Part shown: positions 1 through 64,000 of the stretch, piece by piece
Layout of the letters: the number at the start of each line of letters is the position of its first letter
Numbering within the stretch: position 1 is the stretch's first letter
Source: a virus
Length of the DNA: 64,000 nucleotides
Virus record (IMG/VR): IMGVR_UViG_3300043823_000671
Coordinates: 1-64,000 of that record
Reading direction: 5' to 3' (one strand)
Program-made: the position numbers and the translations under genes
Notes under the pieces: generated by a model
The model's input: the letters and a program-made list of their open reading frames with translations, nothing else
Told to the model about the DNA's origin: nothing
Database searches by the model: none

Positions 1-2
1 CC

Positions 3-3000
3 TCAGGGACATTGGTAAATCTTGCTACGCAAAATCCAACATCTGCACTTGGTATTACCGGTCAAGTGAACTTCTCGGGCAATGCTCACGTTGTTAGTTC
101 AATCACCAACGGAACTACTTCATCAACCTATAACAACATAACCGTTGTTGTAACGGTTGGATTTTCACCAGCGCCGAACCCGGGGGAAACGTTTGTAATT
201 TCTTCTTCGGTCACCACGTATGGTGGTAAAACCGCAACGGTGACGAGTGTTTCGAGTAATGGTCTGACCATCTACGCAACAGTTACTGGCGTAACTGCCC
301 ACCACGCCTACACGGGAACAAGTGGCTGGACTATTACGCCAAACCGAGTGACGGTCAATACCAACCAGGCGCTTCCTTCGACCTGGGGTGCTGGTAGCGC
401 CCAGTATGTAACCATCCAGGGGGCAAATGTCGCCGCTTACAATGTGACGGACTTTCAGTGCTACGTAATGACCAGTACTTCACTGTATTTCGCTGGAACA
501 AACCAGGGAAATAACACTGGCACAGTAACCGTTCTGGCTAGTCCTCTTAGCGGGGGAACACCGCCGTCGTCGAACCCCCCATACCGGACGCCAGCATACG
601 CAAATAGCACAAGTTCAATTACTTTTGACTCGTACCCCACGCCACATGGTTTAAGTTCTGGTCAAACCGTTAGCGTTAGTGGTCTTCAAGTTTGGAACCA
701 AACCGTTGGTGCTGGCGTGCAGGGTCCACTTTACATTTCTTCAATTGCTGGTGATGGCGTTTCTTCGTGCACAGCACACTGCGCTGGTTATCATGGCTTG
801 GCTGTGGGCTCGGTAATTACCATCGCCGGGTCCTACACAATCAACCCAGTAAATGGGAGTCTTGGTCAAGTAACCGTTACTTCAGTTCCTTCACAATCAA
901 GTTTTACATTCAATTATGCCGGGGGTCCCAGTGACTCGAACCCCGCTGGTAATGAAAGCATTATTGGGTACAACGGTACTTCTGGCTTCAACTCCCCCTC
1001 GCTGACCGTAGCCTCAGTAATTGACTCATTTACATTTACGACCAATAACCCAAACGGTGTTCAGACGATACCTTCAGGACAGGTCCCCACCGTAAGCGTC
1101 CCCACTCAGCAGGTTGAGTATGACATTAGTTTTATTGACGGCTCCGGTCTTCTCGGTCCGTCTAACCCCTTCAATGGAACGTTTACGGTTACATACGCCA
1201 TTGAAGGAACAAATTCTTTCCAATACACAATTCCTACTTCGATTAGCGCATCCGCTACGAATGGTACATGGACCCAGCCATCCGTTTTTAGCAGTCTCAA
1301 TGGGATGGCACTTACTTCCGCCAGTGGAAACACCTTTACATTCAGTGCCCCGACTGGGGTTTCTGGAACGGGGGCAAAGTTTTACCAACTCGGGACATGG
1401 TCGCAACCCTCTGGATTTGGCGGTAACGTCTCTTACACCGCCAACGGCTCAACCAACACTGACGGTTCAACCACTTTCACCACAGCAACACAAGCCTACG
1501 GAACCGTTTTTGGCGGAACGTGGGTTGAGGGCGGTGGGGGTTCCGTTACGAATGTCCAGTCGGGAGTAACTTGGGCTCAGCCGACGGGTTTCAACCAAAC
1601 AACGCCCGTAGCAGTAACGGTGACCAGCCCAACCACTTTTACATATCCGCTGACCACCTCAACTTCTGTTGGAACAATCATTACAAATGGGAACTTTGGA
1701 ACCTGGTCCGCCCCGGGAAACTTTGGGGCTACAAATGTCCCCATCACGGTTACCGGAGCATCCACCTTTACGTATACAACAAACATTTCCGTTGCTGGCT
1801 CGATTTCCGGCGGGACGTGGACCACGCCGGTTGGGTTTAACGTATCTAACGCCTCAATCACAGTTCCCACTTACAACATCACTTCTATTTCTGCGCCGTC
1901 GAGCGGTGTGTCTACCGTAACAATTTCAGGAACGCATTACTTTGCGGGCGGTGAATCGATTCTGATTACCGGCTCAAGCGGGTCGGGTTACAACAACTCA
2001 TTTACCGTTGCTACGGCAACGCCAGGAACCTCTACGTTCACAATCGCCGTGTCAAGCGGGTCATCTGCAACCGGCGGAGTTGTCACCAGCCAAAGTAGTT
2101 TTTACTACCCAAGTAACGTACTCGGCACTTCCTACGGGTCTACAAACAGTCTTGTTGCGACCGGAAGCGCTGGTTCTTTCACAACAAATAATGCAAGCGT
2201 TATTGCTGTCTATGGTGGGGGAACCCAGTTTGCCTTCAACAATTCTGGAACCGGCACGGTTTATGGCGGTACGGTTTCTGGAACGAGCGGATACAACGGC
2301 ACAAACAAAATCACCTCGATTATTAGCCCGACATCGTTCACTTACACGTATACCAGTGGTGTCGTTGGCTCTGGAGCCGGGGGTAGCGCAACGACGACTG
2401 CATCGGGTGGGTCAACGACAACAAGCCTTTACAGCATTGTCCCGACGCCTCAAAATGTCGGTCTAAATGACTTTGCGTCGGTTTTACTCGCCACTCATGC
2501 AGATGCACCGATGAGCGCCCTTCAAGAACTTCTGCCCGACTTTATTATGGGCGATGCAACGGGAATTACATACAATTCCGCTACTGGGGTTACGACAGTA
2601 ACCTTGATGGCACCGACTAGCGGTTTCACGGTCGGTCAAAGCGTTATTGCAGAAAATGGCTCAACACTTGGCGTAATCAACAGCGTTGTTAGCCCTTCCG
2701 TTTTTACCACAACGGGAAGTTCGGGATTCACGTTCACTGGCTCTAGTGCCCAGCCAACTTACCTCGTCCACTCGGCAACAATTGATGGGATGAACCCGGT
2801 TTACGTTGGTCCAACCGCAGGCGGAAACTTCTACAAAGCACAATTTGTCAACCCGCCCTATCACGGCAACTTGTCGCAGACGTTCACAGGCACCGCCGGA
2901 GTGGACTCAAATGGCAATGGGCAACTGACTTCTTTGTCACCTGCCGATGCAATGTCATTGGTCTCTAGCATCACCGTCGGACAGCCGGTTTCTGGCGAAG

Positions 3001-6000
3001 GCTTGGCAGACAACACGGTGGTAACAAGCGTTGGCGCAACCAGCGTTGGCTTGAGTACCGCCCCTTTCTACACCCCAAGTTCTTCGGTGCTAACTACTGG
3101 TGCAACTTCGCCCATTAACAACACCGTAATCAATGTAACTAGCGTTTCCGGATTTTACGAGGGATGTGAACTTATCGGTATTGGAATCCCGGCAGAAACC
3201 GTTGCTCTTTCGGTGTCGCAACAAATTGGGTTCACGGGAACGGTAACAAGCGGAAGCCCGTTCATTACCAGCGTCAGTTCCGTAAGCGGGCTATTCATTG
3301 GTCAGGCAATCGGCGGAGTGACCGGTCTCGGTGCGCTCCCCTTTGCATCACCAACATACATCGTCAACATCAACAATGCGACGAACACCATCACCGTCAA
3401 TACCAATGCGCTTGCTTCGCAGTCATCGTGTTCTTTGTGGGGTCTTCCTCTAATCCAAACCAGTTCGACGACAAACTGTCCGTCAAGTACGCCAATCTCA
3501 CGTAAAGTTGTTTATACATTTGGTTCTTCGCCAATCTACTTCCCTCTCCAAATTGCTAACTACGGTGGCTCTGCAAATGCGACCTTTTCTGGGACCACTA
3601 CGTCGACTAGCAATGTAATATCGGGGATATCGGACACTTCCTTCTTGTATGAAGGCATGATTGTTACTGGTAATGGGCTAACGACCAACTCGGTTATTAC
3701 GGAAGTTGGGACTGACTTCATTGCGCTGTCACGCTCCGCTGTATCAAGCAACTCAAATGTCACATATCTTGCTGTTCCTCCGCAGACTCGCCTCGCAACA
3801 TTTGCGAGTATGTCCACACCTCCTTCTTCCACTGCGGTTTCTTACAGCACGCCAATTCAACTTGTGTCGCAGAAGACTCCATCTGGCACCTACTACGGTC
3901 TGGTCAAGGGGAGCACAAATATTGTCGTGAATGCATCGACCGCAAATGCGCTTCTTGCATATGCAATGCCAAGCGGAGGTTACCCACTAACCCCAATTGC
4001 TGGTCTTGTGGCAAGCGGAACGACAATCACCGCAATCAAGCCAAACCTTATTATCACCGGTGTTTCGGCAACGACGGCTGAATACATCCAGGTAAACAAC
4101 CTGACAAGCCTGATGACGCAGGAGGGCTACACCCTGGTTCTAAACCAACCACTTCTTGGCAATGTTGCTTCTGGCGTCAACTCGTTGACTATTCCTGCAT
4201 TCGCTATTAGTTCTTCGTCTTCAAGCGTTGGTCTTGTCTTTACCGTTGACAGCACCGCAAACTTCGTAGCCAATCAACTTATTTCTTTCAGGAACGAGAT
4301 TTACCAAATTGTCGCAATCCTGAATGACACACAAATGGTTGTTGGTTACCCATTACCATCGGGCGGGGCAATCGTCCCTTCGAATCAGTACGTTTCTCAC
4401 TTTACGGGCGTAACAACGCAGGGGAGCAACAGCATCTCAGTTACGGACAGCGTTGCAGGAATCGTGCCGGGGATGGTTGTGAATGACCCAACAAATTCAA
4501 TATTCCCATCGGGCTCTGTAGTAACTGGAATTTACACCTCGGGGAACCTTGCAGTTACGCTCAGCCAACCAGCAAGCCAATCAGCAACTTCCCAGTTCTA
4601 CATTTCTTACCCCAACGGCGACAACGCAAATTACATTTACGCCTGGGAAGGCGGGATTACAAACAACTCGTTTATCTCTGCTTCTTTGTCCACCGTGCCA
4701 AATCAAAAGTCTTCTGGCTGGGGTCTGGTCGCAGTTGATAACGCAACAGCATTTGACCACGCCTCGGGAACTATGGTTGGGTCATACCCGAATGATGGCG
4801 TTCGCTATTTTGGAACCACATCCGCCGGTGACTATGAAGCCGTTGCAATTGACGCCCTGGGCTCACTAACTGGAGCGGTTTTGCAGTCATCTGTGAACGC
4901 AAAAGACACGCAACTTACTATTGCGCCAAACTCATCCCAAAACACCACCCCAGGTTCTGGTTTTGTACCCCTCTTCCCATCTTTCCCAGGAGTCCTTGCC
5001 CCGGTATTTTCCACCACCCTTTGGTCTGACCTAAAGGGCTCCCCGGCGGTAATTTCTGTTCCGAACGGTCTAGCCACGCCGACTCTTGGAGTCCTTAGCG
5101 TGGGCACATCGGTCTCTAGCCCGACTTCTTTCCAGGCATCGACAACTTCTGGAAGCGCAACTGTGTCTTTCCAAAATTATGTAGATGCCGAAAAAGTCAG
5201 CAATGGAATGTACGTTTACGGCAACGGTATTCCCGCAAGCGCACAGGTGTACAACCTTTCAATTAACGAATCTTCGGGAATTGCTACCTTCCAAATGATT
5301 GTTGGCGGAGCACCGGCAAGCATCGACGCATCAACTACCGTTCTGTCAAATGCGACTCAGAGCGCAGTTTCCACAATCACTGTTTCGTGGCTACCTGCAG
5401 ACACTTTTATTACAACAGAAATCGAATCGTCCTTTATTGGAAGTTTCAACATTTCTTCACCAAACCAAATCACGCTCTCTAGCAATGTCGCAAGCCTCGT
5501 CCCCGGTCTTGGGGTCTGGGGTAACGGCGTTATGTCCGGAACAACAATCACCAACGTCACTAACAGTGCAGGTACATACACGGTAACGCTAAGTATGCCC
5601 CTTACGCTTTCCGGCTCTGTAAGTAACGCATCTTTCCAAGTACAAGGCTATTTGCTCAATAACGCATCGAGTTATGTACCATGGTCTGGAACGGGCGCAC
5701 TTTCCAGTGGTGTGTTCACCATCACCGCTACCGGCAAAAACAACCTTGGCAACACGGTGGGCTCACTACCCACCGTTGGCGCACCTTTCTATGGCTCATC
5801 GGTACCATATGGCGCTACTGTCTCTGTTTTCACCAATACAAGCGGTCAGACTTGGACGCTGACCGGAGGCTCCGTGTCTTCGATTTCTGTTGCTAGTGGT
5901 AATTTTGTTGCAGGAATAAATCTGGTGGCATCGAATCTTCTTCAAGTAACCCAACCCGCACTCAACCCGTCCTCGGGTACCCCGCTATCTTCTGTTGCGA

Positions 6001-6392
6001 TTGGCGCCATCGGGATTACCCAGGAATCACCAATTGCAGGTTTCCTGAATAATCAGTCTTCCTTGAGTGAATTGGGCAATGTAAATGCCATTCAATACAA
6101 TAATGACGGTGATGTTCAGAACATTATTCTGGACACCCCGTATTCTGGGGCGTATGCAATTAGCGGAATCTTCTATTCCGATGCGTACGGAGTAGTTATC
6201 GTCGGCTCTGGCTCAAACCAAGAAGCGGTTTTGCTGGAGTCGCCACTTTCGTACTCTTTTGTGGCTCCAAACAGCAGTGCCAGTTCCCCAATCACATGGC
6301 AACTGGCAACTGGGTCGTCTTTCGTTTATGACCACCCGGTTGGCGACAAGGTCGTCATTCCAAACGTTTTGACAACAAGAAGTGGTGCATAG
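3..6392 (+). CDS. Giant virion structural/tail-fibre-like protein, Ser/Thr/Gly-rich with repeated beta modules (5'-truncated)
   Basis: Frame stays open to the window edge (tca ggg aca ttg), so the true start is probably upstream. >2100 aa with few charged residues; recurring TVTSPTTFTY-like and GxxxxGxGIPxxTxV modules; heads the tail cluster. Confidence 0.75.
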   Translation, partial: SGTLVNLATQNPTSALGITGQVNFSGNAHVVSSITNGTTSSTYNNITVVVTVGFSPAPNPGETFVISSSVTTYGGKTATVTSVSSNGLTIYATVTGVTAHHAYTGTSGWTITPNRVTVNTNQALPSTWGAGSAQYVTIQGANVAAYNVTDFQCYVMTSTSLYFAGTNQGNNTGTVTVLASPLSGGTPPSSNPPYRTPAYANSTSSITFDSYPTPHGLSSGQTVSVSGLQVWNQTVGAGVQGPLYISSIAGDGVSSCTAHCAGYHGLAVGSVITIAGSYTINPVNGSLGQVTVTSVPSQSSFTFNYAGGPSDSNPAGNESIIGYNGTSGFNSPSLTVASVIDSFTFTTNNPNGVQTIPSGQVPTVSVPTQQVEYDISFIDGSGLLGPSNPFNGTFTVTYAIEGTNSFQYTIPTSISASATNGTWTQPSVFSSLNGMALTSASGNTFTFSAPTGVSGTGAKFYQLGTWSQPSGFGGNVSYTANGSTNTDGSTTFTTATQAYGTVFGGTWVEGGGGSVTNVQSGVTWAQPTGFNQTTPVAVTVTSPTTFTYPLTTSTSVGTIITNGNFGTWSAPGNFGATNVPITVTGASTFTYTTNISVAGSISGGTWTTPVGFNVSNASITVPTYNITSISAPSSGVSTVTISGTHYFAGGESILITGSSGSGYNNSFTVATATPGTSTFTIAVSSGSSATGGVVTSQSSFYYPSNVLGTSYGSTNSLVATGSAGSFTTNNASVIAVYGGGTQFAFNNSGTGTVYGGTVSGTSGYNGTNKITSIISPTSFTYTYTSGVVGSGAGGSATTTASGGSTTTSLYSIVPTPQNVGLNDFASVLLATHADAPMSALQELLPDFIMGDATGITYNSATGVTTVTLMAPTSGFTVGQSVIAENGSTLGVINSVVSPSVFTTTGSSGFTFTGSSAQPTYLVHSATIDGMNPVYVGPTAGGNFYKAQFVNPPYHGNLSQTFTGTAGVDSNGNGQLTSLSPADAMSLVSSITVGQPVSGEGLADNTVVTSVGATSVGLSTAPFYTPSSSVLTTGATSPINNTVINVTSVSGFYEGCELIGIGIPAETVALSVSQQIGFTGTVTSGSPFITSVSSVSGLFIGQAIGGVTGLGALPFASPTYIVNINNATNTITVNTNALASQSSCSLWGLPLIQTSSTTNCPSSTPISRKVVYTFGSSPIYFPLQIANYGGSANATFSGTTTSTSNVISGISDTSFLYEGMIVTGNGLTTNSVITEVGTDFIALSRSAVSSNSNVTYLAVPPQTRLATFASMSTPPSSTAVSYSTPIQLVSQKTPSGTYYGLVKGSTNIVVNASTANALLAYAMPSGGYPLTPIAGLVASGTTITAIKPNLIITGVSATTAEYIQVNNLTSLMTQEGYTLVLNQPLLGNVASGVNSLTIPAFAISSSSSSVGLVFTVDSTANFVANQLISFRNEIYQIVAILNDTQMVVGYPLPSGGAIVPSNQYVSHFTGVTTQGSNSISVTDSVAGIVPGMVVNDPTNSIFPSGSVVTGIYTSGNLAVTLSQPASQSATSQFYISYPNGDNANYIYAWEGGITNNSFISASLSTVPNQKSSGWGLVAVDNATAFDHASGTMVGSYPNDGVRYFGTTSAGDYEAVAIDALGSLTGAVLQSSVNAKDTQLTIAPNSSQNTTPGSGFVPLFPSFPGVLAPVFSTTLWSDLKGSPAVISVPNGLATPTLGVLSVGTSVSSPTSFQASTTSGSATVSFQNYVDAEKVSNGMYVYGNGIPASAQVYNLSINESSGIATFQMIVGGAPASIDASTTVLSNATQSAVSTITVSWLPADTFITTEIESSFIGSFNISSPNQITLSSNVASLVPGLGVWGNGVMSGTTITNVTNSAGTYTVTLSMPLTLSGSVSNASFQVQGYLLNNASSYVPWSGTGALSSGVFTITATGKNNLGNTVGSLPTVGAPFYGSSVPYGATVSVFTNTSGQTWTLTGGSVSSISVASGNFVAGINLVASNLLQVTQPALNPSSGTPLSSVAIGAIGITQESPIAGFLNNQSSLSELGNVNAIQYNNDGDVQNIILDTPYSGAYAISGIFYSDAYGVVIVGSGSNQEAVLLESPLSYSFVAPNSSASSPITWQLATGSSFVYDHPVGDKVVIPNVLTTRSGA

Positions 6393-9300
6393 TGGGCTTT
6401 CAGTACGAACACTCTTATGCGACTCCAGTTGCGACTGCCGATTCGGGCGGTCCAAATTCCGCTTCGGTAGTTGTTGTAAACCCATTGTCTACCAACAGCG
6501 TCACCACTTCGCAGACGCTCACCCTCAGTTCCCCGTGGGTACCCGCTGGAAATAATGGTGCGCCAAACATCAGCACAAGTCTTTACGAGCCTGTGGTTGC
6601 TGGCTCCAGCACTCTGGCTATTAGCGATGCAAGTAGTTTTCCGATGTCGGGATATCCGAATGTGCACCAACAGGGTCTCGGTTTACTTCTTCCCGAAATT
6701 GGTCGAAGTGCTGGGGACACACCCGTTGGGAGCACCTCAATAAACATTGTTCTCACCGGGCAACTCCCGAATGTATTCCCATTCAACGTAAGTATTAATG
6801 GCGCCACCTTCTCGGTTACTTCAACTTCGTCAACTGGCGGTGCAACATTTACAACTTTGAATATCAGCAGTTCGACGACTATCGATATTCCCGACCTCTC
6901 TCCGGTCCACTTCGCCTCTCTTAGTATTGGCACTTCTTACAATATTCTGGATACGCCGATGTTCTACATCACGTCTCCGATTAGCGCTGGCGTTCCCACC
7001 CCTTACATCTCGACTTCACCACTTCCCTGCAACATCCCATTCGGGACGACTATCGCAATCACATATGGCGATTATATTGAGACGTGCCTTGTCGGTGACG
7101 ATGCAATGGCTGGCGACACACAACTAGCACTTGCCACTTTTGCATTTCAGGGCGTTGGAACTGGGGTCAACTCAGTTGTAATGACAAGTGGGACAATCAA
7201 CGTTTCAACTTTTGCAGAAGAACTTGGCAACACCGGTATCGCTTCTGCGGGCACCGACACCTCGTCCCAGGCAATGAGCATGGCTGGAATGGGGATGTCT
7301 GTTGGGACCGCTTCGGGCAATAGCACGAGCGGGATAGAAACGGGCACGGTTCTTTTTGGCGGGCTTGCAAGCGTTGCTCTTGTCGGCACGGCAAGCACCA
7401 CCCTTTCCAACTCAAGCCTCTCTTTTTCTACGGGTGGTTCGGCAAGTTCTTCTTCCTCTTCGGCTAGTTCTAGCGCAACCACAATCCAAGGTATTTTTAC
7501 TGTTGTCGGTGGTGGTGGTGGTTCGGCAGGTGCGACGGGCGCAGGTGGTGGTGGTGGTCAAGTAATCGATAATTCAAACATCACCATTCCAATTGGAACA
7601 CCAATTTCTCTGACAATCGGTTCTGGCGGAGCAATCCTTCTCGATGGCGGTGCAACAAGTTTCATGGGAAACTCCGCAAACGGCGGTAAGGCGGGCGTAT
7701 CTGGAACCGGCGGTAACTCTGGTGGCGGTTTGCTTGGTGGAACCATGCAATTCGTTGACTCTGGTTCTGGCGGTGGTGCTGGTGCTGGTGGCGCTGGGGG
7801 CGCTGGGACCGGTCATGCCACTGGAGCAACTTCACGTGGCGGTAATGGCGGTGCGGGTTTTACCTCATCTTTGACCGGAACTACATATGCTGGCGGTGGC
7901 GCAGGATGGGCTCCCGACGTATCGGGTAGCGCTGGCTCGGGTCAAAACAATGCCGGTGGTGGCGGTAACTATGGCTCTGGGGGCAATGCGGGTCTTATTG
8001 TCCTTTCAATCCCCGCTACTTCACCAACTCCCGTTTTTACCGGAATCTCACCGACGCAATCATCTTCCAACGGTCGCAATATCTACACTTGGTCGACCGC
8101 CGGGACGGGAACTGTCACTTTTGGGACTACAAGTTCATCTAGTTCATCTAGTTCCAGCGCATCTCAATTAACGGGCTCTGCGAGCGCCGGTACAACAACG
8201 GTTACTTTTACCAACCTTGTAAATGCCGGTTATGGGGCGGGGTCTGTCTCTGGTATTTTCCAGGTGCAGGCGGGTCAGGCTGTTGTGGGCGAAGGGGTAC
8301 CGCCAAATACTTTTGTTGTAGGTCCCGTTGTCCAAAATGGCTCAAGTGGCTCATTCAACCTAAATCAACCGGTTTCATTTACATCAACGCAGGCGAACCC
8401 AACCGTTTACTTGGCTACCGTAGTTAATTCAACCACATTGCAGGGTTCTGGTTCTCAGACTGCGTTTGTCTTGACCGACTCAACCGTTGGGCTGACACCC
8501 AAGACGGTTTTCTTCGGTGCATACATCCCAGCATACGACTACGAACCATCTTCAGGCGCAAACGGCGTTTTTAGTAGTGCTAACGCACAGGGCATTGTCT
8601 TATTGAACCAAGACCTATCTATTGGTCAAACACTAGCCCTTTACGACGGCTCTTCGTTTGTTGGAACTCTGACAAAGGGTCTAAACACAATTACGGGCGT
8701 TTCTTCGAGCGCAGGAATTGACATTGGGCAGATGCTAAGTGGTTTGGGTATACCGTTTGGCACGACCGTAACTGCCGTTACTGCTGTAACCGGTGGATAC
8801 ACAGTCACCATGTCTGGTGTTGCGACGAGCACCCAGACGCAAATTGGGATTATGTCGCAAGGTGCTACGCAGACGCTCAAGGTTGCTTTGGGTCAATCAA
8901 AAATGACTCCACACATTCACGTTGAGCCGTTTAGCCCTGTTTATCCATTCGACAATTCTTCTGTTTTACTTGCTCCGTTTGCTTTTACCCTTGATACTGG
9001 GGACAATATTGAGGTTGTTTATCCGATAACGACACCGATGCCAATGAATGCGCTGGGCAAAGCCCCGTACTCAATATCTCTTGCTACGCAAACCCAAAAC
9101 AGCCACGCAAGTGGGGCGTTACTTCGTTTTTACCAAATGCCTTCTCCGCCGAACACAGCGGATGTTGTGTACCGACCTGACTTTTCTACATCGTCGGGGA
9201 ATTACGTATATGCACCCATGGGCGTAGATGCACATGAATTAAGTATTTACGACGGGCAAATGTACCGAGAGGCTCGGATATCGAGCATCCAGGGTATTTA

Positions 9301-12300
9301 CAACATCAAGGGTTCTCCGAACGGAAACGACAAGACGAATATTTCGTTCATTGACTCTGTCACCAAAGAAACGCTTCCTGCTGACCAAATCCCCAATGCA
9401 AACAGCGTAAACGGGACTACTTACGCTGGCGGAATCCGCTCATTAGACCCTAGCCGTTCACCATGGACGCCCCAATCTTTTGAAGATATCCAAATGGTCG
9501 TCGAAGCAACCGTTCCGCCAAATGGCTCCATCACGTACAACTCTTTGTCTGTACAGGTTGCTTATCAAACTGCTCCACGCCCAACGTCCGTATGGCTGTC
9601 ACCGAGCGACACCCTTATTATTTCGCCAGAAACATCGAGTTCGATTGAGTGGACATATTCGGACTTGGACGGCAAGCCACAGGGGGCGTTTGTAGTAAAA
9701 ATCTTTGACCAATTTACGTACCTTTCTTTGGACTTTTCTCCAGAGACAAGCACCCCAATTTGGTCTACGCAGTCAAATGATACAAACCTAAACAAAACTA
9801 GCGTTTTGATTGCCGATGCAAATGGGAACACCCCGCCTTTTATTAGCGGGCAACAGTATTGGGCATTTGTAAAAGTTGCTAAAACGTTCAACCAGCAACC
9901 TTGGTTTGGCGAATGGATGGGTGCCCCATTTAGCGTTGTCGTTCTTCAGCCACAACCCGCCCTTATGTCGTACAATGCCGACGGTTCAAGCGCCGTCAAC
10001 GGACTAATTGTTCAGTCTTCGGACAATTTGCTGAAAGATGACAACGCCGAGTTTTCTAACTCCATTGGTGGTTGGAGCCCAACGCAAAACGATACTTCCA
10101 ACACCCAACTTATTGACGGGACCTCTGGAACCGTCTTAGGCGCCAACATTTCCACAAAGCAGACCATTACAAGTTTGCCCATCGGCTCAATCGGGTATTT
10201 GGTTTCACCATTGCCCGTGAGCGCATCATCGGGTTCCCAGTTCTCCGTTTCGGGCTCCATGGGCACAAAAACTCTTGCCGAAGGTTTTCCTGCGGTCGGG
10301 TCGTCTTTCTGGGTCACCATTGATTCTGAAAATATTTTAGTCAATCACATTTCCGCAGGGACTTCGAAAACAGCAAACGTATTTCAGGTTTTGCAACGTG
10401 GTTATCGCAACTCAACCGTCACCTCCCACACGGCGAATACATCTGTCGTCATTGGTTTGCAAGATGACATTTATGCGGGGACAGAGGGCTCTCTATATTT
10501 CTTAGAAGTCCAAACCGGAACGACATCTGTATACAAGCCTTCCGCATCATCCAAAAAACTTCCTACGACTTCGACGGCAGTTGTAGCCTCATCCACGCCC
10601 ACAACGGCGGGGGCGACCCTCAAGGTTACTAAGCCAACCTCATCTTCCAATCCAAATCAGTTCACTGTTTACGACCCGAATAACGCACTGCCTGTCGGCA
10701 CAAAGGGGGCGACATTTACTCTTTATGGAACGAACACGACCCAGCAGACCCAAACGAAAAAAGTTGGCGGTACGACTCTTTCCCTTAGCCAGAACGTTAC
10801 ATCGAGCGTTACCGATGTTATCGAAATCACGGGCGTTGTCGCTACGGCACCAACAACTTTGGCTACCTATTTCCCCGCAAGTTTTACCGCACGCAATATC
10901 GAGGGTCCGGGCTATTGCAGTAGCCTCCCTGTGCAACCGGGAACCGGAAGCCCAAATGTAATTGCCTCGGTAATCAAGGCTGGCAACAGCCTTAGCGTTC
11001 AGACGCCCGACTTCAAGCGCTCATTCAGCATCACTCTTACTAAAGACTGGGACCGCAGTAAAGATAGTTCAATTTATTTCAAGCCCGTATTTCTTTATGG
11101 CACCGAGTTCGGCTTGACGATTTATGTACCAAATAACGAGACCGCAAAAACAGTCGCTCAAACAACAAATTCCTACTTAGTTCCCAAAGGTTGCTTGATT
11201 AACATCAACGTTACTACCAGCACGCCCACGCCCTACAAAATTGTAAGCATCAACAATGGCTGGAATAACAAGGGAGGTTTCAAAAACTTCCAAATCAAGG
11301 GTTCAATTACGCTAAACGGTGGCGGAAGTGGTGGAAGTAGCGGTTCGGGCGGTACGGTAACGCAAGTCCCGTACGTGCACAAGTACCCACACACAATGAC
11401 ATTCACGGTCGCCAGCAACCCATCCCCGGCTACGCCGTCGGTGAGTTTTGGGAGCGCCGTATTCAGCGCAATTACTTTCACGGCGACCTCTACCGCCAAT
11501 AGCGCAATACTGACATCCGCCTCAGGGTTTGGCGGTCTTGTTATTGGTTCCGCAATCACCAGTGCGAACTTCCCGACCGGGACAGTCGTTGTCGCAATCG
11601 GGACGAATACGGTAACTCTAAACAACCCGGCGACAACAAGTGCTACTGGTGCAACTTTTACTTCAAACTCATTTATAACAATGAGCGGGATAACGAGCCC
11701 GCAAGCAGTTACTGCCAATGAATATGCGGGCTACCTTGTGTACGCATACGGCGTAACCCCGGGGACGACAATTGCATCAAATACTGCCTGCTCAGCAACT
11801 GGTACTTTCGCAATCACCCTTTCGCAAGGGTCGGTAATCCAAGACAGCACTGCTCTTACTCAAATATCTTTTGCCCCAGTTGTGGGGAACACAAATATTG
11901 CAAACGTTATTCCAGCCGGTTCAACCAGCATCCCCGTTATCCCATTCACTCCAGACTTTGACTACCCAAAGTACAGTGCAATGACTCTCAAGTTCCCCAT
12001 CACCACAAGCGCCCAGCAAGCGATGTTCGGTGCGAACATTATGAAGGTTCAGCCGACAACAAATGGGTACGTAGAAATATCGACAAAGGGCGGTAGCGCA
12101 CCCGACTCTTTTGTGACAGACCCCGATGCCGTCCCAGTTACCCCGGGGGTCACATATGGTTTGATGGGCTGGTCGCACGTTATCAATGGTCTTTCGACGC
12201 CCAAATTCCAGCCATACATTCTTTGGTATGACGCTTATCAGAACCCCATTTACTGGGACTACGGCATGAACAGCCTGTCAGCATCGCCGGTTGAAATATC

Positions 12301-14356
12301 TACCATTTCTGGCAACGGAACGACCGCCCTGGTTACCACGTCTTCGCCTCACGGTTTGCAAAACGGTGCGTACCTTGTTATCCGGGGTAACTCGACCGTT
12401 GGTTTCAACGACACTTTTGGTTTGAGTGTTGGCGGTAACCGCTGGATTCAGATTCTCGTCGTATCGCCAACTCAGTTCACCTTTGCTTCATCGGTTACTG
12501 GGGTTGGAATTGGCGGTTACGCATATTCAATCAATGTATTCGACCCATCCATTACCCTTAATTCCGTTCCTAATTCACCAGTTGCTAATACCGCATCTGC
12601 TTATCAGGGTTGGATGCCAAACGCAATCGTTGGTGTAGCACCAGAGAACTTTGTTGTCGCTAACCAAGCAACCCTCTCAAACAGCAACGTAAGCAACTCT
12701 GCTTATTCGGGCGTTTTTTACGTTCCTAACGGTACGAATATTGCGCTAAACGCCGGGACGGAAGTGACTTCACCATCAAACGGTCTTACTTATGTAGTCT
12801 CTGAATACACGCCAGCGGAAAGCACTGCTATTGCAGTTACCTTCGCACCCGAGAGCACAACGTCGAAAACTTTCAATGCGTTCCTCACCATGAACAGTCC
12901 GGTTTTGTCCCAAGTCTCTTCCGGCTTGTTCTATGTTGGTCAGGCTATTACCGGCGCAGGCATCCCAGCGAATACTTATGTGACTTCCGTGAACACCGGA
13001 TACTCAATTACTCTTAGCAATCCGGTTGAGGCTGATGGTGTATTCACCTTAACGTCATATGGGAATGCCTTGAGTGGCGCAACTGACCTCACCATCTCAG
13101 CCTCGTATGCGGTTCCAGCCTTCAGTTGGTCTAACGCAGTGGCGACAGATACGTATGCCCTTGGCTCGGTTATCTTCAAGGCTCTTACGCCACCCACGCC
13201 AACTGGGTATAGCGCAATCAACACCCTTATCCCGGCACTCCCGATTACTTTGGATAACAGCAACCTTAGCGTCGCTCACAATGCCCTACCGCTCCCCGCT
13301 ACAACCCCGACTAATGGGTTTGATTCTTTTTACCTTTTTGACCCCGCTGGGGACAACGGGACCCGAGAGTTGCAGGTCGGCTCAGACGCACCAACGCTTT
13401 GGTCTAGTTTTTCTGTTGCCGGTAACGCAGGTGACCAAATTATCAACGTTGTTTCGACGGCGGGTCTTGCGCCATCTTCCGAGTTGCTTGTCGACTGGGG
13501 CGGGACAAGCGAAGAAACTGTTGTTGTTTCACCGACATGGGATGGGACAAATGCGGTCGCAATTAGCACCCCGTTGCAGTATTCGCATTCTCAAGGCGCA
13601 CAGGTTTACTCAGTTGTTGCAGGTATTGCCGGACAGTTGCAGTACGCCCAGCAAGCGGGAACCCCGGTTGCGGTATTCACTTGGAATAATGCAGGTTGGG
13701 TCGGCAGTGGCGCTGTGGCAAATGACTATTACTTTTCCGTTAGCCGAAGCGAAGACGAAGGGAAAACCTGGTCTGTTCTTCCAAACCAAGGCTACGTAAC
13801 CCTGGATGAAACGGGCAAGGCGTACATAACGGACTATTTCGCCATACCCGGTGCCCCCACTTTTTACCAAGCAACGGGATACTACAAAGACGTTCGAGCG
13901 AACGTCACAATCCCCGGCGTGCCGACACAGCCCCTGTATGCGCCAATGGCTCAAACAAACTCTTGGTGGCTTTCGAGTTTCAGCAGACCAGACCTATACC
14001 ACTTCCCGATTCTCGTTCAAAACGGGCTACAGGAAGAGCAGAAGCACCCCGTCGGGGTTTTCTATCCGCTCGGTTCTTCACGCCCATACACAATCGCTGG
14101 TGTCGTACAGGGTCGTGACGCAACAATTGACATTGTTTGGAAAGACACCGTCAATTGGAGTTCATTCTTGTCAATGCTCAACCGTGGCGAAATAATGGTT
14201 CTTATTGACCCCGTTGAGCAAGAGCGTCGCTACGTTTTCGTCAGCGACAACGTTACTGCGACCCACAATTCTGGCTCCGCAGGACCTTGGCGTGACGTTA
14301 AACTCACCTACGTGGAAACTGCGCCCCCGAATTTTGGCTTTACGTACGGTTCGTAA
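6392..14356 (+). CDS. Giant minor tail protein (2654 aa) with Gly-rich domain and C-terminal distal-tail-like region
   Basis: GTG overlaps the upstream TAG; same GIPxxT repeats; Gly-rich block near aa 370-540; C-terminus (VGVFYPLGSSRPYTIAG...YVETAPP) resembles actinophage minor tail proteins found before DUF5047 genes. Confidence 0.75.
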   Translation: MGFQYEHSYATPVATADSGGPNSASVVVVNPLSTNSVTTSQTLTLSSPWVPAGNNGAPNISTSLYEPVVAGSSTLAISDASSFPMSGYPNVHQQGLGLLLPEIGRSAGDTPVGSTSINIVLTGQLPNVFPFNVSINGATFSVTSTSSTGGATFTTLNISSSTTIDIPDLSPVHFASLSIGTSYNILDTPMFYITSPISAGVPTPYISTSPLPCNIPFGTTIAITYGDYIETCLVGDDAMAGDTQLALATFAFQGVGTGVNSVVMTSGTINVSTFAEELGNTGIASAGTDTSSQAMSMAGMGMSVGTASGNSTSGIETGTVLFGGLASVALVGTASTTLSNSSLSFSTGGSASSSSSSASSSATTIQGIFTVVGGGGGSAGATGAGGGGGQVIDNSNITIPIGTPISLTIGSGGAILLDGGATSFMGNSANGGKAGVSGTGGNSGGGLLGGTMQFVDSGSGGGAGAGGAGGAGTGHATGATSRGGNGGAGFTSSLTGTTYAGGGAGWAPDVSGSAGSGQNNAGGGGNYGSGGNAGLIVLSIPATSPTPVFTGISPTQSSSNGRNIYTWSTAGTGTVTFGTTSSSSSSSSSASQLTGSASAGTTTVTFTNLVNAGYGAGSVSGIFQVQAGQAVVGEGVPPNTFVVGPVVQNGSSGSFNLNQPVSFTSTQANPTVYLATVVNSTTLQGSGSQTAFVLTDSTVGLTPKTVFFGAYIPAYDYEPSSGANGVFSSANAQGIVLLNQDLSIGQTLALYDGSSFVGTLTKGLNTITGVSSSAGIDIGQMLSGLGIPFGTTVTAVTAVTGGYTVTMSGVATSTQTQIGIMSQGATQTLKVALGQSKMTPHIHVEPFSPVYPFDNSSVLLAPFAFTLDTGDNIEVVYPITTPMPMNALGKAPYSISLATQTQNSHASGALLRFYQMPSPPNTADVVYRPDFSTSSGNYVYAPMGVDAHELSIYDGQMYREARISSIQGIYNIKGSPNGNDKTNISFIDSVTKETLPADQIPNANSVNGTTYAGGIRSLDPSRSPWTPQSFEDIQMVVEATVPPNGSITYNSLSVQVAYQTAPRPTSVWLSPSDTLIISPETSSSIEWTYSDLDGKPQGAFVVKIFDQFTYLSLDFSPETSTPIWSTQSNDTNLNKTSVLIADANGNTPPFISGQQYWAFVKVAKTFNQQPWFGEWMGAPFSVVVLQPQPALMSYNADGSSAVNGLIVQSSDNLLKDDNAEFSNSIGGWSPTQNDTSNTQLIDGTSGTVLGANISTKQTITSLPIGSIGYLVSPLPVSASSGSQFSVSGSMGTKTLAEGFPAVGSSFWVTIDSENILVNHISAGTSKTANVFQVLQRGYRNSTVTSHTANTSVVIGLQDDIYAGTEGSLYFLEVQTGTTSVYKPSASSKKLPTTSTAVVASSTPTTAGATLKVTKPTSSSNPNQFTVYDPNNALPVGTKGATFTLYGTNTTQQTQTKKVGGTTLSLSQNVTSSVTDVIEITGVVATAPTTLATYFPASFTARNIEGPGYCSSLPVQPGTGSPNVIASVIKAGNSLSVQTPDFKRSFSITLTKDWDRSKDSSIYFKPVFLYGTEFGLTIYVPNNETAKTVAQTTNSYLVPKGCLININVTTSTPTPYKIVSINNGWNNKGGFKNFQIKGSITLNGGGSGGSSGSGGTVTQVPYVHKYPHTMTFTVASNPSPATPSVSFGSAVFSAITFTATSTANSAILTSASGFGGLVIGSAITSANFPTGTVVVAIGTNTVTLNNPATTSATGATFTSNSFITMSGITSPQAVTANEYAGYLVYAYGVTPGTTIASNTACSATGTFAITLSQGSVIQDSTALTQISFAPVVGNTNIANVIPAGSTSIPVIPFTPDFDYPKYSAMTLKFPITTSAQQAMFGANIMKVQPTTNGYVEISTKGGSAPDSFVTDPDAVPVTPGVTYGLMGWSHVINGLSTPKFQPYILWYDAYQNPIYWDYGMNSLSASPVEISTISGNGTTALVTTSSPHGLQNGAYLVIRGNSTVGFNDTFGLSVGGNRWIQILVVSPTQFTFASSVTGVGIGGYAYSINVFDPSITLNSVPNSPVANTASAYQGWMPNAIVGVAPENFVVANQATLSNSNVSNSAYSGVFYVPNGTNIALNAGTEVTSPSNGLTYVVSEYTPAESTAIAVTFAPESTTSKTFNAFLTMNSPVLSQVSSGLFYVGQAITGAGIPANTYVTSVNTGYSITLSNPVEADGVFTLTSYGNALSGATDLTISASYAVPAFSWSNAVATDTYALGSVIFKALTPPTPTGYSAINTLIPALPITLDNSNLSVAHNALPLPATTPTNGFDSFYLFDPAGDNGTRELQVGSDAPTLWSSFSVAGNAGDQIINVVSTAGLAPSSELLVDWGGTSEETVVVSPTWDGTNAVAISTPLQYSHSQGAQVYSVVAGIAGQLQYAQQAGTPVAVFTWNNAGWVGSGAVANDYYFSVSRSEDEGKTWSVLPNQGYVTLDETGKAYITDYFAIPGAPTFYQATGYYKDVRANVTIPGVPTQPLYAPMAQTNSWWLSSFSRPDLYHFPILVQNGLQEEQKHPVGVFYPLGSSRPYTIAGVVQGRDATIDIVWKDTVNWSSFLSMLNRGEIMVLIDPVEQERRYVFVSDNVTATHNSGSAGPWRDVKLTYVETAPPNFGFTYGS

Positions 14357-14357
14357 A

Positions 14358-16013
14358 ATGTACAAAATCAGCACTCGTATGTCGCAGGCTTTGCAAGAGA
14401 GCCATCGCCCCATCATCGTTGTAAAAGTGAAGACGGTTCGTGGCGAAATGTTTAATGTCCCAATCACGCAGGGCTCGGTTTCAATCGACAGCACAAGCCA
14501 AGATGCCCGACGCACAATTTCTTTTACGGTAAGTGACACCGTGGGTGGGTCTAACGACCTGGGGCTAGTACCCACAACGGGAGTCAACTCAGTTTGGAAA
14601 GAAGCGCTACAGATTTATGGGAACCACATCTATGCATATCGTGGCGTTCTGTGGAACCCTTCAGAAATTGGACAAGACCTTTGGGACGCAATCCCTCCTT
14701 TGACAGACGCACAGCGTGCTCCGGCGAATGGAGCCTACGAAATAGTCCCAGTGGGAGTATTTAGGTTGAATACTGTAGAAGTTGCCGAACAAAGCGACGG
14801 TAACGTAGTAATCACCTGTCAAGGAACCGACGTATCGCATAACATTGGAATGAACCACTGGATTGCCCCTGTTACGGTTTGGAAAACCAAGTACTCCGCA
14901 CCAGTCAACAAAACAGATACCGGCACGGAAGAACAGTACATTGCCAGCACCGTTTTGGAGGCAATCAAAATATTGATTCGCAATCGTTGGCCCTCACGCC
15001 CGTCAAAAGTTCTTGGCGAACCCGTCTTTGACTTCCAGGGCGTAACAGATGCACCCCTCGCATCACCGGTCATCATGGGGTCTCGAACCGTGTCCTCGTC
15101 GGGCTCCAACTCCCCTTGGACCGACATCACCGCACTTGCAGATGCGGTTGGGGCGACTCTTTATATCGATGTCGACGGACGCTTTGTTTTGCGCCCAGTA
15201 CCCGACCCAAACGCACAGCCCGTTGTCTGGAAGTTTCTTGACGGTCAAGGCGGTTTGTTACTGTCCGCTGATAGGAAAATCAGCGATAGCAAGTCCGTGA
15301 ATTATGTCATTGCAACGGGTGAAAATACCGGGGCGAAAACCCCCCTCAAAGCAGTGGCTGTGGACGACGACCCAAACTCTCCAACATATTGGCAGGGAGA
15401 CTTTGGAATTTCTGTTGGATATGAGCCCGGTCGTCGGCGCCTAACGACTCAGGCAGAAACACAACTTGCCGCAAATACTTACCTCAACTGGTTTGTTGGC
15501 GGAGAAGAAACACTAACTGTTGGCGTTGTTCCAAACCCTGCGCTTGATGCGGGTGATGTCGTTGCGGTCCGTCGACACCGCATTGGAATTTTTGACGACA
15601 GCACCGTTTATGCAGTATTGAACGAGCAGTTTGCTGATACAAAAACCGCTTTGAAAACAATTAAAGTTGCAACGACGACCAAAGAAATCACCGCCGGTAC
15701 AACGCTTTTGTTTTACACTGACTACATATCTGATTCTGTTGTTGTCACGCAAACAGCGCCAATTGGCTCAACCGAACTTTTCGTTAGTTCACCATCTGGC
15801 GCACCATATGTACCCAATGCACAATATGGGCAACAAACGCCTCTCGTTGACCCCACGAAACCGAGTGATGGCTCTGTTAACTACTACATTGACCAAATCA
15901 CGGTACCGCTTGACCTGACAACGCCAATGCAAATAACAATGCGCCAGCGTCGAGTTGGAAGCCGACAGGACGCTATCCGTATTGGTGAGTACGATGTGGC
16001 AGGCTTGGACTAA
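14358..16013 (+). CDS. Minor tail/baseplate-hub protein (DUF5047-like)
   Basis: Start moved to ATG 14358, just after the upstream stop; motifs GSVSID..ARRT, VPVGVFRL, LYIDVDGRFVLRP, NYVIATGE, PNPALDAGD. Confidence 0.75.
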   Translation: MYKISTRMSQALQESHRPIIVVKVKTVRGEMFNVPITQGSVSIDSTSQDARRTISFTVSDTVGGSNDLGLVPTTGVNSVWKEALQIYGNHIYAYRGVLWNPSEIGQDLWDAIPPLTDAQRAPANGAYEIVPVGVFRLNTVEVAEQSDGNVVITCQGTDVSHNIGMNHWIAPVTVWKTKYSAPVNKTDTGTEEQYIASTVLEAIKILIRNRWPSRPSKVLGEPVFDFQGVTDAPLASPVIMGSRTVSSSGSNSPWTDITALADAVGATLYIDVDGRFVLRPVPDPNAQPVVWKFLDGQGGLLLSADRKISDSKSVNYVIATGENTGAKTPLKAVAVDDDPNSPTYWQGDFGISVGYEPGRRRLTTQAETQLAANTYLNWFVGGEETLTVGVVPNPALDAGDVVAVRRHRIGIFDDSTVYAVLNEQFADTKTALKTIKVATTTKEITAGTTLLFYTDYISDSVVVTQTAPIGSTELFVSSPSGAPYVPNAQYGQQTPLVDPTKPSDGSVNYYIDQITVPLDLTTPMQITMRQRRVGSRQDAIRIGEYDVAGLD

Positions 16014-17080
16014 TGGCTTTTGACTTCCGGCTTTTAGCGAACAAGATTGTCAACAACAACCAGTTCCGCCTGCCCCCAGCAGATGTTGCTCGTATGGGCG
16101 AAATCGTTGGTTATGACCCCGCATTCAATGACCTTGCAAGCGGGAACACCTACCCCTCGGTAAGCGTTTCTATTGGTGGAGACGTTGCTCCAATGCACGG
16201 TGTTCGTTTTGGAGAAACCTACGTTCCAAATATTGGCGACACCGTCATGCTCCAAACCTCTGGTCATGATGCATATGTCCTTCACGCTTTTGCTGGTGCG
16301 GACAAAGACACCATTGGCTCGGTCCGCTCCGCCTCTGGGATTCTTGCCCACTCGACTTCTTTGTCGCAGGGGTCCGCTGGGGCAAAGCCCGCATCTATTG
16401 TTACCAGCGTTTTGCCAGGTCGGTTATACCGAGTAGAAGTGTCTTCTGACTTCAATGTTTCTTCGGCGGGTCGGGCGAGCCAGGCATCCATCGATGTAAC
16501 TGCGCCAGACGGGAAGGTTCTCACACTTGGCAAGTTGAGTGTTTCGCAAAACACCAATTACACATTCCACGGCTTTGCATTGTGGAGCGATATGGACGCA
16601 ACAAACTGGGCATCAAAATATCCGCAAGTAACCGGCGTAAACCCCCAGGGGACATGGACCGTCGGATTGAACAATCACCAGTTCGACTCTGCGCTACCTT
16701 TTTCTAGCAGTAACGCAAATGGCTACATAACCGGAGACGTTGTTTCCATCCCCGCCTCGGGGAGCACGCCAACGACGTATTACGTCGCCCAGCGAACTCT
16801 TTATACGTACTCTTCGAGCAACCAGTACATAAACGGCGACGCCGTTATGTTCAATGGTGCTGTTTACCAGTGCATTTATTCCGGTTCTACTCTTCTGACA
16901 AAAGGGACGGCGCCCACCAACACATCGGACTGGCAACAGGTTTATTCCAGCGCAAGCCCGACCGCAGATACGTACGGGAAATTTTGGCAACAAGAGAAGG
17001 CTCCAACGACAATTTTGGGGACCCACTCAATCGTCGTTCATGACCTGGGGGTTGCTAACCCTCAGCCATTTAGCAACTAA
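16013..17080 (+). CDS. Minor tail protein with C-terminal carbohydrate-binding-like module
   Basis: TAATG coupling; N-terminal YVPNIGDTV motif; YSSSNQYINGDAVMFNGAVYQC resembles CBM5/12-type modules. Confidence 0.6.
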   Translation: MAFDFRLLANKIVNNNQFRLPPADVARMGEIVGYDPAFNDLASGNTYPSVSVSIGGDVAPMHGVRFGETYVPNIGDTVMLQTSGHDAYVLHAFAGADKDTIGSVRSASGILAHSTSLSQGSAGAKPASIVTSVLPGRLYRVEVSSDFNVSSAGRASQASIDVTAPDGKVLTLGKLSVSQNTNYTFHGFALWSDMDATNWASKYPQVTGVNPQGTWTVGLNNHQFDSALPFSSSNANGYITGDVVSIPASGSTPTTYYVAQRTLYTYSSSNQYINGDAVMFNGAVYQCIYSGSTLLTKGTAPTNTSDWQQVYSSASPTADTYGKFWQQEKAPTTILGTHSIVVHDLGVANPQPFSN

Positions 17081-17110
17081 AAAAACTAGATGCAAGGATA
17101 AACTTTTCTC

Positions 17111-17515
17111 ATGTCAGCCCCAGCCAGCCCGTACGTAGTCTCGGCTCTTATTGGGGCTATACCCGCAACTCTTTCAGCAACTGCCGCCTGGCGCTCCAGC
17201 CACAAGGGTCGAAACGAAGAAAAAGCAGACCACACTGAAGTAGAGGCGTCTCTACATACCGTCAACCAGAACCTTATTGGGCTCGGCAACGAAATTTTGG
17301 AAGTAAAGGCTCGTGTAGCCCAGGTCGACTTGCGCCTAGACACACTCAAGACCGGTATGGATGTGCGCTTTGACGCAATTGAAGATAAGGTGGAGAGGCA
17401 CCTCGGGTGGCATCGCTCTCAAGCCGAGGACCAACTACCAACAGCACTCATGAAGGAGTCAACCGGTGACAATGACACCAACCAGCACCCCAGAGTCCGA
17501 CCAGACTCTCTCTGA
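17111..17515 (+). CDS. Membrane protein with coiled coil (lysis/tail-associated)
   Basis: N-terminal hydrophobic helix followed by a heptad region; directly after the tail genes. Confidence 0.55.
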   Translation: MSAPASPYVVSALIGAIPATLSATAAWRSSHKGRNEEKADHTEVEASLHTVNQNLIGLGNEILEVKARVAQVDLRLDTLKTGMDVRFDAIEDKVERHLGWHRSQAEDQLPTALMKESTGDNDTNQHPRVRPDSL

Positions 17516-17774
17516 CCAAATCCCTCCGACCACCAGCACGGCGGTTGAGGTTGACGAAGTAGGTAACGAAATTGTTCGTTACGTAACACCCCTTATTGCG
17601 GGATGGCTTATCACCGCAGTTGCAAAGCATGGCTTGCGCCTGAGCACCGCAGAAGCGTACTCACGTGTCTACCCAGCCGTTTCATCGGCATACTTTGTAA
17701 TCGTTCGCTACCTTGAAAACAAAGTACCTGCGTTCGGTCGCCTTCTTGGAGTCAAGAAGACCGTCAAGAAGTAA
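17466..17774 (+). CDS. Putative holin
   Basis: Two hydrophobic segments (IVRYVTPLIAGWLI; AYFVIVRYLE..PAFGRLLG) and a basic C-terminus, as in actinophage holin-like proteins. Confidence 0.6.
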   Translation: MTMTPTSTPESDQTLSDQIPPTTSTAVEVDEVGNEIVRYVTPLIAGWLITAVAKHGLRLSTAEAYSRVYPAVSSAYFVIVRYLENKVPAFGRLLGVKKTVKK

Positions 17775-17786
17775 TACTTCGGTTTC

Positions 17787-17828
17787 AAAAAATAGCCCGT
17801 GGGTTTTTAGCCCACGGGCTATTTGCAT
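17787..17828. terminator. Intrinsic terminator between convergent genes (probably bidirectional)
   Basis: 14-bp stem AAATAGCCCGTGGG / CCCACGGGCTATTT with A- and T-rich flanks. Confidence 0.85.
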
Positions 17829-18422
17829 TTAGTCAGTTATTTTTACGCTAACCGAAGTCCCGCCCGGAACGTGGCTGAGACCCTCAACAATTTCTCCCGT
17901 AGTCGGGTCTATGACAGCATCTCCGGCAAAGTCGACAACCTTTTTGATTCCTGATAAATCTGCTTCTCTTTTTACCCGGAGCCAGTCTTCGTGACCGTTC
18001 TGCTCAGCCCAACTAACAAACGCATCGATATCTGCAACCGCAACCTTGCTCGCAACGGCTCGGCTCGTCACCACGCCATCGGGGAAATCAAGTGACTTGC
18101 GACCGTCCTGCTCATCCTCCCTAACCCTAAGAAGGTATGCCGAAAGATTGTTTGTGAAGTAGTCAATGTTCGGCTGAAGTCGAGATGAGCGGTATTCAGC
18201 CCAAGACTTGATGCGCTCGATTTCTTCCTTGGCTTGCCGGTTGACTTCGTCAAGGCGACGCTGTGCTCGTGCAAGTTGCTTTACCGCCCACAGCGCCTCA
18301 TCGTCGTTCTTGATTGCGAAGTTGGCATCACCGAAAACAAAACCTTCTGGCTGTCCTGCGGATGCTAAAAAATCTGAAAGTTCTGGTTCGTCAAAACTCT
18401 CTTGGCTTTCAAAATCTGACAT
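17829..18422 (-). CDS. Gam-like host-nuclease inhibitor (Mu Gam/Gp157-like)
   Basis: AGGAG RBS before ATG 18422; A.WA.K.L helical N-terminus, KSLDFPDG, RVKRE.D...IKK, TTGEIVEG. Confidence 0.75.
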   Translation of the reverse strand: MSDFESQESFDEPELSDFLASAGQPEGFVFGDANFAIKNDDEALWAVKQLARAQRRLDEVNRQAKEEIERIKSWAEYRSSRLQPNIDYFTNNLSAYLLRVREDEQDGRKSLDFPDGVVTSRAVASKVAVADIDAFVSWAEQNGHEDWLRVKREADLSGIKKVVDFAGDAVIDPTTGEIVEGLSHVPGGTSVSVKITD

Positions 18423-18510
18423 TGCGTCGCTCCTGTGTGTAGTCCTGTTTAGCATTAGCCAGGTTTAGTATACACAGAATGTGTGACACGGGAAAAAGTT
18501 CTCGGGGTGA

Positions 18511-18540
18511 TTGACACGGGTTTAGTGTTTGATGTATTCT
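18511..18540 (+). promoter_or_regulatory. Sigma70-type promoter containing a GGGTTTAG box
   Basis: TTGACA-N18-TATTCT upstream of the AAA ATPase gene; box at 18518-18525. Confidence 0.65.
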
Positions 18541-18580
18541 CTTTCTCAACGTAACCATAACCATTAGAAAGTGAAAACGT

Positions 18581-19483
18581 ATGGCTGTAAATAGTTCATT
18601 ATTCACCAAGGCGACCAAGGCTCAAGCCAAGGCTCGCATCGCACTCGCTGGTCCATCCGGCGCAGGTAAAACAATGTGGGCGCTGGAACTGGCTACCGCA
18701 CTAAAGGGTGATGGCGAAATCGCCTTCATCGACACCGAACGCTCTTCGGCAAGTTTGTACGCAGACAAGTTCGACTTTCAGACCATGTCAATGTCGCCTC
18801 CCTACGACCCGAACCGTCTCATCCAGGCGCTCAACAACGCCGAAGATGCCGGTTTCTCCGTTATTGTCATCGACAGCCTGACCCACTTTTGGTCCGGTAA
18901 GGGTGGCGTTTTGGACATCGTCAACCAAGCAACCTCAAAGGGCAAGAACTCGTACACCGCATGGGCTGAAGGCACACCCATCCACCAGGCGATGATTGAC
19001 GCCTTGCTTGCGTTCAATGGTCACGTCATCGTAACCATGCGCTCAAAGACGGAATACTCGATGGACAAGACCGCAAACGGGAAGACGGAAATCACCAAGT
19101 TGGGCATGGCTCCGCAACAGCGTGATGGAATCGAGTATGAGTTCACACTCTTCCTTGATGTCGACCTCCAGCACCGAGTCACTGTTTCAAAGTCACGTTG
19201 TGCACCACTCGCAGACCGCACTTTTGCAACATACGATGGCGCTGAGTTGATGACGGAATTCACCAACTGGCTCGACGCTGGTGACGCCCTGATTGACCGG
19301 AACCAAAAAGACGCCCTCGACGGCAAAATTCGCTCTCTTAGCGACGCTGGGCGACACGCACTCAAGGACCTCTGGTCCGAGGCGGGATTGCCAAAGGTAA
19401 CCAACCTCCCGGTGAGTCGTGTCACCGAGGCTGAGGAACTTATCCAGCGTGCTTTAGAGGCGACGCAGAGTCCGTCTGTTTAG
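18581..19483 (+). CDS. Sak4-like AAA ATPase (phage recombination protein)
   Basis: Walker A GPSGAGKT, IDTE, Walker B VIVIDSLTH, QRDGIEYEF. Confidence 0.85.
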   Translation: MAVNSSLFTKATKAQAKARIALAGPSGAGKTMWALELATALKGDGEIAFIDTERSSASLYADKFDFQTMSMSPPYDPNRLIQALNNAEDAGFSVIVIDSLTHFWSGKGGVLDIVNQATSKGKNSYTAWAEGTPIHQAMIDALLAFNGHVIVTMRSKTEYSMDKTANGKTEITKLGMAPQQRDGIEYEFTLFLDVDLQHRVTVSKSRCAPLADRTFATYDGAELMTEFTNWLDAGDALIDRNQKDALDGKIRSLSDAGRHALKDLWSEAGLPKVTNLPVSRVTEAEELIQRALEATQSPSV

Positions 19484-19516
19484 ACGGTCTTCAGCGGGGC
19501 TAGAAGCCCGTTTTTG

Positions 19517-19570
19517 ACCCCCGGGGCTGTAGCCAGCATCTTTCCCCTTGGCTGGTTGCTCCCCGGGGTT
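19517..19570 (+). other. Long hairpin with pyrimidine-rich loop (ATCTTTCCCCTTG)
   Basis: CCCCGGGG..GTAGCCAGC pairs with GCTGGTTGC..CCCCGGGG, with G-U pairs on the + strand. Confidence 0.6.
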
Positions 19571-19649
19571 TAAAAGTACTTTCAGGTGAACTTGAAACTC
19601 ACTCTCAGTGGGTGTAACTTCACACTCCCAAACACAAGATAGGAAGAAT

Positions 19650-20441
19650 ATGAGCGCCGAAGGACAGGCTTATGTTGAATCCAATTCCCCATATTCGGGC
19701 TTGACTTATTTGGTTCACCTTCGCTTAGGTATGCTCGCCAACGAAACCTACGGGTATCGAATTTTCATCGGTGACCGTCGTTTTGCGGAATTGTGCCGTT
19801 GCTCGGAAAAGACTCTCCAGCGTGCACGCCAGCAGATGATTGATGATGGTTTTTTAGCACTCATCAAGCCAGCGAGGGGTCAAAAAGTAGCCGAGTATCA
19901 GTTCCTCTTTCCCAAAGTAGGTGGACAAAATGACCACCTAGTAGGTGGACAAAATGACGAAGTAGGTGGACATCCTGTCCAAGTAGGTGGACATCCTGTC
20001 CAAATTGAGGACCCTACACCTATTAATAGAATTAAAGAAGAATTGAATGAATCTAATTCTCGTCCAAACGCACATCCGTTCGCTAATGAGTTCGAGCAAC
20101 TTTGGGTCATCTATCCACGCAAGATTGGTCGCAAGTCTGCATACGACAAAGTCGTAGCGCAACTCCGACGTGGGGTCGAGTTCAGCACGCTTTATCAAGC
20201 GACCGAGAACTATGCAAAACTTCGCTCTGGGCAAGAAGAAAAATACACACTGCACCCGAGCACTTTTTATGGTTCTTCAAACCGGTACGAAGATTACCTT
20301 CAGGGCGGAGCCGGGGTATCCGTTACTGCGACGCAAAAGCAGTCTCGCTCCGACATTGCTCTGGCTGAGTTCGTGCGACGCCGTGCGAGCGGGACAATCG
20401 ATACGAGCGGGATAATCGAGATTGGGGCGGGCGATGAATGA
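19650..20441 (+). CDS. Replication initiator protein (N-terminal HTH)
   Basis: ATG after AGGAAG; HTH region; C-terminal FEQLW.IYPRK.GRK.A and HPSTF motifs; internal iterons. Confidence 0.8.
   Translation: MSAEGQAYVESNSPYSGLTYLVHLRLGMLANETYGYRIFIGDRRFAELCRCSEKTLQRARQQMIDDGFLALIKPARGQKVAEYQFLFPKVGGQNDHLVGGQNDEVGGHPVQVGGHPVQIEDPTPINRIKEELNESNSRPNAHPFANEFEQLWVIYPRKIGRKSAYDKVVAQLRRGVEFSTLYQATENYAKLRSGQEEKYTLHPSTFYGSSNRYEDYLQGGAGVSVTATQKQSRSDIALAEFVRRRASGTIDTSGIIEIGAGDE
19916..20002 (+). repeat. Iteron array / probable replication origin
   Basis: AGTAGGTGGACA at 19916, 19940, 19961 and 19982, followed by an AT-rich stretch (about 20020-20060). Confidence 0.75.
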
Positions 20442-20967
20442 ACAAGAAACCATGGAAGTGGTTCGACTGCTTGGGTCTGCTTTCCCAAGTTGGAACGTAT
20501 CAGCAGACACCATTGAGGTTTATGCGATTGCTTTCAACGACGTGCCATATGACGTTGTGAGAAAAGCGTGCACACAGTGGATACTTACAGAGGAATTCCC
20601 GCCAACCGTTGCTGGCATTCGTAAGCAGTGCAGTTCCCTGATGGGTCTTTCCCCAATGCTTTCTCTGGACGCCTGGGGCGAAGTCATAGGGCAAGTCGAA
20701 AAGGTCGGTCACCGAGGACCAACTCGTTTCAGTGACGATGACACAATTGGTCTGACCAGAAAAGTTGTTGAGGCTATTGGCTGGGGGAACATATGCTTCA
20801 GCACGAACATCGAAACCGTGCGTGCCCAGTTCTTGAGACTCTATGATGAGGGTCGCAAGGCAGTGTCAAACGAGATACTTACAAACTTCAATGTGTACAA
20901 CGCACTGAGCGAAGCAAGACAGCAAGCCAACAAAGAGATAGCGCCAGCGAGAAATGAAATTAACTAA
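20434..20967 (+). CDS. Replicative helicase loader/inhibitor (G39P-like)
   Basis: Follows the initiator; FPPTVAGIR, AWGEV, AIGW, RAQF motifs. Confidence 0.75.
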   Translation: MNEQETMEVVRLLGSAFPSWNVSADTIEVYAIAFNDVPYDVVRKACTQWILTEEFPPTVAGIRKQCSSLMGLSPMLSLDAWGEVIGQVEKVGHRGPTRFSDDDTIGLTRKVVEAIGWGNICFSTNIETVRAQFLRLYDEGRKAVSNEILTNFNVYNALSEARQQANKEIAPARNEIN

Positions 20968-21454
20968 AAACACGATTGTCTTCATCGGCTTCGCTTTAGC
21001 GCTTATTGCGGTAACTGCGATTTCATTTGGTTTGTATTCTTCAAAGCCAGTTGTGACCACGACGACAACGAGCACAACAACAACGACAACAAACCCGGTT
21101 ATCCAAAAGTGGAACCTGTGGCAGTCGGGATTTGACCCGCTTCTAACATCGACCGGCGCCGACTACATAAGCCTTCAAGCCGATTTATCTTCGGCAGATT
21201 TGAGTGGCTCTACGACGATGCTAACGAAACTCGCTTCGGACACACAAGCGCTTAGCGCCCAAGAGACATCACCAAGTGTTTCCGTAAATAAAGCAGTTGC
21301 AACCTACGTATCGGACCTGCAAAAACTCATAAACGACGGCAACACCCTTCTGGCTAATGGGCAAACCACAAACTTCCTTGTGGATGTTTCTGCTATCGCA
21401 AAAGACTCCACGGCGCTGACGACAGCACTACAAAATCCGCAGTTACCACAATAG
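20954..21454 (+). CDS. Membrane-anchored/secreted protein with Thr-rich linker
   Basis: N-terminal TM or signal segment, poly-Thr linker, helical domain. Confidence 0.6.
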   Translation: MKLTKNTIVFIGFALALIAVTAISFGLYSSKPVVTTTTTSTTTTTTNPVIQKWNLWQSGFDPLLTSTGADYISLQADLSSADLSGSTTMLTKLASDTQALSAQETSPSVSVNKAVATYVSDLQKLINDGNTLLANGQTTNFLVDVSAIAKDSTALTTALQNPQLPQ

Positions 21455-21463
21455 GATGTAGTT

Positions 21464-21646
21464 ATGAAGAAGTCTCTAGCCGTTCTGTTCAGCATCGCCT
21501 CGCTCACCTCCGCTGTACTGGCATGGGTGTACACGGGTATGGCGGTATTCCAAGAAAATATTATGGATGCACGAGTTGCTTTCGTAACGACTTGTTGTGC
21601 AATTGTCGGGAGCGTTATTTCCGGTTCCCTCAATGAGCAACGGTAG
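21464..21646 (+). CDS. Small two-TM membrane protein
   Basis: AGGA RBS; two hydrophobic stretches. Confidence 0.5.
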   Translation: MKKSLAVLFSIASLTSAVLAWVYTGMAVFQENIMDARVAFVTTCCAIVGSVISGSLNEQR

Positions 21647-22050
21647 TGGAAAGAAAGAAACCACTCAAAAGAACTCAATCGCTAAAAAGGGGAACGAGCG
21701 GGCTAAAGCGCTCTCCTTTGAAGAAGACTGAATCTGCGCTAAAAAGGACGCCGATTAAACCAGTAAGCGATAGGCGAAAAGAAGTAAACAAAAAGCGCAA
21801 AGAAGCGATGCTTGAACACTTTGGGAAACGGGAAACCTGGAAGTGCATGGGGCAAGAAAAGTTCCCACACAAGTGTTTTGGCGAAATAAACGGGCACGAA
21901 ATACTTTCACGCTCACGCTCCGGTCGCACCGACGAAAACCTGTTCGACATGACGGGGATTATCACCATCTGTAACTGGCTCAATTCTTACATCGAAGACA
22001 ATCCACAGTGGGCGCACGAGATGGGATTTGCCAAGCACGCATGGGAATAG
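21646..22050 (+). CDS. HNH-like nuclease with basic LKR-repeat N-terminus
   Basis: LKRT/LKRS repeats; C..C, HE..SR.R.G, C...N..I motifs. Confidence 0.55.
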   Translation: MERKKPLKRTQSLKRGTSGLKRSPLKKTESALKRTPIKPVSDRRKEVNKKRKEAMLEHFGKRETWKCMGQEKFPHKCFGEINGHEILSRSRSGRTDENLFDMTGIITICNWLNSYIEDNPQWAHEMGFAKHAWE

Positions 22051-22081
22051 GGATTCATAAATGGTGGGATAGCATTTTTCT

Positions 22082-22591
22082 ATGAGCGAAAACCCCTTCT
22101 CCCCCGAAAATCTCATCCCTACCTGGACGCAGGCTAATGAAATCCTCAAGGGCGACACGCCCGGACACCCGTTCCGAGGCAACCAGTACTCGTTCAATCA
22201 TGGTGCATCAACCCTCGCCAACCAAGCAAAAAAAGTTGGAGCCGTCACCTATCAAAGTGGTCACACAGGAACCGCCACTGAGCACGGCAACATCGCTTCG
22301 GGTCACCGTGAGGTAGCGAAGGCTATCGAGGACGGTATGCGTTATGGCAAAATCCCTGTCTCAAGGTGGGATGTTGCAAGGAAGGCTGTTGAAGCGCACC
22401 AGTTTGCGTCAAACCAACACCTCAATGCGTCAGGTGCCCATGCGAAAGTTGCACAACTTGAACTCAAGCCAGCAACGGGTAGCAAAATCTCCCAAAACCG
22501 TATGACCACTGCAGAAAACGATGCTTCTACTGCCTCACAAAACGCATCAGCCGCCAGCGACCTTGCTGAACGTCTTACACAAGAAATCTAA
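22082..22591 (+). CDS. Hypothetical protein with KGDxPGHxFxGNQ tag; Ala/His-rich helical body
   Basis: Tag encoded at 22148-22189; TAGCAT -10 box 6 nt before ATG. Confidence 0.75.
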   Translation: MSENPFSPENLIPTWTQANEILKGDTPGHPFRGNQYSFNHGASTLANQAKKVGAVTYQSGHTGTATEHGNIASGHREVAKAIEDGMRYGKIPVSRWDVARKAVEAHQFASNQHLNASGAHAKVAQLELKPATGSKISQNRMTTAENDASTASQNASAASDLAERLTQEI

Positions 22592-22602
22592 GAGGAACAA
22601 AG

Positions 22603-23553
22603 ATGACAAACCCCTTCTCCACAGAAAACTTGGTTCCAAACTGGACAGTCGCCACTGAAATCTTAAAGGGCGACGTGCCGGGTCACGACTTCCATGGCAA
22701 CCAGTGGACTGGTGGAAACGCTGGCGAACACTTTGACGGCTATAGCCCGATGGACACCAAGCAGACCCTCGGACAGATTGGGAAGATGACCGTCCTCTCC
22801 ATTTCAGGCGGACGTGTCAATGCTTTGCGTAACTCACATGGCGATACGGTTGGTGTAAACCTGCCTGTCAGCCACGGCTACGGCGTAAACGTTCTTCTCC
22901 ACCCGAACGACACATACACGGTTCAGCGCACCTTCACCCGTTCGGGAATAACCACGGTCAAGGGGCAAGAGGACGGCATCCACGCCGGAGAGATTAGCGA
23001 CACCGCTTACCGTGCTGGAATGTATCAAAACGTTGAGTTTGGCGGACACGTCAAAAAGGCGGAGCAAAGCGTTGCCAAGGGCGATGTAGCCGGACACCCA
23101 TTCCACGGGAACCAGTACACAATCTCATCGCAGGTTTCTGGAAATAACGTTGAGGGGAGCGACAGCAAAAACTACGTAGAGGGTCGCAACGGTGTATTCC
23201 GTAGCAACCTGAACTCCCAATACCACAAAATCCAACGAGGCGACACCCTCGATGCAATCAAGCAACACTTCTCGGGTCTGCGACTTCGCAACCGCCAAAC
23301 GGTCGAACTGACCAAAGGTTCTCCCGACGAGAGCAAGGTTGTCTGCAAGTATTGCGGTAGAAATAAGACCGAGCCTTCGCCCGACAACAGCAAGCCTGAC
23401 ACGGGGCGAGCGACCGTGACGTGGGACCCCAAGACAAAAGACTTCGTCCGCAATGCCGATGGAAGCGTTCAAGGACAGCACTACACGGAAAGTTGGGGCA
23501 ACACCCTCAACCAAATCAACAATCTTGGTATGCAAATGCGGGGACGCATCTAG
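22603..23553 (+). CDS. Two-module protein, each module preceded by a KGDxxGHxFHGNQ tag
   Basis: GAGG RBS; tags at 22666-22707 and 23077-23118. Confidence 0.8.
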   Translation: MTNPFSTENLVPNWTVATEILKGDVPGHDFHGNQWTGGNAGEHFDGYSPMDTKQTLGQIGKMTVLSISGGRVNALRNSHGDTVGVNLPVSHGYGVNVLLHPNDTYTVQRTFTRSGITTVKGQEDGIHAGEISDTAYRAGMYQNVEFGGHVKKAEQSVAKGDVAGHPFHGNQYTISSQVSGNNVEGSDSKNYVEGRNGVFRSNLNSQYHKIQRGDTLDAIKQHFSGLRLRNRQTVELTKGSPDESKVVCKYCGRNKTEPSPDNSKPDTGRATVTWDPKTKDFVRNADGSVQGQHYTESWGNTLNQINNLGMQMRGRI

Positions 23554-24101
23554 TGCGCCATCCCGTTGAGCCCTGCCAACTAATAACTCATCAGCACATC
23601 AAGCCAGGAGACACGGGATTCGCACGAACCAACGGTTTGCTGGGTCTGCTCATTCGAGTTGGTGAAAAGTTAAAGTGGCGAAACGGAAAATATAACCACG
23701 CATTTACCGTTGTCTCAGCCGGTGTCGACAGCAACGAAATTTGGATAGTTCAAGCAACTCTCCGAGGCGTAGTTCTGTCCCGCCTACAAGACCTAATGAA
23801 CACTTCAACAGTTATCGAAATCTTGCCCGCACCAAGCGGTGCTGACCGCAACAAGATTATTGAGTTTGCACACCTACAAGTTGGCGACGCCTATGGCGTT
23901 TTGTCGGACATCTGCATTGGCGTAGACATCCTTTCACCAGAGTGGTTTTGGTCTGTACGACGTAACGGAACGTGGATTTGTAGTGCGCTTGCGGGCGAGG
24001 CACTGCGCTACGGCGGTCACTATATCAACATCCCGGACGTTTATTCAAATACGCCAACACAGTTGTACGAGCAGTTGCTTGAAAGGGTGACGCAACCGTA
24101 G
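23553..24101 (+). CDS. Permuted papain-like (YiiX/YebB, NlpC/P60) enzyme
   Basis: GTG overlapping upstream TAG; IKPGD, YNHA, VGDAY, WICSAL (His precedes Cys). Confidence 0.7.
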   Translation: MRHPVEPCQLITHQHIKPGDTGFARTNGLLGLLIRVGEKLKWRNGKYNHAFTVVSAGVDSNEIWIVQATLRGVVLSRLQDLMNTSTVIEILPAPSGADRNKIIEFAHLQVGDAYGVLSDICIGVDILSPEWFWSVRRNGTWICSALAGEALRYGGHYINIPDVYSNTPTQLYEQLLERVTQP

Positions 24102-24132
24102 TACACTTCACTCCAAACGAGAGTGAGGCTCA

Positions 24133-24450
24133 GTGTCAATTTTCAAAAACAACGATTACGGGAAAAACGGAAAAGAAAAGTTCGATTTTCACGCAAAAGA
24201 AATGCACCCCTCGAACTGGCGTCGTAGCGAGCAAGAAAAAACGGAGCCGGTTGGTTTCGTCATTTATATCCCACATGAATGCGTCCTTCCATCTCGCTAT
24301 GACCACGAAAACGGGACAATTTTTCAGTGCCTAGGCACGAAGGTTGTGGATGAGCAGGGTAATACAAGAACCTGCGGAGACCGCCATGAATTGCAAAATG
24401 GCTCCTGGGTCCGAATCTACCGAGCGGGCTATGACGGACCTACCGCATAA
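24133..24450 (+). CDS. Hypothetical protein
   Basis: GAGG RBS; dense gene packing. Confidence 0.55.
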   Translation: MSIFKNNDYGKNGKEKFDFHAKEMHPSNWRRSEQEKTEPVGFVIYIPHECVLPSRYDHENGTIFQCLGTKVVDEQGNTRTCGDRHELQNGSWVRIYRAGYDGPTA

Positions 24451-24452
24451 CT

Positions 24453-24644
24453 ATGGCTAAAAAATCCGAGCCAAAGCCAAAAACGGAAAACGGTCATACT
24501 GTCCAGGTTGAGGAATACCACTCAACGATGCTCAATATGAAACTGTATCAACCGTACTGTAGTTGTGGCTGGGAAACAGCACGCTGGGCACGTCAAGAGA
24601 ATGCAGTGGCTCTAGCCAAAAAGCACTTAGCGGAAAGCAAGTAA
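24453..24644 (+). CDS. Small Zn-binding-like protein (CSCGW)
   Basis: H...CSCGW...H pattern common in actinophage small proteins. Confidence 0.55.
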   Translation: MAKKSEPKPKTENGHTVQVEEYHSTMLNMKLYQPYCSCGWETARWARQENAVALAKKHLAESK

Positions 24645-24681
24645 CCCCCCTACACAAAACACCAGGGGTAGGCTTGTATCC

Positions 24682-25173
24682 ATGACTATCGTGGTGGGCT
24701 GGCTGGACGGCAAAAACGCATGGATTGGTGGAGACTCCGGCGCATTCGGGGAGAGCACCGTCACCATCACCGCCGAAACAAAAGTTTGGAAAGCAGAAAA
24801 CTCCCTAATCGGTTTAGCCGGGTCTTTCCGCCAAGCAGAAATCGCCAAAGAAAGCGGGATAGGCGACCCATACGCACTACGTGACCACCTTCTAACAACT
24901 TGGGAAAACAGAAATAACGTACCCGAAGACTGGGGCGCAGAATTTCTAATCGTTACGCAAAACGAAATCTTTTACATCACCGATGACTTCGCTGTGGTTA
25001 GGAGCAAAGAAAAGTACGGCGCAGTGGGGATGGGTGATGGAACGGCGCTTGGTGCCCTTTATGCAATGCAGGGTGTAACAATGCAACCCAAAGACAGAAT
25101 AAGCACGGCGCTAAAAGCATCCGCAATGCACGGGAACTACGCAAGACCGCCTTTCAAAATCATTTCTCTATGA
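24682..25173 (+). CDS. HslV/proteasome-beta-like Ntn peptidase
   Basis: Thr at position 2 (MTIVVG), GGDS, KVW, AVG.G...ALGAL. Confidence 0.75.
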   Translation: MTIVVGWLDGKNAWIGGDSGAFGESTVTITAETKVWKAENSLIGLAGSFRQAEIAKESGIGDPYALRDHLLTTWENRNNVPEDWGAEFLIVTQNEIFYITDDFAVVRSKEKYGAVGMGDGTALGALYAMQGVTMQPKDRISTALKASAMHGNYARPPFKIISL

Positions 25174-25559
25174 AGCGCACGTATACGTTGACATACGAGC
25201 AACGTCCAGATTTCACTCTCAACAAAGAGCGCACTGTTCACCACATGAAAAGAGCGAAAGTTGTGAAAGAATGGAGAGGGGCTTTTTGCGAATTGGCGCA
25301 CGACTCTATGCTCCCAAGACTGGAAGCAATTGAAGTTATCGCACAGCCCTACGTCCAATCAGCAAAATACAGGCAAGACGTTGGTGCTTGTTTTCCGCTG
25401 GTCAAAGCATCCATTGACGGTCTTGTCGATGCCGGTGTACTCATCGACGATAACTCTAAAGTGGTCGTCAAATTAACGTTTCTGGCGCCCAAATATGGAC
25501 GTGATGCACTAGAACTAAAGATTATAGACACGGGTAAAACAAAGGAAAATGGGCGCTAA
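25170..25559 (+). CDS. rusA: RusA-like Holliday junction resolvase
   Basis: QDV...KASIDGLVDAGVLIDD motif. Confidence 0.75.
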   Translation: MKRTYTLTYEQRPDFTLNKERTVHHMKRAKVVKEWRGAFCELAHDSMLPRLEAIEVIAQPYVQSAKYRQDVGACFPLVKASIDGLVDAGVLIDDNSKVVVKLTFLAPKYGRDALELKIIDTGKTKENGR

Positions 25560-25654
25560 AATAAGGTTTCTCAACCCTCGGCAATAAACCCATGACCTAA
25601 ACTGGACACAAACCAGATACCGCACTACACTAAACCCCCAGAAAGGAACGACTA

Positions 25655-25921
25655 ATGCCTTCTTCTCAAGAACCAATTTCACCCCTTCCCGAGCGCAAGT
25701 CAGCAGACGCCGACACGCCCGAGATTGCCTCGCTACTGCAACACATCAAGGATGTGTCGCACCAAATGCGTGAGAGCGAGAAGAAGGTTGTCGAACTCGG
25801 CAAGGAGCGCCGTCAAACGGTCACCAGGCTTCGTGAAAAGGGCGTTACGTGGCGCAAGATTGCTGAGTGGGCTGGTACTACCGACCAGGCACTCTACAAG
25901 CACCACAACCGAGACAAATAA
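25655..25921 (+). CDS. Small HTH DNA-binding protein
   Basis: AAGGA RBS; GVTWRKIAEWAGTTDQAL HTH; promoter TGGACA-N17-TACACT (25603-25631). Confidence 0.7.
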   Translation: MPSSQEPISPLPERKSADADTPEIASLLQHIKDVSHQMRESEKKVVELGKERRQTVTRLREKGVTWRKIAEWAGTTDQALYKHHNRDK

Positions 25922-25968
25922 CTCAATCATGTTACTAAACCCTGCTACACTATTTGCAGGGAGAATAC

Positions 25969-28431
25969 ATGACACAAGTGGCGAACGAAGCGAAAGTAGA
26001 CGAACTCCTAGTTAGGGCAGTCAAAGCGGTTGCCAGTAACTGCGATGGGGCGACCGAACGAGACAGCATCGGATTCAACGGACCCGACTCAGCCTTCGGA
26101 AAGGCGCTCGCCGCCACACCTCCAGAAGTTTGGACAGCAGAAGTCCAGCGACGTGCATGGGAAATGATGCACAAATACCGCAACCAACTTTCGGATGCGG
26201 GAATTGACTACGACAAAATTGCAGAGCCGGTGGACAACGGACGTCGAGGCGAAATACGTTGCGTTGATGTCCGAGGCGGAAAACTATTTGTCTTTTTACC
26301 ATACGGCGATTCCGTCTACCCCCGCTCCGGCATTGGCGCAACGTGGAACCGTGAATATCGTGGGCACCTTATACCTGTAGCGAATTACGGGAAGGTCCTT
26401 GATTGGGCTATGCGAAATGGTCTGCCTGTATCCGACCAGGCGAAGTCGATTCTTCAACAAGCCGAGCCAACAAAAGTTAGTGCCGGTTCCGTAACGGTAA
26501 GAAACGGTTCCCTTGTTATCACAAGCGAATACAACCCCGCTTTGGTTGATGCAATTCGTGGGGTGCCATCACGCAAATGGGATGCAGAAAACAAAGTCTG
26601 GGTTTTCCCGCCAAGCATGATTACGTTGGTTCGCAAGATAGCCACAGAGTTCAACCTGCAATTGGGCGGTGACACAAACTCTTTTGAAGACGTTGAGGTT
26701 TCTTCGGGAGTAAGCATTTCGGTGCGGAACAGAATGTTTGCTTTGTCGTTCAACTACGACGCCCAACTTGTCTCTCAGGTTCGACAGATGCCGGGGGCAA
26801 AATGGTCAGCAAGCGACCGGGTCTGGCTAATACCCCTCGAAGCGTCCGAAGAAGTTTTTGTATTTTCACGTCAGTCTGAAGCGGTCATCTCCAACGAAGC
26901 AAGGGCTTTGTTTGGCGAAGCAGAAGAACTGCAAAAGATTATCGAGTCGAGCCAAGCCAGCGATGCTGAAATTGTTATCCCCGGTTTTGGAAACGACAAA
27001 TTCCAACTTTATCCATTCCAACGAGCAGGCGTTGCTTACGGCTTGCGAGCGATGGGGTATTCATACGACGGCGACCAATGGGTGCAAAACGTCGAGTCAA
27101 CTGGCGGAGTAATTATTGGCGATGAGATGGGTCTTGGTAAAACGAGTCAGGGTTTAGCACTACTAAAGGCGACCAACTCGTTCCCTGCCGTAATCGTATG
27201 CCCCGCAAGTTTGAAGTTGAACTGGAAGCGTGAAGCAGAACAGTGGATTGACGGGATTAAAGTCAAGGTGATATCCGGCACCAGTGGCGTTATGCCCGAC
27301 GCAGATATCTATGTAGTCAACTACGACATCCTTTCGTACTGGGTAGAAAAGTTCCCAACCATCCGAGGCATAGTTTTTGATGAAAGCCACTACATCAAAA
27401 ACCCACAGGCGCAACGGACAAAGGCATCAATTCGTCTGAGCGACAAAGTTGTCGATGGCGGAGTACGGGCTTGCCTGTCGGGTACACCGGTGGTCAATAG
27501 CCCGCTGGAACTACAACCGCAGTTGCGAGTAGTGAACCGCATAGAAGAATTCGGTGGTCGTAGTTTCCGCTCAACATACGGTCAGCCAAGTGCACGAAGC
27601 CTGGCATCACTCAACCGCAAGTTGCGCTCTTCTTGCTACGTGCGCCGTCGTAAGGCAGACGTTCTAACCGAGTTGCCACCGAAGCGCTGGAGTGAAGTAA
27701 TAGTAGAGGGCGACGCTGGCGTCATGAAGGAGTATCGCAAAGCGGAGAAAGACATTGTCGCTTACCTGACCGAACTTGCGCTAAAAACAGCACAAGAAGA
27801 AGGGGCAACAACCGAAGAAGCGAAGCACGAAGCATGGGTCAAGGCTCTCCGTGCTCGTAGCGCAGAACACCTTGTTGCGCTGTCAACGCTGAAGCAGTTG
27901 GCAGTAAAAGCAAAAATGAAAGTCGCCAAAGAATGGATTGAAGACTTTTTGACCAACGATAAAAAGTTGGTTGTGTTTGGCTGGCACCGTGATGTAGTCG
28001 ATGAAGTGGCGACAAACTTTAGCAACGGAATAAAAATCCAAGGTGGACTTAGCGCAGAAAAGCGCCAAGAAGCAGTAGACCTTTTTCAAAACTCCGATGA
28101 CCAAAAAGTTATTGCGTGCAATATAAAAGCGGCGGGCGTTGGTCTAACCCTAACTGCGTCAAGCGACGTACTCTTTCTTGAGCAAGGATGGACCCCAGGA
28201 GACATGGAGCAGGCGGTTGACCGGTGCCACCGTATTGGGCAACAAGACAGCGTTACGGGATGGTTGATGCTTGCACAAGACACCATTGATGAGGACATCG
28301 CCTCGCTTATCGACTCAAAAAGAAAAGTCGTAGACAAAGTGACAGATGGTCTCAGCGAAGACGAGCAGGAAGAGTCGATGGCTACGGAGTTGTTGATGGC
28401 GCTTGCACGGCGACACGGGGCGGAGGTTTAG
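25969..28431 (+). CDS. SNF2-family helicase (SMARCAL1/HARP-like)
   Basis: GGGAG RBS; Q motif LYPFQ, GDEMGLGKT, DESH, LSGTP, QAVDRCHRIGQ; repeated W-containing N-terminal modules. Confidence 0.9.
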   Translation: MTQVANEAKVDELLVRAVKAVASNCDGATERDSIGFNGPDSAFGKALAATPPEVWTAEVQRRAWEMMHKYRNQLSDAGIDYDKIAEPVDNGRRGEIRCVDVRGGKLFVFLPYGDSVYPRSGIGATWNREYRGHLIPVANYGKVLDWAMRNGLPVSDQAKSILQQAEPTKVSAGSVTVRNGSLVITSEYNPALVDAIRGVPSRKWDAENKVWVFPPSMITLVRKIATEFNLQLGGDTNSFEDVEVSSGVSISVRNRMFALSFNYDAQLVSQVRQMPGAKWSASDRVWLIPLEASEEVFVFSRQSEAVISNEARALFGEAEELQKIIESSQASDAEIVIPGFGNDKFQLYPFQRAGVAYGLRAMGYSYDGDQWVQNVESTGGVIIGDEMGLGKTSQGLALLKATNSFPAVIVCPASLKLNWKREAEQWIDGIKVKVISGTSGVMPDADIYVVNYDILSYWVEKFPTIRGIVFDESHYIKNPQAQRTKASIRLSDKVVDGGVRACLSGTPVVNSPLELQPQLRVVNRIEEFGGRSFRSTYGQPSARSLASLNRKLRSSCYVRRRKADVLTELPPKRWSEVIVEGDAGVMKEYRKAEKDIVAYLTELALKTAQEEGATTEEAKHEAWVKALRARSAEHLVALSTLKQLAVKAKMKVAKEWIEDFLTNDKKLVVFGWHRDVVDEVATNFSNGIKIQGGLSAEKRQEAVDLFQNSDDQKVIACNIKAAGVGLTLTASSDVLFLEQGWTPGDMEQAVDRCHRIGQQDSVTGWLMLAQDTIDEDIASLIDSKRKVVDKVTDGLSEDEQEESMATELLMALARRHGAEV

Positions 28432-28436
28432 GAAAC

Positions 28437-28470
28437 AGAAAACCCCGCCATTTTGGTGACGGGGTTTTCT
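28437..28470 (+). terminator. Intrinsic terminator
   Basis: AAAACCCCG..CGGGGTTTT stem directly after the helicase stop. Confidence 0.7.
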
Positions 28471-28545
28471 CTGCTGGACATTGTGCAGGTTGGGCGTTTG
28501 CCCAACACCAGAGTATCGGTTTAGATACCGCTTTTGTTTAATCCT

Positions 28546-28620
28546 TCTGGGGTCGTCTAATAGGCAAGACGGCGGGTTTTGGTCCCGCTAATCAGGGTTC
28601 GAGTCCTTGCCCCAGAGCCA
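28546..28620 (+). tRNA. tRNA-Gln(TTG)
   Basis: Acceptor TCTGGGG/CCCCAGA, anticodon stem GCGGG/CCCGC with loop TTTTGGT, T-loop TTCGAGT, encoded CCA. Confidence 0.92.
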
Positions 28621-28950
28621 AAACCAAGATTCAACTCAACCGTGGTATGGTTGACGGAGTAAAAGGAGAAATAATGATTGAACGTTTTTTCGACACCGTT
28701 CTCTATGCGCTGTGGTTCCTGTTCGGCTACTCAGTCGCTGTGAAGGCAAAAAAGGACAAGGGTGCCAACTAAGCAAAACAACCTATGGGCGGTAGAAACG
28801 CCTCAAGGACAGATGTTATTTCGCTTTGAAAAAAGCGCACTAATCGCAGAGGAATGCGTAAAAGAAATGAAGGGAGAAACATGGCAATTGTCATTGGAGT
28901 CATAGTCGTTTTGGCTAGTGTGTATCTATTATCTGGCGGAGAGGAAACAA

Positions 28951-29139
28951 ATGCCTGACAACAACGATTTCACGGAAATCGAAATAGAATTCTCTGAAGA
29001 AGAGGCAGAGGCTATTCGAAAAGCCTCATCCCTCAAGGGCGTAACGTTCGAAAAGTACGTTGAAGATGCGCTCGCCTCTTTCATCACCAGATGGAAAGAG
29101 AATGCCAATGGACAACCAGACTCCGAGACCGAGGGATAA
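28951..29139 (+). CDS. Small ribbon-helix-helix-like protein
   Basis: GAGG RBS; IEIEFSEEE..AIRKA...GVTF..YV. Confidence 0.45.
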   Translation: MPDNNDFTEIEIEFSEEEAEAIRKASSLKGVTFEKYVEDALASFITRWKENANGQPDSETEG

Positions 29140-29533
29140 AAGCCCCTGGGCTACCTCTACTCCGGGGTTGTCGCCAGAAGAAGTAACGAAGAGGATTAAT
29201 CAGAAAATGGTTGATTCGTTTGGGGACGACTACCCAACCATCTGGGCGGGAGCAGTGGCAATAGCCAGACCCAAAGGCGCTTCGATATTTGACTGGATAG
29301 AAAAGTTGGAATCAGCAAGGGCGTTGCCAACGTACCTTGAGCGCAGAACCGCACTCTACGAACTTATAGTCGAGTACGCAGAAAAACTGGAAAATCAAGA
29401 AGCACGTGAAAACGTTGCTAAAAAATTGGAAAGAGTCAATTTGAATCGTGAGATAAACGAGGATAAGTTTGACTACGAGTACAGAAGTACAAACGAAAAA
29501 AGGGAAGAGCAATACAAATGGTGGAACAACTAG
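29102..29533 (+). CDS. Hypothetical protein
   Basis: ORF in a tightly packed operon; start uncertain. Confidence 0.5.
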   Translation: MPMDNQTPRPRDKSPWATSTPGLSPEEVTKRINQKMVDSFGDDYPTIWAGAVAIARPKGASIFDWIEKLESARALPTYLERRTALYELIVEYAEKLENQEARENVAKKLERVNLNREINEDKFDYEYRSTNEKREEQYKWWNN

Positions 29534-29769
29534 GTGACTACTGGTGGGAAAATGCCTCATGCAAGGGCATGGATACCGAAATCTTTTTCCCCGAACGAGG
29601 GCGCTCGCACTTGTCGGAGCGAGTCATCTTTGAGGTGTGCGGTAACTGCCCCGTGCAGGAGAAGTGTCTTGAGTATGCAATTGAAAACGACTGCACCGTC
29701 GGATACTACGGTGGCGTCAGTGCTAGGAACCGTCGAGTTGCTCGTCAACGAAATGTTTGGGTCGCATAA
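29518..29769 (+). CDS. whiB: WhiB-family transcription factor
   Basis: W...ASC, FFP, C..CPV...C, GYYGG. Confidence 0.85.
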   Translation: MVEQLGDYWWENASCKGMDTEIFFPERGRSHLSERVIFEVCGNCPVQEKCLEYAIENDCTVGYYGGVSARNRRVARQRNVWVA

Positions 29770-29932
29770 TGGCTAAGTGGCGCATTAGGCACGATGCGAG
29801 GATTGCACGGGCTTATGAATCGCACATTATTGAAGCCCACAACATCAACCACGCAGAATCACTAATGCGAGCGACGGAAGACCTCGACTGGGACAGCGGG
29901 CGCTTCGATTGGACTATTGAAATGGTGGCTGA

Positions 29933-30322
29933 GTGAGCGAAACGGTTGGACGCTGGACCATAGACGCAAGCGGGAAACTCGTAGCGGTGCGGGGGGCAAG
30001 GAACAGCACCGGCTCTCCAGGCGAGCACGGCACTGCGAATATGTACTTCACCAAAAAGTGCAGATGTAAACCCTGTCGCAAGGCGGCAACTGAGTACAGC
30101 AAGATGGTTCGCTATCAGCGCTATGCGACACCATACGAAAAAATCCCACACGGCACAAAAAACGGGTACTGCAACTACGGGTGTAGGTGCAAGCCATGCC
30201 TCAAAGCAGTGCAGGCGTACAAGAAAAAGTACACACAATCACCAGAGTCAAAGAAGCGCCAGAACGAAAAGCGAAACGAGAGACGTCGCTTGCAACGGGA
30301 AGCGCTAAGGGGCGCCAACTAG
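29933..30322 (+). CDS. Protein with two HGT..Y...CRC..C Zn-binding-like repeats
   Basis: EHGTANMY..KCRCKPC and PHGTKNGY.NYGCRCKPC. Confidence 0.65.
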   Translation: MSETVGRWTIDASGKLVAVRGARNSTGSPGEHGTANMYFTKKCRCKPCRKAATEYSKMVRYQRYATPYEKIPHGTKNGYCNYGCRCKPCLKAVQAYKKKYTQSPESKKRQNEKRNERRRLQREALRGAN

Positions 30323-30344
30323 AACCCCGTTGTAGCATTGATGC

Positions 30345-31556
30345 ATGGGAATCAACGTTTCAGCGGAAGTAATAGCAATTGACAGCATCAAGCCCCACCC
30401 GCTCAACCCACGGCTGGGCGACATTGTCGCTATTGCGGACTCGCTAAAAACCCACGGTCAGTACTCACCGGTCGTCATTTGGAATGACACCATCATCGCT
30501 GGAACGCACACCTGGAAAGCGGCAAAATCCCTTGGGTGGAAGGAAATAGCGGTAACACGCTACAAGGGCGATGAAGACAGCGCCATGAGGGTCCTGGTAG
30601 CCGATAACAGGACGAGTGACATAGCGGTCTACAACAATGAAATACTTCTACAGTTGCTAAAAGCAGTCCCAGAATTGGATGGGACGGGCTGGGAAACAGC
30701 GGAGATAGAAGCGCTAAATATCTCTCACGAACTCGATTCCGGCGGGGTGGCAGGTGCTGGCGGTGGCGGAGCGGGTAAAAAAGACGGCGCCGAAACAGTC
30801 AAAATACGTATCGGTGAGTTTCAGGGCGACCTCGACCCAGAAATTTACGGCATTTGGATACAAAGCCTTATCGATGCGGTTGGCGAAAAAAAGGCGAAGA
30901 TAAATAAAGAACTGAGGGACCGTCTAGATGTCCCCAAGGAACCGAGGGCGCCCAAAAAAGACACCAAAGAGCCTCCAAAGCCCCGTTTGAGCCAGCAAAA
31001 TTTCAGCATGGGCGAGACGACCCTCGAACCCATATCGAGCCTAAAAAGGTATCCAGCGAACCCCAGAGAAGGCGATATAGGTGCAATCAGCGAGTCGCTC
31101 AGGACCCTGGGGCAATACCGACCCGTTGTCGTCAACCGCTCCACGAGGGAAATCCTGAAAGGCAACCACACCGTAGCGGGCGCTTCGTCGCTTGGCTGGA
31201 CGGAAATAGCGGTCGTCTGGGTCGACGTAGACACCGTCGAGGCTACCAAAATTGTTCTCGTAGACAACAAAACCTCAGACAAAGCGACCTACGACAAAGA
31301 CCTGCTCACTGGAGTTTTGGAAGATATCAGCACCCTGGAAGGTACGGGCTTCGATGCCGACGACTTCCACCAAGAAATTCGTGGGAACGATACGACACCA
31401 AAGCAATCCAAAGTCAAGTTTAGGATTGGTGAGTACGGATTTACAAGCACGCAAAACGTTTACGAAACGTGGCGGGAAGAAGTTGACCTACCAAACGATG
31501 CTCTACATCGACTGGGGTTGCCGTTGACCGCCCTTGTAAACAAGACCGAGGAATAA
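30345..31556 (+). CDS. Protein with two ParB/Srx N-terminal domains
   Basis: Two copies of P.NPR.GD..AI..SL...GQY.P.V ... G.HT ... DN[RK]TSD. Confidence 0.85.
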   Translation: MGINVSAEVIAIDSIKPHPLNPRLGDIVAIADSLKTHGQYSPVVIWNDTIIAGTHTWKAAKSLGWKEIAVTRYKGDEDSAMRVLVADNRTSDIAVYNNEILLQLLKAVPELDGTGWETAEIEALNISHELDSGGVAGAGGGGAGKKDGAETVKIRIGEFQGDLDPEIYGIWIQSLIDAVGEKKAKINKELRDRLDVPKEPRAPKKDTKEPPKPRLSQQNFSMGETTLEPISSLKRYPANPREGDIGAISESLRTLGQYRPVVVNRSTREILKGNHTVAGASSLGWTEIAVVWVDVDTVEATKIVLVDNKTSDKATYDKDLLTGVLEDISTLEGTGFDADDFHQEIRGNDTTPKQSKVKFRIGEYGFTSTQNVYETWREEVDLPNDALHRLGLPLTALVNKTEE

Positions 31557-31558
31557 AC

Positions 31559-31951
31559 GTGGACGAACTAAACGAAATTGCGGACTGGTTGGACCAAGCA
31601 GATAACGAAAATGTTATTTCCAAGTCCGGCGAGACATATGTTCCACCACAAGGAGTCCAAGACTCAGCAAAGCAAGCCCTCGAATGGATGGCTGATGGCA
31701 AGGCTGGAGTTGGGTTTACGTCCGTCGGGCGAAAGCGTGCAAGCGACCTAGCCAACGGTCACCACGTCTCAGAGAAAACGCTACGACGCATGAAGGCATA
31801 CTTCGACCGTCACCAACCCGACAAAAAGTCTCCGCACTGGGACGAGCCGAGCCCGGGGAAAGTTGCGTGGTACGCATGGGGCGGTGACCCTGGCTACTCA
31901 TGGGCTAAAAAAATGGTCGACCAATTCAACCGAGCCGACGAGAAGAAGTAG
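31559..31951 (+). CDS. Stand-alone phage head-associated domain (AWxxWGG motif)
   Basis: PP.GV...A, T.VG..RA..LA, RM.AYF.RH, AWYAWGG; I recall this pattern fused to portal/MuF-type head proteins (unverified). Confidence 0.6.
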   Translation: MDELNEIADWLDQADNENVISKSGETYVPPQGVQDSAKQALEWMADGKAGVGFTSVGRKRASDLANGHHVSEKTLRRMKAYFDRHQPDKKSPHWDEPSPGKVAWYAWGGDPGYSWAKKMVDQFNRADEKK

Positions 31952-31968
31952 TCAGAAAGTCTATTCAA

Positions 31969-33579
31969 ATGCCAGAGGAACTTACTCTCATTCAAAAACT
32001 CGCCATCATCATGAAGGGCGACGTTCCGGGTCATGAGTTTCATGGCAATCAATACACGGGTGGCGAAGGGGCAACGGGGGAAGGTCTACTAACCGGAGCA
32101 CAAGTTAAGTCCGCAATTTTCTCCCCCAAAGGCATTGAAGCATTTAATCAAGTGATGATGAAACAGGGTTACCTCGCCTATCCAAATAACCACCCCATGT
32201 TTGGCGGTTGCGGAGTGGTCGCTAAAGCGTTGCTCAACATTTACCCCAACGGGAAAATGGTTGCTATTGGCGACCGAATAACGCCAGAAGAAGGGCAAAA
32301 CTACCCGCCTATTTTCGTTCAGCACTATGCAGTGCAAATTGGACCAGATAAGTTTGTTGATGCCGAAGGCGAAAGAAGTTTCGAACAAATAAAGAAAGAC
32401 TCAGACCCATTTTCATTTACCTCTAGGTGGGAAGTTGAGCCCGCCACGCCAAGCCTTATATCAAGGTTCCAAAGCATCGCTACTTGCACCGACCAAGAAG
32501 CCAAAGACTACGCCAACGCATTACTGGAGGCGAGTGGCAGTGACCAAGTAGTCAAGGGCGACAAGCCCGGGCACGACTTCCACGGCAATCAGTATGAAGA
32601 AGTCGCAAGCGAAGGAACCCAAAAAGTAGACAACGTTTTTGGGTACAAATTGCCAACTGGGTGGAGTCGCCTCGTGGACCAAAATGGTAAAGACGTTGAC
32701 CCGTCCGTCGTCACCCTCGTTTCCGACAAGGGGAACAAAGCAATTTTCCCAGAGTACCCAGACGACAACCCGTCACGGATGTCTGACCCGTCAGCCAATT
32801 TCTGGCAACCGGCGCTACCCGAAGCAAAATCAGCAATGGCGACAATCGACCAGTACGCATCCGGCGTCACTTTGAATTTCTTGAACCAAGCCGGTAAAAA
32901 CGCAATGGGCGCATTTAACCCCAAGCACCCAGACACCATCGAAATTGGCAATTACAGGAAATGGAATCCAGAAACACGCCTAAGCAACGGTAAGACCGCA
33001 GAAACCCCCCACAACAGCATCAATCCACCTTATGGCGAACTAGGTGGCTGGAGCGTAAGCAGTATGTTCAAGGGTGGTGACGGTATACGGGCAACCGTAC
33101 TGCACGAATTGGGTCATTTGACTTTTTTTGGCACCGGACACGAAGTGAACAAAATCTACGACGTGCTGGAGCAGACCAAAAAAGATATCGGTGACACCGG
33201 GCGAGCGGTCAATTGGGAAAACGCACACGTTGCGTCAATCCGCAGGGCGCTCGTGGCATCATCAAAAAACTACTCGGGCATAATTCTTGAAGGCAAAGAC
33301 TACAAGTTTTCATACGACGAGCGAGGTAAGCCAAACGTCGACGAACTTACCCAACGAATTATTGATGATGGCGTGGATGCGACATTCCCCCTTACGGAAG
33401 CGCAAGCAAGCACCCTATCCAGGTATGGGACCACAAGATATGGTGCGACAAACTTGGGCGAAATGTTCGCAGAAACATACGCAATGTATAGAACACCTCA
33501 GTTTGAGATGACGCCACTAATGTCGAACATGGCAAAAGCATTCAACTGGGGCGAACGACCCAACCAAGGACAGCAATAA
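31969..33579 (+). CDS. Tagged two-module protein: papain/transglutaminase-like domain plus HExxH zinc metallopeptidase
   Basis: Tags at 32014-32055 and 32554-32595; GGCGVVAKAL/QHYAV/FVDAEG; VLHELGH...YG..N..EMFAE. Confidence 0.75.
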   Translation: MPEELTLIQKLAIIMKGDVPGHEFHGNQYTGGEGATGEGLLTGAQVKSAIFSPKGIEAFNQVMMKQGYLAYPNNHPMFGGCGVVAKALLNIYPNGKMVAIGDRITPEEGQNYPPIFVQHYAVQIGPDKFVDAEGERSFEQIKKDSDPFSFTSRWEVEPATPSLISRFQSIATCTDQEAKDYANALLEASGSDQVVKGDKPGHDFHGNQYEEVASEGTQKVDNVFGYKLPTGWSRLVDQNGKDVDPSVVTLVSDKGNKAIFPEYPDDNPSRMSDPSANFWQPALPEAKSAMATIDQYASGVTLNFLNQAGKNAMGAFNPKHPDTIEIGNYRKWNPETRLSNGKTAETPHNSINPPYGELGGWSVSSMFKGGDGIRATVLHELGHLTFFGTGHEVNKIYDVLEQTKKDIGDTGRAVNWENAHVASIRRALVASSKNYSGIILEGKDYKFSYDERGKPNVDELTQRIIDDGVDATFPLTEAQASTLSRYGTTRYGATNLGEMFAETYAMYRTPQFEMTPLMSNMAKAFNWGERPNQGQQ

Positions 33580-33728
33580 TGGAAAAGCCAAATCTCAAAA
33601 ACGGGATGGCGGAAATTTCGTATGTCGAGACAGAGCGTGGCGGGTACACCGCCATCGGAAAATACTTTTTGTCTCGGGATGGTGAACTGAAGCCAGAGTC
33701 TGAGTACAGCGAAGAAAACGAGATGTAG
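33579..33728 (+). CDS. Small acidic hypothetical protein (49 aa)
   Basis: TAATG coupling and AAGGA RBS; below the ORF-track length cutoff. Confidence 0.45.
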   Translation: MEKPNLKNGMAEISYVETERGGYTAIGKYFLSRDGELKPESEYSEENEM

Positions 33729-33868
33729 GCACCAGTTTCCAAAACTGGCGCAACGAAAATCACCATAAGTAAGTGATTACTTAATCATTCAAATCTTTAG
33801 CCCGGGTTACTTGACACCAGTACACCAGGTCACTACAGTGTGCTACACCTAGTTAAAGGAGTAGCCAC

Positions 33869-34066
33869 ATGGCATCAATCCTCATTTTGGCAGTAGTCGT
33901 GTTGTACTGGTTCTGCCTAATCGAAGCAATTCTCATCCCGGGTCCGCAGTGGCTCCGGGCTGGAAAGAGCAAGGGCGCATGGGTCACGTTGCTCATTTTC
34001 TTCGGAATCTTTGCAGGAATCCCGTACCTAATCAGCATTCGTAACGCCGTTAAGTCGGCTAAGTAG
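33869..34066 (+). CDS. Small membrane protein (DUF2516/PLDc-N-like)
   Basis: AAGGAG RBS; upstream TTGACA-N17-TACAGT; W.RAGKSK..W motif; two TM segments. Confidence 0.65.
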   Translation: MASILILAVVVLYWFCLIEAILIPGPQWLRAGKSKGAWVTLLIFFGIFAGIPYLISIRNAVKSAK

Positions 34067-34120
34067 CAATTGGCGGTACGTCTAACTAAACGTTATTCGT
34101 ACTTCTAATTGACAAAAGTT

Positions 34121-34168
34121 CGTTCGTCGGTACCCGGTTTTCCCTTACTTCCCGGGTACCGGCGGGCG
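34121..34168 (+). other. 17-bp hairpin with loop TTTTCCCTTACTTC
   Basis: CGTTCGTCGGTACCCGG / CCGGGTACCGGCGGGCG with three G-U pairs. Confidence 0.6.
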
Positions 34169-34206
34169 TCCCAAGCCGAGCGTGCTAAAAGCCGATAGGA
34201 CCGAAC

Positions 34207-35373
34207 GTGCCCGAAGAAGAGCAGTTATCGCTAACGCTAACCGAACAGCCGTCGCACGACGTATGGTTACCGCTCGAACGCTCAACGACGCCACTCGTCT
34301 CAGTACTTGAACTAGACGAAATAACGCAACAAGCAGTCGCTAAATTCGACTACTCATCAGTTTCCACCGAGTTCTACCCGTGGAAAATACCCGAAGACTT
34401 ACCAGAAGAGTATGGGATTGGTCTAATCGTTGGCGGGTCGGGAACTGGTAAAACCGTACTGTTGGAAGAGTTTGGCACACCGTCATCACCGGCGTGGGAC
34501 AACAACAAAACCATTGCGAGTCACTTCGACGACCACGAGATGGCACTTCAGCGGTTCTACGCAGTCGGGTTGTCGTCAGTCCCGGCGTGGACAAAGCCGT
34601 ACGGCGTACTTAGCAACGGCGAAAAATTTAGAGCGAATTTGGCTCGACTTCTAACCAGCGACACCGTTATAGATGAGTTCACCTCAGTAGTTGACCGGAC
34701 GGTCGCAAAAGCATCGTCAAAGACCATGCGAAAGTACGTAGAAGAGTGCGGAATCCAGCACCTCGTTCTCGCATCGTGTCACCACGACATAATCCCATGG
34801 CTCGAACCTGACTGGATAATTGACACCGATTCAGGTATGTACTGCATCAAGCCAAAGGAGTGTCTTCATCGGGAACCCATGGTGGCAGAAATATACGAAG
34901 TCAAAAGAGAAATGTGGGGAAATTTCATGGAACACCACTACCTCACTAAAGATATTCACAGGTCAGCAACCTGTTTCCTAGCAGTTGTAGAAGGAAGACC
35001 AGCGGGCTTCGCCAGTTCGTTGTATTTCCCAAGTGGGTCAATACAAAACGCCTACCGGGAGCACCGGACCGTAGTCAAGCCAGACTTCCAGGGTCTCGGG
35101 CTGGGACCGAGGATGGCTGACTGGCTAGGCGAGTACTACTTAAACCGTGGATTTAGGTTTTTTTCAAGGAGCAAGCACGGTCGGTTGGGCGAGTGGCGAG
35201 AAGCATCACCCCGATGGCGGGCTACGTCAACCAACAAAAAGGCACGACTCAGCAAAGACGCCAAACGAAATAATGATTTAGCGCACTGGGGTCACGCCAG
35301 GCAATGGGCGTATTCGCACGAGTATGTGGGCGACGTGGCAGAAGTTCTAGTCTCCGAAGGAGAAAAAATATGA
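34207..35373 (+). CDS. ABC-type ATPase fused to Mom-like GNAT acetyltransferase
   Basis: GGSGTGKT, LSNGE signature, IDEFTS, SCH; then HHYL and RTVVKPDFQGLGLG acetyl-CoA motif. Confidence 0.85.
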   Translation: MPEEEQLSLTLTEQPSHDVWLPLERSTTPLVSVLELDEITQQAVAKFDYSSVSTEFYPWKIPEDLPEEYGIGLIVGGSGTGKTVLLEEFGTPSSPAWDNNKTIASHFDDHEMALQRFYAVGLSSVPAWTKPYGVLSNGEKFRANLARLLTSDTVIDEFTSVVDRTVAKASSKTMRKYVEECGIQHLVLASCHHDIIPWLEPDWIIDTDSGMYCIKPKECLHREPMVAEIYEVKREMWGNFMEHHYLTKDIHRSATCFLAVVEGRPAGFASSLYFPSGSIQNAYREHRTVVKPDFQGLGLGPRMADWLGEYYLNRGFRFFSRSKHGRLGEWREASPRWRATSTNKKARLSKDAKRNNDLAHWGHARQWAYSHEYVGDVAEVLVSEGEKI

Positions 35374-35715
35374 AGAAATTAGGGTGGCTAACGTTGATAG
35401 GTATGGCGGTTGTGTTTATGCTGGCATACCTCGCTATCGACACCATGGAGAACGCACCGTGAAAACCAAACTGGGCTACGACTTTTACCTCCGTAGCGGG
35501 GCGATGGAGTTCAACCGGCACGCAAAGAAGAAAAATGGCCGCTCAACCGAAGGATGGCTAGAGTTTTCATGGCGTCACGTCGGTCTGGGTATCAACGTAC
35601 GGTTCTCACGTCATAACTTCACGCTCGACATCAACCTTCCATTCGTGCAGTTCTATGTCGATAGTTACAACTTCACCAAGTTAGTAGAGAAACCAGTCGA
35701 TGCGTGGGGGGACAA

Positions 35716-36000
35716 ATGGTAAAAGCCAAGACAAAGCGCAACACTAGACGGTTCCACGTAGCAAGCGCCACAGCCTTTCCAAATATCAGGGTGTGGTTCG
35801 CACGGTGTTCAGACTGTTCGACCGTACTGCGCTTCACAGACAAACCACCGTTAGGGTACGCACGCAACACCTATTTAGCAAAATCCGAAGACATGGTCCG
35901 GATGCAACTAGACGAGATACTTAGGTGGCGAGTCCTCGGTAATGGCGACCAAGTCTGCCACGAGTGTTTCGTCAAGCACAACACCGGGGCGGGCGAATAG
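35716..36000 (+). CDS. Hypothetical Cys-containing protein
   Basis: CSDC and CHEC pairs; ATG after GGGGG. Confidence 0.5.
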   Translation: MVKAKTKRNTRRFHVASATAFPNIRVWFARCSDCSTVLRFTDKPPLGYARNTYLAKSEDMVRMQLDEILRWRVLGNGDQVCHECFVKHNTGAGE

Positions 36001-36064
36001 TGGACACCGTGATAGTCATGGCGGTTGGGGTGGTCTTGTTACTGCTCCTGATGGGAGTGACTTC

Positions 36065-36829
36065 GTGGTAGGTGGAACAGTTGAGGTACAAAACAAAGAC
36101 TGCCTCGACTTCCTGCGCTCCGTAGAAGACGCCAGCGTCTCTTTGGTTATTGCTGACCCTCCGTATTTCATAGGATACGACGGAGGCAAAGGCTGGGACT
36201 CGCAATGGGCGAGTGAAGCAGAGTATCTCGACTGGTGTAGGTCGTGGACAAGCGAGTGTGTCCGAGTCTTGCGCCCTGGTGGTGTTCTGGTTGTTTGGGG
36301 CACGCTAAAAACTGACACGTTCCTTCGCTACAAACTTGATGTGCTGAATACTTTCGACGAGTTGGTGGCGCAGAATGAAATTGTCTGGTCGTACAACTGG
36401 GGCGGTAGAACAAAAAAGAACTTCGCTAGGAAGCACGAATATATGTGGTGCTACTCAAAGGGCACCGACTTTTTATTCAACGCTGATGACGTTCGGGTAG
36501 AGCGCAAAGTAAAGAAAAACATACGGACTGGTCTCCCGTATGAGCAAGGGACAATACCAACGTGCGTATGGCAGATAAATAACCACACAACGTCGCTAGA
36601 CAATTGCTCATGGCACCCGACAACAAAGAATCTTGACGTATTGGAGCGACTGGTACGTGCCTACTCAAATGCGGGCGACTTGGTAATCGACCCGTTCTCG
36701 GGCTCGGGGAGTACAGCAATTGCATCCCTCCGTAGCAACAGAAGTTTCAAAGGTTCCGAGTTAGACGAAGAATATTACGAACTTTCACTTGGCCGCATCC
36801 GGTCATGTGTGGAAAAGGCAACCCAATGA
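36065..36829 (+). CDS. N6-adenine/N4-cytosine DNA methyltransferase (beta class)
   Basis: DPPY precedes HPT.K and DPFSGSG; start uncertain. Confidence 0.9.
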   Translation: MVGGTVEVQNKDCLDFLRSVEDASVSLVIADPPYFIGYDGGKGWDSQWASEAEYLDWCRSWTSECVRVLRPGGVLVVWGTLKTDTFLRYKLDVLNTFDELVAQNEIVWSYNWGGRTKKNFARKHEYMWCYSKGTDFLFNADDVRVERKVKKNIRTGLPYEQGTIPTCVWQINNHTTSLDNCSWHPTTKNLDVLERLVRAYSNAGDLVIDPFSGSGSTAIASLRSNRSFKGSELDEEYYELSLGRIRSCVEKATQ

Positions 36830-37389
36830 GCGAGAAGTACGACATTATCGTTGCGGACCCACCGTGGTCCTACTACGGACAGCAAGACAAGTGGGGTAGC
36901 GCACAAAAGTTCTACAACACCATGTCGCTAGACGACATTATCGAAACCGGCGGGCTACCAGACAACCTAAGCGACAATGGAATCTTGTTCTTATGGGCTA
37001 CTTCACCACTGCTCGACGTAGCAATGGAAGCGATACGCCGGTGGGGACTGCACTTCAGGGGCGTAGCCTTCGTATGGGTCAAGACTAAGAAAAACGAGCC
37101 GGAGACGCCAATAAAAGCACAGGGCGTACGACCGTCAATTGTCAAGCCAACCACCGAGTACGTGCTGGCGTGTTCACGGGTAGCCAAAGGCAGACCGCTA
37201 CCACTCAATGACGAGTCAATTTGCCAAGTCATATTGGCACCAAAGCGTGAGCACAGTCGCAAGCCAGACGAACTTTTTACCAGAATCGAATCCATGTACC
37301 CGGATGCGACAAAACTGGAGATGTACGCACGCCAGTCACGACCGGGCTGGGACAACTGGGGCAACCAAACCGACCTATTCGACGAGTAG
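36826..37389 (+). CDS. MT-A70-family adenine methyltransferase
   Basis: ADPPW, LFLW, WVK, EHSRKP, LEMYAR, WGNQ. Confidence 0.9.
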   Translation: MSEKYDIIVADPPWSYYGQQDKWGSAQKFYNTMSLDDIIETGGLPDNLSDNGILFLWATSPLLDVAMEAIRRWGLHFRGVAFVWVKTKKNEPETPIKAQGVRPSIVKPTTEYVLACSRVAKGRPLPLNDESICQVILAPKREHSRKPDELFTRIESMYPDATKLEMYARQSRPGWDNWGNQTDLFDE

Positions 37390-37401
37390 CAGGAGCAAGC
37401 A

Positions 37402-37770
37402 ATGGACCGGGCGCAACGACAAAGCCTACGAGAAGCACACAGACCCTTCTTCATGACCCTAGAAGACCAAGACCTAGAGGCAATAGTCTGCGAAGTATGC
37501 GAAACGCCCTATCCGTGCGACATGGTCCAATTGCTCAACGAAACAGAACCAACTTTGTGCCAACGTTGCGATAGGGAGATAACCAAAAACGGGGCGGGGT
37601 GGAAACACCTCATAGACGACGGGAAGTTATGTAGCGCACCATCCCCAGAGGGCGAAGAACCACTACTACCCACTATGCGACTCAACCCCAAGTACAAGTT
37701 CCCAGAACAGACCTTTGTACGATGCACCTATGGACCACCACCGTGGGCAATGGAAACAAAGACCCAATGA
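37402..37770 (+). CDS. Small Zn-binding protein (H..CxxC..YPC family)
   Basis: AGGAG RBS; paralog of the genes at 42.3-44.1 kb. Confidence 0.6.
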   Translation: MDRAQRQSLREAHRPFFMTLEDQDLEAIVCEVCETPYPCDMVQLLNETEPTLCQRCDREITKNGAGWKHLIDDGKLCSAPSPEGEEPLLPTMRLNPKYKFPEQTFVRCTYGPPPWAMETKTQ

Positions 37771-37797
37771 ATACTGAACTGGGGTAAAATAAACCCC

Positions 37798-38133
37798 ATG
37801 GATGAACGCACGTACACCCTTCAACTAACACTTGAAGACCTAGAGGAACTAGACAACCTAGCCCACCTACTAGGCGAGTCACGGGGCGGACACCACCTAA
37901 CCGGAACGCTGAAAATGGTATGCGAGTTGTACCAGGAAGCAAGCGCAAAAAACCCGGGCGAAAACAAACCACGTAGCAAGCCAGACACACCCACCTACTG
38001 GGGAATGACACAAGAACCCATAAAGGGAGAGACACCCAAATGTCTCACAGGCAACCACTCATGGAACTACGTATCCCAAAACGCCTTCTCAATGGGTATA
38101 TGGGAATGCACAGAGTGCGGAAGACAGGCATGA
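37798..38133 (+). CDS. Hypothetical protein with C-terminal Zn ribbon
   Basis: TAAAAT box 7 nt upstream; C...H...CTECG. Confidence 0.55.
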   Translation: MDERTYTLQLTLEDLEELDNLAHLLGESRGGHHLTGTLKMVCELYQEASAKNPGENKPRSKPDTPTYWGMTQEPIKGETPKCLTGNHSWNYVSQNAFSMGIWECTECGRQA

Positions 38134-38939
38134 CCAACAAAGAACCAGTAATCCCAGACCCAGATACACCACTGGCAGAGGTAACCCCTAAGCGTTACGT
38201 ACCAGAGGTAAAAAAGGTACGACCACCAGTACAGACTGGACGCAAGACCACCTTGACACCAGAGTTGGTGAAAGAGATAAGCGACACGTTACGCATATGT
38301 GCAACCATGGCAGATACTGCTAGTTACCTAGGAGTGCCATATGGAACCATGCAGTCATGGATACGTAAGGGCAATGAAGTAGCCCAAGAAGCAGAGGTAT
38401 CTGGACGTGAACTGACAGATAACGAACACCTGTTCGTATCGTTATCGGTAGAAGTAGAAAAAGCAAGGGCAGAGGCACGGATTAGGGCAGTCGGTAAAAT
38501 CAGAACAGCCATGGACGGCAACTGGCAAGCGGCAGCCTGGTACCTAGAAAGGTCCAAACCAGATGAATGGGCACGGGTATCGAGGACTGAATTGTCAGGT
38601 ATCAATGGGGAATCCATAAAGGTTGACGTGGATGCGGTCAACCGGAAGTTAGAAGCACTGATACAGGCGAACATTATTGACGCTGAGGTTGTGGAGGGAC
38701 CTGAGTTCGATATGGAGGCTGAACTGGTCTCGGATGCGGTTGAGGTTGTGGTGGAAGAAGTTCCAAAAGTGGCGAAAAAGACGCCCCGCTCTCACGAGCC
38801 CCGGAAAAAATCTCAGGACACAACCCCGCCAAAAACCCAGGATGCAGAGCCCCCGGTCGATGGCACCGAGCCGGAGCAAGCAAGCACGCCCAGCGACGTT
38901 GACACAAGCACTGGGCAGACGCCCCACTCCGAGCAATAA
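38130..38939 (+). CDS. terS: Terminase small subunit (HTH)
   Basis: ATGA coupling; GRKTTLTPE, HTH, WQAAAWYLER; disordered acidic tail. Confidence 0.7.
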   Translation: MTNKEPVIPDPDTPLAEVTPKRYVPEVKKVRPPVQTGRKTTLTPELVKEISDTLRICATMADTASYLGVPYGTMQSWIRKGNEVAQEAEVSGRELTDNEHLFVSLSVEVEKARAEARIRAVGKIRTAMDGNWQAAAWYLERSKPDEWARVSRTELSGINGESIKVDVDAVNRKLEALIQANIIDAEVVEGPEFDMEAELVSDAVEVVVEEVPKVAKKTPRSHEPRKKSQDTTPPKTQDAEPPVDGTEPEQASTPSDVDTSTGQTPHSEQ

Positions 38940-39108
38940 ACCCACCCTGAAGTCGAGTACCCGTTCCACGGGCACGCCGAGATATTGGCATTCCACTAGG
39001 GCTATGGGCGCACGACCCACTTCTTCCAAAACCCACGAACGCCGACGCCGGAGAACCACTACAGGTTGTGGTCGGTACCCGAATAAACAACACGGGCGTA
39101 GGAGTATC

Positions 39109-39123
39109 TAGTGGAATCCACTA
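39109..39123. promoter_or_regulatory. Palindromic box TAGTGGAATCCACTA
   Basis: 7-1-7 palindrome; identical copy at 40971. Confidence 0.6.
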
Positions 39124-39426
39124 CCGGAAGCCGTACGAGCCAGAAGCATTTAGGAACCAGAACCCGTACCAGCCAGAAGGAAGTCGCAGAACCGAAGCAT
39201 CCGGGATTTTCCAAAACTCAGAAGCGGTAAGCCGCCGGGTTAACAACCCTCAGAAGACCAGGTCAAGCCCCGCTAAGCCAAACCCTTGCAAATAAAGGGC
39301 AGTGCTAAAAGCGAAAGCCCGCCGGTTAACAGGACCAGAATCACGGGCGTCCAAGAAGCCCGAGCCTTGTGACAAAACCCACAAGCAGTCGCTACCACAT
39401 GACACTAAACCCGTGTACACTTATTT

Positions 39427-39636
39427 ATGAAGGTAAGTAAGGAGATGGAAATGGCAATATTGGACAGTGACCTAGAAGGCAAGGTTCGTTGCTACTGCGG
39501 AGCCAAGTACTGGGAGAACGGTATCTGCGTGGACTGCGGACTCGATATCTACAGCCTTGACGGGCAAGCCCTGTTGATGGACAACCACCAGTGGCAGTAT
39601 CGTCTGCGGACGTTCGAGCAATCGGTGCGTGGATAG
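39427..39636 (+). CDS. Small Zn-ribbon protein
   Basis: CYCG..C.DCG; downstream of a CTAAACCC/TACACT promoter; start may be 39451 after AAGGAG. Confidence 0.55.
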   Translation: MKVSKEMEMAILDSDLEGKVRCYCGAKYWENGICVDCGLDIYSLDGQALLMDNHQWQYRLRTFEQSVRG

Positions 39637-39825
39637 ATGTTGAGCGACCAGTTCCTTATTGACGCCGAGCACGGTGCGGGAGACGGCAAGCGCTACCGGG
39701 CGACATACTCGGACGAAGTTGTCTTTTTTACGGCACGCAACAAGCAAGAAGCAGTACGGATAGCCCGTGAGTGGGGATTCCGTTTCAAGAACGCCCAGCG
39801 GGTCTTGGCGTTAGAGGTTGCGTAA
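39637..39825 (+). CDS. Hypothetical protein
   Basis: Abuts both neighbours. Confidence 0.5.
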   Translation: MLSDQFLIDAEHGAGDGKRYRATYSDEVVFFTARNKQEAVRIAREWGFRFKNAQRVLALEVA

Positions 39826-40524
39826 ATGGCGGAAGTAGAGCGCTACGAAGTCGAAGTTGACACCCAGATAGTTGACCTATATGCCGAACTCAGCGGGAAG
39901 GGCATAAACGTAGACCTCGCAGAGTCACGGGTACGCAGTATTGTCGCCCACGCCGAATACGGCGGTTGGGGGCAGTACGAATACATAATCCAACTGGACA
40001 CCGGCGAGAGATACCCGTTCTCAATCCTCAAGACTGTTGAGTTGACCCTCGGGGGCGAAATAAAAAGCACCGAGAGGCTCATTGACGCAATCGCAGAATA
40101 CGACGAAGCACTACGCCTATTCTTTGTTACCCAAGCAGAGTTACTTGAGTGGACGAGTCAGTACACCGGATGGAGTCGGTTCTATCTCGTCGCCGGGGGA
40201 CACATACACAGTTCCATGGACTGTTCGTCATGCAATAAAGGCAGAGACGCTACAAAGTTCATATGGCTACCCAATCTCAGCGGGCTAACCGAAGCGGAGG
40301 CGGTAGAAGACCAAGGAGCAATCCTGTGTACAGTTTGTTTCCCCAGCGCCCCAGTCGAGTACACCAACGCCCACGAACTGGCTAGGGAGCAAAGACAAGC
40401 CAACCGATGCCCAGGGTCAGGCAAGTACGTAAGCAACGACACGTACCGTTGCCCCGAATGCAACGAGCCAATCTCGGTATCGTGGCAGACCGGAAAAATC
40501 CGGGCGCACAACAAGCCTAAATAG
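39826..40524 (+). CDS. Actinophage-type Cys/His-rich protein
   Basis: GAGG RBS; GGHIH...CSSC, WLP.LSG, LCTVCFPSAP, CPEC. Confidence 0.65.
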   Translation: MAEVERYEVEVDTQIVDLYAELSGKGINVDLAESRVRSIVAHAEYGGWGQYEYIIQLDTGERYPFSILKTVELTLGGEIKSTERLIDAIAEYDEALRLFFVTQAELLEWTSQYTGWSRFYLVAGGHIHSSMDCSSCNKGRDATKFIWLPNLSGLTEAEAVEDQGAILCTVCFPSAPVEYTNAHELAREQRQANRCPGSGKYVSNDTYRCPECNEPISVSWQTGKIRAHNKPK

Positions 40525-40970
40525 GCACCAGAAGCCCCTAGAAGCCGATTCTGAGCCCTAGGGGTATTTCCACGCCCAGATGCACCACACCGGGCGGGAA
40601 AAGACAACCGGGCGCACAAGCACACACCTCGCACCACATACCAGACGTCCCCACATACCCATAGACGTACGTAGTATTACAAATCTAAGTACGTAAGTAG
40701 TTCAAAACACGGCGGGCAGAACTAAAACCTATAGACCAGCCACCCCCAGGTGCCACCGATAGCGCAAATCCACTAGGCACCGACCCCCTACCCCGGCACA
40801 CATACCCCCCGTACCCGCCAGAAGTAGTGGGATTCCACTAGAACGAAGCCCCGCCATCAGGTGCGATGCATACAGGAACCCTGAAGTATCCCCCGGGTAC
40901 CCAGATATGTAAGTAGTTACTTAACATACCCACGCTTGTGAATCCAAACCCCAGTGTTTGCACGGAACCC

Positions 40971-40985
40971 TAGTGGAATCCACTA
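40971..40985. promoter_or_regulatory. Palindromic box TAGTGGAATCCACTA
   Basis: Second perfect copy; variant TAGTGGGATTCCACTA at 40825-40840. Confidence 0.6.
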
Positions 40986-41334
40986 TGACTTCACAAGGGA
41001 CGTCTCGCCCTCGGCGTTTCCCACGGGTTCGAGTCACGTAGTCCGCCCATGTGGTGAGGCGCTGGGGACCCCCCCCGTCAATTATTTCAAGCGACTTTGG
41101 ATTTTTCAGACAGCGGGAGTGCGCCCTTGCACCTCCCAGAATCACTTTTGGATACTAGAGCGTCCTCTAGCCCGGAAATGTCAGGAGAGAGGCATACACA
41201 CGTTCGCTTGACCCGGGGGAAGTTTTGGAAAAGCCAGACCCTAGAAAAAACAAAGGCAAACGAGTTCGAAGGGCACCCTACTCTAGCAGGCTCCGGGGTT
41301 TTAGCACTGCATCGCTCCACTTAGAGCGGGGTTG

Positions 41335-41484
41335 CTAGTTGCTTGACGAGTTCGAGTCAGTTGCTTCGTTAGCACTCTCGCTAGTCGAGTGCGAGTGTGA
41401 CTTAATCTCCTTGTAAGTGACGTAAGCAATGCCACTGAGGATGAATAGCCAAGCAGTACAGAAGATAAAGGCAACGAGAGTCAT
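41335..41484 (-). CDS. Small single-TM protein
   Basis: TACAAT box 6 nt before ATG; hydrophobic N-terminus. Confidence 0.45.
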   Translation of the reverse strand: MTLVAFIFCTAWLFILSGIAYVTYKEIKSHSHSTSESANEATDSNSSSN

Positions 41485-41738
41485 GAAACGATTGTAACCC
41501 ACTTTGGAAAATAGGCAAGGTCGGTTTACCCACCCCCCCACTTAGTTCGGGGGTTCGTGAGGATGAATCAGAAGATGCCAAAAATACAAAAATTTTTTTA
41601 GGAGGCTAGATACAGATGAACATGAATCTCTATCCGAGGATATGAAAACTTAGAAGGGGCGCCCCGGCGATGCTTGACACCGCTCTAGTAATCGGTGTAG
41701 GGTTGTCTCAACGTATACGCAGAAGGTGAGGTAGGCGC

Positions 41739-41951
41739 ATGGGGTGTGTGCCCGGATGTGGAAGCAGTTGCCCTTGTGAGGAACCAATGGGCGTCGATGC
41801 GGACCGTGAACTGACCTGTGATGAGTGCGGTTTCGAAGGAATGTTCGAAGGCGTGGATACCCCTTGTGGCGGTGGCGAGACCCACTTTGGGGCTGACTGT
41901 CCTAAGTGTGGGAACTACATGGAGTTATGGGAGCAGAGCAATGACTGGTAA
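41739..41951 (+). CDS. Cys-rich Zn-ribbon protein
   Basis: GAGG RBS; TTGACA upstream; CDEC/CPKC. Confidence 0.55.
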   Translation: MGCVPGCGSSCPCEEPMGVDADRELTCDECGFEGMFEGVDTPCGGGETHFGADCPKCGNYMELWEQSNDW

Positions 41952-42333
41952 GGATTCTGCTACCGAGTATCGCCCTTCTAGCGTTACTGGTAGCGATGAA
42001 GCCCTTGAAGGGTTTCCCCCGGGGTCGGAATCTGATGAGTCTGTTGTAAACGCACTTGATATATGGATGGAGTATTTGCATGGAACGAAGTAATGGGGTG
42101 CACCTAATCCACGTAGACGATATTGCCTTCTGGGTTGAGTCTGCGTATATGGGCGATGAGGGTCCCTGCCGGGTTTTGGTCAGCAATGTCCCCCGAGCGA
42201 AGCACAATCAGTTGCACGCCGTCGGTCATTTCGGCGGAAGGATTATTGACGGCGGGCGGTTTAGTACTTATGAGTCAATCGAGGCGTGGGCGCTTGTTCA
42301 CTACCGAGAGGTTTTGTCTAGCCGGGAGTCGCA

Positions 42334-42507
42334 ATGAAGAAAAAGCACCGTGATGAGATTAGGAAGGCGCATCGCAGGAATGGTCGATTCTGCAATGAGT
42401 GCATTGAGTTTTATCCGTGCGAGACGATTGAGTTGCTAGACGACTACGAGTGGTTGATTCAGTACGTAGAGATGAATGAAGGCGCTACGCCGGAAAGTGT
42501 GCAATAG
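42334..42507 (+). CDS. Small H..CxxC..YPC family protein
   Basis: MKKKHRDEIRKAH...CNEC...YPC; GGGAG RBS; not in the ORF track. Confidence 0.6.
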   Translation: MKKKHRDEIRKAHRRNGRFCNECIEFYPCETIELLDDYEWLIQYVEMNEGATPESVQ

Positions 42508-42772
42508 AAATGCCACGTGACACAGACGGAACTAACTGGATGACGGTTAGATACACCATTGATGTAGATGTTATGGCGGAAGATGCGGATGACGCTTTGT
42601 TTCACGCCCAGTTTTTCTTGAAAGACGCAATAGAAGACTGCAGGTACACCGAAGAAGTCATTTCGCAATGATGAGCCAAATCGGGAATAACTAATGAGCA
42701 AAATAGGGAATAACTAATGCCACCTTTATATGTTTTAGTTTTTTTGTTCAAGTTGATTAGGCGGTTGTCGAG

Positions 42773-42988
42773 ATGACAAAAGAAACACGACCCGGTGGGG
42801 GCGAGGACGTAGTTTTGTCGAAGAGAGACAAACTCAGAATCCTGTTTTATTGCATTACCCCGGCGTGGGCACGACACACGAAGTGCACCAACAACGGGCT
42901 TACATATTTCTATTCAGAAAAAATAGTCAATGGTGAGTGGACTGCTATCGATACCACCCGTTGTCCTATGTGTGGAGAGAAACTATGA
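42773..42988 (+). CDS. Hypothetical protein ending CPMCGEKL
   Basis: Shares its 3' junction sequence with the next gene. Confidence 0.5.
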   Translation: MTKETRPGGGEDVVLSKRDKLRILFYCITPAWARHTKCTNNGLTYFYSEKIVNGEWTAIDTTRCPMCGEKL

Positions 42989-43236
42989 ACCAGCAAGAAC
43001 GAGACGAACTGCGAGCAAAGCACCACGTCGGAACGAACGAAGCCGACGACCAATGCCAAGCCTGCTTCAGTATTGATGGCTACCCCTGCGATGTAATCCG
43101 GTTGCTGGATGAACTGGAAAACAAGACCGAGTGCGACCACAAAGAAATCGATGGTAGTTACTACGGAACTTCTATCCCGGACAACGAGATGGATTACCAA
43201 TACGGTTACTGCCCCAAGTGTGGAGAGAAACTATGA
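42985..43236 (+). CDS. MNQQERDELRAKH-family protein ending CPKCGEKL
   Basis: GGAGAG RBS; ATGA coupling. Confidence 0.65.
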   Translation: MNQQERDELRAKHHVGTNEADDQCQACFSIDGYPCDVIRLLDELENKTECDHKEIDGSYYGTSIPDNEMDYQYGYCPKCGEKL

Positions 43237-43376
43237 CCCTCTACGACTTCGACCAATACGTTGAGGACAACAACATCCAGCCCGACGAACTGGGTCAAGC
43301 CTTCGCCGCATGGATGCACCTCACGACTGGGTGGGACGGAGAAGCAAATCGAGTGGAACGTGGAGAGAAATCATGA
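43233..43376 (+). CDS. Hypothetical protein (47 aa)
   Basis: Bounded by GTGGAGAGAAA..ATGA junctions on both sides. Confidence 0.5.
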   Translation: MTLYDFDQYVEDNNIQPDELGQAFAAWMHLTTGWDGEANRVERGEKS

Positions 43377-43464
43377 ACAGTCCATGGGAACTTTGTCTAT
43401 TTTTGGTTCCAATCCCAGCGATTATGTTTTTCTTTGATTGGCTTGACAACAGAGGGGACAAGCA

Positions 43465-43665
43465 GTGAAACACTTACTTATATTCGCATTAGTGATAATC
43501 GGCATCGGCATCTACTCAAACTTCTTGTGGAAGTTTTTGCACAAGCACCCACCGTTCAGCGGCGACATGGACACAGCAGAGTACGTTGTGACGGTGTTTG
43601 TCGCAGTATGCGCTTCTGTGCTAGTTGGACTACTCATCGGAGTTATTTGGACGGTGACGCCATGA
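43465..43665 (+). CDS. Small two-TM protein
   Basis: GTGA/ATGA coupling; two hydrophobic helices. Confidence 0.55.
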   Translation: MKHLLIFALVIIGIGIYSNFLWKFLHKHPPFSGDMDTAEYVVTVFVAVCASVLVGLLIGVIWTVTP

Positions 43666-43853
43666 ACCAACAAGAACGAGACGAACTACGAGCCAAGCAC
43701 CACGTCCAAGATGGTGACGACGGTTCTACATACTGCAAAGAAGATGACTCATTGTGGCCCTGCGACGTAATCCGAGTATTGGACGCTTGGGAGAATGAGC
43801 GGAACATGGTCGCACTAACTGATTTGATGAGAGAGCAGGGTTATCCCGAATGA
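43662..43853 (+). CDS. MNQQERDELRAKH-family protein
   Basis: 5' end nearly identical to the gene at 42985. Confidence 0.65.
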   Translation: MNQQERDELRAKHHVQDGDDGSTYCKEDDSLWPCDVIRVLDAWENERNMVALTDLMREQGYPE

Positions 43854-44098
43854 ACCAGCAAGTGCGAGACGCAATCCGCTACAACCACAGACAAGCACCG
43901 AATGGAATTTGTATGGGCTGTAGCGTTGAAGAGTTGGATGACAACATGAACCCGACTGGTCGGAGAATCGGAGGGCGTCCAGGACCCTGCGACGTAATCC
44001 GAGTGCTGGATGCCTGGGAAGATAAATACCAAGCGACCTACGAAGACGGATACGATGCCGGATACCAAGATGGGGTCAAGGAAGGATTGGAGTCATGA
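43850..44098 (+). CDS. MNQQ-family protein (PCDVIRVLDAWE)
   Basis: Paralogous motif; ATGA coupling. Confidence 0.6.
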   Translation: MNQQVRDAIRYNHRQAPNGICMGCSVEELDDNMNPTGRRIGGRPGPCDVIRVLDAWEDKYQATYEDGYDAGYQDGVKEGLES

Positions 44099-44454
44099 AC
44101 ATGACCCAGCAAGAACGAGATGTTCTGCGAAACCTAGCAAAAATTAATATCGACAACAAAACCCACTACGTCGGTTGCTGGCAGAGCCACGGCTGGTGCG
44201 CCGTGGAAAGGGTTCTCGATGCATACGAGTCCCTCGTGAAAGAATCTGGATGAGTTTTCCAAACCCCGGGGAAGATGCTTGCGTTTGCGGGCATAGGCGC
44301 TCTACCCACAAAGACTGGTGCACCGCAAAGTGCGGTTGTCGCTCGTTTCGCCCCGCCGTCGAATGGACCAGCATCTACAAAAAGGGTGCTTGACATACCT
44401 AACTGTAGGGGCGTATAGTGTATATATAAGTTTACAAACCTATTTGGAGGGAAT

Positions 44455-45021
44455 ATGTCAGAAGTAAACGAACAAAACCAACCGTGCATTTCATGCGAGA
44501 CAATCATCAATGTCGATGAGGGCGATTACTGTACCTACTTCACAAACGGGAAGGTCATCAACCTTTGCTATGGGTGTGACGAAGACCAGTTGAACAGCGC
44601 AAGCAACGTCTACTTGGTGGAGGACGGGGAAGTGAAGCACTTCTACGTCACCGACTACTTTTCGTGCGACGCACTCTACCGTGAGCAGGTCGAAGACTTG
44701 TTCGAGCGGTCGTGGGTAAGCAACTACGGTCGTGGGCACTACGACACAACGATTCAGGGTTTTCAAGAAATCAAAGACCTAACCGGGTGGACCACGGCAT
44801 GGGTAGACGAAACGGTATCCCGGAAGACAACTTTCAACGACTGGGCTGGGGAAGTTATTAGCGGGGACATTGTCCCGCCGGTTACCCTCGCCATTGTCCT
44901 CGACCCCACTAGCAATGTGTTCTCAACCGGTGTTAGCGTTTGGGTAAAGGACGGCGACATCGACGAATTTGCCAAGTGGATTTTGGCAGAGCGTGAAGAA
45001 CTAGCAGAAGCGGTCCGGTAA
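44455..45021 (+). CDS. Hypothetical acidic protein with N-terminal Zn ribbon
   Basis: GGAGG RBS; promoter TTGACA-N18-TATAGT at about 44390-44419. Confidence 0.7.
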   Translation: MSEVNEQNQPCISCETIINVDEGDYCTYFTNGKVINLCYGCDEDQLNSASNVYLVEDGEVKHFYVTDYFSCDALYREQVEDLFERSWVSNYGRGHYDTTIQGFQEIKDLTGWTTAWVDETVSRKTTFNDWAGEVISGDIVPPVTLAIVLDPTSNVFSTGVSVWVKDGDIDEFAKWILAEREELAEAVR

Positions 45022-45125
45022 GGAGTATCGGGTGCATTGGTTTTATTACTTGATTGGTTGGGCGACCGGTCTTTTGGGCGTCTATGGTCTTTACCGAATC
45101 GGTCGCCACTAGGGGGTTGTCAACA

Positions 45126-45641
45126 ATGATGCTTAGCGAAAGCGTTTCCAAACTTCCACATGACGTTCAGCGTGCAATGACCGAAGGAATGCGACAGTTC
45201 ATAAAGACCCGTGAAGGATTGTTCCCGGGAGAATCATCGGATGAATCTTTGTACCACCTTGTCTACTCAATCTTGAGCGAACAACTTGAACCATTCCAGG
45301 GCGACAGCAATGACTTCGTTTCATTCTGTATTGGAATAAATGAATCACGACGAATTTGGATTTCCCGCCCGATGAAATACTGTATTGACTTCCCGGAGAT
45401 TGAGAACGAGAGTCTTCGTGAGAGCGTGGAGAAGGCGAAAGAAGAAGGAGCCGTCTATCTCGCTGGCGATAACTGGTCCCTTGGTATCGACTCCGAAATC
45501 GAAGGCAAGGAAATCCGCTCCGTTGTCTCCGACAACTTGGTTTTTGAAATAGCAGTAATTGGATGCGCTGTATTGGCGCTTATGCAAAATAATCTCGACA
45601 ACATTGAGCCAGTCGACTGGGATAAAGAAGTGTTTGAATGA
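45126..45641 (+). CDS. Hypothetical protein
   Basis: ORF; start uncertain. Confidence 0.5.
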   Translation: MMLSESVSKLPHDVQRAMTEGMRQFIKTREGLFPGESSDESLYHLVYSILSEQLEPFQGDSNDFVSFCIGINESRRIWISRPMKYCIDFPEIENESLRESVEKAKEEGAVYLAGDNWSLGIDSEIEGKEIRSVVSDNLVFEIAVIGCAVLALMQNNLDNIEPVDWDKEVFE

Positions 45642-46033
45642 ACGGATATGTTTGGGTGGTCGACTACGTTGGCGACTTAGGTTTTGAGACTCTCGTTGTC
45701 AACGATTTCGAAGAGTTTTATATTTACGGCGACCCCAGGCAAGGGGTAACGGCTTGGTACAAAAACGAAGATGTCGAGACACGTCTGCCAAAGACATTTT
45801 TCATTATGGAAGATGCACAGCGATACGTCGAAGCAATCGTTGATGTCATGTATGAAGAAAGATACGTTGAATCACGATTTGACGTACCAAAATCATTCTG
45901 CTTCCACTCAAGGAACAGCCTGGAATGCCACCGTGAGTACAACCACGAAGGACCGCACCATCATGAATTGGAAAGCGGTGTGCGTTTTTCTTGGTTAGGA
46001 AAAAAAGAAAGCACTTCTAAGGTTTCTAAATAA
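45638..46033 (+). CDS. Hypothetical protein
   Basis: ATGA coupling. Confidence 0.5.
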   Translation: MNGYVWVVDYVGDLGFETLVVNDFEEFYIYGDPRQGVTAWYKNEDVETRLPKTFFIMEDAQRYVEAIVDVMYEERYVESRFDVPKSFCFHSRNSLECHREYNHEGPHHHELESGVRFSWLGKKESTSKVSK

Positions 46034-46568
46034 ACCCAGCGTACGTCATTAGGCTGGAAAGACTTTTTAGGGAACCAGAGCGGAGAACCAGGCGCTCCCC
46101 GTATCCAAAGTCGTGCTTGTAGCAAGTCGACAAAAACTCGTCCCTAGTAATCCATCCCCAAACAAGAAACTTTGGGTCATTTTCGGGGTTTTTCTTGTCG
46201 CTACCAACGTATTGGACAAGAACCGCAACGTCCGCATCGAATGCACCGACGTTATTGAAGATAAGTTTGTCTAGTTCGCTCGTTTTTACCTGGATACGGA
46301 CATACCCAAGTTGCAAATCGAGTCCACCATCGCCCTCTGTGCGTACATTGGTGTCGTATTCGATACCAAGAACACGGGCAACCGCTACTTCCCCCAGATG
46401 ACCGACCTTGTTGATGCCCTCAGATGTGTTCTTGCGGTCAAAAGCCAAGTCACGAACTGACTTCTGGTCTTTGTCACGGCGCATCGTCTTCACGAACGCC
46501 ATTGAGCGCTCGATGTCGAATGGTTTGATTAGTACTTTGATTGGTTGTCGTGTCAGATAGTCGCCCAT
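46026..46568 (-). CDS. Putative PD-(D/E)XK-fold nuclease
   Basis: GE.AV, DGGLD, IQVKT pattern. Confidence 0.5.
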   Translation of the reverse strand: MGDYLTRQPIKVLIKPFDIERSMAFVKTMRRDKDQKSVRDLAFDRKNTSEGINKVGHLGEVAVARVLGIEYDTNVRTEGDGGLDLQLGYVRIQVKTSELDKLIFNNVGAFDADVAVLVQYVGSDKKNPENDPKFLVWGWITRDEFLSTCYKHDFGYGERLVLRSGSLKSLSSLMTYAGFI

Positions 46569-46573
46569 GAAAC

Positions 46574-47164
46574 CTACTTTGGAAGTAACTCAACAAACGG
46601 CGGGCGTAAACCGCCCCAAAATACGTGCAATGATTCTATGAATGAACGGAAAAGGTCTTCGGGACTTCCGTTGTTTTCAATAACAAAGTCTTGGTCGGAA
46701 TACGCAGTCTCGGAGACGTGGGCGTTCACTGGGCTATTGCCCGCACGAACAATGCGGACAACCACACCGCCACGTTCCTTGATGGCGAGAGCCTCATTTG
46801 GAAAACGAACATCCGGTATGACAAGCATCGATGAATGTGGTTTCTCAAAAAGAGAGCGGACCCAAACGTCTTCTCCAATATGGCGCCGACCGCCCTCGGT
46901 CCCGAGGCGCTGGAGCAACTCCCTGACTTCGGGGTAGATTTTTTTAGCGTCTTCCCAGCCGATTAGGTCAACTATTTCTTGTATTCGACGTGAGCGGGAA
47001 AAGCCACCCCAGTCAACTACTGGGTTTATGTCGTACAGCATCCCACGGAGCGCATCTCCAAATGCCCGAACCTCAAACCCAAGTCTGGTTCGCAACTGGG
47101 TTGCGAGGGTGTCTTTCCCAGACTGGGCGAATCCACAAATGCCAACGTATGTTTTATTTTCCAT
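46574..47164 (-). CDS. Deoxynucleoside monophosphate kinase
   Basis: G.AQSGKDT, RELLQRLGTE.GR, DVRFPNE, H.SE. Confidence 0.9.
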   Translation of the reverse strand: MENKTYVGICGFAQSGKDTLATQLRTRLGFEVRAFGDALRGMLYDINPVVDWGGFSRSRRIQEIVDLIGWEDAKKIYPEVRELLQRLGTEGGRRHIGEDVWVRSLFEKPHSSMLVIPDVRFPNEALAIKERGGVVVRIVRAGNSPVNAHVSETAYSDQDFVIENNGSPEDLFRSFIESLHVFWGGLRPPFVELLPK

Positions 47165-47613
47165 TAGCCACGTGGCGCAAGGTCGTAAATGTAAACCTGT
47201 GCTTCGCCAAGCGTCTCGTTGATGATTGACTCGACTTCTTCCCATGAGCCACCACCGATACCACAACCGATTCTCGGGGCGTGGAAAGTGAACTCTTCGG
47301 GGAGATTTGCGAGAGCACCAAGACAGGCACGCAGGGCATCGTAGTCAACTGCGACCGGCTTTTCAGCCCGGGGAAACCCGTCCTGTGCAATCATGTTCGC
47401 AACGTAAGTGTCTTCATCGACCTGAACAAGTTGTACGTCCCCAAGCGGATACTCCGGCAAAGAGCGGTACATTGACTCAGGCTCATCCCACTTGTCGCTA
47501 AGTGCGATAACAAATCCCGCACCCCAGGCTCCAAGATTGTTGCAGATGTGCATAATGACGCACTTGCCATCAACCTGTGGCTCGGTGGCGTCCCCAATCA
47601 AGTAGTTAATCAT
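47164..47613 (-). CDS. Macrodomain ADP-ribosylhydrolase (TARG1/DarG-like)
   Basis: GDAT, HICN..GAWGAG, PRIGCGIGGG.W. Confidence 0.85.
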   Translation of the reverse strand: MINYLIGDATEPQVDGKCVIMHICNNLGAWGAGFVIALSDKWDEPESMYRSLPEYPLGDVQLVQVDEDTYVANMIAQDGFPRAEKPVAVDYDALRACLGALANLPEEFTFHAPRIGCGIGGGSWEEVESIINETLGEAQVYIYDLAPRG

Positions 47614-47813
47614 TATTACTTCCCTTCTTTTTTAGTAGTTATAACTACTATTCGTAACGGTTCCGAATAGAACTAATTATTCTCAAAGCCTCTGCATATC
47701 CGCTGGCAAAACCAGCGTCAAAAACATTGTCCGGGCGAGACTGAGAAAGACGCAAGTAGTGCTCAGCCTCCACTCGAATAAGGCTGTACGCTTCATTTAA
47801 TTTTTTACCCATG

Positions 47814-48200
47814 TCACTCCTGACTAAGTATTTGGTCTAATGCATCATTGAGTTCGTTTTGCTGAGACTTGCCAGAGGTAACTCCATCCAAAACGATTTG
47901 GTTCAATCGTGAGATGTTTTTATCAAAAGCCATTTTGATGGAGTCGGTAAAACTGGCGGTCGCTTCAGCCAAGGTTGCCTGTAACTCCGATGCCTGCTCA
48001 TCAGATAGTTCGCCATCAAGCCATTTGCGCTCGATAGCCATGCTCTCTAATGAGTGGGCGATAAGAGCCTGTCGACGCTCATACGTGACACGGCTACGAA
48101 ACATCTCTTCGACACGAGCAACTAAATACCCCAACTTCTCCGCTTCATGTCGAATCGAGGCGACAAGGGAGGGGTCTGGCGACTCGTAGGGGATAGACAT
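47814..48200 (-). CDS. Hypothetical helical protein
   Basis: ORF in the minus-strand operon. Confidence 0.55.
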   Translation of the reverse strand: MSIPYESPDPSLVASIRHEAEKLGYLVARVEEMFRSRVTYERRQALIAHSLESMAIERKWLDGELSDEQASELQATLAEATASFTDSIKMAFDKNISRLNQIVLDGVTSGKSQQNELNDALDQILSQE

Positions 48201-48204
48201 TTGG

Positions 48205-48465
48205 CTAAAGGCTCAAACCGAGTTGCTTGTCGGCGTAGTCTTTGACAATCTGAACCGCAGTATTTTGTGCGGTGTCAAGAGAAGAGGCGACACGCTTTTC
48301 TCCAAAAGCCTCTGTTTCGCTACCAGCCTCAGCAGTCCAATCTGCGCCAGTGGGATAGGCGTAAAGGGTGCCCATCAAACGGATGCCAGAATCGTCGCTA
48401 ACTTTGAAATCGGCTGTGACGCCCTGGGTGTATGTGACCCACGGGTCTACTTCTAGGGTTGCCAT
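48205..48465 (-). CDS. Hypothetical protein
   Basis: AGGAG RBS before ATG 48465. Confidence 0.6.
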   Translation of the reverse strand: MATLEVDPWVTYTQGVTADFKVSDDSGIRLMGTLYAYPTGADWTAEAGSETEAFGEKRVASSLDTAQNTAVQIVKDYADKQLGLSL

Positions 48466-48537
48466 AATCGGGCTCCTGTCGCTCGTTAGTTTGGCGTCGG
48501 TCAAGACCCCTGACGGGGTCAAAAATGACGTTACATA

Positions 48538-48566
48538 AGTGTAGTGGGGTTTAGGCGCAAAGTCAA
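48538..48566 (-). promoter_or_regulatory. Promoter TTGACT-N17-TACACT with CTAAACCCC in the spacer
   Basis: Read directly from sequence. Confidence 0.7.
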
Positions 48567-48662
48567 GCATGATGCCCCAAAAAGCGCCCCACGGAGCCGT
48601 ATATCTGTTGATTGGATGATGGGCGGTAACTAAAATTTGAAAATCCAAATGAAAGGACGATT

Positions 48663-48932
48663 TTGCAGGTTTTTACGATTAGCGAGTTTGTAGCAGTAAC
48701 GCCGTCGGGCGCCCGGGTGAGCCTGGGGGTCCGACAGGTCGAAGACGGCTGGATTGTTTTTAGCGGAGAGACTGCATTGATTAAGTGCTCCGACTCGGCG
48801 TCTGCCACTACGTACACCCAAAAGATTATTGATTGCTTCGAAGACGCCAGCCTCGCCACGGCGGGTGACACGTCAATCGTCGATGCGGAAATTGTTGAGC
48901 CCGACGAAATCATCCCCCCCGGGAAAAACTAA
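48663..48932 (+). CDS. Hypothetical protein
   Basis: AAGGA RBS before TTG. Confidence 0.45.
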   Translation: MQVFTISEFVAVTPSGARVSLGVRQVEDGWIVFSGETALIKCSDSASATTYTQKIIDCFEDASLATAGDTSIVDAEIVEPDEIIPPGKN

Positions 48933-49072
48933 ACCGCAACTAGGATTTTGGAGAGGTCTATATGTCAAGCAATGTCCACCACCTTATTTCCGAAGCAGAA
49001 ATGATTGGAATCGGCGTCGTAATCGGATTCGTTTTAGCACTCGTAATTTCTTTTTTCCGCCAGCAGTAATAG

Positions 49073-50017
49073 ATGAACCCGCTCATCAGAAAACTTGCCT
49101 CGGCTTCGTCCGAGCAACGTAAAGCGATTCTTTCCAAACTTTCCCCGGAAGAACTGGCGCAAGTTCTCAAAGAACTGGAGACCATCGAGTCTTCCCCGAT
49201 GAGGCGTTGGTATTGCACCCGGGAATATTGCGATGGAAACCCGCACGCTGGATATCACTGGTGCGAGCATCCAATCGATGGGAAGCACACTCCTTTCTGC
49301 AAGCACTCACGCACGCCACAAAGACCGCCTGAAAGCGACCCCGATAACCCCTGGTTGGTTTGGTTCTTCTCTGGTGGACGTGGAACGGGCAAGACACGGG
49401 CTGGTGCAGAGTGGGTACTAGACCTAGTTTGGAATCAGGGATACAAGCGAATCGCTTTGGTCGGTCGAACGCCAGCCGACGTTCGAGACGTAATGATTTA
49501 CGGGGACTCGGGGATTATGTCCGTTTCGGACCCACACCCACGACCAGTGCACGAGCCTACGAAGCGCCGACTCGTTTGGGAAAATGGCGCACAGGCTTTC
49601 ACTTACTCAGCGGCGGCTCCGAGTCAGTTGCGTGGACCGCAACATGACGCATCATGGTGCGACGAGTTAGCAGCATGGACAGATGCACCGAAGGGTGACT
49701 CCCTGGATACGAGTTGGAACAACCTAATGCTTGGGTTGCGTCTTGGAACTGACCCGAAGTGTCTTGTAACCACAACACCAAAACGTGTGAAGTTGGTACG
49801 CCAAATCATGGAGCGCAAAACGACGGTCATCACGAACGGAACAACGTACGAAAACCTAGACAACCTTGCACCATCATTCAAAGAACAGGTCCTCACATCA
49901 TATGAAGGGACACGAATCGGGCGCCAGGAACTTGACGGCGTCGTTCTAACGGACGTAGAGGGCGCACTTTGGAGTCTGGAGATGATTGATTCTCTCCGTG
50001 GAGAGTTGGTCGAATGA
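49073..50017 (+). CDS. terL: Terminase large subunit, ATPase domain (separate gene)
   Basis: GGRGTGKTR Walker A, LRGPQ, WCDE Walker B, TTTP coupling motif, GRQEL. Confidence 0.9.
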   Translation: MNPLIRKLASASSEQRKAILSKLSPEELAQVLKELETIESSPMRRWYCTREYCDGNPHAGYHWCEHPIDGKHTPFCKHSRTPQRPPESDPDNPWLVWFFSGGRGTGKTRAGAEWVLDLVWNQGYKRIALVGRTPADVRDVMIYGDSGIMSVSDPHPRPVHEPTKRRLVWENGAQAFTYSAAAPSQLRGPQHDASWCDELAAWTDAPKGDSLDTSWNNLMLGLRLGTDPKCLVTTTPKRVKLVRQIMERKTTVITNGTTYENLDNLAPSFKEQVLTSYEGTRIGRQELDGVVLTDVEGALWSLEMIDSLRGELVE

Positions 50018-50652
50018 TTACAGTTCGTGCCGAGGATTTTCTTCGGGTTGTTGTTGGGGTTGACCCCGCCGTTACAGCAGGGGAAGACGCAGACGAAACG
50101 GGAATCGTTGTAGTCGCAAGCGGTCCGCATCAGCCAGACACCTGCGCCATTGAGCACTGCACAATGCACGCTTACGTTTTGGAAGACGCCACTTTGCCCC
50201 GTGGGACAAAAGCAAGCCCAGAGAAATGGGGAACAAGGGTCGTTGAGGCGTACGACGAATGGAATGCCGGAATCGTAGTTGTCGAAGGAAACCAGGGCAG
50301 GGAGTTGCTACGGAGCGTTCTGCATAACATCAGACCGACAATGCCGGTTGATATTCCAAATGCAAAATACAACAAGACAACTCGTGCAGAGCCAATCGTT
50401 TCACTTTATGAGCAAGGTCGAGTCCATCACCTTGGGGACCCCGCAAAGTTTGCGCTCTTGGAAGACCAAATGACAACATGGGTACCGACCGGGGTGCGAG
50501 GGCGTGGAGGCAAATCCCCTGACCGAATGGACGCACTCGTTTGGGCTATAAGTGAACTCGATATCAATACCGGAGTGCGACGCCGTCGCTGGGAAGTAGA
50601 AGAAGGCATTACGCCAATCGGTTTCAGCCAGTCAAATGGCTGGTCTTTCTAG
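50014..50652 (+). CDS. terL: Terminase large subunit, RNase H-like nuclease domain (separate gene)
   Basis: VVGVDPA, DETG, E.NQG, K..RAEP, SPDRMDALVWA; own GGAGAG RBS; ATGA overlap. Confidence 0.88.
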   Translation: MITVRAEDFLRVVVGVDPAVTAGEDADETGIVVVASGPHQPDTCAIEHCTMHAYVLEDATLPRGTKASPEKWGTRVVEAYDEWNAGIVVVEGNQGRELLRSVLHNIRPTMPVDIPNAKYNKTTRAEPIVSLYEQGRVHHLGDPAKFALLEDQMTTWVPTGVRGRGGKSPDRMDALVWAISELDINTGVRRRRWEVEEGITPIGFSQSNGWSF

Positions 50653-50815
50653 AGACCGAACTCCGCAAGCCTAGATAAACGAAACTTTTCCAATTCAAGA
50701 TTGAAAATCTCGACGCTCAACGCATTTGTCTGGTTTTTAGAAAAAGCAATCCTTGCTTCGCTCAAACGCTGGTTGACAGTCTCCAAAAACGCTTCGGCGT
50801 ACGCCTGTACATCCA

Positions 50816-51214
50816 TTATTTACCCTCGCTTCGAATAGTTATCGCCCCAAGTTCTCCAACTGGGTCACCGAAGGCTACCCCCAATAACGGCTCATCAGTC
50901 CAGCCGTGAATAGCATCAAGTTCCTCGTCTGTAACAAAGGGGACCAAGTTTACGCAACCCTCTGAGTGAGCCCAGTCTTCAAACTTCCAATACTTCCGTT
51001 CGTCGTTGAAGAATTTGTATTCAGACTCATCGGCTACAGCATCGCAACACTTCTCGAAAGAGTCAAGAACCGACGCACGCACGACGGTCCCGTCTTCTCC
51101 CGATAAAAGCCGATTGAAGTTCCAGCGACTCGCCGGGGAAACGGAACGACCCAAAGCGGTCTGTGAGTCGTCATATTCAATTTCTAGGACTACAACTTCT
51201 TTACGCATTGCCAT
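50816..51214 (-). CDS. Hypothetical protein
   Basis: AAGGAG RBS. Confidence 0.6.
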   Translation of the reverse strand: MAMRKEVVVLEIEYDDSQTALGRSVSPASRWNFNRLLSGEDGTVVRASVLDSFEKCCDAVADESEYKFFNDERKYWKFEDWAHSEGCVNLVPFVTDEELDAIHGWTDEPLLGVAFGDPVGELGAITIRSEGK

Positions 51215-51304
51215 TTGGCTCTCCTTTGTATGTAATCAAAAGTAACGCAAGGGTGTGACACGACGAAGGGAGGCATCGCATCACACCCTTACGAGGGTGG
51301 GCAC

Positions 51305-52282
51305 TCAGGCGTCCTGTAACTGACGCTCGCTTGCCATTGAGTCGTTCGACTCATCGATTGAAGTGAATATGAAGTTGTTTACGTCGACGCCCGACTCTTC
51401 GTTTACAGCAAGGGCGCAGTTGCTAATTGCGTTACCGATGTAGACCAAGAGTTGCTTGTAGAGAGCAAGAAGAAAGTTTTCGGCTTCGCTCTTAGCGTCT
51501 TCAAAGTTCAGGAACCAGCAGTTCTCGTTGTAGAGGCGAAGCAAAAAGTTCTCGTCACCAGCACCAGCAAGGTGGTTGATAAGTCGGTTCAAGCGGTTTG
51601 CGCTGTTGTTCGAAGAATCGCCAAAGTAGTTTCTGGTGGAGTGGCGAACCGTGTACCGGGTCTGCACCGAGTCGCCACCCATAACAAATTCCTGCCCCAC
51701 GAAAGCGTAGGTATCGGATTCAGAGCCATTCTGGGGAACGTACTTGACGAACTTACCGGAGTTGGCAATGACGGGGACGAGGGCGCCACTAGCGACAATG
51801 TTGATGCGGTCAACCAGTTCATTCCAAAGTTCAATCAACGAATCAAGACCAAGACCGATAATCGATTCGTTGCTGTGGTCGAAAGATGTAAGACCATCAT
51901 CACCAAAGAACGAGCGGATGGAGCGTGTCTGCTCTGCGACGGCATTCGAAAGCGAATTTTCTTCGCTCTCTTTCATCTGATTCAAGAACGTGCTAATCGA
52001 GCGACGGATTTTCGTGTTGTCGATTGACGAGCGGTATGCGTTTGCACGCTGGCGGAAAGCGGATGGGTCCTGAACCCACATCCGAACCGTGGAGTCTCCT
52101 TCTCGCTGGCGAACGTCAATGTCGAAAATATCTCCGACCAAGTATCCGACAGAGACGGTGGATGCTACGTTCACCGGAACCGTACCGCTCTCGGCAGAGG
52201 CGATTGCTCTCTCGGCATTCTGGTTTACAAGGTTGAAAAACCCGACCTTGTCAAACTGGATTCTCTTCACATTCTCTGGCAT
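51305..52282 (-). CDS. Hypothetical protein (probably early)
   Basis: GAAGGGGG RBS; own promoter. Confidence 0.7.
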   Translation of the reverse strand: MPENVKRIQFDKVGFFNLVNQNAERAIASAESGTVPVNVASTVSVGYLVGDIFDIDVRQREGDSTVRMWVQDPSAFRQRANAYRSSIDNTKIRRSISTFLNQMKESEENSLSNAVAEQTRSIRSFFGDDGLTSFDHSNESIIGLGLDSLIELWNELVDRINIVASGALVPVIANSGKFVKYVPQNGSESDTYAFVGQEFVMGGDSVQTRYTVRHSTRNYFGDSSNNSANRLNRLINHLAGAGDENFLLRLYNENCWFLNFEDAKSEAENFLLALYKQLLVYIGNAISNCALAVNEESGVDVNNFIFTSIDESNDSMASERQLQDA

Positions 52283-52311
52283 ATGAGCCCCCTTCTTTTT
52301 CCTACATATCC

Positions 52312-52340
52312 ATTGTATCTAAACCATGGTTTAGTTGCAA
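52312..52340 (-). promoter_or_regulatory. Promoter TTGCAA-N17-TACAAT with palindrome CTAAACCATGGTTTAG in the spacer
   Basis: Read directly from sequence. Confidence 0.7.
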
Positions 52341-52344
52341 GTAC

Positions 52345-52701
52345 CTACAGCCCTTTGTCTGCAAGGTATTTGTCGTCTCCGCCGTACCATGCTTTGGCAA
52401 AATCAACCGCTTCTTGAAAGGAGTCTGCTGGCGATGAACCGCTAACGGTCAACGTAATGACACCAAACTCGGCAAGACGGGCTAGGAAAAACTCATCCGG
52501 CAAGTTCTCGTCGATGACGATTCCATACTGGATGAATAGCCTGTACGAGATACCTACCTTGGGATGCTTGTGGTCATCGGGTAGATACGAGCGCTCTCCG
52601 ATGTTGTGGAGAATGTCGAAAGCGGATGGGGCAACGATTGTCTCATCGCCCCAAACGACTGTCCACTTTGCGTTGCTTGGGTATGCATTATTAGTACTCA
52701 T
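52345..52701 (-). CDS. Hypothetical protein
   Basis: AAGGG RBS; downstream of the GATase gene. Confidence 0.6.
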   Translation of the reverse strand: MSTNNAYPSNAKWTVVWGDETIVAPSAFDILHNIGERSYLPDDHKHPKVGISYRLFIQYGIVIDENLPDEFFLARLAEFGVITLTVSGSSPADSFQEAVDFAKAWYGGDDKYLADKGL

Positions 52702-52758
52702 GAGTCCCTTCAATCCTTTCCATCAAGTGTACATAAACCGGTGTATAGTCGCAAACGA

Positions 52759-53493
52759 CTAGGCGATATTTTTGACGCTGTCTTTGATAACCGATAGGTC
52801 GACAATCTCGCCGTTACGGATTCGCATATACGTGTAAGGCATAACTTCCTCCGACCAAGCCAACTCAACGCCAGCGCTCTTGCAGGCATTGAGCAACAAC
52901 TGCTCGGTAGAAGCAAAGAACAACGACCCACGCTCGGTACGACCGATAGCGAGCGGAGACCCATCGAGTCGGGCAAGGTGCAAGTCACGCTTGTCACGTG
53001 CGTTGAACCAAGCGAGAGAAGCACGACCTTCGATAGAGCGCAAGACACGAATGGGCTCGTGCTTGGTCGCATCAAGAAGGGCGAAAGCGGATTCGCTGTC
53101 AACTTGGGCGATGCGACGGCTACCAATGTGCTTGAAGATTTTGTCATCATTGGTAATGACGCCATTGTGAACACCGACGATTCGACCCGAAACGATTGGG
53201 TGGTTATTCAGATTGTTTTCAGGCGAACCCTTTGTAGCCCAGCGTGTGTGCAAAATCGCACGCTTTGCGCTTGCTGGCATTTTTGTGATGTAGTGCTCGA
53301 ACTGGTCTGCGGGGACCGGAGCCTTGCTCACCGCAATTGTCGGGCGGTCGCCCGAGCCCTTCGACGGGACAACCCACGATGCGCCGGTTGCGTCTTCGCC
53401 ACGAACGACAATCTGGTCAAGCAAGCACTTAGACAACTTGCGTGCATTGAACTTCTCATTTGGACTTAGGCAGAATCCTGCGATACCACACAT
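52759..53493 (-). CDS. Class II glutamine amidotransferase
   Basis: MCGIAG (Cys2), RG.DATG, HTRWAT.G, NNHP, HNG, VDSE, FASTE. Confidence 0.9.
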   Translation of the reverse strand: MCGIAGFCLSPNEKFNARKLSKCLLDQIVVRGEDATGASWVVPSKGSGDRPTIAVSKAPVPADQFEHYITKMPASAKRAILHTRWATKGSPENNLNNHPIVSGRIVGVHNGVITNDDKIFKHIGSRRIAQVDSESAFALLDATKHEPIRVLRSIEGRASLAWFNARDKRDLHLARLDGSPLAIGRTERGSLFFASTEQLLLNACKSAGVELAWSEEVMPYTYMRIRNGEIVDLSVIKDSVKNIA

Positions 53494-53504
53494 ATTTTTA
53501 CCTC

Positions 53505-54605
53505 CTATGAACGTGTGCTGGCAAGGTTGACAGCACGGGTCTTGAGAAACTGACCAACATTGTTGGGAAGATTGATTTCATCAACCATCGCTTCGAGCGA
53601 ACCGAAGTTCGTCTTTGCGTCTTCGATTGCTACCGCCTTCTCGATGAGGGCGAGCACAAACTGAATCCAGGAAGTCAACTTCTCGCCGTTGAGTGTTCCC
53701 TGGTGCTGGCGGAACTCGATTGTTCCGTACTTCGAGTAGGCGTGAGCGTTGATAGCACGGTAGCGGTTGATGTTGCGTAGCGCAATCCTTGAACTGTTGA
53801 GGTCCGCTTCCGACACCGCACCATTGAAGGCATTGGCGATTGCGTTGTACTCGGCAATGACGCCAGAACCGTAGCGACTGTTGATTCGGTCGTTGGGGTC
53901 GAACGATGGGCAGAAGCGGTTCTCGTGACGGCTATTCGCAAGAATCTGGTTGATGTTCTTCTGGTTAGCGATGTAGAGGTCGATGACCTTCATAATCTCA
54001 GCACCAACCAAGTTGTCCATGCCGACGTGCAAGTGGAGCCCGCACGTGCGGTCTACACGAGCACCAGCATTGAGCAGTGCGCCAACGGACTTGGAAGCCA
54101 TTTCCAATCCTTCGATACCACGAAGAATCGGGGAGACCAACTCAAGACCGTGACCGAGACCGGTGCCACGACTCGTAACCGAAGCGTCGGTAACAATCTT
54201 CCAGGAAGCGGTTACGTTGTGGTTGTAGCGCTCGTAGTTGACATCAATGCCAACAGCACGAAGGGCTTCGACGGCGACCTCGGGACGGATGTTGAAGAAC
54301 TCCGCTTCGAAACCGAAAGTGCGATTCGAGGGAATCTGAATATCCGGCGAGTTCTGCTCGGACACGATTGCAACTGCACGCTCAGCGTTACGGGAAGCCT
54401 GGCGACGCTGAGCCGTACGGACCGCTTCGTAAGCGCTCTGGGCACGGGGCACTCCATTTGGCGTGAACCCTAGAGCCCGAGCGATGTCGATGTACGACTC
54501 GCCAGCCAGACGGAGGCGCAAAGCCTCGTCCTGCCGAGCGTGAGTAGCCTCACGGCTCCGGTTGATACTTGAGCGATTGTAACGCTCTGGTCGGTTTGCA
54601 GGCAC
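53505..54605 (-). CDS. COOH-NH2 amidoligase (amidoligase_2) with N-terminal HTH-like region
   Basis: TFGFEAE, WK.V.D.S, ELVSP.L, CGLHLH, RY.AIN, TIEFRQHQGT. Confidence 0.9.
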   Translation of the reverse strand: MPANRPERYNRSSINRSREATHARQDEALRLRLAGESYIDIARALGFTPNGVPRAQSAYEAVRTAQRRQASRNAERAVAIVSEQNSPDIQIPSNRTFGFEAEFFNIRPEVAVEALRAVGIDVNYERYNHNVTASWKIVTDASVTSRGTGLGHGLELVSPILRGIEGLEMASKSVGALLNAGARVDRTCGLHLHVGMDNLVGAEIMKVIDLYIANQKNINQILANSRHENRFCPSFDPNDRINSRYGSGVIAEYNAIANAFNGAVSEADLNSSRIALRNINRYRAINAHAYSKYGTIEFRQHQGTLNGEKLTSWIQFVLALIEKAVAIEDAKTNFGSLEAMVDEINLPNNVGQFLKTRAVNLASTRS

Positions 54606-54639
54606 CTGAACTCCCTTCGTTGGTTTTTCCTACATAAAC

Positions 54640-54668
54640 AGTGTAGCGGGGTTTAGCGCCCGGCGCAA
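54640..54668 (-). promoter_or_regulatory. Promoter TTGCGC-N17-TACACT with CTAAACCCC
   Basis: Read directly; divergent TTGACA-N18-TACTGT promoter at 54710-54739. Confidence 0.65.
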
Positions 54669-54765
54669 GTACTCTACAGCCCTTGGGAAATAAGGGGTTT
54701 CAGAAAACCTTGACACGACATCCAAAAAGGATGTACTGTGGTTTAGTCAAAAAAAGGGAGTTCAA

Positions 54766-55035
54766 ATGACACAACTTAGATACAAGCCAAAGCGCCGTCG
54801 TTCGGTTCGCCGGGGAAGACCGGAAACGGAAGACATTTACAGCATCGGATTCATCCTCGGGTTTGCGACATGGTTTTTTGCGCCGGTCTACTCGAAGGCT
54901 CTGGGCGATGCTCAGGCGAGCGGAAATGACCACACGAGGTTGCTCTCTCTGCTTTGGATTTTTGTGTTTGCTGGCGGGTGGTCAGTAATCGTTGCTATCG
55001 CCTACACGATAAGAGAGGGTCGCAGGGGTCGCTAA
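54766..55035 (+). CDS. Small two-TM membrane protein
   Basis: AAGGGAG RBS; basic N-terminus; two hydrophobic helices. Confidence 0.6.
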   Translation: MTQLRYKPKRRRSVRRGRPETEDIYSIGFILGFATWFFAPVYSKALGDAQASGNDHTRLLSLLWIFVFAGGWSVIVAIAYTIREGRRGR

Positions 55036-55074
55036 ACACGGCATCAGCAATCCCAGTTTGGTAGTCTCTCTACC

Positions 55075-55515
55075 ATGACTCACATCGAAATCAAGAAGTC
55101 AACTGGCGCAATCAATGTGTGCAAGAGGAATGCCGTAAACGGCATCGTGACACGCTCTGTATGTATTGGATATGTCGAAACTTCAACCCCCGAAGACGAG
55201 ATTCACGCTTCCGCAGAAGAAGTCGCAGGGGATTTTGGATGGGTTATTGACGACCAATATGGATGGTCAAAAAGCGAAGACTACGAGTGGGTTGACTGCT
55301 TCGCAAAGCCTGTATCTGTGTCTTTTGTTGGGAACTCCGTACCGGCGGACGCCGTATTTTTAGCACGTAGCGCCGGAGTCGAGACAGACGAAATCTTTTA
55401 CGCCGACTCCTACGATGAGGAATCTGGGAAGACTCGGGTTTGGTTCTCTGTCGGGGAGCCGAAGGGGTGGGTCTGGGAAACCAATCTTCCTTGGGGAGAC
55501 TGGTTTGACGAATGA
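55075..55515 (+). CDS. Hypothetical protein
   Basis: TAGTCT box 7 nt before ATG. Confidence 0.55.
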   Translation: MTHIEIKKSTGAINVCKRNAVNGIVTRSVCIGYVETSTPEDEIHASAEEVAGDFGWVIDDQYGWSKSEDYEWVDCFAKPVSVSFVGNSVPADAVFLARSAGVETDEIFYADSYDEESGKTRVWFSVGEPKGWVWETNLPWGDWFDE

Positions 55516-55862
55516 GAAAACTACCTTTCCATAGGCGCATCGTCATAATGGCGACTGGCTACGTAGAGCCGAGAGATTTGGAAAACTACGGTCGTATTGA
55601 AGGTCATGCGTTTGAAGACGATGACCTAGTTAGGGTCGCAACGCAAGAGGCTCTAGGCGCTTCTTTAGAGATTATCGGTCTCCACGGCGCTATATGGGAT
55701 GACCTTATTTCCCACCTATCTACGATGGGGCTCTTTGTTGAGGTCGAATTCGAAACCGCACGAAGAATGGAAGATGCAACAAAACGCCTAGAGGCATCAC
55801 TTATTATTGCAAAGGACGCAATCAACCTAGAGGTCGATTGGGAAAGCAACGAACATGAGTAA
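55512..55862 (+). CDS. Hypothetical protein
   Basis: ATGA coupling. Confidence 0.55.
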   Translation: MRKLPFHRRIVIMATGYVEPRDLENYGRIEGHAFEDDDLVRVATQEALGASLEIIGLHGAIWDDLISHLSTMGLFVEVEFETARRMEDATKRLEASLIIAKDAINLEVDWESNEHE

Positions 55863-56106
55863 TGAAAAAGAAAAAGAAGAACTGTCTCTACAGGAGCAGT
55901 TTGACAGTCTTACAAAACTTAGCGAGATTGAGCGACGTATGCTCAGCCGGGCTATTTATGTTCTTTGCGAGTTGACCGGTAAGCGTCCGCCGGAAGTTGT
56001 CCAACTTCTTTCACTCGACTTAGACGATGAGTATTCAAAGGCTGTAGACACGGCGACCGAAGATAAGAAGCCCAAACTCTACGTTCCGAGTAGAAAATTA
56101 ATCTAA
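55855..56106 (+). CDS. Hypothetical protein
   Basis: Overlapping start. Confidence 0.55.
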   Translation: MSNEKEKEELSLQEQFDSLTKLSEIERRMLSRAIYVLCELTGKRPPEVVQLLSLDLDDEYSKAVDTATEDKKPKLYVPSRKLI

Positions 56107-56534
56107 CGAATTATTTGAAAATGATGGGTGACCTTTTTGGGGTCGACCAAACGCCTCTTTGATTTCTTCGCCATTGGTGACGGCTTGGAGTAGTGGGAGT
56201 TTTCAAACAATGAACTCTGCACCGGCTTTTTCTTTTTTGAACTGCCAATAGGGATTATGTCAGCAGGTTCCGAGTTACGTGCTCTCAACTTTGGCGATAT
56301 GAAGATGTCATCGTCAGCGTACTCATCGAGAATCAAATCGTCGCACTCTTCGAAAAAGTAAAAGGGAAGGTCTTCCCTTTGGCAACCAAGGAACGTCATC
56401 CACTCCTTGTCGTTCATTCCTAGTACAAAATTGCGTTCAAGACCCCAGCGCTTGCTCAAGTAATCTATGTCGTGCGAGTCAAGAAGACTAGAAAAAGTTC
56501 TCACCACCACACCGCCCTTTCTGCGGAAAGCCAA
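56103..56534 (-). CDS. Hypothetical protein
   Basis: ORF downstream of GGCT; start uncertain. Confidence 0.45.
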   Translation of the reverse strand: MAFRRKGGVVVRTFSSLLDSHDIDYLSKRWGLERNFVLGMNDKEWMTFLGCQREDLPFYFFEECDDLILDEYADDDIFISPKLRARNSEPADIIPIGSSKKKKPVQSSLFENSHYSKPSPMAKKSKRRLVDPKKVTHHFQIIR

Positions 56535-56923
56535 TCGTTATCGGGAACTGCCTGCCCGTGGGTTTTGTCCCAAGTGCAAATCAAAGCCATTTTCTGAGTC
56601 CCATCAGCCAAGGTCACCTCACCCTCGCTAAGACGGTAGCCAGCACTAACCTCCATAGAGAGCATTTGAGCCAAGTCGGAATTGACAACTACTTCAAAAA
56701 CCTCACCGACCGCCTCATCGTCAAACTTCCCCGTCCATACGCAGTATGGGTAGCGCTTGTGGTCGGTTGGGTAGAAAAGGCGGGCAAATCGCAAAGAAGC
56801 CTTCCCCAAGTCATCTACGACGAGGTCTTTGAGCCAATGCTCGTAAAGAGCCCCATCTTTCCTCAGGGTCCCGTAAGCGAAAAACAAAAGGGTGTCGCTT
56901 GGTGCGGTAACGTCGTTATTCAT
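56501..56923 (-). CDS. Gamma-glutamylcyclotransferase (AIG2-like)
   Basis: FAYGTLR, YP, GEVFEV, E...GY; TATAGT box 7 nt before ATG. Confidence 0.8.
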   Translation of the reverse strand: MNNDVTAPSDTLLFFAYGTLRKDGALYEHWLKDLVVDDLGKASLRFARLFYPTDHKRYPYCVWTGKFDDEAVGEVFEVVVNSDLAQMLSMEVSAGYRLSEGEVTLADGTQKMALICTWDKTHGQAVPDNDWLSAERAVWW

Positions 56924-57005
56924 ATAGTCCACTATAGCGTTTTTAGCAACTGGATGCAAGCACCCATAGAACAAAAGCATTGACAGATGAAGTATGGTCT
57001 TTGCA

Positions 57006-57293
57006 ATGAGTGCCGAGCCCGCAAAGAAAACTTTCCAATTCTTTGTGTCTCAGGCTGAATCGGCTAAGCATCCTGGGAAAGTAAGCGTGGGGATGATTGA
57101 GCGACACGACGATTCCAATATTCTCGCAACAATGATGCCGGTTGGTCTTTGCAAGAAAGAGCAAGCGGTTCAGCAGGCGGAGTTGTTTGCAATCAAGAAC
57201 GGATTGCAGATTGTAAGTAAGTGGAGTACAAGCGGAAGCGGGCGCCACCTTACCGCTATCGCCCAAGAGCACCCGGGGTACAAGCATGAATAG
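57006..57293 (+). CDS. Hypothetical protein
   Basis: ORF before whiB; start uncertain. Confidence 0.5.
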   Translation: MSAEPAKKTFQFFVSQAESAKHPGKVSVGMIERHDDSNILATMMPVGLCKKEQAVQQAELFAIKNGLQIVSKWSTSGSGRHLTAIAQEHPGYKHE

Positions 57294-57729
57294 TTATTGG
57301 CGTGATGAGGCTAACTGCAAGTCTCTCAACAAGGATTTGTTTTTCCCGCAAAAGAAAATGCGTGTCACCAGCCAAGCGGTTGAGGCGTGCAAGGCTTGCC
57401 CAGTAGTCAAAGAATGCGCCGAGTGGTCAATAAAGCACGAAATACATGGATACTGGGGTGGCATGACTGCCCACGAGCGTGCACAGATTAGGGCACGCAA
57501 TAACATCTTCCCCGACATCCCCGAGTCACGCATTTTCGGCGCCGGACTAAAAGTGCGTCGTCAGCGTCGACCGCTCTGTGGCACCCCGGGTGGATACAAG
57601 AGCCATCGTCTTTATGGCGAGCCCATGTACACCATAGAAAATGGCGGATGCGGGTGCATCGAGGCACACTCAGAGCGAATGCGCCAGTACCAGAAGACCT
57701 ACCAGGACCGCAGGGCGCAAAGCAAATAA
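57286..57729 (+). CDS. whiB: WhiB-family factor with C-terminal CGT..GY..H..CGC extension
   Basis: W...ANC, FFP, C..CPV...C, GYWGG. Confidence 0.85.
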   Translation: MNSYWRDEANCKSLNKDLFFPQKKMRVTSQAVEACKACPVVKECAEWSIKHEIHGYWGGMTAHERAQIRARNNIFPDIPESRIFGAGLKVRRQRRPLCGTPGGYKSHRLYGEPMYTIENGGCGCIEAHSERMRQYQKTYQDRRAQSK

Positions 57730-57755
57730 TTGAAAACGCAATGTACCCTTGATGC

Positions 57756-58823
57756 ATGGGTAAAACGAAAAAAGGCATCTATTCGTGCGCCCTTTTTTCG
57801 GTAATTGCTCTTGTCGCATTGCTTCTTTTTAGCGCAACTCCGGCTCAGGCGGTCAGCCAGGGAGTCTGCTCGTCCTGGGTTCAGTTAATCGATATTTCTG
57901 ACAACCAAGTCCACCCAATCAACTGGTCTGAACTGGCTAAATCCGGCACGGCGGGCGTTTACATCAAGAACTCCGAAGGCGCTTCGTACGTCAACGAGTA
58001 TTGGAAAACCGACACGACGTATGCAACAAAATACGGACTGCCATGGGGCGGTTACTACTTCGCCCAGCCACAACAACTCAATGCAGTGGCGTCTGCAAAA
58101 TTTTTTGTCAAGTCGGGCGGAGCAAGCGGAATTCTCCCGCCCGCCCTTGACATCGAGGTTTCAAAATTATCAGGACCCGCAACAGCGCAGTGGGCATATG
58201 ACTGGCTAAACGAAGTCCGTTATTTGACAAACCGTACTCCGATTATTTACACGGGCTCGTACTATGGCTGGTCAGACGACAACCGGTTGGGTGGCTTCTC
58301 ACTGTGGCTCGCCGCATACCCTTTGCAATACAAAACCGTAACCAATCTTTGCAGGTTGCCACTTCCATATTTGGCAAACCCTTGGTCCAAAGAAGGTTGG
58401 TCGATTTGGCAATTTACTAGCGTTGCTTATGTATACGGAATTCAGAATCATGTTGACAGGTCCGTCGCAGTGTCAAGTTGGTGGACTCAATACACTGGAG
58501 CGGGCGTACAGGCGCCTGTTCCCGGGACGTCAAAATTGCCAAGCCCGATTTACACGACCAGTTCTCACGGACCGGCGGTTGTGGCAATACAAACACTTTT
58601 GATAGCGCACAAACTTTTACCTGCTGGGTCTGCGGATGGAGTTTTCGGTCCGGCGACAAAAACTTCAGTCGAAAAGTGGCAAGTGATAATTGGGGTAACT
58701 CCAGATGGCGAATGGTCGGCATCAACGGCGCAGGCTTCAAGTTTTTACCTCAGCCATGGAATAAAAATGTCTGTTTATAACGCAATGCTCGTAGCGGGTT
58801 CTGCGATGAAAGGAAATAACTAA
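57756..58823 (+). CDS. Endolysin: GH25 muramidase plus peptidoglycan-binding domain, with signal peptide
   Basis: IDIS, K.SEG, LDIE, PIIYT, LWLAAY, WQFTS; ADGVFGPAT binding repeat; N-terminal hydrophobic segment ending AQA. Confidence 0.88.
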   Translation: MGKTKKGIYSCALFSVIALVALLLFSATPAQAVSQGVCSSWVQLIDISDNQVHPINWSELAKSGTAGVYIKNSEGASYVNEYWKTDTTYATKYGLPWGGYYFAQPQQLNAVASAKFFVKSGGASGILPPALDIEVSKLSGPATAQWAYDWLNEVRYLTNRTPIIYTGSYYGWSDDNRLGGFSLWLAAYPLQYKTVTNLCRLPLPYLANPWSKEGWSIWQFTSVAYVYGIQNHVDRSVAVSSWWTQYTGAGVQAPVPGTSKLPSPIYTTSSHGPAVVAIQTLLIAHKLLPAGSADGVFGPATKTSVEKWQVIIGVTPDGEWSASTAQASSFYLSHGIKMSVYNAMLVAGSAMKGNN

Positions 58824-59167
58824 TGCTTCTAGTTGCGGGGAACATAAACCTAAGTGTTTCGCAGAACACATATCTATTCATCAGTTTTATTTCAATGCTG
58901 TTGACGATGGTATCAACGTCAATACTCATTTACCGAAACGTAAAGAATGCAGACAAGAAGACGCTAAGCGACTTTGAGCGCAAGGCTCTTTCGGCAATCA
59001 GGGACCTAAAGAACGACGTTGCAGACGTAAAAAAAGATGTTTGGGACACGACTGTACGACTGGAAAACCACATCGACAAAGCGGGGGGCGAAGAAGTGCC
59101 AGTAAAAACACTCGCAAAAAAGCCAGCAAAAAGAATCGCAAAGAAAGTTGCTCCCAAGAATGACTGA
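58823..59167 (+). CDS. Single-TM coiled-coil protein (lysis-associated?)
   Basis: TAATG coupling to the endolysin; one TM; basic tail. Confidence 0.55.
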   Translation: MLLVAGNINLSVSQNTYLFISFISMLLTMVSTSILIYRNVKNADKKTLSDFERKALSAIRDLKNDVADVKKDVWDTTVRLENHIDKAGGEEVPVKTLAKKPAKRIAKKVAPKND

Positions 59168-59588
59168 AGAACACATACAAAAGATGACGCACTCATATGC
59201 GGTTAGATTCCCCGACCACACGCCACGGGAGCATGACCCGCACTATGTCGACTTCGACCACATTCATCGTGCGTGGAAAAAAGACCCCGAAAAGTGGCAA
59301 TGCCACATCGGGAAGCACCGCAACGATTTTTCAGAGTGTGATTTGAATAACCCGCTCGAACTACACCACGCCCATATTGAATTTGCGCTAATGAACGCAG
59401 TTGAACTCAAGTGGCTTGCGGTTGATTACCCCGGAGTCGATGACCCGGAAAAATTGGGCGCATGGGTGGAGAGCGCAGACAACCTGTGGGTTCTCTGCCG
59501 GTTCCATCACCGTGGTCATGGCGGGGCGCACGTCGCTTCGAGCAGTGACTTTGAAGGGCTCAAGTACGTAAGGGGATTGATTATCTAA
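59160..59588 (+). CDS. His-rich HNH-like protein
   Basis: C...C, LELHH, NL..LC..HH. Confidence 0.55.
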   Translation: MTEEHIQKMTHSYAVRFPDHTPREHDPHYVDFDHIHRAWKKDPEKWQCHIGKHRNDFSECDLNNPLELHHAHIEFALMNAVELKWLAVDYPGVDDPEKLGAWVESADNLWVLCRFHHRGHGGAHVASSSDFEGLKYVRGLII

Positions 59589-59986
59589 TGCTTTTTGTTT
59601 TTACCATCACGACGGTCTCGTTTGTAATTTCAAATATCGCCAGCGTTTTTATGGTGCAGGCAGAAAACCGCTCTAAGCCAGTCCTTGCTGGCGTTTTTGA
59701 AGCGGTATATGCGTTGCTTTTTATCGTAGGCGCCAAGTACTCCGTCTCAATTGGCGGTGCCAATCACACCCGAACATTCGTATTGATTTGCGCCATCATT
59801 ATTGGAAACTTTTTGGGCGCATTCATTGGGACCAAGTGGGGAGACCGCTTTATCGTTGACCATGATGAAATAAAAATGGACAACACGATTGCAGAGCACG
59901 AGGCTTCACTGGCTCTAGCCCATCAAGCGCTGGAAGAGTTGGTGCGTGAAGTAGAAATGCACCACGAACTAGACGGCGAAGACTAA
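59588..59986 (+). CDS. Three-TM membrane protein
   Basis: Hydrophobic helices; coupled start. Confidence 0.55.
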   Translation: MLFVFTITTVSFVISNIASVFMVQAENRSKPVLAGVFEAVYALLFIVGAKYSVSIGGANHTRTFVLICAIIIGNFLGAFIGTKWGDRFIVDHDEIKMDNTIAEHEASLALAHQALEELVREVEMHHELDGED

Positions 59987-60537
59987 CGACGACGGAAAAG
60001 ATGCTTGCGGTAGTAGCGAGCCTCTTCGATTGAGTAGTGGATGTCGTCAAGCGCACGGTGTGCCACCCCGCCGTTGTCCATCTTCTTCTTGCGACGAGAC
60101 TGCGTCTTCTTGTTCCAGCGATTTGCCAGTTCCTTGATGGTCGACACGTCAATTGTGCGATACGACAAAAGGCTTTCAAAATAAGGCATCTGCTTCTTGA
60201 GAAAAGCACGGTCAAAACCAACGGAAGAGCCTGCGAGTGGCGCACGCTTGAGCGCCTCGGCACCAAAGTGGTCGACAAGGAAGCCGGAGAGAATGTCCTG
60301 GACATCTTCCACGGTAAATTCTGCACCGTCTAGTTCATTCAGCAATCCAGACTTGGCGTGCATCGTGGCGACATACGGGTCGAGTTCGTCGGGGTTGACA
60401 GGAGACTCTTGCTTCAGAACAGAGTTGAGGGAAAAAACTTCGGTCAAGTTGTCATCAGTTATAACAACAGCAATCTCAAGCAACTTGTCGGTCTCGGGGT
60501 CAAGCCCGGTCGTCTCTGTGTCTACCCAAACAATCAT
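59983..60537 (-). CDS. orn: Oligoribonuclease (DEDDh)
   Basis: WVDTETTGLD, MHAKSGL, G.SV.FDR.FL, YRTIDVSTIKEL, HRALDDI. Confidence 0.9.
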   Translation of the reverse strand: MIVWVDTETTGLDPETDKLLEIAVVITDDNLTEVFSLNSVLKQESPVNPDELDPYVATMHAKSGLLNELDGAEFTVEDVQDILSGFLVDHFGAEALKRAPLAGSSVGFDRAFLKKQMPYFESLLSYRTIDVSTIKELANRWNKKTQSRRKKKMDNGGVAHRALDDIHYSIEEARYYRKHLFRRR

Positions 60538-60599
60538 GATGCACCTTTCTTTATCACCAGATTACAAATCTGCTGTTACACCGTTATTGCGTTGGATAA

Positions 60600-60628
60600 A
60601 GTGTACAGGGGTTTAGCAATCAAGTCAA
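60600..60628 (-). promoter_or_regulatory. Promoter TTGACT-N17-TACACT with CTAAACCCC
   Basis: Read directly; upstream of orn. Confidence 0.7.
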
Positions 60629-60692
60629 GCCTCCTTGCGCTTTGCGCCCAACGGGGCTAACCTTCACTCGGGTTAGGACTTGGAGGGAAGGC

Positions 60693-61043
60693 GTGCTTAC
60701 GCCAGAAGAGATTCAAATAAAAATTGAGCAGTACCAAGAGCACATAGAAAATCTCGTGGATGAGATACGTGAGGCTGGAGTCAAATCTGCGATAGCAGAA
60801 ACTGATTACGAGATTGCTTTCGCACAAGAACGACTAACCGTTCGATACGAGGCGCAAACTCAAGGTGTGAAAACGACGGTAGATATTGTTGACGATAATG
60901 CGACCGTTCGAACAGCAGAGTTACGAAAAGAAGCGATGCTCGCAAAGAACAATCTTTCAACACTGCGTGAAGCGCTAAGCGCAACAAGAACAAATTTGGA
61001 AAGTATGCGTACGCTCGCCGCATCAAATAGAGCGATTGTCTAA
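60693..61043 (+). CDS. Coiled-coil protein (possibly UvsY-like)
   Basis: GGAGG RBS before GTG; all-helical; near ssb. Confidence 0.5.
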   Translation: MLTPEEIQIKIEQYQEHIENLVDEIREAGVKSAIAETDYEIAFAQERLTVRYEAQTQGVKTTVDIVDDNATVRTAELRKEAMLAKNNLSTLREALSATRTNLESMRTLAASNRAIV

Positions 61044-61229
61044 ATGGCATACACGATAGACACCAAGCAACAGGTAACAAGGGAAGTACTTGTATCCCTT
61101 GCACGGAAATGCCAACGCTGTTCAGTTGCTTACAATGACCCGTATCTAATTGAAACTTGCATAGAAATAGGCGAGGAATGTTGGGAAGCCTGCCCTGCGT
61201 GCAACCCCAACAGATACCAACACCGCTAA
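61044..61229 (+). CDS. Small Zn-binding protein
   Basis: CQRC..CPACNP. Confidence 0.5.
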   Translation: MAYTIDTKQQVTREVLVSLARKCQRCSVAYNDPYLIETCIEIGEECWEACPACNPNRYQHR

Positions 61230-61281
61230 ATAAACCATTGGGTAGTTAGGGCTCCGTGTTAGCCTTTCAATAACAACACCA

Positions 61282-61548
61282 ATGTTGGATAGCGGTATGT
61301 CACCTGAACCAATTACACCTCAAGAGATGAAGGCGATTGCGCTCGAAGAAGGTCTTCGGGCGTCCATCACTCTCGACAAACTGAGGATTCTGATGCTCAA
61401 AGAAGCAGTCGATTGGTTGTGTGACCTAACTGATTTACCCAAATTCGAAGTCCGCCGACAAATTGCCAACAACAAAGGTGGACAAGTGATGCAGAACCTT
61501 GCTACTATCAACGCAGTTCGTGAACTCGTTAAAGAGCCGAACGCATAA
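61282..61548 (+). CDS. Hypothetical protein
   Basis: ORF; start may be 61297. Confidence 0.5.
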   Translation: MLDSGMSPEPITPQEMKAIALEEGLRASITLDKLRILMLKEAVDWLCDLTDLPKFEVRRQIANNKGGQVMQNLATINAVRELVKEPNA

Positions 61549-61577
61549 AAAAATAATTAACAAATAGAAAGGACATC

Positions 61578-62048
61578 ATGTCCGATAACAACATCACCAT
61601 CGTCGGGAACTTGACAAAGGACCCCGAACTTAAGTACGGCGAAAATGGTACGGCTTACTTGCTGTACTCCATCGCTGTAAACCGAGGAAAGAAGAACGCT
61701 CAAGGCGAGTGGGAAAACGTTGCCCACTACTTTGACTGCGTTTCCTACGGTGACTTGGCTGAGAACATTGCCAACACCTTTTCCAAGGGCAACCGCTTGA
61801 TTGTCTCGGGCAACCTCCAGCAACGAAACTGGGAGACGCCAGAGGGTCAGCGCCGTAGTAGCGTGCAAATCCTCGCAGACGAGGTGGGCGCCAGCGTTCG
61901 CTGGGCAACCGCTCTTGTAACCAAGACCGAGCGCCCCGACGCAGGGCAGTTCAACCGTCAGCAAGCACGCTCAAGCGCACCCCAGCGAGAGACTGTTCCG
62001 GCGACTTCTTCAAGCGAGCAGTACTCCTTCGAGGAAGAGCCCTTTTAG
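61578..62048 (+). CDS. ssb: Single-stranded DNA-binding protein
   Basis: ITIVGNLTKDPEL, LAEN, KG.R.IV.G.L.QR, acidic EEEPF tail. Confidence 0.95.
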   Translation: MSDNNITIVGNLTKDPELKYGENGTAYLLYSIAVNRGKKNAQGEWENVAHYFDCVSYGDLAENIANTFSKGNRLIVSGNLQQRNWETPEGQRRSSVQILADEVGASVRWATALVTKTERPDAGQFNRQQARSSAPQRETVPATSSSEQYSFEEEPF

Positions 62049-62171
62049 TCGGTAGCGGAATACCGCTTACCGGATAGATAAGACCACTTGGGTCTAGCAG
62101 GCGCCTACTCCCGTTTGCGAAAAGCGATTCAGTTCCCCTTCACTGAACGACCGACCCAAGTGGTGCTTATC
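62049..62171 (+). ncRNA. Candidate structured RNA (three-way junction with two C-rich loops)
   Basis: 12-bp closing stem 62083-62094/62153-62164; inner hairpin loops CCTACTCC and TCCCCTTC; extra hairpin 62050-62072. Confidence 0.5.
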
Positions 62172-62221
62172 ATTACTAAAGACTTACATTGATGTAACTT
62201 GTTGTTGTAGCATCCATTTAC

Positions 62222-62419
62222 ATGGATTTGCCCGAAAACAACGACAGTGACTTTGACCGTGACATAACGGAAAACTTTGGCGAGCGGTTCGTCACACGGG
62301 AAATGATTTTCTCGGAAATGCGTGAATCCTTTTCGGCAATGATGAGTTCGGGTTTTACCGAAACCCAGGCTCTGAAGTTTCTTGCATTTTGTACAATTTA
62401 TGACGGGGATTCTTTCTAG
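62222..62419 (+). CDS. Hypothetical protein (GFTE.QAL motif)
   Basis: Actinophage-type small protein motif; TAGCAT box upstream. Confidence 0.6.
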   Translation: MDLPENNDSDFDRDITENFGERFVTREMIFSEMRESFSAMMSSGFTETQALKFLAFCTIYDGDSF

Positions 62420-62814
62420 TGCCCTCTTTCGAAGAAGAGGCAGAAGCCTTTCTGGGCACGGAGCCGTTGACCTTCAAGTATGAGTTCATGGCGCTTGATG
62501 TCGTCTTGGCATCACGCCCACCGGCTTGGTTCGTTGACGCAGTTTGCAGGTCTGTCCCCGACGCAAAGCACGTCGATGTTTTCTTCCCCGAAACCACTAC
62601 GCACGGGGGGAATCACCTTATTCCTGCACGAAAAATGTGCCTTGGTTGCCCCGTCAGGTATGAATGTTTGGAAGAGGGGCTAGAAGAGCCCTGGGGGGTC
62701 TGGGGAGGTCACTCACCGACCCAGCGGAAGCGCATAAGTTCCGCTGTAAAAAAGGGTAGTAGCCTTATTGATGCGAGCAAGGCAATAGACGCACGGAGTA
62801 GAGATGCCCGATAA
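62419..62814 (+). CDS. whiB: WhiB-family transcription factor
   Basis: W..DAVC, FFP, C.GCPV..EC, GVWGG. Confidence 0.85.
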   Translation: MPSFEEEAEAFLGTEPLTFKYEFMALDVVLASRPPAWFVDAVCRSVPDAKHVDVFFPETTTHGGNHLIPARKMCLGCPVRYECLEEGLEEPWGVWGGHSPTQRKRISSAVKKGSSLIDASKAIDARSRDAR

Positions 62815-64000
62815 GCCAAATCCCGCCTATCAGGTGGACAACTTCAGCGAACTGGGCGCCTCAGGTCTTTGGCGCACCGGTGGATTCGTCATTGACGACA
62901 TACTCCCCCAACTTCGAGGGAAGCAAGCCCAAACAGCATACCGTGATATGTCGGAGAACGACCCCATTATTGGGGCTGTTCTTTTTGCGATTGAGCGGGT
63001 AATCCTCCAAGTCGACTGGCGCATCGACCCATATGACGACACCACCGGCGCCACCCCGACCCCAGAAGACTCGGAAGCGGCTGAGTTTGTAACTCAGTGC
63101 ATGAACGACATGAGCCACTCGTGGCACGAGTTGATGATTGCCATTCTTTCGTTTTTACCATACGGCTGGTCGTTCTTTGAGATTGTTTACAAGCAACGCA
63201 AGGGACCTGACCAGAAAGACCCCGCAAAGCGAAGCAAGTACAGCGACAACAAGGTCGGATGGCGCAAGATTGTCATGCGCTCGCAAGACTCACTCTGGCA
63301 ATGGCAGTTTGATGAAAGCGGTGGCATCAAGGCGATGATTCAGCGTGACCCAACGACGGGTCGCCTGAACGTAATCCCAATCGAAAAGGGTCTTCTTTTC
63401 CGCACAACTTCAGCACGTGGCAACCCCGAAGGTCGCTCGGTTCTCCGCAACGCCTTCAAGTCGTGGTACTACAAGCGCCGTATTGAAGAATTCGAAGCGG
63501 TTGGCGTCGAGCGTGACCTTGCTGGTCTTCCAGTCGGTTATGTCCCACCAGAGTGGATGAGCGCAAACGCAACTCCAGCGGAAAGAGCCGCTTTGAACGC
63601 AATGGAGCGCATTGTCCGTGGCGTGAAGCGTAACGAGACCGAAGGCGTCATCCTCCCCTCCATCTACGACGAGTCGGGCAAGCCCCTTGTTGACTTCAAA
63701 CTCCTGAACTCGGGTGGAACTCGCCAGTTCAACACCGACAAGATTATTGAGCGGTACAACCAGCACATTGCGATGACGGTTCTTGCAGACTTCATCATGC
63801 TCGGTCACGAATCCGTCGGCTCCTTTGCCCTCGGAACGTCAAAAGTAGACCTTTTTGTTGCCGCAGTTGAGTCGTGGATTCGATTGATTGCAGAAATCTT
63901 CAACACGCACGCAATCCCACGCCTCATGTCGATGAACGGATACGACTCCGCTCGCCTTCCAAAACTGACTTATGGACAGGTTTCAGCAATCGACTTGCAG
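62804..64000 (+). CDS. Portal protein (DUF935/Mu gp29-like), 3'-truncated
   Basis: Hand translation: MPDKPN..ELGASGL..YRDMSENDP..PYGWSFFEIVYK..NPEGRSVLRNA..GVERDLAGLP; GGAG RBS; no stop before the window end. Confidence 0.9.
   Translation, partial: MPDKPNPAYQVDNFSELGASGLWRTGGFVIDDILPQLRGKQAQTAYRDMSENDPIIGAVLFAIERVILQVDWRIDPYDDTTGATPTPEDSEAAEFVTQCMNDMSHSWHELMIAILSFLPYGWSFFEIVYKQRKGPDQKDPAKRSKYSDNKVGWRKIVMRSQDSLWQWQFDESGGIKAMIQRDPTTGRLNVIPIEKGLLFRTTSARGNPEGRSVLRNAFKSWYYKRRIEEFEAVGVERDLAGLPVGYVPPEWMSANATPAERAALNAMERIVRGVKRNETEGVILPSIYDESGKPLVDFKLLNSGGTRQFNTDKIIERYNQHIAMTVLADFIMLGHESVGSFALGTSKVDLFVAAVESWIRLIAEIFNTHAIPRLMSMNGYDSARLPKLTYGQVSAIDLQ

Follow-up and report, generated by a model that had tools for sequence, protein, structure and literature searches.

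What is the function of a 14-residue peptide that stands before otherwise unrelated protein modules in an uncultured phage? To address this question, we analyzed the window, that is, the whole stretch of 64,000 nucleotides, together with the rest of the 92.7-kb virus and its relatives. As far as sequence can tell, the peptide, hereafter the tag, most likely serves as a previously undescribed signal by which proteins carried in the phage head are cut apart.

Tagged genes of the window

The genes and tags discussed here are as follows.

22082..22591, + strand: P0001, 169 aa; class-A leader at aa 1-22 (MSENPFSPENLIPTWTQANEIL), tag, and one module of ~130 aa
22148-22189, + strand: tag of P0001, aa 23-36 (K23-Y36), preceded by ILK
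22603..23553, + strand: P0002, 316 aa; in order, class-A leader, tag 1, module 1, tag 2, module 2
22666-22707, + strand: tag 1 of P0002, preceded by ILK
23077-23118, + strand: tag 2 of P0002, preceded by VAK
31559..31951, + strand: P0171, 130 aa; an untagged, W-containing leader and a phrog_2859-type module
31969..33579, + strand: P0003, 536 aa; leader at aa 1-15, tag 1, module 1, tag 2, module 2
32014-32055, + strand: tag 1 of P0003, preceded by IMK
32554-32595, + strand: tag 2 of P0003, preceded by VVK
P0003 aa ~40-190: module 1, YunG/NlpC-P60-like lead
P0003 aa ~220-532: module 2, with HELGH, zincin-like lead

The first-pass annotation had described five in-frame copies in three genes, each behind a hydrophobic-x-Lys triplet; all five copies and all five triplets (ILK, ILK, VAK, IMK, and VVK) were present where it had placed them, and a six-frame scan of the window revealed no further copy. 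It had also placed the two internal copies at domain boundaries, which is borne out in both proteins. In the AlphaFold model of P0003, residues 1–37 and 197–218 have pLDDT below 50 and lie outside or between the folded modules 40–190 and 220–532, while module 1 of P0002 has free-standing homologues that end 6–11 residues before the junction lysine. Additionally, P0171 terminates in ...ADEKK, and relatives run on at this point into a tag and a P0003-like module; read from these relatives, P0171 thus derives from a gene that was split at the tag junction, and is its upstream half.

The domain labels proposed earlier fared less evenly. HELGH of the supposed HExxH peptidase is present in P0003 module 2, whose nearest clusters are zincin-like, and the nearest clusters of module 1, previously called papain-like, are YunG and NlpC/P60-like; both similarities, and the enzyme labels derived from them, serve as leads only. 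P0001, P0002, and P0003 matched no family in Pfam or PHROGs, the P0003 model gave nothing at E ≤ 0.001 in a Foldseek search of the PDB, and an HMM of the P0003 family gave nothing meaningful against PDB sequences. All three genes sit among replication genes, ~30–40 kb from the head module.

Tag unit and its distribution in the virus

The complete tag unit consists of hydrophobic-x-Lys, GDxPGHxFHGNQ[YW], and a Gly-rich linker, ~20 residues in all. It is predicted to be disordered, and it always stands at the head of a module, never at its tail. Across the whole virus, 14 copies occur in 9 proteins before 14 unrelated modules. The tag HMM, which the earlier annotation had suggested running beyond its five copies, scored 13 of these at 30–52 bits and one weakly at 14 bits, with noise below 7 bits, while a degenerate DNA pattern of the tag matched 12 times, always on the + strand, and its reversed control gave 0 matches. 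The invariance of GHxFHGNQ is partly built into the search patterns. Conservation at the protein level, as previously claimed, is apparent from the synonymous codons, which vary among copies (GGA/GGT/GGG, CAC/CAT, TTC/TTT, AAC/AAT, and CAG/CAA); a DNA-level recombination cassette as the cause of conservation is ruled out by the same differences.

Nine of the 14 copies lie in the gene run that directly follows the genes for the portal and the XkdF-type protease and flanks MuF. This head module begins at the end of the window and continues on the same contig.

62804-64444, + strand: Mu-type portal gene, the first of the head module, truncated at 64000 where the window ends
64602-66323, beyond the window: XkdF-protease protein
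66332-67810, 67943-68575, 68945-70177, 71455-74049, and 74049-75875, beyond the window: tagged genes after the protease
76480-77922, beyond the window: MuF, with neither tag nor cargo
77919-79637, beyond the window: tagged kinase, with a PI3/4-kinase or HipA-like module behind the tag
83572-84048, beyond the window: scaffold
84072-85067, beyond the window: major capsid protein

The protease domain (Peptidase_S78_2, PF14550) is found at residues 433–554 of 573 with 40.1 bits against a curated cut-off of 24; the putative catalytic residues His37, His65, and Ser129 (domain-alignment numbering) are invariant in 28 sequences. The tag HMM found no tag in the portal, protease, MuF, scaffold, or capsid protein of this phage. 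Its tagged proteins have 1–2 modules each and represent the split, low-valency end of the polyvalent range.

Conserved leaders precede the first tag

The first tag of each protein is preceded by one of a few conserved N-terminal leaders of 10–22 residues, which the first-pass annotation did not contain. Leaders are confined to N-termini: a tag follows an N-terminal leader in 64 of 69 cases, and only 7 of 151 internal tags have a leader. Those without a tag behind them still finish in hydrophobic-x-Lys, and the window genes and the head-module genes use the same leader classes. The leaders are better candidates for a packaging address than the tag itself, so that the tag as packaging signal probably gives only part of the picture.

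Spread of the tag and diversity of its modules

In the wider search, the tag profile matched 2,137 protein clusters, in which the number of tags per protein reaches 9. The variability of the downstream domains expected from the window is evident here, as the 599 modules headed by tags form 253 sequence clusters. The tag does not belong to any one domain; its being an integral part of one known domain had been named as a possible refutation. Pfam domains in tagged relatives, of which ten proteins were scanned directly, include ART-PolyVal, PARP, DRAT, GNAT, ParB_N, PI3_PI4-kinase, and pentapeptide. The effector-delivery idea of the first-pass annotation is supported by this polyvalent or ejected-effector repertoire; its proposal of the tag as packaging signal is probably incomplete.

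The tag is frequent in uncultured viral contigs and nearly absent from cellular genomes. Cultured phages and plasmids gave no match by megablast or tblastn, including short tag queries at E ≤ 10, and neither did PDB sequences searched with the tag profile. No entry with the tag was found among published papers, Pfam, PHROG, and solved structures, and full-text searches with motif strings returned chance matches or none. In other lineages (G013, G028, and G015) a MuF domain is located inside tagged polyproteins, and several relatives also bear tag clusters remote from the head module.

The neighboring protease and the tags of related phages

Co-occurrence of the tag with one portal type and one protease family, a check proposed with the original observation, was found for the Mu-type portal and the XkdF family. 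PF14550 is present in 17 of 29 long tag-bearing viral records, among them all 3 with a completeness of 90% or more, and in long tag-bearing records the tag arrays begin 0.2–1.5 kb downstream of its gene on the same strand. Loci with a protease at least 70% identical and more than ~2.2 kb of downstream sequence are all tagged, and downstream only; among loci with a protease at most 69% identical, the GDxPGHxFHGNQ tag occurs in 0 of 33.

Phages with a 55–69% identical protease use other tags. Specifically, some loci at or below 69% identity contain the junction peptides KASFGGDRSxAGRYAA, KANPYRD..GRF (seen in the protease relatives L200 and L201), or KHGxHDQKTH, and no repeated peptide was seen at the remaining ones. 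At several loci one ORF encodes the protease domain and, immediately behind it, the KASFGGDRS peptide. The sole element common to five tag forms of phages with homologous proteases is hydrophobic-x-Lys: the residue two positions before the lysine is hydrophobic in 99%, 100%, 91%, 100%, and 100% of cases, against 0–35%, mostly 10–35%, at the three adjacent upstream positions. Moreover, genes split and fuse exactly at the tag junction, and on splitting the tag goes with the downstream gene.

The match between tag type and protease identity may just reflect shared descent, since portal, capsid, and scaffold diverge in parallel with the protease; head-protein divergence thus gave no discrimination when used to pick a receptor for the tag. 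Capsid protein and portal are 54–64% identical between phages with unrelated tags. An apparent tagged portal in sister phages was rejected, the tagged ORF upstream of the protease being a separate gene. In an AlphaFold model of the natural tag-module-protease segment of the relative L163, only the protease core was folded and the in-cis tag was disordered and undocked, which makes the model uninformative.

Proposed mechanism and alternative explanations

We propose that the tag would serve to build capsid-carried polyvalent or ejected effectors in one clade of uncultured phages, in which a Mu-type portal is combined with an XkdF-type head protease. The leader would act as a capsid-targeting propeptide, like that of T4 internal proteins; inside the prohead, the XkdF-type serine protease would cut at hydrophobic-x-Lys (P3-P2-P1), which would remove the leader and separate the modules; each released module would then keep a lineage-specific header at its new N-terminus, as an extended element for recognition by the protease or by a partner in the head interior or in ejection. 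The division of labor in this scheme, with the leader as capsid address, hydrophobic-x-Lys as cut site of the head protease, and the tag as lineage-specific module header, we give about an even chance. We infer packaging, cleavage, the exact scissile bond, and the role of the header after cleavage from sequence comparison. Cleavage after the lysine by the head protease is consistent with the hydrophobic-x-Lys common to five tag forms and with genes that have split or fused exactly there. As an account of the tag, cleavage is insufficient by itself, since 14 conserved residues far exceed the needs of known prohead-protease sites. Several observations count against the proposed scheme: single-module proteins such as P0001 would need no separator, replication genes surround the three tagged genes of the window, the phage's own portal, protease, MuF, scaffold, and capsid protein are untagged, and the modeled tag of L163 stayed undocked on its protease. 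A further-reaching version would make the three parts a portable code that loads, frees, and delivers any module, with the retained header itself functional, for example in ordered ejection through portal and tail or in host recognition, and with mutually incompatible versions in different lineages; we regard this extension as possible, though rather doubtful.

The tag has the length, strong conservation, disorder, and flexible Gly-rich linker typical of docking peptides, and it is both lineage-specific and kept on single-module proteins. These features would suit a pure addressing tag that binds a prohead-interior receptor (scaffold, capsid inner face, portal, or protease protein), with several copies adding avidity and the proteins remaining intact. 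We consider this unlikely, because it leaves unexplained the separate conserved leaders, the hydrophobic-x-Lys shared by otherwise unrelated tags, and the tag that joins the protease to downstream modules in sister phages, and because capsid protein and portal retain their 54–64% identity although the tags are unrelated. The five copies in the replication region of the window, together with the tag clusters that several relatives have at a distance from the head module, could instead mean that leader and tag have their role in the infected cell, for example in docking to a phage or host factor or as a mark for degradation by one, with their abundance near head genes incidental. Such a role is improbable in view of the majority of copies, which lie between the portal and protease genes and those for MuF, scaffold, and capsid, the MuF domain within tagged polyproteins of other lineages, a domain repertoire that matches injected polyvalent proteins, and the leader classes common to window and head-module genes.

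Processing could also occur after ejection, with a cargo-borne zincin peptidase acting on the tag sites to free effector modules in the host cytoplasm, as in the MPTase model (Iyer et al. 2017). P0003 module 2 with its HELGH and zincin-like neighbors would be a candidate enzyme, and Iyer et al. proposed metallopeptidase processing of polyvalent proteins (PMC5512222); yet the zincin assignment is only a lead and it is the XkdF protease rather than a zincin that shows conserved synteny, so we rate this account as improbable to a slightly greater degree. The invariant G-H-x-F-x-G-N-Q, with one or two His and one Asp, might by inference point to self-processing (e.g., Asn cyclization) or metal binding by the invariant His, Asn, and Gln of GHxFHGNQ. 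That would greatly surprise us: part of the invariance comes from the search patterns, related phages use chemically unrelated peptides at the same position, the region is predicted to be disordered, and neither solved structures nor known families were found to contain the tag.

Implications and comparison with known systems

Protein selection for the capsid and processing of polyvalent proteins are known experimentally for a few model phages (T4, P1, and phiKZ/SPN3US). The sequence rule described here (leader, hydrophobic-x-Lys, header, and Gly linker) flags unrelated modules by the hundred, spread over thousands of metagenomic proteins. If it holds, it would allow candidate injected effectors, anti-defence enzymes among them, to be listed for uncultured phages, and would supply the uncharacterised XkdF protease family with a substrate motif open to testing; if the portable code is true, the tag could serve to load foreign proteins into phage capsids. 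The unrelated headers at a common junction in related phages make co-evolution of signal and reader directly testable.

Polyvalent proteins string together unrelated effector domains (ART-PolyVal, ParB, kinase, GNAT, zincin-like) and are encoded beside portal/MuF genes; their presumed route is packaging and delivery together with the DNA, followed by processing to units, a fused metallopeptidase being the proposed enzyme (PMC5512222). The string GNQ is absent from the main text of this paper, and no description of a repeated junction peptide or N-terminal leader was found there. Similarly, tagged relatives join several unrelated effector domains, up to 9 tag-headed modules, and resemble polyvalent proteins in domain repertoire, for which the window genes offer only zincin and NlpC/P60-like leads. 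The location beside portal/MuF is seen for the 66–80 kb cluster and not for the three window genes. Unlike polyvalent proteins, the present system places a header on every module, has many small cargo genes of 1–2 modules, and has an XkdF-type serine protease as conserved neighbor. Cargo fusions anchored to an N-terminal MuF domain (SPP1 gp7) are not matched by this phage, whose own MuF (76480-77922) is free of tag and cargo.

Encapsulin cargo-loading peptides and the C-terminal targeting tail of the HK97 protease are short, disordered, linker-borne peptides that direct cargo inside an HK97-fold shell; they are usually C-terminal, single-copy, and unconnected to cleavage junctions. The tag is likewise a short disordered peptide on a flexible linker, and as a pure addressing tag it would dock in a comparable way. 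In phiKZ/SPN3US, many internal head proteins have in common a short motif at which one prohead protease cuts them, in some cases more than once, and N-terminal propeptides of 20–254 residues are removed (PMC10052503). In contrast to the tag system, that motif is short, has no long conserved peptide behind it, and does not separate strings of tag-headed modules.

The layout also resembles that of T4, where the consensus site of the gp21 prohead protease is (L/I)-x-E and hydrophobic-x-Lys has the same geometry. The capsid targeting sequence of T4 internal proteins is a short N-terminal propeptide of ~10 residues common to unrelated head-internal proteins, with targeting determinants in its first part, processing determinants at residues 8 and 10, and a protease site (LIE-9) at its end, and it lets varied proteins be loaded (PMC9026906). 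Leader plus hydrophobic-x-Lys parallels this arrangement in layout, without sequence similarity. The P1 residue is Lys instead of Glu, the sequence is different, and the neighboring enzyme is XkdF/S78_2 (PF14550) instead of the gp21 protease; T4, for its part, has neither a conserved 14-residue header after the cut site nor internal repeats between modules. Judged by analogy, the leader system would work like the T4 capsid targeting sequence without belonging to it.

Distribution of the tag in the phage genome

A six-frame scan of the window finds exactly five copies of the tag K-G-D-x-[PA]-G-H-x-F-[HR]-G-N-Q-[YW], each with hydrophobic-x-K ahead of it, and translation of the ORFs places them in three genes, as the first-pass annotation had reported. 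The window is the initial 64 kb of its source record (IMG/VR, 92.7 kb, estimated completeness 74%). Across the whole record, a degenerate DNA pattern for GHxF[HR]GNQ gave 12 matches, all on the + strand, against 0 for the reversed control. A tag HMM, the genome-wide check that the annotation had proposed, raised the count from 5 to 14 copies over nine proteins: 13 scored 30-52 bits and one 14 bits (noise <7 bits), the latter within a 210-aa protein at 67943-68575 (KGGAGSGPPVGHTFRGNRY). The same HMM detected no tag in the portal, protease, MuF, scaffold, capsid protein or two giant ORFs of this phage. Synonymous codons vary among the copies on the phage DNA, so the tag is conserved at the protein level, in agreement with the earlier claim.

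Tagged genes and head module of the phage
22082-22591, +: P0001, tagged
22603-23553, +: P0002, tagged
31559-31951, +: P0171, 130 aa, leader without tag
31969-33579, +: P0003, tagged
62804-64444: Mu-type portal
64602-66323: 573-aa protein with C-terminal XkdF-type serine protease (PF14550)
66332, 67943, 68945, 71455, 74049 (starts): tagged genes
76480-77922: MuF, no tag
77919-79637: tagged PI3/4-kinase or HipA-like protein
83572-84048: scaffold
84072-85067: major capsid protein

The remaining nine copies lie in the head module, immediately beyond the window. P0001, P0002 and P0003 are distant from it, among replication and recombination genes (AAA_24/Sak4-like ATPase, replication initiator, G39P-like loader, HNH nuclease, SNF2 helicase, ParB and GNAT-ATPase), yet carry the same leader classes as the head-module genes. 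Such secondary clusters distant from the head module occur in other phages too.

Three further regions were recorded. Two abutting giant ORFs (12-6392 and 6392-14356, +; 2,126 and 2,654 aa) occupy 14 kb of the 93-kb phage and have no Pfam or PHROG match. The regions 23421-24101, 24682-25173 and 34207-35373, close to the tagged window genes, encode a permuted papain amidase of C92/YiiX-like type (on a weak match), a peptidase matched in PHROGs as HslV-like, and a fusion of ATPase and GNAT; these untagged proteins are possible host-takeover enzymes. Past the head genes, the contig end (88565-92216) encodes a Nol-like carbamoyltransferase together with a glycosyltransferase and a methyltransferase, a possible DNA or surface modification module.

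The tag is a module header

The searched pattern falls short of the full conserved unit: in 295 distinct copies taken from viral contigs, conservation continues both upstream and downstream of it. The position two before the Lys is V, I or L in 81% of all copies (for the canonical KGD form, V, I, L, M or F in 99%), and GNQ is followed by a flexible, Gly-rich [YW]-T-x-G-x-G-G. A variant, K-G-G-x-G-S-G-x3-G-H-x-F-x-G-N-Q, also exists and is present in this phage. The possibility raised earlier that the motif is an integral part of one known domain found no support. The tag was not found in any Pfam or PHROG family or PDB sequence, and an AlphaFold model of P0003 leaves both tag regions disordered (pLDDT <50) between folded modules.

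The tag heads modules rather than trailing them. Of 211 complete ORFs, 128 have their first copy 10-30 residues from the start and none has it closer than 10; C-terminal copies are essentially absent. Where homologous modules are separate genes, the upstream gene stops between 11 residues before and 5 after the Lys, leaving the tag on the downstream gene. Specifically, P0171 ends in ...ADEKK, the exact point where relatives run on into a tag and P0003-like module; 18 nt further on, P0003 begins anew with a leader and tag of its own.

The stretch ahead of N-terminal tags is non-random and falls into a few conserved classes.

Examples of leader classes
MTNPFSTxxLxPxWxxxxEIL (P0001, P0002)
MSGFTTNELLYPLT
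MSSGFHxDELLKSLSxYPV
MxxLDSEIxxWVxxA

A tag comes next in 64 of 69 N-terminal class A-C leaders, and the few leaders lacking one still end in hydrophobic-x-K; upstream of internal tags, a leader-like element is present in only 7 of 151 cases. These distributions resolve three elements: one leader per polypeptide, the junction, and one header tag per module. Some class-D leaders (L162, L167, L169) end in KGD, after which a zinc-ribbon-like CPLCKGTG...CPKCGG module replaces the rest of the tag.

Spread and module diversity

A 34-column tag profile searched against 1.84 billion proteins retrieved 2,137 cluster representatives at E <= 0.001 (473 at 1e-10 or better), with up to nine tags and 3,461 aa per protein. 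The strict DNA pattern matched at least 118 stretches in IMG/VR, with up to 22 copies in a single viral record, and only two contigs among ~186,000 species genomes, both environmental MAG contigs; the tag was not found in cultured phages. The predicted variability of downstream domains holds, since 599 modules behind tags fall into 253 BLAST clusters (183 singletons). Ten multi-tag proteins contain ART-PolyVal, PARP-like, DRAT-like, GNAT, ParB_N, PI3/4-kinase and pentapeptide domains, which is the repertoire that Iyer et al. 2017 (PMC5512222) describe for polyvalent proteins.

Association with the XkdF protease and a common junction

The expected co-occurrence with this portal type and one protease family was also observed. 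Of 29 long tag-bearing records, 17 contain PF14550, usually in an ORF of 560-690 aa; all three records that are >=90% complete are among the 17. In these records the tag arrays begin on the same strand, 0.2-1.5 kb further downstream, and the protease has a Mu-type portal 2-3 kb upstream of it. Conversely, among 80 viral loci with relatives of this protease domain, which has invariant His, His and Ser in the alignment, every locus with a protease >=70% identical and more than ~2.2 kb of downstream sequence carries tags, downstream only. The GNQ tag occurs in 0 of 33 loci with a 55-69% identical protease. These phages are still close (capsid protein 57-64% and portal ~54% identical, scaffold homologous), and some carry other junction peptides in the same layout; no repeated peptide was seen at the remaining loci.

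Junction peptides in related phages
K-ASFGGDRSxAGRYAAxQRW: L175, L178, L184, L193, L194, L199 and others
K-ANPYRDxxTGRFTTGGGG: L200/L201
K-HGxHDQKTHAGGRGGGG: L204

In several KASFGGDRS-type loci, the protease ORF continues straight past its protease domain into one copy, which joins the domain to downstream modules; the module behind this copy is homologous to the first post-protease gene of our phage. The arrangement represents a fusion/fission event located at the junction. In all five tag forms, the residue two before the Lys is hydrophobic in 91-100% of copies, against 0-35% (mostly 10-35%) at the three positions adjoining it on either side.

In the protease precursor (64602-66323), the XkdF domain is preceded by a very long tract of poly-Ser/Asp (~aa 120-260), a segment rich in Cys and a KKKRKKR patch, an arrangement common to relatives. 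This part may be filler of an acidic, scaffold-like kind, and ~aa 378-402 may be a decayed tag; in relative L163, the precursor itself contains a GHxFxGNQ tag.

Proposed mechanism and comparison with known systems

The reading that best covers all data is that the leader would address the polypeptide, hydrophobic-x-K would be the XkdF cut site, and the tag would be a lineage-specific header kept by each released module. The tag is probably a header of head-cargo modules; for the mechanism as a whole, with cleavage at the Lys, we put the chances at about even. Tag type tracks protease identity, which may reflect shared descent alone. The length and strong conservation of the header go beyond what the leader, cut and header reading accounts for. 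Something must read the header, and this may be an exosite of the protease, a partner in the head interior or a step of ejection. An AlphaFold fold of a natural in-cis tag-protease fusion showed no docking of the tag on the protease.

The cleavage consensus of T4 gp21 is (L/I)-x-E. The junction geometry (hydrophobic P3, free P2, fixed P1) matches known prohead-protease sites such as this one. In the 10-residue capsid targeting sequence of T4 internal proteins, the first part holds the targeting determinants, while residues 8 and 10 determine processing; gp21 also carries a site of its own, LIE-9 (PMC9026906). In SPN3US, one prohead protease processes many internal head proteins at a common motif, cutting off N-terminal propeptides, some of just 20-24 residues (PMC10052503). 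Targeting and processing signals of phage head-internal proteins, like polyvalent proteins, are already known. Neither the literature searched nor Pfam, PHROGs or PDB contained the tag peptide, leader classes, per-module header architecture or shared hydrophobic-x-K junction; what is new is the junction rule across tags, the distinction of leader from header, and the fusion/fission evidence.
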